A stretch of DNA of 63,981 bases, the filler included, from Albugo candida (lineage: Eukaryota), in the NCBI GenBank assembly GCA_040437565.1. It is 2 parts of 2 records of this genome, joined end to end, with 100 filler letters (N's around TTAATTAATTAA, not from the genome) between each part and the next. Parts side by side here need not be neighbours in the genome. Positions count along the whole stretch, not along the records: positions 32,084 to 63,981 come from JBDOQK010000097.1; 1 more part is not named here. The stretch is one strand, 5' to 3'. Every line of letters starts with the position of its first letter. Position 1 is the first letter of the stretch. The notes below the pieces were generated by a model that ran no database searches, was not told the origin of the DNA, and saw only the letters and a list, made by a program, of their open reading frames with translations. This document shows, piece after piece, positions 1-63,981 of this stretch. A program made the translations under genes and the position numbers.

Positions 1-1024
1 TACCTGTTACCATCTGGGTTGAATGTTGACTAGTTAAAGAAGCTGAAAAATGGTCGAAAGATGGCTGCAACGCTGGTGGATGAATTCAAGCAACAAAAAT
101 AATGATAATATCTCAAATTTCGTTGCCCACCACAAGGCTCGTCATGTTTTCTCGTTCCACTTTTATACCTTGAATTCATTTGTGTCACGAAATGCGATCA
201 GATTTCGGAGATCTCTTTGTTTAATATGATGGACGGTGCAATCGTAGACTCAACAATTGAAGTGTTTATAGACAAAAGCACCTATTTGTATTGTAAAACA
301 AAGTTTGCGGTAGTACGAAGTGAGAAGCACTGAAGTCTTCAATTATATCACATCTATGAGATCAATAAAGAGCTGAGGTGCATTTCCCTATGTACTTTAC
401 TGAATATTCACCTGCTTTCCAGCTCTCACTGAGCCCACATGCACTAGTAAATCTAACAAGTAGTAGGATAGGTAGCATCGATCGTCAGCTATTGCATGAT
501 TTGTTGCCACCTGAACATATGCTTTGGTCTACTTGATACCTTTCTTGCACAGAATGACTATCGAGCGGAGAACTTGTTCCTTTCACCACATATCGATAAG
601 TTTTTGTGTGTGCCTATTTCGATTCAACGAGCTGACGTCCCAAGTCTTTCTATCAATATTGTATCCGTTCCTTATATCAAAATGATTTACTACTTGATGT
701 GCATCAGAATTGGAATATGAACGGCATTGGGTGATGGTACACGCACACTTCAATTTGTGCGAATTGAAAAATCACATTGAGATGATTCTTGGCGAATAGT
801 TTCGAATGAGGCAAAAGAATTGCCCATGGAGAGGGCACCCCAATGAGTGTATGTAGTGAGATCTGAGTCGTGTAATTGGAAACTCTTTGCGTGAAAAAAA
901 ACATTGCTCGCTGGCATTGCAAGGTAGAATGATCGTTGTAGCCACATCTCACAGTTAAAGAATAGGGCTGTCACCATCCCAAGCTCAACAGATAGTTGAG
1001 AGGAAAAAACCATGATGAATTGGC

Positions 1025-2249
1025 CTAACAGTCAGCATGATTGTCGCAAGGCACCCATTTACCCTCTTCAACGTACTCTTTGTAAACAAGGACTGGGCCA
1101 TGGTGATCTTTCACACCAGAATGGTATTTCATGACTACGTCATAAAAGGGAAAATTTGCCGCCCTCTGAAGAGCGATGACTATACCCTCCGTCATCGAAA
1201 GAACCATGCATAATCCGATATTGAGTCGGCCAAGACAATGCATGGATCGAGGCCATCTATCCCCGTCAACTGTTCGACGATTTTGTATTTTCCCTTCAAG
1301 ATTTGAGATATGGTATCTGGTTCGACAAATCCGGCAAATATGGTCGATTCCATTGAAGTCTGTGCATAAGGCTTTGGTATATCTCTTACAGTTGATTCTG
1401 ATACATTGTAAGTATATCGCACGGCGTACGTAGTCTTGGCATGAATGGATTGTTCATTGTACTAAGCAATCAGATTGTGCTCTGATCCGTTTAAATTCGA
1501 TTTCTAGATATCATATTCGTTGAGAAAACGGATCAATTCCTGGTGCTTTATAGGGCGCAAAGTCAAACGCATATTCGACATGTGCTCTTTGTTTTTTGAT
1601 AGCGACTATGCCTCCCACCTTCATATTCTCCTTCTTTGCCGCATTGTGCTTTACCATCTCATACGCCAAAGTTTTAATAGCTTTCATCGGCATATGAATC
1701 CACCATCGCTTACTTGATATCTTTTCAACTTTTGCATTCGCGGTTTTCATCAATCATTCTGGAATCTGTTGGTGATAAAACAACACAATAAGTTGAATTG
1801 ATGGAACTTCTTGGTGTTTCTCATCCCGTCGATATACTTGACATGCTTAAGGCCGTATAAATCTTTATAATAACCATGAAGTAGCGTAAAACTCCGCACT
1901 CGGTATAGTTTTCCCCTTACTATCCACCGCCAAAAGATCTTTTACGAGACAAGGCTTCGTGTCGCCTGTATAGAAGTAAACTGCTCGCGGAATTGTTCCG
2001 TGGTGAATGCAAATTTCATATGCTCAATCTGATAATACAAATTCGCAGTTGTAAGCCAGACGTGAGATAAAGCATCCCAAAGTCAAATATGGCCACGCAT
2101 TTTTTTGTCGTGTGATCACGTCTTCGATCGCGTTTGATACATGCTGGCTCATACTGTTTCTGAGTGACTGCAATACATCACCGCGTATCCCCAGCACATG
2201 AGATAAAAAAGAGAGCACACAGCTGAAGGAGGCAGGCTGACGAAGTCAT
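1025..2249 (-). pseudogene. Probable decayed secreted-protein gene (may extend further toward the window start)
   Basis: ATG at 2249 reads MTSSACLLQLCALF. One frameshift in a T run joins it to LSHVLGIRGDV..., giving a signal-peptide-like start. Colinear minus-strand ORF pieces follow (2024-2218, 1511-1753, 1192-1422, 1025-1243), broken by stops and frameshifts. No TE motif recognised. Confidence 0.4.
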
Positions 2250-2600
2250 GTGGAGAATTAGGAAATGGGCAGATTTTGCGGATAAAACTCATATGCCGCT
2301 ACATTGTCCATCTAATATGAAGAACAACGGCTGGAGCGTATGCAGTCGTAGTAGACGTACTTTTCCATGAATGTGTTTGTGAGGAAAGTTTACATATCAA
2401 ATGGATGGAATTCCTAAACGTGCCCTACATATTCATCATAAAATGTCCCATTACTTCCTTTGCGTTATGGAAAACTTGAAAACTATCTTTATGATGCTCT
2501 CCTTTTGATCACCAGAAATGGCTCATCCCTGTAAGCGTAAGTTCAGTATGCGAACTCGAGATTACGAGTAAGAAGTTACTTTCATTCAATTGCATAATGT

Positions 2601-3320
2601 TCAAACCATTTGTCGTCGAGTATGGAGATCGAATCGCCAAAGCAGACATTTAGCCTTTTGTATTGCATCAAACGTCTTCTCCGATCGAGAACGACGGCGT
2701 CTGCATTTGACGAGTTTGAGTCTTCTTCCTCGAAACTGGAAGACGCCTTTACTATCGATGGAATCGGCTCTAATGTCTAACTCACATCGAGCCAGGCAAA
2801 GCGCTGTGAAGTGGAGGAAGTAACTGACCGACAAGGTTTTCTGAAGGCTCGGACAATGTCGAAGCGCTACGTAGTAAGATATCGAGTTGTTTGAGAGATT
2901 CAGAAAGTGGTGGGTAAGGTAAATTGGATGACGGCAAGGAATATGGAGTGATGGAAGGAGCCCGGCTTGACGTGTCGTTATTTGGTGGAGAAGAAGCTTC
3001 AGAGAGATCGCTTTTAAAGTGTTCAAGCCGTTAGAGGAGTTCCTATACGTTACGGACTCGGCGAAGGAAGCCGAGTCAAAAAAAGATGTTCCAAGTTCCA
3101 CATAATGGTCACCTTCGATCCCAAGTGATATCTCTACAACAGCATCGAATCCAAACGCTAATTTAAAACCGCGTTCAATACTGCGGGCTCCCTGTGCGTC
3201 GGATTCAAATGCTTGAAACATGTCACAGCGATTTTGTCGATCCCATTCACGTAGCCATTGGCTCACATGTTGATCTCGAAGCTTTTCGTGAAGCACTTGC
3301 ATTGCCGCTTGAGCACGCAT
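2601..3320 (-). CDS. Hypothetical 239-aa ORF, function unknown (possibly a gene or TE fragment)
   Basis: Long open frame with a protein-like N-terminal half; no family motif recognised; an N-gap lies upstream. Confidence 0.25.
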   Translation of the reverse strand: MRAQAAMQVLHEKLRDQHVSQWLREWDRQNRCDMFQAFESDAQGARSIERGFKLAFGFDAVVEISLGIEGDHYVELGTSFFDSASFAESVTYRNSSNGLNTLKAISLKLLLHQITTRQAGLLPSLHIPCRHPIYLTHHFLNLSNNSISYYVALRHCPSLQKTLSVSYFLHFTALCLARCELDIRADSIDSKGVFQFRGRRLKLVKCRRRRSRSEKTFDAIQKAKCLLWRFDLHTRRQMV

Positions 3321-3698
3321 CTTGGAAGCTGTGTCATCAACAGCTTGATTTTGAGCATCAATATGTGCCTGGAAGGTTTCTGTTTTGAGATTCCATGCGT
3401 TAGAAGACGAATGATGGCGAATGACACGAAAAAAGGCAGTCGACTTTTTTGGTATCGCGTGTATTGAAAAGCATCAACATCCAAACACGTAGGGCGTCTC
3501 ATGGAAATCAAAAGATCTTCTGCTTCTTTAAGGTACTTTGCNNNNNNNNNNNNNNNNNNNNNNNNNNNNNNNNNNNNNNNNNNNNNNNNNNNNNNNNNNN
3601 NNNNNNNNNNNNNNNNNNNNNNNNNNNNNNNNNNNNNNNNNGGTCGAGTTGATAGAGAATGTCCATCGGCATTGATATCTATCCCACCTTCCTCTTTT

Positions 3699-3760
3699 GT
3701 CGGTATGTCGGTATGCCGGTATGTCGGTATGTCGGTATATCGGCGTATCGGTATATCGGT
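3699..3760. repeat. Degenerate 8-bp microsatellite (GTCGGTAT)n
   Basis: About 7 imperfect tandem units of gtcggtat/atcggtat. Confidence 0.8.
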
Positions 3761-3965
3761 TTTCAAATATTGCTCCCTTACTTTCATAGTAGAGATCGCG
3801 ACTTCAAGCACAAACATTCTAATCTTCTACATGTGCCACGGCGGTGTCGCAAACTGCTCCGGTAGACTGTTTACCCAAAACGCATTTTTGCATCTCCACT
3901 CTTCATATTGCATTGCAAGCTCAACGAAAATATGTGTGAGCCGCGAGTTGGCTCAAATTAATATA

Positions 3966-4584
3966 GGGAGCGCCTAAAGTTACACCCCCCTTTGGCCACA
4001 CCCCCTCCAATGCAGGAGCCAACAAGATCATTCCGTATCCATTCTACCAATTAGGTAATTATAATATAAAGCGAATACAATCATTCCGTACCAATTCTAC
4101 CAATCGTAATATTCATTATAATATTCATTGATTCCAATTCTTCAGCGACGTTCGCTGACATCCACCACGCATCCACCACAATGCAAAATTCATTAAACGC
4201 GTCCTATTCCTGCCTCGAAGTCGCGGAGAGTGATGTCAAAAGCTTTGCTAAACTCCACGGATACGCTGTGAGTCGCGCTCGCTCAAAGAAAAGCAAAACG
4301 GGCGAAATCTGAAAGGTTTGGCTGGGATGCGTGCACCAGGGACGCTATGGGAAACCGGGAAGCGGCCTACAAAACACTTCGACCATCAAAATCGGCTGTA
4401 CATAACAGGCTTTTATTCAACTGGTCAACAATTCAGNNNNNNNNNNNNNNNNNNNNNNNNNNNNNNNNNNNNNNNNNNNNNNNNNNNNNNNNNNNNNNNN
4501 NNNNNNNNNNNNNNNNNNNNNNNNNNNNNNNNNNNNGGGGGGGGGTGAGCGTAGCCAACGGGGTGTGTGATTATATGCGCCCCC
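3966..4584 (+). mobile_element. Non-autonomous Mutator-like (MULE) deletion derivative with TIRs
   Basis: Imperfect ~40-bp TIRs (GGGAGCGCCTAAAGTTACACCCC at left, reverse complement ending ...TATGCGCCCCC at right). Exact 8-bp TSD TTAATATA at 3958-3965 and 4585-4592. Internal HGYAVSRARSK...KVWLGCVHQG resembles a FAR1/MULE N-terminus. Spans a gap. Confidence 0.7.
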
Positions 4585-5912
4585 TTAATATATAATATGT
4601 AAGGCTGCACTTCTTGTCAAGTACCAAGTTACTGCATAGTACTAATATAAGATAATAAGTTTGAGCAGTACTCTTACCTGTTCGATAGGCTACAAGCCGT
4701 CTTGGTATGTCTTTCTCAGAATGTAATACCTTTCTGCAGGAGAGATGGATTACCACAGTTGTGAAAATTGACACATTCACTCGTTAGATGGTCTTCGTGT
4801 TAGAATTACAAGGGCTCTAGGCTGATAACCTCTATACATGAGTATAATGCAATAGCTTGTTGCTTCCCAAAAAGTGCCACCTTACTTCGCAATGACGGAC
4901 GCAGCGAGAAGGTTACTCTTCTAAGTGGCACGTCCTCTCTCAGAAGCATAAAACCCCAGAATAAAATGTGAACTTGACTCTATAGACGCATTGTTTCAAC
5001 ACCAAAAATAAAAAAATCCGCGTCACAAAGCTGCAAAACTCTCACGAGCACAGTCAAAGCGTCAAAAAATGGTGAATTTTTTTTCTGTGTTTCCCGTCTC
5101 TTTCAAAATGGTTTATTCTAGTCGTTTTTGCTGCTATATTATGTACTTAAACAGTGTTCCCACGAGCGTGCGCATCAACGTAGCCGATGAATAGCTCAAG
5201 CGTAGAAACGGACTTGAGATCGCGCCTGGAAATAAGAAACACATTAAGATGCCAAAAGTATTGGCGGAACGGAGCTCGCGGTTGCATCGTTTGTAAAAAA
5301 AAGCAGCTCAAAAGCAAAGTCCACACCAAGAACATTTGTGAAAACACATGCCAGTGATTAGTCTATGTGTCGAATATTCAGCGTCGATTCAATGCCGATC
5401 CGAAAAAATTCGACCTACCGGAAGGCACTAATCTCCGCAAAACGATCAAGTACGTCTTGCATCCCACATAATTTATTCTACTTCTCAGAATTTGTACTTT
5501 AAAGCTTTTATACGGTAATGGTCGTATTGTATAACCATCGGAAGGTCAAATCGGACGTGAGATAGACTCTTTCATAGCAATTACATGTTACTGGCCCGTC
5601 CGTGCGCTTCATCGCCAAATCCGTGTGCGAAAATGAACCATTACATTGATCCTCTAAATAAAGCAATTTGGAAGCAACATGAGCATACTTTTTACAGGTA
5701 GGGTCGATTCAAGTGGAGAAATGCAAATTGGTCCTTCTTTATTGGGCTTCATTGCGGTCTTGTGATTGGTACAAACAAGCTCTTGGAATGGAGGGGGGGG
5801 GATTTGGTCGTCATGAGCGCGTGATAATTGGCCCAACGAATGGCCTCCGGACATTCATGCAATCAGATTACGTATCACAGAGCTAGTGGAATTTCGATGA
5901 GGTATAAATATA

Positions 5913-8900
5913 GGAGAGCTGTTATATTCAGTCCCTTTGCCGGTTAGGTTCACTTCCTTTTAAGTCACGTGACCCACATTATTATACATTCAATTATCCG
6001 CCACTGCACATTAGGCGTCTTATTCCTACACCGACACCGATCACGATTAAATGGCGTCTATTTCCGAGTGTTCCCAAACCGGCATCGATTCCGTGGAGCC
6101 TCGCATTTCTGATTTTTATGAATTTTATATGGTATGCCGTTTCTTGATTTTACTCACCAGAACTATCGTTCGAAGCGGAACCACGTCTGCTGTGGCCCAA
6201 TGTTCTACCTCCCCACATCTCCGTTTTCCCATGCGACATTTCTCGTGTTCACACTAGGATGCGTGTCGCCTAATACTGTTCCTGAGGAGATTTTTTGCGT
6301 TAACCGTTCTTCCGTGGGGTTGTCGATTCAAAAACGGGGGTTTGAACTGAACAACAGTGCTCTGGCCATCCTGAAACTTTGGGATAATCGAAATCGCCTT
6401 TTCTTGTTCGGTTTCTGGAAGGAGGTTGATGCGCGCCCGAATCAATTCCCATTTGTCTTCATAATTCTTCTCCTGTGCCTGATCGATTAGTTCTTAACGA
6501 GTTTGTGAGCCAGGGAGGACTAATTTTAAATATCCACGGCTTTTACATCCTTCAGTTCTATTCCACGTGCCATTGAGCGTCGAAATTAAAACGGTCAATA
6601 TATTCCGATTATTAACGATGGCCGCGAGATCCTGTACGTAAAAATTTCCATTGCCGATGAACGGTATCCGTTACACGGAGTAAGTTCTTGCTCGATTTTT
6701 CCATGTTGTAAAAGACATTTCTTTAAAGCCAACAAAGAAATTTTTCCGGNNNNNNNNNNNNNNNNNNNNNNNNNNNNNNNNNNNNNNNNNNNNNNNNNNN
6801 NNNNNNNNNNNNNNNNNNNNNNNNNNNNNNNNNNNNNNNNNNNNNNNNNAAGACATTTCTTTAAAGCCAACAAAGAAATTTTTCCGGAGGCCGACGCAAA
6901 TATTTCTGGAAGTTCCATCAAATGATGCATCTCCTCCTCGCATATCCGACTTTACTCTGCTTCCATCTGGTGATTAAGCGCAGCTGCCAGCTTGTTGAAC
7001 ACAGATAATAAGTCTCCCGTCGAGGCATGTAGGAATTTCTTTACGTGCGCATGGACTCCCTTTGTCCATTATTTTCAAAATGTCGATGCCGTGGAGTACA
7101 AGCGTTTATGAATCGTTACTGTCACGTACTCGGGAACCTCTGACTTCTCCGAGAGACTGCATGAGAACTTCGCAAGCTTCTCATCATATTCTTCCACCGT
7201 TTGTGAAAAGCCAAGACGTTCCCCATTTGCAGAAGCTTGTCGATTCTTTTGAGTTGTTTACCGCTTCTTGCATTTGGCAACGATAGTTTTATTGATATGC
7301 CAAATGCAGAGCGAATTCGATGACTACGGGAAACTTGTCCGCATGGCCACCAAAAGGTCCAGTTCTCGGTCCGTGGCTATCAAGTTTAAATCAAATCCAT
7401 TTTTCCACGCTGCTGAAAATTTAGACGTTTCCCACGAATATTTCTCCTCTTTCTTATTGGCAAGGAAGAAGAGACCTACGGTGAACGTCGTATTGAACGC
7501 GATGATTCCGATGATGTGAAGAAGCGTGACTAGGTAACGTTTCGTTTTATGCCTGCAGACCATCACAACAACGTGATTGTATCGGTCCGCCAGTTGCAAG
7601 CTATTCCGATGCACAAAAAATAGGCCAGTGATGCTTGTTTTTTCTTTGCTTCAAAATGGTGCTCACGGTCACTCTCTTGAATATCATCAAAAAGAGTTTC
7701 TAGGTTGTCAAGGAATTCATTACACTGTTTTATCTGGTTCTTTAAATACCTTCCTTATCCTATCATGACCCCTAACGGTGAGAGTATCACTTAAGTATGG
7801 ATTCAAACCCAGGGAAGGCAGACGTTTTCCAAGCTTATTGCTTGGGTGGACTCAAACCGCTGACCACACTGCCGGGGATCGAACCCAAAGAACTGTTTAC
7901 AGTGGAGTTCTCCTCGCGAGTTGGTTACTTCGAACGTTGCCTTGTGAATTGTACAAAGTGCGCAGGTTTGTGAAGGTGGTTTTTTTTGTCATCCTTAGCG
8001 TTGACAAGTTGCAGCCGTCTTGACACCCGCATATGTCATTTTCTTCTGTTTCCCCTCGTTCTACGGTGAGCTTTCAATGATTTGAATTCTAGGAGAGATG
8101 AAGAGAACAACTGTGGTTGTGCTTACTGTTTATCGTCTTTAACTTCCGCTTCGGATTAATTCGCAGAGGGTAGCAAGGAGCATTCCATGCGTCAAGATGT
8201 TGTCTATCGCCTCCGTATTGGTAATTGAGACAGGTGTGCGCCACCACGGTCACATTTGAAGTATGGATTCTCCGGTAACAGAACGTTCAATACTCACTGC
8301 GTATCCCTGAACAAGAACCCATTTCTGTGCTGCGAAAAAGGTATTCTTCACAGAATCCGTATTCGACCTCTTGTGGATGAGCATGCATGAAGTGTTCGTC
8401 GTATTAGACGGGCAGAAAGGTGCGACGTGTGCTATTTAATCTTTCTGGCACTGCGTGAATGGAAGCATCTCTTTACATACCATTGTCGTTTGGCGGTAGT
8501 AAAGCCTCCAACCTTGATGTCGGAAAAAGTATGTTACACTCGTTGTATCTGAGAGAACGAGAGTGGGGTGTCAGCTACCATTTGCTTCCGTTCTAGCATG
8601 GGTGCCTTACTATAATGAGCGCACTCTTACACTACCATTCTAACGATGCATAGGTAAATTTGGTGGAAGGTAAGTCGCGGAGAGGGAAAAAGGTTCTCCT
8701 TTGGAAATGTGAAGTCGAGAATAAGTCGTTTTGCATCCGGTAGTGAATTCAACCGAAAGGAAGTGAAGATAGCTTTTCTGGTCGCGTGACTTAAGAGGGC
8801 GTGAATCTAATCGAAAAGGGAGGGAATATAACAATTTCCTAATTGAATTTACATTATTTGGGTCACGTCACTCAAAAAGAAGTGAATACAACCAAAGAGG

Positions 8901-8920
8901 GAGCGAATATACCAGTTTCC
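5913..8920 (-). mobile_element. Decayed MULE DNA transposon with transposase pseudogene
   Basis: TIRs GGAGAGCTGTTATATTCAG... and ...GAATATACCAGTTTCC. Near-identical 8-bp flanks TAAATATA and TTAATATA. ORF 7324-7614 matches the MULE transposase domain (K-T-K-RY...LLHIIG...TFTVG...EKYSW...IATDRELDLLVAMRTSFP). FAR1-like QGYAVSIERS..CDRGG near 8250-8350. Confidence 0.85.
7705..7884 (-). mobile_element. tRNA-derived SINE, 5'-truncated copy (starts at the B box), inside the MULE
   Basis: Homologous to 40347-40580 and 59943-60189; retains the B box GTTCGATCC and the 3' end ...CCTTGACAA. Confidence 0.85.
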
Positions 8921-9540
8921 TTAATATAAGGTTTCGATTATAAGGAAACTATTATTTACGGGTTGATTGATTGATAATCACACTCAATATGCACGATTTA
9001 AACCAATAGCGTTGCTTAGACGAGTATGAGCGTATGCACTGCTATGATCGATAGATGCACGAGACTCATACCGCTCAAACCATTATCATGACTGTCGTCC
9101 ACGCCTTTTGAACTCGCATTAGGTATTCTGGTTTCTCCGATAAGTCGTGTGCTTCTCCGAAACAGGAAATAGGAATGCGCCAATATCGCAATCTTAGCAG
9201 GAGCACACATCTGATAGATTGGGATATATTTAATACGCTTGCATCCTGGCTATTTAAAACATTGTAGCACATTGTAATAATACAGCGGAATCATCGCAGC
9301 GACTTCTATTGGGCTTGAAAGCGGTCTAAAATACTCTTTTGATTGTGCGTGAATTTGAGAGCTGCCATTGGCTTGTGTAAAGTGCACGACACTTGTAACC
9401 ATCAATAAGTGAGTGGGGTGGCCAAATTCTGAAGATTTATTAATATATAGGGGTCCAACTACCTGTGTGGACGAGACGCATACTGAAGGAGGCATTGCCA
9501 ACGCATCCGAGCTTCTGTTCTTCCCTGTCTACATTTCATA

Positions 9541-10930
9541 ATGCCGCGGCCAACTTAGCTCCAAAAAATGAAGGCTAGTTCCAAACTGGCTGTGGAAAGT
9601 GAACGTCGAAGGATAGAGGAACCTGCATTCACCGTGTCTGGTAGCACTAAACCCTAAGGGAGGATTTGGAATCTGATGAACAAGAAGCTGAAGGCGTTGC
9701 AAAAATATTAAAAGGAAAGTTCGGCCGGCATTAAGATCCACGCAGCTGGACGCGTCATCGAATATACCTCCACTCTTTGTGGGTGATCGGTGCGCACTGC
9801 AAGGAAAATAACCGCCGCAAACAGACGCACTGCCGCTGGTTTCAGGCCTATGAAAAACTACTGGGCACCTGCTATAGTGAAAACAAACCAGGCTGATGAA
9901 GCGCAAACAACGTAGACCGAAATTGTTTAGGATATTCCATCAGAGAGCGACGAGGGAGAAGAGTCTCTGTGGGCAGAGAGAGGACGGGACACTGCTATTT
10001 AGCCGCTGGTGGCAGTGGGAAACCAGGACTCGATGAAACGGAAGAAGAAGTAAACCGTGGGGTTTCTGGTTTTTATTACTTGCGTCTACGCGGGTAAAAG
10101 ACGCGTTGAAGCAAGTAAGCTGATCACTTAGGGTGCCGGATGAGGAATTTCACCCACGTTTTGTGTCCAAGCTTGGGCGCAGCTTTTCCTCAAAGATGGG
10201 AAACTGCCTTTGTCTCGACAAGGCGAGTATGCAAAACGCCGGGGCTTCTTACAAGACGAAGATTGTATATTGCCTTTGCAGCAATATCTTCGGGAGAACA
10301 AATTCAAAATTGATTATTACATTAACATCCCACATGAATGAAAATATTCTTTCCAGCCTTGGATATGCAACATCGCCGCCAATCAAAGAACGGACCGCGA
10401 TGCGCTGTCTACATTCCCTGAATATCTCGTTCCGTGAAGTTAAAGAACACAAATATATCGATGGACATGAGCGGAAAAAAGTGATTGCTTATCGTCAAAT
10501 GCTCTTGGAACAAAAGCGGAAGTATGAAAACGTTTGCCTGTACTGGAGGTCTTGGATGGAAATGATGAGAATGTTCGTGCTTCGTTGCCAATAGAAGGGC
10601 TGCGACCTTTGATTTTGTTGACACAAAACGTGAGCACCTTTCCCTCCCATGACGACTTGAAACGATTATGGTTGCTAACTGGTGAGCAGCCATTGCGCAA
10701 GAAAGAGCAAGGATACTAAATTCATGTCAGCGCCTTCCTTAGCGGTGTGTGGGTCCGGCGAAAAAACCTTGAAAAACAAATGGTCTCTCCATATCCTCTT
10801 AAATCTCGATATTACGACCAGAGGTCTCGCTCAATGACGGTAACTGGCGTATCAACTGCACTTCCGCAGTCGCTTTCTGCATATGGAGTCCATATAAATC
10901 GTGCCATTTTCGATGCTCCCGTCCCTCCGA
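9541..10930 (+). mobile_element. IS630/Tc1-like DDE transposase relic (YIDGHER family)
   Basis: HKYIDGHERKKVIAYRQ and LILLTQNVSTF.SHDD...LW...GEQPLRKKEQG.IHVS motifs; frameshifted; boundaries approximate. Confidence 0.65.
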
Positions 10931-11054
10931 AGGCAAAAATTCTAATGCATCGACACTTCTGGATCATTGGAAACTGATAGCTCATTCATATCGTTCCAAG
11001 TTCACAGAGAAGAAGTACTTCGACATATGTCTCACAACCTAACAAAGATACCCA

Positions 11055-12290
11055 CTAATACCGAACTTGATGGCTCGTTGAGCCGAAACACGACGAATCT
11101 CCTGACCAACACCATCCATGAAAAATCGTTCCCATCCTCATCCCTGACGTGATATCCCTACCCTTTCGCTTTGGAATGCACGTAGTAAGGGGGGGGGTCG
11201 ATCTTGATACGGGTATCCACGAATGTGACAACCTTGCGTCCGACAATCGCCGAGTTCTCTTGTATCGTAACTGAAGCTGGAAAATATACTGGATACCATG
11301 TGAATACCGTTTTCCATCGCTTTTTTCTATTTCTGTCCACCAGATATCGGACGGAATTTTGTGTTGATCAAAGCCCGCATTCACTTTACTAACGTCACGT
11401 TGATTTCTATAGTTGCAGCAACACTTATGGTACCCGAGTGCAAAGAAAAGAGGCATGAAGGCAATTCCGTTCGATAAAACATACTGCTTGGAGAAGAATT
11501 GAGGCAGAAGGACAATAAGAAAGAAGGAGTCCAAGACACCATACTCACTCATTTAATGACTCTTCTTGAGTGTGTTTGCATCAGTTATGACATCCACAAA
11601 TGTTTCGAGGGATTATGCCAAAACACACTGACGGAGTTGAGAGTAATGACGGCCATCAGAAGAGGAATGGAGCCATTCAAATCCAATGGAGCGTCCAACT
11701 CGTAATCAAATACATCGAGACTCTATAGACGATATGGATTACTTCCAATCCCATCATTGTGAATGGTATCGTCCAACACGAATCGATCGCTATCTTGGTA
11801 AGTCCACACAACTGGCGAAGGTGCTGCGGCGGAAAAAGAGATTGCGATGCCGATGGAATTGGGACCGGATACTGGTCTATCCGTATTGATAACCAAATTG
11901 TTCCCCCCAGTTGACATTGGTTATGTCAGTATCAGCACTGGTAATTTCATTATCAAAAGCCTTTCCTTTTTTGATTCGATCGATGTCATTGAATGATTGT
12001 GTTCTCTGTAATTGACGCTTTCTGTACCATCATAGTTGTTTGAAGAGATCTTCACCGTCGTGGACATATTCTGTGACGATTTCTTTCGTGCTTGCGGATG
12101 CGATGGGGTCTCTGTTTTTGCCGTATCCAAAGTGGAAAGGGATATGATGGATCGGACGACATCATCTTTTCGTTGTCCATGTACATACACGAGACATTAC
12201 AGGCCCCCTTCTCGCGGTATGGAGCTTCAGGGGATTTCATGGAGATGGTTTATTTCATGATTTTCCGAGTCTTTTTACTTGGGCATAAAT
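11055..12290 (-). mobile_element. Possible MULE/FAR1-like transposase remnant
   Basis: Fragment ...RKKSS...VKI...SVNYREHNH resembles a FAR1-type DNA-binding domain; highly degraded. Confidence 0.3.
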
Positions 12291-12927
12291 AATGCGATTG
12301 AGTCAGAAAGATGAGTAAACCGATTCGTAGCCGTTTTCCTGCAAATTACACAGTGTACGTTAAACTGAGTTATTGGTCTAAACGATAATGATTTACAACG
12401 AAATCATAAAAAATTTGGACATTGTGCACTGTTATACTCACAACTTAAGGCTCGACATTCTGACAGAGGTGGCACTAATGATTTGTGTTGCGGGTTTGTA
12501 TGGAAATCAAATCAAGAAGGGTGAAACTATGAAAACTGTTCCAAATCTCGTCAAGGGATAGACGACCACGAAATGTTTGCAAATGCACAATGGGTATTAA
12601 ATCGTAAACCAGAAAAGATTATGGTAAGCCACATCGATGACAACGAAGGCGGTGCATCTCACGTGATTGAACTGACTTCAGCCCTCTGTGTAAGATCCCA
12701 CACGAGATCATCAAGCTATGAATGAAAAAAAAAAAACGATTCAGCTCGTCTCCTGTATTTCTTGACCCACTAGTCTTCAGCCTACAAACGTTGACTAATT
12801 GCTGCAGGATCTTCTAAAACTAGTTTAGGTTCATGCAGTAATTTTTTTGGTCAGACACATCTCAATTCAGATCCTAATTACTTTCCAGCCTTAATCACCC
12901 TGACAATGGCAAACTGTTTGATGCGAT

Positions 12928-14397
12928 CTAGCGGTTGAACTCTGTCGCATCTTCGTACAGTGGTTGAAACATGAACATTGGGTATTGATTCAAGTTCCTG
13001 GGCAAGAATAAGGTTTGGTGACACTCGGTCTCTAAGATCATGCCCGATTGCTTGAACACGTGTGAATATAACCAGTTACCCAGTTTGCCAGTTCGTAAGC
13101 ATATACCGTGAGATGGATACACTGGAAATCTCGACGAATTAGCGGATGGATTTGAATTGAATGAATTGTAAGAAACGGTGAATATCCCTTTTAGCGTGCC
13201 ACTCCAAATGGAACGTGTACAGCAACGTGGTTTATATCAAGGATCGATTATGGTGAAGACGACAGTGTGCACTGCGATCTTACGCACTCAGCAGCTTGTA
13301 TGCGAGCTTGACGCGCACCAATTTCATATGAATATTTGTCATCAAAAGGTGGAGCGGTCATATTGGTATAGCTAGTGAAAGGTTTCTATGTCCATGTTCT
13401 ATTCTCATGGAGCTCCACCGCATAAAATTNNNNNNNNNNNNNNNNNNNNNNNNNNNNNNNNNNNNNNNNNNNNNNNNNNNNNNNNNNNNNNNNNNNNNNN
13501 NNNNNNNNNNNNNNNNNNNNNNNNNNNNNCATGAACTTTGGATAGTCTTTTTAATGCCATGCCTAAACACTCCGTGTATGAATTATTATCATATACAGTG
13601 TAATTTCCCGCTTTGATTCTGTTTATGATACTTGTAAACTCATTGTTTGACACTTGTGTCATATCAGATGAAAACTTCATCGCTAACTTTTGGTTCGTGA
13701 TAGTCATATGACAATATGTAGCATTGGCTAAACGAAAGTCGATCTCAGGTGTAAAACCGCTGTCATCGGCAATGCTTGCACAGTATAAATCATTTTGTTA
13801 TCATCTGTCAGCTTGTATTCAGAAAAGTAAACTCATTGTCGAGCTAAATTTACGAGCCCATCAGCGTTTAGCTGGAAAAAATTACGGGTCATTTGGAGCA
13901 ACATCGATCTCTGGAATACATTCTAAAATTGTGACTTGCGCAGTTTCCAAAAACATATTTTTATATTATCGGGGCCTATTTGTCTTATTTGCGTGCATTC
14001 CGATGAAAGCCAAAAACGGGTGATCTGATTAAGGTTGGCTGTCTAGTTGGCCTATAGTACGAGAATCGCTCCGGTTTGTCTAAGTCTGATCGAGGCAATC
14101 AGTGCATGAGAGGATCATGGAAAATGCCATTACGTCCGCATCTCCTTTGTTTTTCAATTTCAAAGTTCATCCCCCATCGAATTTGCCCGAGTGCGTATTT
14201 TTTTTTGTTTTGATTGTATGTAATAATCGGATACAATTTGAAGATACATTGCCCATGCCCCAAGAACGGCAATACAGTTCGCTTTGAGCTTAGAAATCTT
14301 CATCAGTAACAAATGCCGATCGGATATTGGATAATGATAGAGTAGTTGAGAATTTATACATAAGGAGCACACTGACTACATATATCTCCCGCCGCAA
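12928..14397 (-). pseudogene. Possible decayed secreted-protein gene
   Basis: Hydrophobic leader RREIYVVSVLLMYKFSTTLS near 14390 (no ATG before it), followed by stop-interrupted colinear fragments (14160-14372, 13405-13707, 12928-13122). Confidence 0.25.
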
Positions 14398-15149
14398 TCG
14401 TGCGCTCTACTCCTGCTTATAAGTATATCGAACTCTGATCCAGGTTCTATATGCAATGCAGCATGTCTACATGCATTTTGAACGACCCAAGGAGGTCAAA
14501 TCCGCGATGCACTCGACGTTCACAGACTGACGCTTCTTGATCGATACATCTGTTTCCAGCTGCTTGATTCTGAAATGCATGTGATGTCTTCTTTTCTTAG
14601 GCTTCTTTGGTCACGTTCAAATAGCTGAGCGGATCCCCCATAAAAGCCAATTACTCATCGAGTTTCGGCTGGGACTTCGAAACTTCCGCGTTGAATTTGA
14701 TATTCGCTTGCTCCAATTACTTGATATTTTCTTGATGATGTTGATGCTGAAGCTCTATCTCCTGCATGAGAGCCGTTTGCGTTTCCGTAGGTATACAATT
14801 TCAAACTATCGAAACTGTACTTAACGAAAGGACAAGTTTGATGAGATAAATGCGTAGTATCATAGGTAACAAAAATAGAATAACCTTTCTGAAATACAAC
14901 ATTTAACTTACCTAGTCTTTACATGCATTCTTCACTTGTGCAAATATTAATGCACGACGTCATTATTACAGTAAGATTGCACATCTTACTGAGTTAATAA
15001 AATAGTCACGAGTCCAAATTACNNNNNNNNNNNNNNNNNNNNNNNNNNNNNNNNNNNNNNNNNNNNNNNNNNNNNNNNNNNNNNNNNNNNNNNNNNNNNN
15101 NNNNNNNNNNNNNNNNNNNNNNTGCCTCTGTTTCAGGATACTTCATACT

Positions 15150-16960
15150 TCTACTCAGTGTCAGCTAGGTAAAGGTAATTTATGTTGCACATTCCCTAGC
15201 GCATTCTTATATAATTATTTACTTTTAATCGTGAATGCAAAATAGAGAGTTGCCGCTTCGCAAAAACTTGCGGAGGCGAATGGCAAAAGGCATTGGTTTG
15301 ACGATGATTTGTTCCTGAGGACGTTTATATCTTATAAATGGTTTTGGTCCCGAGAGGAATCAAATAAAGCATGTTAGAACAATCATGTTAGTAGCGAATG
15401 AAAATCATTGCACATGTATAGCTTCACATTCGAAACAATAATTTCTGCGTAGAGCCAGCGTATTTTACAAAGCACGTCAACGAGAAAATACATCCAAAGA
15501 TTGGCCCCGCCACGTCTATCTATCCCCGTACTGCGACCCGCCGGTTATAGGCAGTTGGACTACACTATTCAGAGTTGAGTAAAGGTATTTACGTTCATGG
15601 CCATGCACGAGCAGATGCCGTGGCATATCGTACTCAGTTTCTGTTGGAAACCGGATCTACTGATTGCTGCGACGGTAAATTGAAGGACTCCACTGGTGGA
15701 AGGTCACCATCTCCTGAATAGTCAAAGGTAGTGAAAGGTCGCAGAGAGACATAAGATAGTTGCTAACGGAGTTCCCAATATATTTTTTTAAACTGCAAGT
15801 CTTTTTGTGTTATCTTTTGTACGGTTCCTAATAGTTTCTGCAACGAATGAGAAGCTACGAGCCATTTTTGACGGAATATGTCGGGCCGGAAATGGAATTA
15901 GAGATTTGGCTTACCGGAGATGCGACCATCCTAGTGATGTATAATGAAAGCACATTTGCCGCCCATGATGGCAATAAGAAGCTATGGTTCCTCATAGGGA
16001 AAAGCCACTGGGAAAAAAGAGGATGGAAGATCGATATATGTCACCGGTTTCCTGACTGATGTTGGTAAGTCTATCGTTTCTAGCTTGCGCTCATTACTTT
16101 AATTAAAAGTTTACATTACCTGTCTGTTATAAAAGGGTCTCCAAGCTTTGAGCAAAGAGAAGCAGCTTAAACACAAAAGTCTTCAAGGCGAGTGTTTAAC
16201 GGCTGCGAAACAACTTCACAACCAAGTCCGGGATGGTCCGATTCCCATTTTCGATGCGCAGTTTTCCAATGCAAAAGCTTTTTTCGCTTTCGACAAGGCG
16301 ACTACTGACGTTGCATTTACTGAAGATGCTTTCGTATCGCAACGGATGAATCGTGGATCGGGCGGAAGTCAACGGATGACGCAGAAAGGATTGTATGGAC
16401 ATGTGACAGCGCAATCAATGGTGTTAACCACAGATCATCCTCTGACCAGATAGCCAGAATAACGTAAAGATCGTCCTGCAGGAACGCAAACTTTGAACGC
16501 CTGACCTTACTGCCTTTATTCGGGGTAATTGTGCTGTGCACATGTAGTTGCTGCGGCCGTAGTATTTATAAAAACCAGACTTCAAAATTCAAAAAGGTTT
16601 GATGAAATAGACAATCACTGTGGCGCTCCATCTCATCAAATTTCACCCCTAGTTCTATTCCGAATAGAATTCCAAAGACACCTTTTGGGGGGGGGGGGGC
16701 AAAACGATAAGCAATGAAGAATTGCGCTTACTCAAGAAAAGAATTGGTTGCAACAGTTCCGAAAGCACTGCCTCATTTTCGTCCGCAACAATTCGTCGCC
16801 ATGCTATAAAGTGCTCGAGATATATGGATGTTTATCGTAAAGATCCAACAAGAAAAGTCGCGAAATGCGCTATGAAAAACTATCGATGACATCGATAAGT
16901 TCCAGACCCAGTGTCCACAGACAGCTATGCTTTAGCAGCTTCTTTATGAAGCTGTAAGTT
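15150..16960 (+). mobile_element. IS630/Tc1-like DDE transposase relic, second copy, interrupted by a solo LTR
   Basis: GHARADAVAYRTQF|LQRMRSYE...LVMYNESTFAAHDG..KLW...AFFAFDKAT...; removing the solo LTR and one TSD copy restores the frame. Confidence 0.7.
15642..15833 (+). mobile_element. Solo LTR of the copia family at 45788-51141
   Basis: 192 bp, TGTTGG...CTAATA. Perfect 5-bp TSD GTTTC at 15637-15641 and 15834-15838. Homologous to both LTRs of the 45.8-51.1 kb element. Confidence 0.92.
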
Positions 16961-17481
16961 AATCTCTATGATTAGATTACACTTGTTCTTAGAACCTGAA
17001 CCGTAAAACCTGAATTGCCCACTGATGGTTGCCACATCATACGCACTGATAGGAAAATACTAGTAGAATCCAGAAAAAAAAAGCAACTTTTAGAGCCTTA
17101 TAATCAAACCAGGATGCATACAATATCTAAGCCTTTTGTTTTGAAGCTCTGGACTGTAACTATCAGATAGGATCGCTAGTAAGACCCGCAAACGCACATG
17201 GGAGTACTTCTGTGGTTGCCCAACTGGTAGATTGTCGTCTCAGCTGTCAATTGCTGATAGAAATGATAACATCAAGAGACAGGATTGTCATGGTCATTCC
17301 ATACGAGTATCCGGTTGGCACACTTTCATCATCGCTCAATTGATCTTGATTCTGTAGTCATATCATTAAGACTGATCGGTCATTACGACTGAGCATACCA
17401 TGATGGCCAACACCTCAGTTTATTGGACGCTCCACGAAATAATAACAATGGAATTTGGTGCAGAGCTTGTAGAAAGATAAG

Positions 17482-18490
17482 AAAGCTTATAGAAGTGAGT
17501 GGCAGATTCTTTCAACCGTTACATGTCTACTAACGAAGGCCAACGCTAGGATGGGTAGCTTCAGGTAATGGATGTTTAAACTTGAATCAAAGCTTATAGA
17601 AGTGAGTGGCAGATTATTTCAACCGTTACATGTCTACTAACGAAGGCCAACGCTAGGATGGGTAGCTTCAGGTAATGGATGTTTAAACTTGAATCAAAGC
17701 TTATAGAAGTGAGTGGCAGATTATTTCAACCGTTACATGTCTACTAACGAAGGCCAACGCTAGGATGGGTAGCTTCAGGTAATGGATGTTTAAACTTGAA
17801 TCAAAGCTTATAGAAGTGAGTGGCAGATTATTTCAACCGTTACATGTCTACTAACGAAGGCCAACGCTAGGATGGGTAGCTTCAGGTAATGGATGTTTAA
17901 ACTTGAATCAAAGCTTATAGAAGTGAGTGGCAGATTATTTCAACCGTTACATGTCTACTAACGAAGGCCAACGCTAGGATGGGTAGCTTCAGGTAATGGA
18001 TGTTTAAACTTGAATCAAAGCTTATAGAAGTGAGTGGCAGATTATTTCAACCGTTACATGTCTACTAACGAAGGCCAACGCTAGGATGGGTAGCTTCAGG
18101 TAATGGATGTTTAAACTTGAATCAAAGCTTATAGAAGTGAGTGGCAGATTATTTCAACCGTTACATGTCTACTAACGAAGGCCAACGCTAGGATGGGTAG
18201 CTTCAGGTAATGGATGTNNNNNNNNNNNNNNNNNNNNNNNNNNNNNNNNNNNNNNNNNNNNNNNNNNNNNNNNNNNNNNNNNNNNNNNNNNNNNNNNNNN
18301 NNNNNNNNNNNNNNNNNCTAACGAAGGCCAACGCTAGGATGGGTAGCTTCAGGTAATGGATGTTTAAACTTGAATCAAAGCTTATAGAAGTGAGTGGCAG
18401 ATTATTTCAACCGTTACATGTCTACTAACGAAGGCCAACGCTAGGATGGGTAGCTTCAGGTAATGGATGTTTAAACTTGAATCAAAGCTT
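17482..18490. repeat. 107-bp tandem repeat array (at least 8 units sequenced, gap inside)
   Basis: Units start at 17482, 17589, 17696, 17803, 17910, 18017, 18124 and 18377. They are identical apart from one substitution in unit 1. Array begins and ends at AAAGCTT. Confidence 0.97.
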
Positions 18491-19815
18491 TCACCGAATT
18501 GCACTTATTCGAACTGTGAGATCATACTAAAGGTGATGAAATTGTGCTTAAGACTAGATCAGTACTTACGTTTAGCAGCATTGACACAACTATATGCGAT
18601 GTGCCAGTGATACCATGTAGTAAAAATACTTCTTCAGAAGATCAGTCATATACGACATTTATGGGTCAAAGAAGAAGCATCAAAACTATTAAGATAGTGA
18701 GTTCTTGTCGCTCGATATCGTTTTGATCTTGTATCTATAATCCCGAAGACTCATTAAAAAGGTTAAGATCGACTACATGAGCTTCTTCTACTCGTAGCTA
18801 CTATTTGATGGACGCGTATCATCACCAAATTGAGCTCTTCAAGAGAAATGTTTGCCCCAATGTGCACCTTATAGGGTGCTCTACTGAATAAATCCTTGCT
18901 ATGCACTCTGTGCCCCTTTCGTGAGGTTTAATCGTGATTAAGCTAGTAAGAGTGAAGCCATATCTTAACTGTCTCGAAGCATTTATTATACACTCGTCTC
19001 TTCTAGTTCAATTTAAAAATTGTCAGCTTTGAATACAGTAAATTTTCATAGCATTCGCCAACGCTTATGAGTATTTCGAAGCCATCAAATTGTCCCGGCT
19101 TCTTTTACTTCCAAAATACAAGCGCTGCGACTTTTTGTTTCAAACTTCTGTCTACTGGGATGATGCAATGGTTATGCCCGTATGTCCAAATTACGGAGAT
19201 GCAAAGCACTCTGAGCAGCGCTTTAGTAATTGCTGTAGGAGAAGGCAATGCAAATAACGGAAAAAGTTACTACATATTGATGGATGCCCACGCCAGTCGA
19301 GCGATAATAGACGAGAAACTTCGTCAGAGGCAATAGTCATGATGCGAAATACGTGCCATTTCCTATCTGGCGGCTCGTGCATGAGTGTCGCAACGATAAA
19401 TGTGGACTAGAGAGTCGGAGTCTACTTTGGCTTGATGACTTACAGAAGCCGTATACGTCGAAACGCCGAAAGAGATGACTGCTTCGAGCTCGGATACTGA
19501 GAGAAAATTATTATCCGTACGCGGGGTTTCTCCTTGGTAAGCATGCATGTTGCAAACANNNNNNNNNNNNNNNNNNNNNNNNNNNNNNNNNNNNNNNNNN
19601 NNNNNNNNNNNNNNNNNNNNNNNNNNNNNNNNNNNNNNNNNNNNNNNNNNNNNNNNNNCATGCATGTTGCAAACACAAGCATTCAAAATATGCAGGAATA
19701 GATCAATATCGAATAGCATTTATTAGTCGTTTTTTACGATGTTCTAATTTGATATTGTGCTACCGGAGCCGAGAAATTGATGAGGAATAAGAAAAAATGC
19801 GGTATTGATGACTAT

Positions 19816-20733
19816 TTAGAAAAAAGAACGGTCATTCGCTGAAGAGAATGCAATGAGGAGCCGATTTTTATTTTTATTTTGAGATATCCAGATTTGGGTA
19901 TTGTAAGTTTTGGAAAATGTGGCGCCGATGACCCAATCATCACAAAAAGAAGATCGCACCACGAAGTAGCACAGTTCATCATTAGCGTTTCGTACAAAAT
20001 AATTGACCTTGGTGAGTTCGTATTGAACTTTATCCTTTCCAAGGTGGAATGTGAACGTGGGAAACTCCAGTGCCTCGATCGCATGGCAGTCGAAACCTTT
20101 ACCGTGAAGAGGGTGCGCATCAGTATTGTTACTTTGGAAATCTCGGGTAATGGCGTCATATGCCCATTTCGGAAATTCGCTACGCATGGAATCATATGAA
20201 AAGGTGACTTTTTGATAAAGACGCGGCTTGCCTTCGAATGAGAACGTGGCTATTACGTGACCGAACTCTTGTACTAACTCGGGTTTCCGGTCTTGAACAG
20301 GACTAAGGGTTGTACTTGCCATCACCACCGATTCGTTTCTCAATTTCTCCAATCTAGATTTTGTTGTAATGAACATTCTTGGCTGCGACCGTTCACGATT
20401 CCACTTGTATACGAAGGATCGACTCCTATAAATACTCGCTTCCTCAAAAAGAAGAGTAGCCCCAAGTGGTTTAAGGGAGTAACCTGCTCGAATCATGTTC
20501 ATTTGTAGTTCAACACCTTTATAAGTGTTCGCGATTGTGGACGCTTCTGTAATGTCGTTCGAAGTCAATCCAAAAAACGTCTCCTCTGCGTTTGGGTTAG
20601 ACAACTTCACTGGTATTTTTATCAGTATATGTAAATCACCCAGGAGTTTTAAGGAAGTGACACAAACAGGGACTTCAAGCCCAATTGAATACTGGAGTGC
20701 AAAGACCAAAATATATGTTGTTGCAAGTAACAT
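19816..20733 (-). CDS. Secreted pepsin-like (A1 aspartic protease fold) protein, probably non-catalytic
   Basis: Intact 305-aa ORF with N-terminal hydrophobic signal MLLATTYILVFALQYSIG. The C-terminal lobe has pepsin-family landmarks (FPTFTFHL...YEL...YF...C...WVIGATF.KTYNT...LLIAFS). The D(T/S)G position reads YDSMRS. Confidence 0.7.
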   Translation of the reverse strand: MLLATTYILVFALQYSIGLEVPVCVTSLKLLGDLHILIKIPVKLSNPNAEETFFGLTSNDITEASTIANTYKGVELQMNMIRAGYSLKPLGATLLFEEASIYRSRSFVYKWNRERSQPRMFITTKSRLEKLRNESVVMASTTLSPVQDRKPELVQEFGHVIATFSFEGKPRLYQKVTFSYDSMRSEFPKWAYDAITRDFQSNNTDAHPLHGKGFDCHAIEALEFPTFTFHLGKDKVQYELTKVNYFVRNANDELCYFVVRSSFCDDWVIGATFSKTYNTQIWISQNKNKNRLLIAFSSANDRSFF

Positions 20734-22309
20734 TGATGTATCGCGTAAATTTGAAAATGAAGAGTGGATCTGCCGGGTGAGCTAAGCCATAAAGTGCAAA
20801 AGAGGTACATACTGTTTTCCCAGCGGCATATTGTATCGATCCAATGATCAAAGAGGATCAGGTATAGGTATCCAAATTTATAGAGTAGTAAATGGAAGAG
20901 AAGTTGTACGGCTGTACCATTTACGACGTCATGTTTTTGGGGAAACTTGCCCAACAGAATGAATACATACATTTACCTCTTTGACATTAATATTACCAGT
21001 TATATTAAGACAACTAGGTAGTTTTCAAACCAATCAGCGGGATCCTGAAAATTGATTGCTATGAAACCCTTTTTAACAGTTTCAATGCAACGTTCAATCG
21101 ACTACTGCTCGACACAAGAAAAGTACGGATGGAGGAATAGGGTCAGATTTACATGCACTGGCTACTACGGCTTTGAAGTATTACACATTTTCACGCGCTA
21201 TATTATCGAATTGCATAGGCATGTGATGTGAGCAATTCATGCATTATGTGGGGATTTGATCTCCCACCACCCTGAAATACAATTCTCCCTGCGTTTTTAA
21301 ATTATTACAGTGTGTCTTTGATTTTTACTACCGTATGTCTCAGCTTATATTGCTGTCATGTGTTTCTGGTTTATATTGCCATTAAATGTACGTGATTATA
21401 TTATTAGCATGCGTTTTTATTTATAATATTTCACCGGTGTACTTCATATAATTATCGCAATTGACGCGAGCACATCCAATGATTTTCCTGCGTCTATTTT
21501 GTGCGATAAGGAGTTTTATTCCTTCACATTACGCAACTTTTTCTTTCTCTTATCTATCACTTACATTGTTATGTGCATCGTCAAGTGGATATCATATCCT
21601 GATCTACGACTGTAGCGCCTCCACAAGCTGGAATAGGTGCAGCTTGAGGCAGACAACTCCATTCACACTTTATATCTCGTGTATATTCACTACCTATGAG
21701 GCCTGCTCTTCGCAGCGATTGGAAAGGACGATTGTAAATCATTCTTTCTAACCACAATCTTAATGGTGGTCTGCACTTCCATCTCGTTTGTGCATGTTTT
21801 ATAGAGCAAAATGAAGTCGATTAAAACTATGCTATGCACTTATATATAGCATTTGATCTTTGAGCTAGCTTCACCTTTCTTCTTAGCATCGAAGGGTACA
21901 CTGGTACTTAAAGCAGCTGATCTGGATACAACGTACTTGTAGATCGCGGGAAACTGTCTCGCATAATCGCTACTTCTGCCATCAATTCAATATCAATAAT
22001 GCGTTTTCTTTGGCTTCTATCGACTTTTCATCCGCACAAAAGACACGTTTAACAATCCGGAATAATCGTGTCTCGCTTTAGGAATCCGGCTTTTGCTTTG
22101 TTCGTCACTAAAACAGCTTGTTCATGCAAACGCTTATCACATTGGCTCGTTGTATTCTAGTTTGAGAAAAACGACTAGAGGATTGGTGGCTTGAAGCATT
22201 CATGTTATTGATTACCATTACAATATTTTGAGCCAGAGTATTGATTGTCCGCAAGACACATGAGTATTTTCTTTGTCCAGGTCTAAATTATATATCCTAG
22301 TCTAGTCTT

Positions 22310-25300
22310 CTACAAGAAGACCCATAACAGGTTAAAGGCCGACCTTACCTGAACGGCTTTTTCATGACAACATGGCATATGGGACGAAGAAAGACGGTCA
22401 CCACGTGGTGCCAGGCGGACGTCATGTGGAACGTGACATAGGCAATTTTGTAATTCCGTTGCACATCCATGTTGTGGTGTTGACAAATAAGGTTAATGCT
22501 AAATATATTTTACTTTTACTTCTACCTCTATTACAACAATTATATATCGAATACATTTAACAGGTTATGAGCCCAAAGGAACGTGTTCGCGGCGCAGCTC
22601 AACAAGCTATAACCGCTGTGGTGGTCGATGGTCAGGAAACGACCAACGATCAACAATTGGAAGTCGGCAGTGCCCGCGCGGCACTGGTGGAGGTGATTGT
22701 TCGTCATGCTGGTGACCTTTCAGATCGGATATTTAGGATGAATCCTCGCGGACCGAACAAGTCAGACGACACCGCAAGGACTTTGCGGAGACAAGCACTT
22801 TTGGTTCAGTTTTAGTATCAGGGGCAGGTATAAACCTCCAGACTTTGAAGCATTGATAATCTCCCAATATTCTCCTCCCAAACGTTCACCGAATGTCTCG
22901 CCGTCCTCCTTCTTTGGTGCCTGATGAGAAGCTTATGCTGGGGATATGGTTGCCAAACGGCTCCGGTCGATGGCAACTATGGGTTGGATCTGAACACTGA
23001 CGCTGGGTTTCATGGGCAGGGTGGACCTGAAGGAGGTTACCCATGTTTGCGTATACCAATTACTGGTTACTACCAACCTGTGCAGGTTTCCGAAGGCGTG
23101 CCGGATGGTCTCCAACGAGATTTGGACTGCAACCTGTCGACGGAAACGAACTCTGCCATGGACTTGGTAGTGGGTTTAATGAATGTGGGAAAGAATTGGC
23201 GACAAGTTGGCTTCTCCGAGCATGCCTGTGATTTAATGTGACCTAAAGAAATCAAGTTTGATTTTCTTGGTCAACGCCTTGCAAGCATTGCATAGAGATA
23301 TTATCGTCGGCAGTATAAACTTTGTGGTGAGAGAGTCAAACATTGGAGCATCCTATGTAAAGGTTGCTCCAAATTTTCACTACCAAGATAGCAACTTCCC
23401 AGAGCAAGAAGTTGTGTATTGTGCCCAAGGCATCGCAGCGTAGCTGGATGGAAGAATGCTTATATCTAACAGCTTTGAGTGACGCTTTCGGCGGCCCGGA
23501 AAGCCTTGGCTTGGGCAACAATGTCCACTCTACTGATTCAACGATGCGCACGAAGACGTTGTCCCGTATGGACCTGAATAGGGCTGACTATCTACGATAG
23601 GCAAAAGAGCTCGCCCAATTTGCAAAATTGACGGCTCTACATTCGATTCAAAAATTCCCGTTGAGACGTTGTAAACGTCGTCGAGACGAAAAGGTAAAAA
23701 ACGTCCTGAAGTTCGCGTTTTAAAAAGGTGCTACCAATGTGGCAACAATGATCACCTAGAGGCAGTTTGCCCGAAGAAAAGGAAGTAAAGACAAGATGAA
23801 GAATGTATCGAAGTGTTATTGATGGGCGGTCGAGCTCAACCAGGAACTGGGTTTGGACAGCGGCTCAGGACCACAATTTGGTTAAATAATTGAGTGTGCT
23901 CGACGATAAGGTCGACTGCCATGACGAATGTTTATTTGCAGCCTCTGGAGGGGGACCCTTGAGTATCACCAAACAAGTGTGATGATCCGGGTCAAGGCAC
24001 TTGGTATTGCCAAAACCATCCGACTTCTCCATGTTGAATACGCATCAAATTTAGGACGTAACATCATTTCCTTCGGTAAATAGGAAAACAAGGGGTGCGT
24101 TCTTGAATACCGTGAAGGAATGCGTGTTTTGGACTCTCGCCCTGGTGATGTACCTATCAATAGACGTTGATCGTATCAATGTAATCGTTTCACTTTACGA
24201 TGGTATTCTGATTGACGATTTTCGTGGACCTGGTTCACCAAACAAGGCGGTTATGACAATCGTGACGGATGATGAACATGAACATAACATGCGTGCTGAG
24301 CATGGAAGCTTGTTACATGTTCATAGTCGTATGGTTATCTTTGTTATGACACAATCATCAAGATGAACCCTCGACCGTGCGTCTGGTATCAAACTGACTG
24401 ATAGTAGTTTTACTAGATGCCTGGCATGCGCACAAGGCAAGCAGACAAAGAACGTACAGTCACGCAAGAACAGCGGCTTGAATTCGCTCATCGATGTGAT
24501 CGGTGGCGTCATCTGCTCCTATCCAAATGCCTCATGAATCCTCGTAACTGACTAGGCAATAGGTATTTGATCAATTTTATCGATTATTCGTCGAACTATT
24601 ACCGACTTTTCCTTGCGAAGACTATGGGCGTTGCTGCGATGAAGTTCAAGCATTTCTTGATGTTCTTTGAAAAGCGATTCAGGTATCGTATACACGTTCG
24701 GCGTACAAACGTGGAGGCAAATACAAATCTCTAGACGTGTTTTGCAAGCTTACTGGTGTCTTACGACGAGTAAGGGAAAACAATACCCGGGAAGGTGATG
24801 GGAAGATGAAAGGATGCATGGCACCATCATCAACATGGTGCGAAGCATGGTGTTTACAGTGGGCTACCCTTAAAATTCTCTGGTCATTCCGCCGAATATG
24901 CAGGCTCCATCCTGACTCGAAGTCTCAATAAGGCAAGTGAAGGTGGGATCTTGCCTACTGATATCTTGTCTAAGAAACGACCGGTCTTAAGTGGCATTAT
25001 GATCTTTGGCTCCCCAAGGACGGTGCACCCAAACTAATAACAAATATTTGGGCGTTCACGTGAAAGCGGAAATCAATATCGGGAAGGACGATGGATTGAA
25101 CGGATATCGTGTCTACATACCAAAAGAGCATGCAGTGTTGTAATCAGCGTGTTAGGAATATTGAAACCCTTACCGATATTCAAGACAGTGAGTTGGTAAA
25201 AGATTCGCATGTACTGAAGATCAGCAGACGCTTGATGGCAACCATGTCAAGCGCTTAACAAACGACAGGTNNNNNNNNNNNNNNNNNNNNNNNNNNNNNN

Positions 25301-26362
25301 NNNNNNNNNNNNNNNNNNNNNNNNNNNNNNNNNNNNNNNNNNNNNNNNNNNNNNNNNNNNNNNNNNNNNNTACGGATAATGTTGGACTCTGAGGATGCTT
25401 ATGTGTTGGAGCAAGGAGTGGTGACCGACTTACTCTTGAAAGCAAATGGTTTGGAATCGACAAACGGGGTTCGGACCCCAACTGAAAAAGAATGTAACGC
25501 AGAGAGAACGAAAGGATCGGAATTGTTGGTTGCATCATCCGAAGACATACTAGCAAGCATCAAACGTTTCAGTCCGTCGTTGGGAGTCTACTTTGCATTG
25601 CAAGATGCACTCTCCCTGATATCTATTTTGCAGTGCACCGCGCAACCAGGCAGACTCACAATTCGACGATGAGGGAATAGAAAGGGCCAAACGAAGGACG
25701 CGATACTTCTAGGTGACGAAGTCGCTGAAGATATGTGTTAAAATTAAAGCCAATGAGGGCACCCCGTCGAGGTCAAAAGATGGAGTAAGGATGCGTGCTG
25801 GCGATGAATGGTGCAGTGGTATCGTGGACGTACAAGAAGCAGACTGGTGTCTCGCTTAGCACCATGAAAAGGGAGTTCATCGCTGCATCGCATGATGGTT
25901 GTGAGTTTCTCCGGCTGATAAGATTGTTTGGTGAGCTGGTATGAAAGTTGTTGAGCCAGGATGGAAAATCAAGCGGTGATCAAGCCATTAGGAAGCAAGA
26001 AGAGTACCTCAAGCGCGAAACATGTCGACGTTCTATTCAAGTTTATCTGTTACGTTGATCAAGATAAGTTCTTTTAGACAACCTTTGTCAAGTCTGATGA
26101 TTTGAGGGTGGTTCCGTTGACGAAGGCACGACCGGTACCAAGGCTTTCGGACCTGCGTGTGATGTTCAAGTTAAAGGCCGTTCACGATGACGTCTAGGAG
26201 GAGTGTTACCACTTGCAACCTAGCATTGCTATCAATCACAGTCACCTAAACGCCATGCGCAGAACGTATAGAAAACAGAAAACGGCGTAATTGAAAGGTA
26301 CGTCTGAGCCACAGTCAGAAATCTGAAGTGCGTCTCGTCATCAAAGCCACTTTTCAATTACA
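22310..26362 (+). mobile_element. Decayed Ty1/copia retrotransposon (5' and 3' LTR-like ends do not match; may be two elements joined across the gap)
   Basis: PBS GGTTATGAGCCC at 22563. Gag knuckle CYQCGNNDH..C near 23730, protease LDSG, integrase and RNase H (AKHVDV) remnants. PPT AGGAGGAG then TG...CA LTR at 26204-26362. Confidence 0.8.
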
Positions 26363-40581: not shown

Positions 40582-43500
40582 ACTTCTCAATTCTCCGGCT
40601 ACTACGAAACCCGCCTATTTAGTACAAAACAGCTCGAAAAACTACTTTTTCAACTCTCTCCTCTCGAAAACAATGGTCCAAGTTGACATATCGACAAAAC
40701 CAAGGGTGCTGGCGTCCACTGGTAGTGACGTGGCAACCCTCATGGGTCACCCCGTTTTGGGTGATTGCATGATTGTTGATGACGTGGAAAGTACCCCTAC
40801 CCCCAGTGTGACGGTACAGGGAAATACTGGTACTACAGGTGTCGGATATGGTACCGGTAGTACATGTGGTACTGCCGTTGCCTCGTCACAGGGTGACCCA
40901 AAAGGAAACTGCAACTGCAAGTGTGGACGACTCTAAAAGTCCCACTCTTGCTGACATGATCAAGTCGCAGGAGTCCTTACGTAAGGACCAGACCAGAGCT
41001 CGGGCGAAATTTCGCGTGGAGCTCCGAAAGCCGAAAGCCTCGTACATCGAGTCTATTATGCGATTGTATGCTGATGGACAACATTCCGCGTGGTCGGTGT
41101 TGGCTGAAAAATTGGAGGCAGCGAAGCCTTTTAAGGTCTCCAAAGCCACCTTTCCCATGATTTCGGAAACAGGTCAAGCGTTGGTGCGTACACCAAATGG
41201 AAAAATCCTGTCTTCCCTTATGAAGGATCATGGGAATCCAGTATTCGAGAGTCTACTGGAGAGCAGAGCAATTACTTAAGTATCAAAGATGCCTGGTGGC
41301 AACCTTCGACTAATGCTTATCATCGAGGATGCTTCTCAACAGCTGGGGTGTCAGCCGATAATCATCCTCAGGTCTCAATACTTTTTTTGGGAGTACGATC
41401 CTCTCGAATTCAAATACTACCTGGATATATTTGGAGTGGGCGTAGAGGAAGAACGGATTCCGATTTTACGTTCCCTTCACAGTCTAGGATGTCCAGTAGT
41501 CTTTCCTACCTTCCGCGAAACTGTTGCGTGCAAGAGTGTCGTGATGTCGACGTGGAGAGTGTACTTTAGTACTCCTACGTGCCCTCCACAGCTGGTCCGC
41601 ATCGGTAAAGTATGCTAACAAATTGCATACTAAAAGTTGCTTTACCCTGTGCGAGGAGAAAAGGCTCCTATCCCATCTGAGCGACCACGTTTTGGTCAAC
41701 GTGGCCCTTATTGCTTGTATGTGGGTGCGGCATCCGCCGCTGGAGCAAGGCAACCCCAAAGCAAAACAAACAATCAAAAACAACTCCAATATCAATCTGC
41801 AACTCAGATTCAAAACACACAAAAAATAAAGAACCAGAAACATACAACCGAACCAGCGGCACTCGTTTTGGCACCACAAAAGGTAGTGAATCAAGTTCCC
41901 AGTCAAGAATTGGAGGCGAGGAAACCTGAACGGAAGCTATCCGATAAAATCTCTTAGGAGCTTAATTCTCCCCTTACTATCGCACCACCATGAGGATCAG
42001 CCTCATTGGAGCCGTCTCCTCCCATTCTCCAACTCACCAGTCAGTCATATTCACACCACGGCTAATAGAGATGAGGATGTATCCATGAAGTTGGCATGGA
42101 CGAGTGCAAAACGCAACTGGGTGGAGCCATTATAGCAATTGGTCTCCAAAGGACTACCTCTTGCGCTTCCAAAGTTAGCGACGAGTAATTATTTTTCTGT
42201 ACTCGCAACTATGGAGGTGGAGATCGAAGAAGTAAAAGCGGTTGCCAATCCGAACAACGTAAAATAATCGCGTTCAAATCATCCCCGTGAAAGCACGGAT
42301 GCCACAAGAGGTGGCCACCTCGAAAGTGGCCGCGCACTTTTATCAGAAACGACACACATCAATTGAGAAATTGGAGCGTCCAACCCGAGTTGGTGAAAGA
42401 GGGGAGGTAATAAAAATCGGTTTCAATAATTCCCTTCTCTCGCTCCGACCGGACAAGCTGGTTCAAGCGGATGCTTCCATTCGTCATGTGCACAAGCTAA
42501 TCCGATTCTTCACAAATCCGGACAAAATTATCCGAGTGGTAATTGATCATCCAATCACGATGAATGGTGTTTTACTCGCGTGTATGGAGTCGAACTATAA
42601 AGCTTTGGATGAAGTGGCGCATCTACTCATGATCAATCGCGTTTTTGCAACACACAATCTCGGCGAAGATGTTACGTTTGCGACGCGATGGAGTCGCCAC
42701 GATAATGGAAACGTTCCCTCAAAGAGATCTGTATTGTTCGAGAAAGTGATGCCTTGGTGGAAGTAAGTGCCGGACACTGTTCACGGTTTGACTCAGAAGA
42801 CCAAAGCTCTCGCAATATTGGAATTGTTATTCATGTCTACTGCCCCGACATTTTACACATACGATCACTGGATCCATATCTCACCAAAGGACCAGTGATC
42901 TGGTTTCCGGGTCATCTCTTTACTTCCAACCAATGTGATCATATCCTTCTTCCGATCCGATGTGGGCATAAAGTGTTGGTCGCAATGGTTGGGAGGTAGA
43001 TCGCGCGGACTTCTCCATGGTGACATCGCTGAGCTTTCAGTCAACTTCACCTTTTTTCCGGAGGAACATAAAACGCTTCACCTCTTACAACAAGATGGTG
43101 AAACGAGCTTGATTTCTGGTCCACTTCAGCTTGAATGCGAAAGGCTTCTCGATTATTTCAACGTGAAACAATATCTCAGCACTCACGGTGAATGTTAATG
43201 GAATTCATAAAAATGGTCATCTTTTTATCGACCACATCTTATCACAACACTCCATTTGTNNNNNNNNNNNNNNNNNNNNNNNNNNNNNNNNNNNNNNNNN
43301 NNNNNNNNNNNNNNNNNNNNNNNNNNNNNNNNNNNNNNNNNNNNNNNNNNNNNNNNNNNGGCAGATCATTTTATGTGGGAGTAAAAAGCAAAGAACGGAA
43401 ACATTATTTTCCATCTATTCCACGCTCACAACTCTCACGAAACGTCTGGAAACCTCCCGAACCAACCAAGAGTCATTCGAAGTCGACACATTGGTCATCA

Positions 43501-44070
43501 CGGGAGAGAATGGACGCGCTGGATTCCGAACGAGTTCGAACTTTTATGGCTACATCACGGCATCTTCGAAAACGTGTATTACCAATTTTCGAGGATTTAC
43601 AGTTTCGTCTCGCCTTTCGGATGTTGCCAGTTCGATCTCGTTTCTGGTTCTTAAAGGATATTCAGCCCGACATTATATTGTGCACGCAGCCTTCGTGTGG
43701 GGCAGTGGAATCCGATCAACATCTCTTTCTAGAGTGCGACCACACGGCACAGTTATGGAGGGAGTTACTCCCTAGTTGGGATCAGTTTTTCTCCTCTCGA
43801 CCACGTTGGACGCATATTGCATGTGCAATCGTACCAGCACTACGGTCGGAGTGGAAAGAATATTTAGCAATTATATCAGATTTATGGCTTGCATTGCAAG
43901 CGGTGACACTGCACTTCGTCTGGACAGATCGGAATCGTCGTTTGTCGATCAGCGATCAGCAACTCCGACAGTTCCAGCACTTTCCGTGATCTACACCACG
44001 CTTAATGCGCACGTTCGGTACTTTCGAAGACAGTGTTACGAACAAGAGGAACGAATCCGGCTTGCAAAGG
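40582..44070 (+). mobile_element. L1-like LINE: 5'-complete, ORF1 frameshifted, ORF2 internally deleted, zf-RVT retained
   Basis: 91-nt 5' UTR, ORF1 ATG at 40673 (MVQVDISTKPRVLAST). ORF 43192-43989 has C...CGAVESDQHLFLEC...LW...VWTDRNRR (zf-RVT). Homology to the 29-31 kb copy stops near 44070. Confidence 0.82.
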
Positions 44071-45339
44071 TATGCGAGCATACCTTTGATTTGATGAAAC
44101 TCACTGACAGGAATGCCCACTGGAAATAAAACCGTAAACTTCTTCTTCTTTTGTAGAATTTTGTACTCGTAGAAAAAATGTGATCACTGTTTCTATAGCA
44201 ACTCAATTAAATGTCCGCTGCACGCCCCACAAGATCACTTACATTTGTCCGAGGGACTTTGCTTCACCTATAAGCTTCTGAACGAGTGTGAGCNNNNNNN
44301 NNNNNNNNNNNNNNNNNNNNNNNNNNNNNNNNNNNNNNNNNNNNNNNNNNNNNNNNNNNNNNNNNNNNNNNNNNNNNNNNNNNNNNNNNNNNNCACGTTC
44401 GGTACTTTCGAAGACAGTGTTACGAACAAGAGGAACGAATCCGGCTTGCAAAGGTATGCGAGCATACCTTTGATTTGATGAAACTCACTGACAGGAATGC
44501 CCACTGGAAATAAAACCGTAAACTTCTTCTTCTTTTGTAGAATTTTGTACTCGTAGAAAAAATGTGATCACTGTTTCTATAGCAACTCAATTAAATGTCC
44601 GCTGCACGCCCCACAAGATCACTTACATTTGTCCGAGGGACTTTGCTTCACCTATAAGCTTCTGAACGAGTGTGAGCTTCTCAGCGGGGAGATAAATAGA
44701 TTGTAGATTAGATCGACATATTTTGTAAATGAGAATCACAAGATCCTTTCCCTTATATAAGATTTTTCGTTTCCTTCAACTGAAGTACAATTTGTAGATA
44801 AGGCAGTAGTGAAGCAATATTAAAGCGGTCGGTCAACGGTGAGTGGATCTACGACTCGGTATAGTATCATGAATATAAGGATGTGTACCGTTACTAATAA
44901 AAAGCTGGAAATTCAGAAGATTGGCATTAAATCGTTTTGAGCTGTAGCTTTGTATTTAAAAATGAATGTATAATAATGTGGGCCACGAGACTTGAACGCG
45001 AGAGAATACAACCAAAAATGGAGTGAATACCTGATTAAATGCATAATAGTGTGTACCACGTAACTCGAAAAGGAGTGAATATAATAAGTCCCTATCTATA
45101 ATGAAATAGTATATATAGGTTATACACATAGGATAATTATGTGTGCGACCTTACTTAGAAAGGGAGTGAATTTAACCAAAAAGGGAGTGAATATAACAAT
45201 TCCATAAAAAATACCAATTTGATAAATAAAATAGACCAAGGCTGTATACTATACGTACGGATATACACATGCCTAGGATTATAACGAAAAAAAAACAGTC
45301 TTGGATTAAAACCCGTGATCAATAATGCACTATGTAGTA

Positions 45340-48300
45340 AGGATTATGAAGCATGCAATTACGCGTCCCTTATTGCACAACCTCTGCTATTATGGCCGAA
45401 CTGGTTGCACATTCCACATCTCGCTCGCTTGCACGCCACGTGACGTTCGATCCCCATCAAGCAGTCGATGATAGGAAGCCTTCGAATTCTCCTTAACACA
45501 ATTTTACTAACCCAATTTTCTAATGTCGAAGTGTTGTAGTTGTAGTATGTGTCACGCATGTATTGGAAGCTGATCGGGGAGGACACAGTGGTCCTAGCAC
45601 GCTTAACCTCCTAAAGCTTCAACAGCACACTGCTGTTCGAACTTGTGATATTCGCTTTCGCCTTCTCGTACTCCTCCGTTGTTCCTGAATGAGCCAATAT
45701 CCACGCCAAATTCTTCAACAACTTTTACTCGTATTTCACCAAATGCCGGAAGCAGAAAAAATGTGGGACGCCGGGTGCCGATGTATGTGTTGGAAACCGG
45801 AGCTACTGATTGCAGCGACGGTGAGTTGCAGACCTCCACTGGTGGAAGGTCACCATCTCCTAAATAGTCGTAGGCAGTGAAAGGTCGCAGAGAGACATAA
45901 GAAAGCTGAGTTTTCAAGGGAGTTCCCAATATATCTTTAAACAGCAAGTCTTTGTGAGTTACCATTTGTACGGTTTCTAATAGGATTATGAGCCTAAGCA
46001 ACTAGAGACTACGTGGTGCTACGTGACCGACGCAACAGGAAGGACAGAACTTATCTTCATTGTCAGACTCCGATAGCGACGGAGAAGAACGCAACGAATT
46101 CAAGATTGGACATGCGGGGACTCCCATACACTGGAATGACAATGACTGGACGTTTTACAAGAATTCCATGCTGAATGCGTTCGAGGAAAGCTTATTAAAG
46201 CGGATAGCTATTGGATAAGAGTGTCAAGACGTAAGCTGGAAGACGAAGAGAATGGCGAATTCAAGAAAACGGAAGCCAAAATCAAAATTTTATCCAACGA
46301 TCACTCTCAATGAAACTTGCGAAACAAGTGATGATGGAAAATACCGGCACGGAGATGTGGGCTGAGCTCGTATCGATCTAAGAGGGGCAAGAAATATCCT
46401 GCTATGACTGCGCAGAAGGTGTATCGCTTGCAGGGCGAGCTACACAAGACTTATCTGCGTGGAAAAGGAAACGTACGGAGCCATCTCTACAAACTTTTCG
46501 ATATCAAGAGCCAACTTGCAGATTAAAGATCACCCGTAAACGACTTTCAGATAGTTGATCGCATATTAAGAAGTCTTCCGTGACAGGCTTCTTATGATGA
46601 ATTAAGGTGTTAAGTGTTGTTCAGCACGAACTCGGCAAAATACACACCGGAATTGCTTCGAGAGATGATAATTACCGCAGAATCACGAAACGAAGACTGG
46701 GGAAACCATGTTTTCGGAAACAAGCATATGCGCAAGGAGAAACTCAGCTTGGAAAGAGGACATATAACCATACTGATATAAAAACAGGAGAAACAATTAG
46801 AACTGGTGGTTGCTATCATTTCAATGAAGATCATTTCAAACGTGATTGTCCAAATTTGGAAGGAAGAAAAACGCAAAATCAAATCATGCTCGTTCGGGTG
46901 ATCAAAAGGCAGCGACACGTGAAGTTGAAGAAAATCCAGATGATGATCGTAAAAATGCACAGAAGCGCAAAGTTGTGATGGGCGAAGTCGCAAAGGTCAT
47001 CAGTAAAGGATATGAACCTATTCAATTAGACTTTGACTCGGGATCGAATATACATATCACACAGCGTGCAAGAAATATTTAGGACACTACAAATTATGGA
47101 TGATAGCGAGTAGAATCCAAATATTTCAGGCTTTTCTGATGGTGTTGACACTAAAGCAGAAAGATTTGCAACCATTCTTCTTTCAGTGATGAATGACGAA
47201 CAAATGGTGTTCTTTCTTGTGGAAGACGTATTGTATGTCCCAACAGCTGGCTGCAATTTATTCATAACTGGCCTAGCAATGGATCAAGGTTTCAAAATGA
47301 CATGGAATAATGGCAACCAATCATTGGGAATGCTAAAGGATGGAGCAAGTGTAATTCGAACACAATAAAACAATCATCTATGGACGTTTACTGCTCATAA
47401 TTTTGGCAATGACGCAAACAAGATAGATCAACCGAGAAGTACGAAGCAAGAAGGAAAGGAGCACGATTTTGCAAACTTTGCTATTACAGATGGCGTCTCA
47501 GACATTGACGTCTGGCACGAGGGACTTAGACATATCTGCTCTGAATATATTCGGCTAATGGTTGATAAGTGGATGGCCAAGAACATCATGCTCAAGCGAC
47601 GGAGAAAACTGCATTGTGCGGATTGTCACTTTGGCAAGCATTTGGAGGACTAGTATACCATAAATGGCATAGTGCACACCAATGTTGGGCCAAACACGTC
47701 TCAGCTTGACCTGTTAGAGAGAGCACACCAGACATTGATCGGAATGATGAAGACAATGTACATCAATGTGGATTTNNNNNNNNNNNNNNNNNNNNNNNNN
47801 NNNNNNNNNNNNNNNNNNNNNNNNNNNNNNNNNNNNNNNNNNNNNNNNNNNNNNNNNNNNNNNNNNNNNNNNNNNCGAACAAATGGTGTTCTTTCTTGTG
47901 GAAGACGTATTGTATGTCCCAACAGCTGGCTGCAATTTATTCATAACTGGCCTAGCAATGGATCAAGGTTTCAAAATGACATGGAATAATGGCAACCAAT
48001 CATTGGGAATGCTAAAGGATGGAGCAAGTGTAATTCGAACACAATAAAACAATCATCTATGGACGTTTACTGCTCATAATTTTGGCAATGACGCAAACAA
48101 GATAGATCAACCGAGAAGTACGAAGCAAGAAGGAAAGGAGCACGATTTTGCAAACTTTGCTATTACAGATGGCGTCTCAGACATTGACGTCTGGCACGAG
48201 GGACTTAGACATATCTGCTCTGAATATATTCGGCTAATGGTTGATAAGTGGATGGCCAAGAACATCATGCTCAAGCGACGGAGAAAACTGCATTGTGCGG

Positions 48301-51300
48301 ATTGTCACTTTGGCAAGCATTTGGAGGACTAGTATACCATAAATGGCATAGTGCACACCAATGTTGGGCCAAACACGTCTCAGCTTGACCTGTTAGAGAG
48401 AGCACACCAGACATTGATCGGAATGATGAAGACAATGTACATCAATGTGGATTTCAGAAGTCGTTATGGGTGCATGCATTAGAGAATGCAATTTACATCA
48501 AGAATCGTGTGTACTGCAAAGGTGCAGCAAGTACACCATACGAGACCCTGTTTGGCCGTAAGGCGGACATCCATCACCTACGAGTATTTGGGTCCTCGAC
48601 TTACTGTAATATTCCCGTCTCAAAAAGAAAGAAAATGATAATGAGGTGCAGAATTACATTCTTGTTAGACTACTGCGAAGACATTGTGGGTTTTAACGTG
48701 TACTTCCCCACCGAACACAAGAAGGGATTCGTTTCAGATGTGAGAATTTTCAATGAAGTACAAGGACCATCATTAATCCACATATTCAAATGAAGTCAAG
48801 AGATGTTACAGGCATTCGATGACTTCATCGAACAGGATACCCAACCTGGTACAAGTTCAGATCGGGAAGCAGAGGTCAGCGAAGTTTTTGACAATGATAT
48901 TGCTAGGAGTGGAACTGATAGCGGTCTCGAGGACTGGGATGCCGAGTCAGCCGGTCACGTCACAGGTCTGGCTACAGTGAAAGAAATCGTAGACTACTCG
49001 CAAGACGATGAGCAAAAGCACAACTGTTCATTGAATTAAAGTACGAACGTGAACTTGTAACGGATCACATTACCAAGCAACAGCTAGCAATCCCCTACAA
49101 TCAATCAATCGGAAAAAGACGTCCGAGGGGAGTCGAAATTCGACGGATGCGCAAAGGAAACGCACCAAGATAAATGCAAAGCTACTGAATGCTACTAAAT
49201 TGAAACATATGACAGCCGTCTAAGAATGGAGTAGAAATTGAACTTATGGTATTAGAGCACTTCAAAGTGTATTCAGCATTCAAGATATCAAAAATGGATC
49301 GTCGTGGGTAGCGAGGATTACAAGAAAAGGACATCAAAATTCTCAAGAATTGTCACCAAGCCATGCGATAAAAACACGCAGAATTGTTGCGTAATGCAAT
49401 GGATACTGAAATGGCCTATTTAAAGAAAAAAGAAGTGTTAAGGGAAATTCCGTGTTCGGATATCCCCTGTGGACAACAAACTATCAGAACGATGTGGCTC
49501 TTCGATCTCAAAACAGATCAGTTAGGCTACGTGGTGAGGTTATACGAACGGGTTGTGGCGAGAGGTGACAAGCAGAGGCCTGGTATTTTAAGGATACCCT
49601 CTCTCCTGTGGCACGCATGGCCACATTTAGGATGTTTGTTGCGGTGTGCATCTGACAAGATCTTACAATCTATCAGGGTGACATCAATACCGCCTACCTC
49701 AATGCCGCCCTAAGTATCAAGCAATTCCTGGATGAAGTCGAAGGATATCCTTGCAAAAACAAAGGGATGGTTTACATCATTGACAAAGCACTCTATGGAT
49801 TACGCTAATCCGGAAGAGAGTGGAAAAGCAAAGTGAATCACTAATTTGTTGATTATGGATCTATGCAATCTGCGACAGAACCATGCCTCTACTTCTAGGA
49901 TCATGACGGCGAATTCATGATTGTACTTTTCTACGTGGATGACATTTTATGCGCAACCAAAAATCTAGACTTCAAAATCAAAATGTTTGTGTTTCTGGAG
50001 AAGTATCATGGGCTGAATGATAAGGTCTGCTGAACACGTACTTGGGTGTGCAGGTGGAACAGAACGAACATTCCACAAAGATCCACCAGACAAAGTATTG
50101 CCAAGCAATTATTAACCGCTTCAATTTCGATAATACTCCTCCAAGTAGAATTCCGATGGAGATCAACACATTTTTGAGTGCGGTGGTCGCAGATATGCAA
50201 CAAAGAAAACAAATACTCGGAAATGGAAAGACTTGTACATGCCGAAAGCTCGTCGGGCCGTTGATTTACCTCGCGATTTTTACCAGACCTGACCTCGCAT
50301 ATCCCGTTGGACAATTAAGTCGCTACGTGTAGAATCCTACGCAGCAGCACATAGGAGCCGCAAAAAGAGTCCTTAGGTACTGATTGTCACGAAGACACAA
50401 GGAATTTTATACTCTCGAAATATGACAGAAGTACAACAATCAATTTTGATTATCGATGGCTACTATGACTCTGACTGGGGAATGATCCCGACTCACATAA
50501 AAGCATTACCGGTTTCGTGCACTGCCTTGCTGGGGTTGCAATATCATGGTCTTCCAGACGTCAAAGCATCGTGGCCCAGTCAACTGCAGAGGAAGAATAT
50601 GTCGTGGCATGCGATGCTTGTATGGAAGGACAAGGGCTCCGTAACGTTTTACTACAAGTTTTCTCAAACGTCAAATCGTTTTTCCCTATTGGGATTGACA
50701 ATCAAGCGGCCAATGTAATGGAAATGAATTCTACATACAGCCGTAGAACAAGACAAATTGAACTGCGCTGGCATTACGTCTGAGAGCAAGTGGTAAAAGG
50801 AAATGTGGAGTTATGGAAAGTCAAGACTGACTTAAATCCAGCAGACATCATGACAAGCCTCTTGCCAGTGTAAGATTCGAAAGATTGAGCTCAATGATCG
50901 GTAGACCAAACTACACCTTTCCAATCTGATGGACTAACTTTGGAAGAGGCCGGTTGGAACCGGATCTACTGATTGCAGCGACGGTAAGTTGAAGACCTCC
51001 ATGGGTGGAAGTTCACCATCTCCTGGAAAGGCGAAGGCAGTGAAAGGCCACAGAGAGACATCAGATACTTACTAAGGGAGTTCCCAATATAACTTTAAGG
51101 AAGCAAGTCTTTGTGTGTTATTTTTTGTACGGTTTCTAATAGTGTGCATAGCTTTCATAATCCCCTTGTCCCTATCCGATATCACGAATGCTCGAGATGG
51201 CTTGAGGTGAGAAGTAGAACTTCAAAAACCGGCCTTAGTTATCTTTTTTTTTCTAACGACACAAGACAAACTCCGATTATTTCGATCTCGTTGTTTCCAT

Positions 51301-51900
51301 TTCGAAAGCACGCAGCAAGGAGGATTCCACCGATTGAAGTCTTTACAAATGTGCCGTCCACGGATATCCCACGCTCACTGTATGACTTATATGCTTATAG
51401 TCCTTCCCATAGAATGATACTCAACCGTATGAATCCAGCATTTACGATATCAAGCTTCGCTTCGTGGCCTCAAGTTTTTAGTCCAGTCATGTAGGATGAA
51501 GTGAGGCTTTATAGCTTAATTTCACTTCCTTATACCTCAAGCTTCAAAATTTGGAGTTCGTGAGCACAGTGCGTATATGTGGTGGAATTACCTTGGTATA
51601 TGTCATCAACAGAGTCACTTTCCTACCGGAGATTATGGCCATATATCTAACTGCAAGACTTAAAGCAGTTCGTTGTATATCTACGAGACGCCTTTAGTGA
51701 TTAAAATACTTGGCAGGAGTGCGAAAAAAACTTGTTGGAGGGATAATTGTCTGCGAAAAGGAAACTGCACAACAAAGAAACACTCATGTTGTGTGCACAC
51801 TGCTTTATAGAGCTTGTCACTTGATCCCACACGAAACGGACGGTTACAATTTCTGTTGGACTTAATTACTGCTTGAATTATTTCCCTTTTATTGGCATGA
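45340..51900 (-). mobile_element. MuDR-type MULE transposase relic interrupted by a copia element
   Basis: GISVDGTFVKTSIGGILLAAC...VISDRDKGIMKAMH (51150-51400) continues across the copia as TSAPGVPHF. C-terminal knuckle CGMCNQFGHNSRGC near 45380-45420. Confidence 0.8.
45788..51141 (+). mobile_element. Near full-length Ty1/copia retrotransposon, decayed
   Basis: LTRs at 45788-45982 and 50952-51141; TSD GTATG and GTGTG; PBS-like GGATTATGAGCC. Gag CYHFNEDHFKRDCP, protease DFDSGS, integrase, RT FYVDDIL, RNase H SWSSRRQSIVAQSTAEEEYVV; PPT GGAAGAGG. Confidence 0.93.
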
Positions 51901-52007
51901 ATCCTGTTATAGAAAGAAGCTGCTGCTAATTTGTGTCGTCGTTTTCCATTGCTGTGTGCAATGTGTATATCCGTGCGTACTGTAGACGGGCTTGGTATAT
52001 TTTTTTA

Positions 52008-52950
52008 GGGAATCCTTATTCAGCACTCAGCCTCCAAATAATTAATAGCTTAGTGTCCTCTGATTGGGTATAACAAGAATAACAGAAAAAAACATTTAAT
52101 TACCGGAATCGTTATTCAGCCTCTACCCTCCATAATTGAATGAAAATTGTAGCCTCTGATTAGTCTGAATAGATGCAACGGAATGATTAAAAAAATGTAT
52201 AAGTTACACTGTTGTCTCCTTCAACTTCAATTTACCTGTAGGCTTGACGACATCTACAATGTGCTATCCTTAAGCCCGTGATTTTCGTCACCAAGTAATA
52301 CCGCTGTCTGCTAATGGTTTTGATCAGCATTGGTGACTGGTACAGCCAACGCCAGTTCATGTTGAGGGTAGGACCATGCGAATTGGAATTGAGATAGCAA
52401 TGACGAGGATAAATGATGAGTATGGGAATGCTTCCAAACATCGTAAGTGTGCACTTCTAGACTATGTCTTGGCACTCCCAGAGACAGAAGTCGCGATCCT
52501 GTGCAAGTGCGCATGCGTGGTACGCCATCGAGCTCAATGTAGCGACTTCCATAGAAGTTTGAGCATGTAAGCAATGCTTCAATGCTCCTGTACATCGCCG
52601 AAGATGTCGAAAATGCCAAATACAGGTCTCATTGTCAGAACCTGCCGTCAAGAAGCAACAGCAACACTTGCAGCAATCGATTTAGATACAGACTTAGAGT
52701 AAGTAGTAATTCAAGTCTGTATAACCGAATTTTCTTTTTTTTTATTCTTTTCATTTCGTTGCATTTATTCAGACCAATATGAGGCCACGCTTTTCATAAA
52801 TATATGAAGGGTGGGGCTGATTAACGCTTCCCGTGATTTATTTTTATTTATTCTCTTCAATTTGTTCAAACCAATCAAAGGCCGATCGCTACTAATTTAT
52901 TGAGGCTGAGTGCTGATTACAGAGAAGGTGAGTGCTGAATAACGATTCCT
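52008..52950. mobile_element. MULE-like TIR element with non-transposase internal sequence (possible Pack-MULE)
   Basis: TIRs GGGAATCCTTATTCAGCACTCA and TGAGTGCTGAATAACGATTCC; degenerate AT-rich 8-bp flanks TTTTTTTA and TATTTCTA; internal minus-strand ORF pieces at 52232-52651. Confidence 0.65.
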
Positions 52951-53349
52951 TATTTCTATAATCCCTAGTAAATATTATATTTTTGGGAAACTAGCGTAGA
53001 TAGTTCAAGAAAATGTGTCATTATTGAGGCATATCTGAACGGATGACTGGATCTTTGTCGAAATCCTAATATTGTACCGCAAGTAGTCGCATTAAGATAT
53101 GAAAAGGAGATGTTAAAGATCGGAAGTAAACTGAAAAGTGAGTTAGATGTATCCGTAGTACACTGAACGCTGACTTCTTCCTTTCCAAAAAATGCATCGA
53201 AAGTGGTTCAGAAAGATATACGTGTTTTGCAAGCAATTTCATCCCTTGCTAAACAAATAATCTACGCAAAGCTCCAGAAAAGAGAAAAATACAAAAGGCT
53301 TGGAGGTAGATTCAGAGACTAAGGGGGTTGCGGTTCTTGTGGAACTTAT

Positions 53350-56300
53350 TGAAGCCGAACAAATTAGTGAAGGCGAATGACCTGGAGAGTTCGAGATGAG
53401 GACCCTTGATCGATATCTCACTGGAATGGCAAGGTAGCACTTCGACAAGGTTAAATGGATCTGGGCATCAGAATTATCAACCGTTGAAAATCTGATGAAC
53501 AGCGTGTTGAAAGTCTACGACAGATAAATTTTTAAGGAGCAAGCCTCAAGTTTGATGAGGGCGAGGAAAAAATATGATCGATCCTGAACGGAGAACTATC
53601 AATACCTGGTTGCGGTTACATGTTCGGAAAATCTTCCAGAACGCTTTGTTCTTGGTTCTTATTCAAAGGAGCAGCTCCGGCGGTGAAGCAAGCCATAAAG
53701 ACGAGGTCCGACCGCTACCGTACTAGCCATCTCTAGCAGGCATAATAGTGGGCGGACTTTTCCACGATATTTGAGAACAATACAAGCGAGAACGCGCTTA
53801 GTGTGGTCAGAAAGTCTACTCCAGGTCGTAATAATTCATGGAGTTCTGACGTCGCGACAAAGGCAGTGGCGCATGGAGAGTTAAAGCGATGTGGGGGGGG
53901 GCTGCAGACTAAGTCGGCCCTACAAAGTGAGATTGTCCGAGAAGTACGAGCACAGATGNNNNNNNNNNNNNNNNNNNNNNNNNNNNNNNNNNNNNNNNNN
54001 NNNNNNNNNNNNNNNNNNNNNNNNNNNNNNNNNNNNNNNNNNNNNNNNNNNNNNNNNNATCAACTTAGTTGATCACGCATTCAACTATTGTAGAATGTTC
54101 CTTGCGCGGAAAAGAACCTTGTTGCGCAGATGTAACAGCATCTCTAACTTTTTTCGTTTCCTCTTTTGATTACCAATCCCACATTTTAAGTACGGATCGC
54201 GGAGGCAAATATCGCAATGTCGATATGTTTTACAAGTCGGCTGGGTTAATAAGACAAGTAAGCGAGATAAATAAACAAGCGCCAAATGAAAAGGCAGAAC
54301 ACATGCATATTACTGCGCTAAATATGAACCGATGCATGTTGTTCTCAAGTGGATTGCCTTCACGATTCTGGGGTATTGCGGTGCCGTACGCCGCGTATAA
54401 TTAAAATCGCAAGCCCGAGCATCTCGACTTTGAATAGAGCACCGCCGCTTGAGCTACTGGCGGATAAAAATGTAGCAATTCACGCATATTGGTGACTGGA
54501 AGTCCTTGCACCGCATATCGCGACCCGGGATGCAGAACATGGAAGCCGCGGGACAAGGCTGGGATGATTGTAGTAACACATGATGAAGCTAAGGGATTCA
54601 AGATGTACCTTTTCCCACGAGAAGTTGGTAGTGACAACGCAACACGCCGTATTGTTGAAACAATGGGAATTGACGAATATCAGCATTTATAGGATCATCT
54701 ACATCAAGAACATTCATCCGTGTAAGCCGTCAAGCGGAAGGAGACATACGCGTGATCAAAGAAAACGTTTAAAGGCGGGTAACGGTGGCAGAAAAGGCAT
54801 GAAGAAAATAAAAAGACTTAAAACTACTCGATCCATTGGCGCGAGAAACGTTACGGTGGCGATGGTTGTTGTGGTTGGAGATCCTACCATTTATCGAGAA
54901 GAAAAAACATAGTTCGTGGAGGCAGAGAAGTTGCTTGATGCGACACTCTCGGAATGTGAATTCCTGAAGGCAAACGGTACGAATGAGCTTACAATAAGCC
55001 CGTCGTGTTAGAAGTCACTACGTTCCAAATGGGTTTTCAACACGAAAAGGTGCTCAAATGGAATTCTTGTGAGATTTAAGTCGAGACTTGTGGCATGCGG
55101 TAACGAGCAGGTACATGGAGTGGTTACACTTATGATTAAGCGCTTTGGTGGCCATGACGACAGAAAAAGTCGTGCTATCTCTGGCAAAATTATGGAGAGT
55201 ACCAGCTTGATATGACGATGTTCAAAACATTTGCGTAAAAAGCCGAGAAAGAGGAAGATCTTGAAATTGTCGTCCACGTGCCTTAGGGTGTATAGTTTGA
55301 TGCGGATTAGATAAGCAGTCTTGGAACTCATGAAAAGATCAAGACGGCGTTGAGACTTTGCAAAAGCCTGCATGGGCTTAAATAAGCCGGACGCTTGTGG
55401 GCACAATTTCTACACGGTACACTATTCACGATCGGATTTATCCAGTGTCATTGTTTATACAAGGAAGCTGGGGGGTCGGCGACCAATCTAATGGGAATCT
55501 ATGTGATCGGCTCGTTGGTTACCGGAACAAGCGTCAGCGAGGTGAACAATTTTATTAGGACATGTGAGTGCTTGAAGTGAAAGACCTCGGAGATGTGACC
55601 AAGTTATTTGGCATCGGAATGACTTACGACAACAAAAATCTTTATTATCTTAAAAAAGCACAAAGTATTCGCGAAACTCTCCCTGAAATCCATTTGGAGC
55701 AGGCTTACTCATCGCGTGCACTCATTGGCGAGTAACAAGATGGCGAGGAACAGAATGGCAAGGATAAGGGTGAGTTATTGCCACGTTGGGGTGTCACCAC
55801 GGTTGTGTACCCCACTGTCAGAATGTTTTCAATCCATCATTGGAAGTCTGTTGTGGATGGTGCGTCCTAGAAACCGGATGTTGCGTTCGCTGTGTATCGA
55901 GCAAGTTGATGTGCGCACGCCCCACGAGAATATGACTGTCGTTGGATAAAGAGAATCGTTCGCTATCTGAATGGTACGATTGAACTTAAGTTAAAACTAG
56001 AAGGAACGGCCACAGAGGGTGAATCGTCAACGATTATGCTGGAACTCTAAGGTGACGCAGATTACGCAGTGAATCGGACGGACCGTAAATCGGTCAGTGG
56101 GGGTGTCATTTTTCTAAGTGAAATGATTGTCGGGTGGATGTGCCGTAAACAAGTGAACGTCGCTTTATCCACGATTGTGGCCGAGTTCGTGGCAGCTTCA
56201 ATGGTGGCAAGTGATTTGTTCAGACTGGATGGAGTATTTGCTAGGAGAATTTGAATTGCGTGTTGCAAGCCAATGGTGATGCACTTGAATGATCAAGCTG

Positions 56301-56701
56301 GGATAAGACTGATTTAACGAAAAAAAAGCGCAGACAGGGATAAGCATATAGCGGTGCGACTCAAGTTTATTGAGAATTGAAGTCAGAAGAAAGTGAACAA
56401 GGTGGACTATTGAGTTACGGTCGTGCAAGCTGACAATCTTACCAAGACGTTCCCTGCGCCACGCCTCAATGAGATGCGCAAGCTACTCTTACTTCTTTAA
56501 TGGCACCTTGGGAAGGTGTGTTGAAAATGCGCGACTACTGATGTCGAAAGAACACGACTCTTTGAGTGGATAAAGCGCCTCTTGGTAATCTACGACGATG
56601 ATGATTTTAGGAACTGATAGAAGAGGTGATTGGAACGTAAGCTTTGAAAAAACCAGTTTAGCATTTACCCCACAGTCCTCAAGAAAGATGAACAAACAAC
56701 A
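53350..56701 (+). mobile_element. Decayed copia retrotransposon (gag, integrase, RT, RNase H, 3' LTR from 56519)
   Basis: ILSTDRGGKY...RCMLFSSGLPSRFWG; RT RSKWVF...RFKSRLVACG; RNase H DRKSVSGG...WMCRKQVNVALSTIVAEFVA. Confidence 0.85.
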
Positions 56702-58036
56702 CCTTCTTCACAGAATATTTAATTTTCAAACTAGCATTGGTTTGTATATTCTCGAAGCACAACAATGTTTTTACGTTTTTAAAATGAGGATGGTTTTTCT
56801 GGGCACATCCGTCTGGTGCAATCGCTGAAATGGTTGGGGTACATTGGAAAGCATGTTTTGTAAATAGTCCCTTAGTTCATTTATAGCAAATCTAAGTCCA
56901 TACCGAAGCTGTCTTGACAGCAACTTCTATATCGTGGGCAACGACATTACTGATGCTGACTTGTCAGGTAAGAAATCTCTCCCAACACTGTACAAATTAG
57001 TTTCTTTCTAGCATAATCTTATGATAGTCTACTTCAAAGTTCAAATTAGAGCACAATAACATGTAATACTTACTCAAAATATGGATGGTTTCTTCGGGTA
57101 CTTTTTCCAGGTATATTCGCTAAACAAGCTGAACGCGCTACGATGTATGAAAAATCTTTGTCGGAATTTCGAACGTACCACACTATACTCTGTTATTACA
57201 GGTCCCTATACTTGAATTTGGGCGAAAAGACACACATGTTGAATTGAATGTGCGCTTGCACTTGCACTAGAATCACCCTTCCTTTCTATCTGGTTATACC
57301 ACTCTTCCAAGATATTGTTATGAACTAAATTTTATCATTGATTCCTTCTACAGCTATGTAGAGTGGGATACTGCTGAAGGAAACATATACAACTGTGCGA
57401 AAGACCAGTCGGCTTTGGATGGGATATCTTAGATGCAACCGAGTTATCGAAAAATTCTAAAAGTGGTGTCTTGATGTGTTTATGACCTCTCAAATCGTTA
57501 GTGTTATGCTTATTTCATGTTCTACATAGGCGCCAGAGATTTTCTTTATAGCAACAATGTATCAGAAATGTCGGTTGAATATAGTGGTCTGAAGCAACAT
57601 ACACATTTATTTTTAATGGAAATTGCTGCGTAAACAACCCTAAATTTGGAAATTACAAACATATGCTCTACTTTCCTAGCGCCATGTCCGCTGCTCTCAA
57701 GTCCAATTCTATTTGGTGGCAGTAAGACCATAAGAAAAGCTGAAGTTATTTTAAGCAAAGTAAACGTAGCCTTGCCTAGTAGGAGTTTAGTTGTCAAAGC
57801 CGGTAAGTGAATTAGAGAAAAATTATTTATATCAAGCTGATAATTTCTTACATCCTACTACGTTAGTGACGCTGCGTAAGGGAAGGCTATTGGTAGAGGT
57901 GCACCACCAGATCATGTGTTTCGATCCGATATGCTGTGAAAACTGCATGCTTTAGAGAAAGCTTAGTTAGAATCAGAAAAGAGCGCAAATCAACAAAAGG
58001 CAACCGTGGCTGGATTTTCTTTTCTCAGATCGCACT

Positions 58037-58265
58037 TGTTGCGTAGAAGGTAGAAGTAAAAGTAAAAATATATTAGCATTAACCTTGCATGTCAGCACTA
58101 CAACATGCATGTGCAGTGGCAGAACAAACTTGACTATGTCACGTTTAAAATGACCTTCGTCTGGTACCATGTGGTGACCTTCTCTCTTTGTCCCATCTGT
58201 CACATTGTCACAAAAACAGTCGTTCAGTTGATGTCGGAAATTACCTGTGATGGGTCTTGCAGTTA
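58037..58265 (-). mobile_element. LTR-like repeat homologous to 22310-22538
   Basis: Inverted-orientation homology to the 22.3-22.5 kb segment; ends ...CAACA; no TSD seen. Confidence 0.6.
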
Positions 58266-58354
58266 AAATGCAAGCCCTTGACGACCTGTCAAGACAGAAT
58301 CGTCTAAGAGTTACTCCCACCAGCCAGAAGTGGACTTGGGAGTAGCGGACACGG

Positions 58355-58510
58355 CGGTACGAAAGTAGGGGGTATTTTGTAATTTCTATTTTCAGGAATG
58401 GTAGACTCCTTAATTTACTTAATTGAAGGTACGAAAGTAGAGGTATGTTTGTAATTTCTCTATATAGGGGTGTGTCCGTAGTCAAAATAGGGTGTGTCCG
58501 CAGCAATTCC
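58355..58510. repeat. Orphan MULE-like TIR end with internal direct repeats
   Basis: Duplicated GGTACGAAAGTAG...TTTGTAATTTCT and duplicated GGGTGTGTCCG; terminal AATTCCC like the other MULE ends here. Confidence 0.45.
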
Positions 58511-59942
58511 CTTTTCAATGAGCCTGAGCTTTTTCAACCATAGATACTATAGTCGAGCATGACATTCCGTTTCTCACGAAACTCATTAAAAAACGATTCG
58601 ACTGAGATAAAAATAATCCAAGACCTGGTGAAATCAAAAAAGAAGTGGTAAATCAGAGCGGTGTTGATCATTCCGCAACAGTAAGCTCGAGGACAGTAAG
58701 AAACTTACTTTTATCCTGACGCTAATACAAGATGCATGCTGATGTGTACCGAACTCGAATTTCCAACGCGGCTGTAATGGGGTAAATTCATTGTCCGTAC
58801 TCGTTCTATATATGTTACTGAATTTTTTACTCTGTTTTTGTGATGAACAAGTTGAAGCTAATCTCACAAGATGGAACGCTCAAATGTTGTAGCCTGTTTT
58901 GGATTCTATAATAAAGCTAGCATTCAACGTTTTCGGCCTTAGTATGAGGATGGTGCAGCTGCTACGGATCATTTGTTTTCGTCTTTCGAAATATTAGTTC
59001 TATGTCTCGGCCAGCAGAGGGGAAATGTTCTGCGCCTTTTGAGCTATTCAAAATAATCTACTTCATTCTTCAGAAAGAGGTTTGCGGCACCTTCATTAAC
59101 TTGATATATTTGGATGTCGAAGTACCAGCGCTGTTATCCGCTGTAAGTTTGACTAAAGAATGAGCTGTTCTCTATCAAAATACTACCATCAATATTAACT
59201 CTGTCCTTTTTTTGTTCTCATTTTATTTATTTTCCCGTTTCGTTCTTTACTATCAACATGGAAGGTACTGGTTCCATTCCGTACCAAAATTGAGAGCATG
59301 AGTATATCCGTTTCTTGGCTTGATCGGGACGAGGCAAGCGACAAACATTAGGTATTCATTTCAAAATTGCTATGGGAAGTTGCTATCAAATATATCATAC
59401 AAATGCTCGATGCGGCAATGACGCTGTATACCACACGACCAAATAATGATACAAAATGCAAAGGATGTGTACTATACGTGTACACATTTGTGTTCAACAT
59501 TAGCCAGGGAAAGCGCCGAAGAGCAACAGCAAGATAGAAGCACCTTCGGTGACAGGACTTACGCTAATCCAAGCGAAATCGTTCAATCAATAATTAGGGT
59601 CAATCAAAAACTCCACTCGTACATTTTGTGTGATGTAAAGTGATAAACGGCGTGATAAAGCAATGCGGACATAACATAGCTGTTTCTCCGATGTGGATTT
59701 TTCCTTCCGTAGCCATTCATCCCTCAAAAACGTTTGCTTTGCGTTCCCGCTAAGTATCCAAAACTGCAAAGGCATCTCGTAGATATAAATTTGCGAACAA
59801 ATTTCTGTAAACCTTGCAGTCAGGGATATGGTCTTAATCTCCGACCATAAAGTGACTACCGTTTTATTTGAATGTAGTTGAGCAACGAATTGATTTCTAT
59901 CACCTAAGTGAATTGTGCTTACGCACTCAAAGGTGTTGAAGT

Positions 59943-60189
59943 TGGGGGTCCATACCCAGCTTAGTCGGTTAAACACTTGATCGCATGGACCCCCTGCCGC
60001 AGGTCGTTAGTTCCATCCCCGGCAGTGTGGGCAGCGGTTTGAGACCACCAAAGCATTAAGCGTGAAAAATATCTGCCTCCCCGAGTTTGGAGACAGATTT
60101 GAGTGATGTTCACACGGTCAGGGGATCATGGGGGATAAGGGAGGTAGTTAAAAAAAACTAGATAAAAAGTGTAATGAAATCCTTCACAA
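59943..60189 (+). mobile_element. tRNA-derived SINE, full length with TSD
   Basis: Perfect 16-bp TSD TCAAAGGTGTTGAAGT at 59927-59942 and 60190-60205; A-box-like CAGCTTAGTCGG; B-box-like GTTCCATCC. Confidence 0.92.
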
Positions 60190-60539
60190 TCAAAGGTGTT
60201 GAAGTATGAATTAGAAGATATTGAGCAGTACAGTCTCGTTCCATCTTAAGCGACTGAACTAACTAAGGGACACGAACCCAATATTGATATCCTAGATAAG
60301 AATGTTATGCGATTAAGTGTTATCTTTCGAGAAATGCTATCAAGTATATAAGAAACATAGTGAGTGGTTGATATCTGGGAATGGTACATCTAAGCAGACA
60401 TCAATACGTCGTATTTTTCTTGTAGGAATGTATTCAACGAGATCCAATTTATCAGTGTTGGGTTAGTATCGGTGGATGATAAAGATAACTGGAGGTGGTT
60501 ATGAAAAATTTTGCTCTCCCCCTCCATCCAACTCTAGCA

Positions 60540-61450
60540 TTTGTGATATTCGAGAGGAGGCAATGCCTTATCAAGAAACGCAGATAATGACGTCACACAT
60601 TCCACACTTTTTTTTCAATAAGAAATTATGGGGAAGTTTGACGAGAAATACAAGTCCAAGTTGTTGAACAATTGGCGCTTATATTGGTTCATTCACGTCG
60701 AAGGTGGAGTACGAGAAGCTGTTATAGAATATCGTCAGCTTGGGCAGTTCTTCGATGTTGCTTCGAGGGTTGGCCTTACAGAATGGCTAATAGCTCACTC
60801 CCGATGTCCAAGATACAACCCTTCAGATCAAATGGAAGCGGTAAGCAGTGTGTTGAATAGAATTTGGAGTCTTCCCATCATCAACTTCCTGATTGTGTTT
60901 GAGCGTCAAGCGGCACCAAAGTGGGCTGAAAACATTAGATGAAGGAGATTGTGAGGGTAACTCTATATGCATCGCGCAAGGTGGTTAGACGATCGCTGCT
61001 GTGAAGTGGGGTCAAATCGATGAATTCTTGACCTGTTGCTTCATCGTCACAGCCCACTCAGGACTAGGGGTATTCCGATGAAGTTAGCTATTCGATTCCG
61101 TGTTAACGTTGTACGATGCTCGTGTGGTTACTTCGAAGATGTTAGGTCACCTTGCGTTCTTGCACTACTAGCCATGAAGCATCCCGTAAAATTGACCAAT
61201 ATGGTTACGTCTGTTCAAAGAGATACGAAGACAACATAATCTCAGTCGTGCGAAATGATTTTCACACCAGAGCTGTGCTCGATGCTTCATCAATTTTCGA
61301 GAGAACGAGGGCGTGAAAAGAAGAAGTGATTCGAAAGCAAGCTAGTAAGAAAAGCTGAAAAGTTCCAAACAAGAACGCATGGAATTTCCAACCATTCTGG
61401 CCAAAACCGTAGGAGATGTTCGGCATGCGACACATCATCATGACATGTTC
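60540..61450 (+). mobile_element. MULE transposase C-terminal relic with SWIM zinc finger
   Basis: RCSCGYFEDVRSPCVLAL (SWIM CxC...CxH-like) and a terminal RRCSAC knuckle remnant. Confidence 0.65.
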
Positions 61451-61859
61451 TCTTTCATACATAGTGCATTTTAATCGCATTTTTGATCCAATATTGGGTT
61501 TTCTTCGCTATTATGATAGGCATGTGTACAGGCATGCAGCCTGAACTTCCTAAAGTATTTTTATAGCTTGTTTCCATTTCATCACCATTTTTTCTGAAAG
61601 GAAAAATATGCTGCAAAAAACACTTTGCGTAAGGTATACTACCAAAAATGTATTAAGAAATTCGTTTTTTGAGAACCTATGGATTTTATACCACTTTTCA
61701 AGAAAAATATAATTATAAACCAAAAGTTTGAAAAATACGGTTTGTATACCAAAACGAATATTACACGGGCGAAAGTGACAAAAAACACTTATAAAAAGTA
61801 CACCAAAAATTCTGAATTTTATGTGAGATTATGAAACATATAGTTTTTCATCACAAGGA

Positions 61860-63657
61860 AGAGATTAATCCTTGCAGGTGTGCTTGTTTTGGCCGTAGCT
61901 ACCGCATGTAGTGCACTTGTTGCAGCGCTTCTTCTTGAAAGCTTCTGTAGCAGCCTGAGACTCGATTCGCTACTACTTCTTTGGCCGGCCATGATTCTTG
62001 AACACCGTGAGAGGTTGGTTCTTTTCTAAACTCGTCAGCTCATCCATCGTCACGCATGGACTCCTGAATACCATGGGATCGTAAGCACGATGGTACACTT
62101 CCTTGGGCCACGACGCATCGCAGGAAGTCTTGAGTAGCAAGAGCTCGTTGACGGATCGAAGGGCCGCATAGAGATGAGAGCATGAAATTTTAATGTCGCC
62201 AAATTAGCCACAAGAACATGGAATTCCAGGATTATCCAAAACAACAGAATACTCGACAGGTATTATCTCCATCTTTTCTGACCTTGACCACGATGGATGA
62301 CAGGCAACTCGAGATGATTTCGATCTTGTCAACTACAGGGCAAAGCGCTTGCGCTCGAATTCCTTGGTTGCGTAATCTTTGAGTTCCCCCCCCCACGAAC
62401 CCGACTTGGCGACGAGATCAACCCACTTGATCCTTATTACTTTTTCACCGCCGTGAGACAGTCCAGAAGTGGCTTCTCTCTAGCATTCTGCGAGAAGTTA
62501 TGAACAGAATCCACGTTGTTAATAATCATGAACCCTAAGCGCGGACGTATACAATACGCGACAGCCCATTCGAGCTTGTTTGCATCTAGTAGCCATTGTA
62601 ATGATTTTGCAGTTTTTCCCTCAACTCACTGGCTCGCCGTTTGAAGGACGCAACCGTCAAGGACTTGGCCACATTCCATGCTTGATTCTCTATTATCGCA
62701 TTGCGTAACTTAAATTCTCGAGCATGTGACGAACACACAGTGAGGGATATCACCTGCTTTAACTTCCATGGCCGGAATGAGACCCTTGTCACGATCGGAG
62801 ATGACCAATCCTGGCGCTTCTATATAGCGCAGAAGAAAGTTCAGGAACCCTGACCAATTGTATTTTGTCTCGTCTAACACCCAAACGACCGCGACAATTT
62901 GGATCACATTGTTACTCTTTTACAGCAAGCGAAAAAAGGACTCCACCACATTTGAGTTTTATAAATGCACCATCCAAATTGATACCGCTATCTGCAAATT
63001 CGCGAAACACATTGTTGCCGGGCTTGTGTACGATGACAGCCCGGAAAATTGGTTCTCACGAAACGCGATATCTGCCTTGTGTCCACGCTTATCCGTTTCG
63101 TGTACGTATGACAAGCTGAACTAGTACGGCGTGCGATCTCCATGGCAGAGTTTCGCTTTGAGCCGAATGCAGGCGTCCAATCAAGTCTGTTATGTCAGTC
63201 GACGCCCAGCTGCCGTCGGCTTCTTCAGCATCTCACTTTAAATCGTGACGACCCTTATCAAGGCGAACTATAGGGCCTAATCAAGCAAAGCGGCGTATCA
63301 AGACTTGTTTCCCCAACTCGTTTCGTATGAAGCCAAGTCGACCCTCGTAGCGTCGTGTGCTGCATTAACGAATGAGGTGGCTCAAATCCCCTACCAAACG
63401 CAAAAGCGACTACGAAGCTGCAATGCGAATCGAGACACATCACCTTGTAGCGTCCGTGGTCACTTGATATGACACGAAACACTGGTCCAATTTTTTTTTT
63501 TCGTTGTGTTCAATAATGGACCGTCGCGAGTGGCGTAGTCGCCTGAGTAGGAAAAATAGGCGCGACCGTCCGTCCAGTCCCCTGGCAAAAATCCCGGACT
63601 TGACTCGTCTACCTCACCAACGTAACCGTCCTTGCGGGTAGTAGTGATAGTCGCCAT
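61860..63657 (-). mobile_element. MuDR-type MULE transposase pseudogene
   Basis: FRVISSDHGRYKVMCLDSHCSF (MuDR DNA-binding domain); ETKYNWSGFL...VISDRDKGLIPAM (MULE catalytic domain); C-terminal CTTCGSYGQNKHTC. Confidence 0.85.
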
Positions 63658-63692
63658 GCAGATATTCTAAGAAAGTAGCATACAAGAATGTG

Positions 63693-63694
<2 letters not shown>

Positions 63695-63728
<34 letters not shown>
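63695..63728 (-). repeat. Poly(A) tract (minus strand) just 3' of tRNA-Tyr
   Basis: About 34 consecutive T on the plus strand, ending 26 nt from the tRNA 3' end. Confidence 0.9.
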
Positions 63729-63732
<4 letters not shown>

Positions 63733-63754
63733 GAATATAAAAGAAATTATTAAC

Positions 63755-63838
63755 TCCGAGTGGCCGGAATCGAACCAGCGACCAATTGATTTCGGTGTAT
63801 ACTACAGTCAATCGCTCTACCAACTGAGCTACACTCGG
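63755..63838 (-). tRNA. tRNA-Tyr(GTA) with 11-nt intron (63791-63801)
   Basis: CCGAGTG/CACTCGG acceptor stem, A box TAGCTCAGTTGG, anticodon stem ATTGA/TCAAT with GTA, intron after position 37, B box GTTCGATTC, discriminator A, no encoded CCA, downstream TTTCTTTT terminator-like run. Confidence 0.96.
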
Positions 63839-63840
63839 AA

Positions 63841-63981
63841 ACTTCTCAATTTGCCGAATACTAAGTAACCGGCCAATTTAGCAAAACAACTCGAAAAAAC
63901 AACCTTTTTCAACTCCTTCCTCTCGAAAACAATGGTTCAAGTCGACATATCGACACAACCCAGGGTGCTAGCGTCCACTTG
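63841..63981 (+). mobile_element. 5' end of a second copy of the 40582 LINE family (runs off the window)
   Basis: Homologous to 40582-40722; same 91-nt 5' UTR; ORF1 ATG at 63932 (MVQVDISTQPRVLAST). Confidence 0.88.

Follow-up and report, generated by a model that had tools for sequence, protein, structure and literature searches.

Two 5′-complete copies of an L1-like LINE in Albugo candida begin head-to-head at the 5′ edge of a tRNA gene and a SINE: a candidate for position-specific integration at Pol III promoters

Results

LINE 5′ ends adjoin Pol III-type heads at two independent junctions

Within a 63,981-nt stretch of Albugo candida DNA (assembly GCA_040437565.1; hereafter the window), both of the 5′-complete copies of an L1-like LINE family (2/2 over the whole 64 kb) adjoin a Pol III-type head, with two and three bases between the LINE and an oppositely oriented partner. 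We propose, with a probability of about 0.6, that this family integrates position-specifically at the 5′ edge of genes with a Pol III internal promoter. The proposal rests on two junctions, and two cases cannot prove homing; both come from a single window, which is rich in repeats and, the draft assembly being gapped, contains 14 N runs.

On the tRNA side, the LINE starts at 63841 on the + strand (ACTTCTCAAT) and position +1 of a tRNA-Tyr gene lies at 63838 on the − strand, leaving two bases, ‘aa’ (63839-63840, assigned to neither strand), between them. On the SINE side, the LINE starts at 40582 (+) and the tRNA-equivalent +1 of the SINE is at 40578 (−), with three bases in between. Both junctions are head-to-head, with the LINE on the + strand and the tRNA gene or SINE on the − strand, and the Pol III gene is kept exactly up to position +1 at each of them. 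Measured from the first base of the A box, the LINE begins 10 bp away in one case (63831 to 63841) and 11 bp away in the other (40571 to 40582). A sequence-only reading of the window had described this geometry, including both LINE starts, the two spacings and the A-box distances, and all of it was borne out: by the sequence, Rfam and ARAGORN for the tRNA-Tyr junction, by the sequence, BLAST and alignment for the SINE junction, and by the box coordinates 63831 and 40571 for the distances. In the alignment of the two copies, the tetranucleotide GGAR stands directly before ACTTCTC in both, as GGAG at 40578-40581 and as GGAA at 63837-63840, the latter made up of 63837-63838 and the two junction bases. 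Because GGAR is common to both copies, the junction is ambiguous by up to 4 nt; the two Gs of the tRNA copy are bases 1-2 of the tRNA.

The two junctions are real and independent. BLAST aligned the copy at 40582 (copy A) with that at 63841 (copy B) at 84.4% identity over 141 columns (63841-63979), and the homology starts exactly at the first LINE base. When we aligned the partners, one a tRNA-Tyr gene and the other a SINE head, the A-box and B-box regions were common to both, but only 2 of the 7 acceptor-stem positions were. Since the copies are 84-85% identical and the partners share little beyond the boxes, and also because one partner runs on into a SINE body that is present elsewhere without a LINE, we regard the junctions as separate events. 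As the sequence-only reading had held, they are not products of one segmental duplication: the LINE copies have diverged (84% identity), and their partners are an intron-bearing tRNA-Tyr gene and a dispersed SINE.

The LINE copies and their family

Copy B is represented by its 5′ end (63841-63981, +), which comprises a 91-nt 5′ UTR (63841-63931) and the beginning of ORF1, from an ATG at 63932 (MVQVDISTQPRVLAST, MVQVDIST), before it runs off the window; UTR length and first residues are as the earlier reading gave them. The N-terminus of its ORF1 matches P0023-P0026, among them an Albugo candida hypothetical protein. Copy A (40582-44071, +) is degenerate, with a 5′ UTR at 40582-40672, a frameshifted ORF1 from 40673 to about 43100 and an ORF2 in which the endonuclease begins at 43167. 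Most of the endonuclease and the RT fall within an assembly gap (43260-43359), after which the ORF2 C-terminus with a candidate CCHC motif occupies 43360-44071. The reads show that copy A has no intact 3′ end: it departs from the consensus of the family at 44071, where loose ends (44071/44072; 3186 and 1794 reads, agreement 0.93-0.97) lead on into LINE sequence that is missing there. When the 30 nt that precede copy A were sought as a duplication in 43900-46000, only an 8-mer 1.5 kb away was found, and a degenerate duplication at 44072, considered as the TSD of copy A, is moot because the reads show the copy broken there. An older, divergent, 5′-truncated LINE-like copy occupies 29662-31245 (−), with 77% DNA identity over the 3′ part of ORF2 and weaker protein-level RT matches up to 31245. 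On its 5′ side, where the exact junction is undefined, box scans revealed neither an A box nor a B box nearby.

Homologous proteins provided the domain assignments. Positions 43167-43259 align to the first endonuclease residues of P0003 and P0004, and the ORF2 C-terminus of the window copy is 45-54% identical to its homologues. The three full-length ORF2 homologues (P0003, P0004 and P0019) contain Exo_endo_phos (PF03372) and RVT_1 (PF00078), and a Pfam search of the three at E ≤ 0.01 found no RNase H after the RT. Compared with solved structures, P0003 matched human L1 ORF2p best (3.2e-48, residues 26-820), with R2 at 1.3e-20. The translation of 43360-43989 holds a C-x4-C-x7-H-x4-C motif, for which Pfam zf-RVT scored E = 0.096, below the cut-off. 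As for ORF1, Pfam found nothing in four long relatives and one fragment, bar one weak sub-threshold match, and an Atlas search with the ORF1-like N-terminus gave no usable match. The model of an ORF1 relative, P0037 (38% identical), is predicted to contain two RRM-like folds at residues 195-371 (Foldseek E about 2e-3; VIA Z 6-7.6); one VIA match, to take an example, had Z 6.9 and rmsd 2.7 with 74 aligned. For the modeled C-terminal domain of an ORF1 relative (pLDDT 90) there was no PDB match, the best hits reaching Foldseek E 0.3 and VIA Z 3.9 (rmsd 4.0, 74 aligned). Judged from its sequence, the family is an L1-like, high-copy APE and RT LINE of an Albugo-type oomycete with a long ORF1. Its L1-likeness, also part of the earlier reading, agrees with the Exo_endo_phos and RVT_1 domains of the homologues and rests on those homologues and on the best solved-structure match, the RT of the window copy itself lying in the assembly gap.

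The tRNA-Tyr gene and the SINE

The first partner is a tRNA-Tyr(GTA) gene with an 11-nt intron at 63755-63838 (−), supported by Rfam (RF00005, 62.3 bits), by intron-aware ARAGORN, which called tRNA-Tyr(gta) with the same 11-nt intron, and by box scans that placed the A box TAGCTCAGTTGG at 63831->63820 and the B box GGTTCGATTCC at 63776->63766 on the − strand. With default settings, ARAGORN miscalls the gene as Thr(tgt). Its retained intron shows that the gene did not arise by retrocopying of a mature tRNA. It is the one tRNA gene that Rfam and ARAGORN identified in the 64-kb window, and it bears a LINE (1/1). A run of 33 A (A33) lies 25 nt downstream of the gene, on the tRNA strand, and the ORFs to the left of the tRNA had been guessed to encode a MULE transposase, for which Pfam gave no support.

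The second partner belongs to a SINE family of 235 nt with three copies in the window, as defined by BLAST and alignment. The copy adjoining LINE copy A spans 40346-40581 (−), with its 3′ end at 40346 and the +1 equivalent at 40578, both placed by BLAST and by alignment with the two other copies. It carries an A-box-like motif (TATCTCAGTCGG, 40571->40560) and a B-box-like motif (AGTTCGATCCC, 40527->40517) that start 44 nt apart, a spacing as in tRNA. Neither of the SINE heads searched (40480-40600 and 59930-60060) matched Rfam RF00005 even at E ≤ 10. The proposed tRNA origin of the SINE is thus supported by the box-like motifs and their spacing, but not by an Rfam tRNA score. A reference copy at 59943-60190 (+), delimited by BLAST, alignment and its TSD, retains its 5′ leader intact (TGGGGGT...), lacks a LINE at its head and is flanked by a perfect 15-bp TSD (59928-59942 and 60191-60205); relative to this copy, the SINE ending at 40581 is without the 7-nt leader. 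Two of the three SINE heads in the window have no LINE. The reads show a loose end at the SINE 3′ end, 40346, with 1722 reads and heterogeneous flanks (agreement 0.37), and a raw-read depth over the SINE about 30 times that of the flank bin. They also reveal a SINE nested in another LINE copy through the joints 43678->40346 and 40533->43665, which imply a 14-bp TSD for the nested element. This and the 15-bp TSD of the reference SINE show TPRT with 14-15-bp duplications to operate in this genome. Overall, the window is dense in repeats, among them the LINE, the SINEs, a Copia-like element and a 123-bp repeat (the X repeat).

Copy number and the search for further junctions

Read-based estimates of LINE copy number gave 28-44 contigs per run over one 3′ position and 3-14 over 5′ positions, and, given this abundance, there may be many LINE copies elsewhere. 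Raw-read depth was about 1900 in the junction bin, compared with about 4325 over the body of the SINE and about 2916 over the 5′ part of the LINE. This dip would fit a situation in which most copies of both repeats are not joined as they are here, although divergence of the SINE head and the LINE UTR would also give a dip. No read loose end was found at 40582 among the rows listed. Searches for further junctions in other collections were negative. Among metagenome contigs, a piece of ORF1 produced 164 pattern matches with none confirmed, and a 21-nt LINE pattern produced a single match, which shares nothing with the LINE except the pattern and was apparently due to chance. The genome contigs collection yielded no LINE match, and the viral contigs yielded none by DNA pattern and 14 pattern matches with the ORF1 protein, none of them confirmed. 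Seven proteins with the ORF1 N-terminus all start with Met (five at MVQVD and two further in) and contain no flank-derived residues. When the antisense ORF that crosses the tRNA-LINE junction served as the query, we obtained four spurious ORFs over tRNA-Tyr genes, none with LINE-derived residues.

Alternative explanations for the two junctions

The alternative that survives best is a regional bias, in which the family simply prefers open, nucleosome-poor DNA near Pol III genes or within repeat clusters, at no fixed position, and the like spacing is luck. The repeat density of the window (LINE, SINEs, Copia-like element and X repeat) favors it, and the depth dip at the junction, together with the third copy without a Pol III head, suggests that many copies lie elsewhere. 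However, even if the first copy is granted a position within 60 bp of a head, our simulation gave a probability of about 7e-5 that a second copy matches its spacing within 1 bp and its orientation, and the retention of the Pol III gene exactly to +1 at both junctions likewise speaks against a merely regional preference. We consider this explanation unlikely.

Quite improbable, in our judgment, is the reversed order of events, in which the LINE terminus was the target and received the SINE in one copy and a tRNA retrocopy in the other. What suggests it is that GACTTGT (40339-40345) and GACTTCT (40581-40587) flank the SINE like a 7-bp TSD with one mismatch, and that the A33 run lies 25 nt downstream of the tRNA on its strand. 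Nevertheless, the SINE abutting copy A sits within an array of the X repeat, and the GACTTGT to the left of its tail is part of the 123-bp X unit; in another X copy (45070-45215), the corresponding AAGTCCCTAT stands without an adjacent SINE. Insertion of the SINE into the LINE is ruled out, as the apparent TSD belongs to this unrelated repeat, and its belonging there is consistent with the SINE having been present before the LINE. Moreover, the sequences past the SINE tail and past the A33 run are not mutually homologous, so there is no LINE continuation at those places. The tRNA-Tyr gene also retains its intron, and it would be very unlikely for two such insertions to hit one and the same LINE base and to be truncated alike.

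Even less probable is an artefact, with the junctions created by mis-joining in a short-read scaffolded assembly or by later deletions. The 14 N runs of the window, an exact 191-bp duplication across the gap at 44294-44393 and the break of copy A at 44071 give this idea some basis, but the sequence is free of gaps at both junctions (the N runs closest to them are at 43260 and 54058), no repeat common to the two sides of a junction is there to drive a mis-join, and five listed runs (X1-X5) contain 0.84-0.93 of the sampled words of 54100-63981. The same spacing would not recur in two artefacts.

Chance does not explain the two junctions: although n = 2 and many features of a 64-kb window can be paired after the fact by a pattern-seeking reader, a simulation that generously allowed a 60-bp window for the first event put the observed geometry at about 4e-5 per LINE end and about 1e-7 jointly, such that random placement would yield both junctions about once per 10^7 windows, and a pure chance juxtaposition is the least probable reading of all. 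Template switching onto a Pol III RNA was ruled out by reasoning from the orientation, as it would yield a same-strand fusion.

Discussion

Position-specific integration at the 5′ edge of genes with a Pol III internal promoter is the reading that we favor. The sequence-only reading had claimed that the family targets Pol III promoters; its junctions proved to be real, independent and beyond chance, and family-wide targeting is seen only as 2/2 copies in one window. Under this reading, the targets would include true tRNA genes as well as SINEs that have A and B boxes, and the LINE, transcribed in the opposite direction to the gene, would face it with its 5′ end at a distance of 0-3 bp from the tRNA +1 and 10-11 bp from the A box. 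Integration would proceed by target-primed reverse transcription (TPRT), at a site presumably set by something that is bound to, or reads, the A and B boxes. We have a slight preference for an element protein tethered to TFIIIC or TFIIIB, by analogy with the TRE5-A ORF1p, which binds TFIIIB; the endonuclease might instead recognize the A box directly. If the TSD of the LINE were 14-15 bp, like those of the SINEs here, the first nick would fall at about tRNA +13/+14, inside the A box, and the duplication would make the gene next to the LINE 5′ end whole again. The GGAR at both junctions could reflect microhomology in 5′ end joining or be the true first bases of the element.

Several elements invite comparison. 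The closest in position is Dp_NLTR-A of Dictyostelium purpureum, a non-LTR element of which 16 copies lie 2-6 bp upstream of mature tRNA coding sequences, counted from their first base (Spaller et al. 2016, PMC5006619). The 2 bp at the tRNA-Tyr gene and the 3 bp at the SINE fall within that range, and the two ORFs, the APE-type endonuclease and the compact host genome are also shared, a likeness that leaves relative orientation aside. In contrast, NLTR-A has an RNase H after the RT, which was not detected in the three full-length ORF2 homologues here, its host is an amoebozoan and not an oomycete, and SINE heads are not reported as its targets. The TRE5 elements of Dictyostelium discoideum are L1-type APE-RT-zinc-finger LINEs that insert upstream of tRNA genes, oriented oppositely to them and with their own 5′ end toward the gene; their targeting needs the B box and TFIIIC, and the TRE5-A ORF1p binds TFIIIB subunits (PMC5911963, PMC5006619). 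They resemble the element described here in their opposite transcriptional orientation (LINE on +, tRNA gene and SINE on −). However, TRE5 inserts about 44-54 bp upstream (range 37-90) rather than 2 and 3 bp, that is, upstream of TFIIIB and not at the edge of the coding sequence. Yeast Ty3 integrates 1-4 bp away from where transcription starts and thereby about 12 bp upstream of the mature 5′ end, and DGLT-A of Dictyostelium 13-33 bp upstream (PMC5006619, PMC5911963). Both share with our element integration at or beside the Pol III start site, but they are LTR elements that depend on integrase, not on TPRT, and their sites are further upstream. What had been stated about TRE5 and Ty3 at the outset agrees with the two papers.

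Non-LTR elements with tRNA-gene targets also include NeSL-1_TV (tRNA-Pro), LIN15_SM (tRNA-Arg) and LIN25_SM (tRNA-Glu) (Kojima and Jurka 2015, PMC4640811). NeSL and LIN elements have a restriction-like endonuclease. Insertion here is at the edge of the gene and leaves it intact. Elements of the Tx1 clade such as Dewa, which lie within the L1 group and have an APE endonuclease, are sequence-specific non-LTR elements that also insert into tRNA genes. Each element of the NeSL, LIN and Tx1 types, going by such descriptions, recognizes one gene sequence, whereas the two targets found here share only the A and B boxes.

To our knowledge, tRNA-gene targeting has so far been documented in yeasts and dictyostelids. 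In compact genomes, the setting in which such targeting is thought to be favored, it is the textbook ‘safe haven’ strategy of retrotransposons. The genome of A. laibachii is compact and has 153 tRNA genes (PMC3130010). We found no tRNA-targeting LINE of an oomycete or stramenopile in the literature searched (including PMC3130010, PMC5348765, PMC9584435, PMC11540230 and PMC4640811). The novelty initially suspected holds for oomycetes within that literature, but the geometry itself is not unprecedented, as Dp_NLTR-A lies at 2-6 bp (PMC5006619). What is new is the host lineage only and, possibly, that SINE heads serve as targets.

A fuller scenario, which we find possible though rather doubtful, is that an L1-like LINE of an obligate-biotroph oomycete independently evolved the reading of the Pol III internal promoter: it would nick in the A box, rebuild the gene through a duplication of about 15 bp and use tRNA genes and SINEs as safe landing pads, with targeting perhaps exerted by the large C-terminal domain of ORF1. 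This would not amount to a new principle, the geometry being as in Dp_NLTR-A. If confirmed, the finding would represent a further independent origin of such targeting, in a distant eukaryotic lineage and by an L1-like element that also uses SINE heads, and it would add to the few cases in which a TPRT element, and not an integrase, is placed within a few bases of a tRNA gene. If true, position-specific integration would also explain part of the repeat architecture of Albugo and would provide polymorphic markers beside tRNA genes.

Two LINE Copies Start at the Heads of Pol III-Type Units

At the right end of the window, a plus-strand LINE copy (copy B, which runs off the end) begins at 63841 with ACTTCTCAAT and continues through a 91-nt leader to an ATG at 63932, the start of MVQVDISTQPRVLAST. 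The two bases "aa" (63839–63840) separate it from a minus-strand gene, 63755–63838, which Rfam scores at 62.3 bits as a canonical tRNA. ARAGORN, when introns are allowed, identifies it as tRNA-Tyr(gta) and places an 11-nt intron behind position 37; its default label, Thr(tgt), arises because the intron is ignored. Retention of the intron marks it as a gene rather than a mature-tRNA retrocopy. Twenty-five nt downstream of the tRNA 3′ end there is a run of 33 T (63697–63729; A33 on the tRNA strand), which precedes a minus-strand ORF starting at 63657 that is without a Pfam match.

The other 5′-complete copy (copy A, plus strand) starts at 40582 with the same sequence and has its ATG at 40673. 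A BLAST search of the window with 40582–44200 matched 63841–63979 at 84.4% identity over 141 columns, and both BLAST and alignment place the beginning of the homology at exactly 40582 and 63841. Copy A adjoins a short minus-strand repeat of ~235 nt (40346–40581), of which the window holds three copies. On each flank of the reference copy, 59943–60190, stands the same 15-bp sequence, a perfect direct repeat seen nowhere else in the window, which identifies the ~235-nt unit as a retroposed SINE. In its head, TATCTCAGTCGG resembles an A box and AGTTCGATCCC a B box; the two begin 44 nt apart, as the boxes of a tRNA do. The sequence-only reading had called this SINE tRNA-derived: the SINE, with its target-site duplication and box-like motifs, stands, whereas Rfam scored neither of the heads tested as a tRNA, even at E ≤ 10, so that we infer the tRNA origin from the boxes. 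The third copy (7705–7884, minus strand) shares the body and has a different, poorly alignable head with an exact B box, GGTTCGATCCC, at 7875–7885; it may represent a second subfamily whose tRNA-like head is of another type. The last bases of the SINE are ...CCTTGACAA (40346–40355), and a similar ...CATTGACAA is found near ~29388, ~275 nt past the ORF2 end of a LINE-like copy at 29.7 kb. This likeness, a match of 7–8 nt, may reflect a common 3′ terminus of a LINE–SINE pair.

Counting back from the A box, the tRNA-equivalent +1 of the SINE is 40578, and copy A begins 3 bases beyond it. The reference SINE has a 7-nt leader (TGGGGGT) that is missing from the SINE ending at 40581, which puts copy A slightly inside the transcribed region. 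Relative to the boxes, copy A occupies the same position in the SINE as copy B in the tRNA gene: the LINE begins 10 bp from where the A box starts in tRNA-Tyr (63831 to 63841) and 11 bp from it in the SINE (40571 to 40582). The spacings proposed from the sequence alone (2 bp from an opposite tRNA-Tyr, 3 bp from the SINE +1, and 10 and 11 bp from the A box) were all borne out, the first of them by Rfam, intron-aware ARAGORN and BLAST. Because GGAR stands directly before ACTTCTC in both LINE copies, the junction could be placed as much as 4 nt to the left; at tRNA-Tyr, the G pair of this motif consists of tRNA bases 1 and 2. When aligned, the two targets have essentially only the A-box and B-box regions in common.

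Order of Events and Alternative Origins

A ~123-bp repeat with AAAAGGGAGTGAAT... subunits (repeat X: 40224–40346, 44968–45203, 8789–8922, and 5903–5987) adjoins the SINE tail and recurs inverted ~1 kb past the broken end of copy A; reads and contigs also contain it in tandem form (joint 40346 to 40224, with "AT" between). GACTTGT lies to the left of the SINE tail and GACTTCT to the right of its head, and a 7-bp duplication of this kind would mean that the SINE had jumped into the end of the LINE. We rejected this reading, as alignment with the other copies of repeat X assigns GACTTGT to that repeat, which removes the sole sequence support for the reverse order. The arrangement fits a SINE that stood beside repeat X before the LINE arrived. 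A longer LINE interrupted twice at one base is countered by the sequences beyond the two partners, which are unrelated to each other. A template switch to a Pol III RNA would yield a fusion with both parts on one strand, and opposite strands are seen. Nor is chance a serious explanation: for a randomly placed and oriented LINE start and the three heads with A boxes in the window, the observed geometry has a probability of ~4e-5 per LINE start, and the joint chance is ~1e-7 (any head-to-head position within 60 bp for the first copy, a match within 1 bp for the second).

The LINE Family and Its Copies

Copy A is degenerate, with many frameshifts, and is interrupted by a 100-N gap (43260–43359) that conceals most of the endonuclease and reverse transcriptase; the endonuclease start is visible at 43167–43259. 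In a protein search, the ORF2 C-terminus (43360–43989) matched 22 longer proteins, including "pol-like" proteins of Globisporangium and Phytophthora and an Albugo laibachii protein 74% identical to it. Full-length homologs (1340–1400 aa) carry Exo_endo_phos and RVT_1, and Pfam found no RNase H in them at E ≤ 0.01. The best solved structure for an ORF2 homolog was human L1 ORF2p (3e-48 over endonuclease and reverse transcriptase; R2, 1e-20). A C-x4-C-x7-H-x4-C motif follows the reverse transcriptase in copy A, with a Pfam score under threshold. The ORF1 N-terminus gave seven short protein matches, one of them named as an Albugo candida hypothetical protein, and the host is accordingly a white-rust oomycete of Albugo type. 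ORF1 relatives are 730–864 aa long and contain no Pfam domain; the model of one of them, P0037 (38% identical), shows two RRM-like folds with weak matches (Z 6–7.6). Their C-terminal domain of ~350 residues (P0037 ~530–860; also in the relative P0047), to which 42263–42766 is homologous, is predicted by AlphaFold with pLDDT 90 and pTM 0.90. Pfam recognizes nothing in it, and structure comparison with the PDB yields no match (lowest Foldseek E 0.3; highest VIA Z 3.9); this modeled fold is a candidate for a new function, possibly target choice.

Three contig sets and one raw-read set were aligned to 40100–44293 at 80% likeness. Raw-read depth was ~2900–3600 in the first 500 nt of the LINE, ~1200–1350 midway along it and as high as ~8700 toward the 3′ end, with ~146 and ~253 in two flank bins; 28–44 distinct contigs per run covered single positions in the 3′ part and 3–14 in the 5′ part. 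The family is thus abundant and mostly 5′-truncated, like other LINEs. Copy A departs from the consensus of the family at 44071, where 3186 and 1794 reads continue with consistent sequence resembling the window's other LINE 3′ fragment (29746). Its 3′ end is therefore lost, and with it the place where a target-site duplication would show; a direct search for such a duplication of copy A found none. Family reads mostly depart at 41056 as well (1710 reads, agreement 0.96), and since the consensus of the clipped parts encodes this same region of ORF1, the site is a divergence hot spot. In one run, joints 43678 to 40346 and 40533 to 43665 reveal a 5′-truncated SINE lying inside a different LINE copy, with 14 bp duplicated. 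This and the 15-bp duplication of the SINE at 59.9 kb show that target-primed reverse transcription with 14–15-bp staggered nicks operates in this genome.

The window has 14 N runs and few long ORFs. A 191-bp repeat of 100% identity (44010–44200 and 44394–44584) on either side of a 100-N gap (44294–44393) is probably an unmerged scaffolding overlap. The window also holds a Copia-like LTR element (46000–49000; SH3_retrovirus domain, E 1e-12), a weak aspartyl-protease-like ORF (19816–20781) and a glycosyl hydrolase family 31 fragment (11055–11552).

Several observations speak against a strict targeting rule. An older, divergent LINE-like copy (29662–31245, minus strand) is 5′-truncated, and no A or B box lies near its 5′ side, where the exact junction is not defined. 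Two of the three SINE heads in the window are without a LINE. Read depth in the SINE–LINE junction bin is ~1900, against ~4325 and ~2916 on either side, a dip expected if most copies of both repeats are not joined in this way; divergence of the head and UTR would give a dip too. As for further junctions of the family, no loose end at 40582 was among those listed for 40100–44293, the metagenome, prokaryote-genome and viral contigs scanned held no further LINE copies, and two routes via predicted proteins recovered no upstream flanks of other copies.

Proposed Position-Specific Integration and Its Precedents

The sequence-only reading had proposed that this L1-like family targets the 5′ ends of Pol III genes in opposite orientation. 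Its junctions are confirmed and not due to chance; targeting as a family-wide, position-specific property is plausible, with a close precedent and two junctions behind it. We put at roughly 0.6 the probability of position-specific integration by this family, in opposite orientation, at the 5′ edge of genes with internal Pol III promoters. Since the targets share essentially only the boxes, the determinant would be the complex assembled on them (TFIIIC, TFIIIB) or the A box itself. We favor tethering over A-box recognition, by analogy with TRE5-A, whose ORF1 protein binds TFIIIB and whose targeting needs the B box, according to the available part of PMC5911963. If LINE duplications were 14–15 bp like those of the SINEs, the first nick would fall within the A box, near tRNA +13/+14 of the RNA-like strand, and the duplication would make the gene whole again.

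In the accessible portions of PMC5911963 and PMC5006619, Dp_NLTR-A of Dictyostelium purpureum (16 copies) is described as lying 2–6 bp upstream of mature tRNA 5′ ends. The Albugo junctions have the same geometry, although Dp_NLTR-A has an RNase H domain and none was detected in full-length homologs of the Albugo ORF2. As described in the same excerpts, TRE5 elements are likewise oppositely oriented and have the APE–RT–zinc-finger layout, of which the zinc finger is putative in the Albugo family, but they lie 44–54 bp upstream. Ty3 and DGLT-A, which sit at the Pol III start site or close to it, are both LTR elements. NeSL-type and planarian LIN elements are each specific to a single tRNA species, as far as the available text of PMC4640811 goes. 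A full-text literature search, with supplements and Repbase outside its reach, returned no tRNA-directed LINE in oomycetes or other stramenopiles, and none appears in the accessible text of papers on Albugo laibachii, Phytophthora infestans, Peronospora effusa and oomycete retrotransposons. If confirmed genome-wide, the Albugo family would represent tRNA targeting of a known kind that arose independently in a further lineage of eukaryotes.
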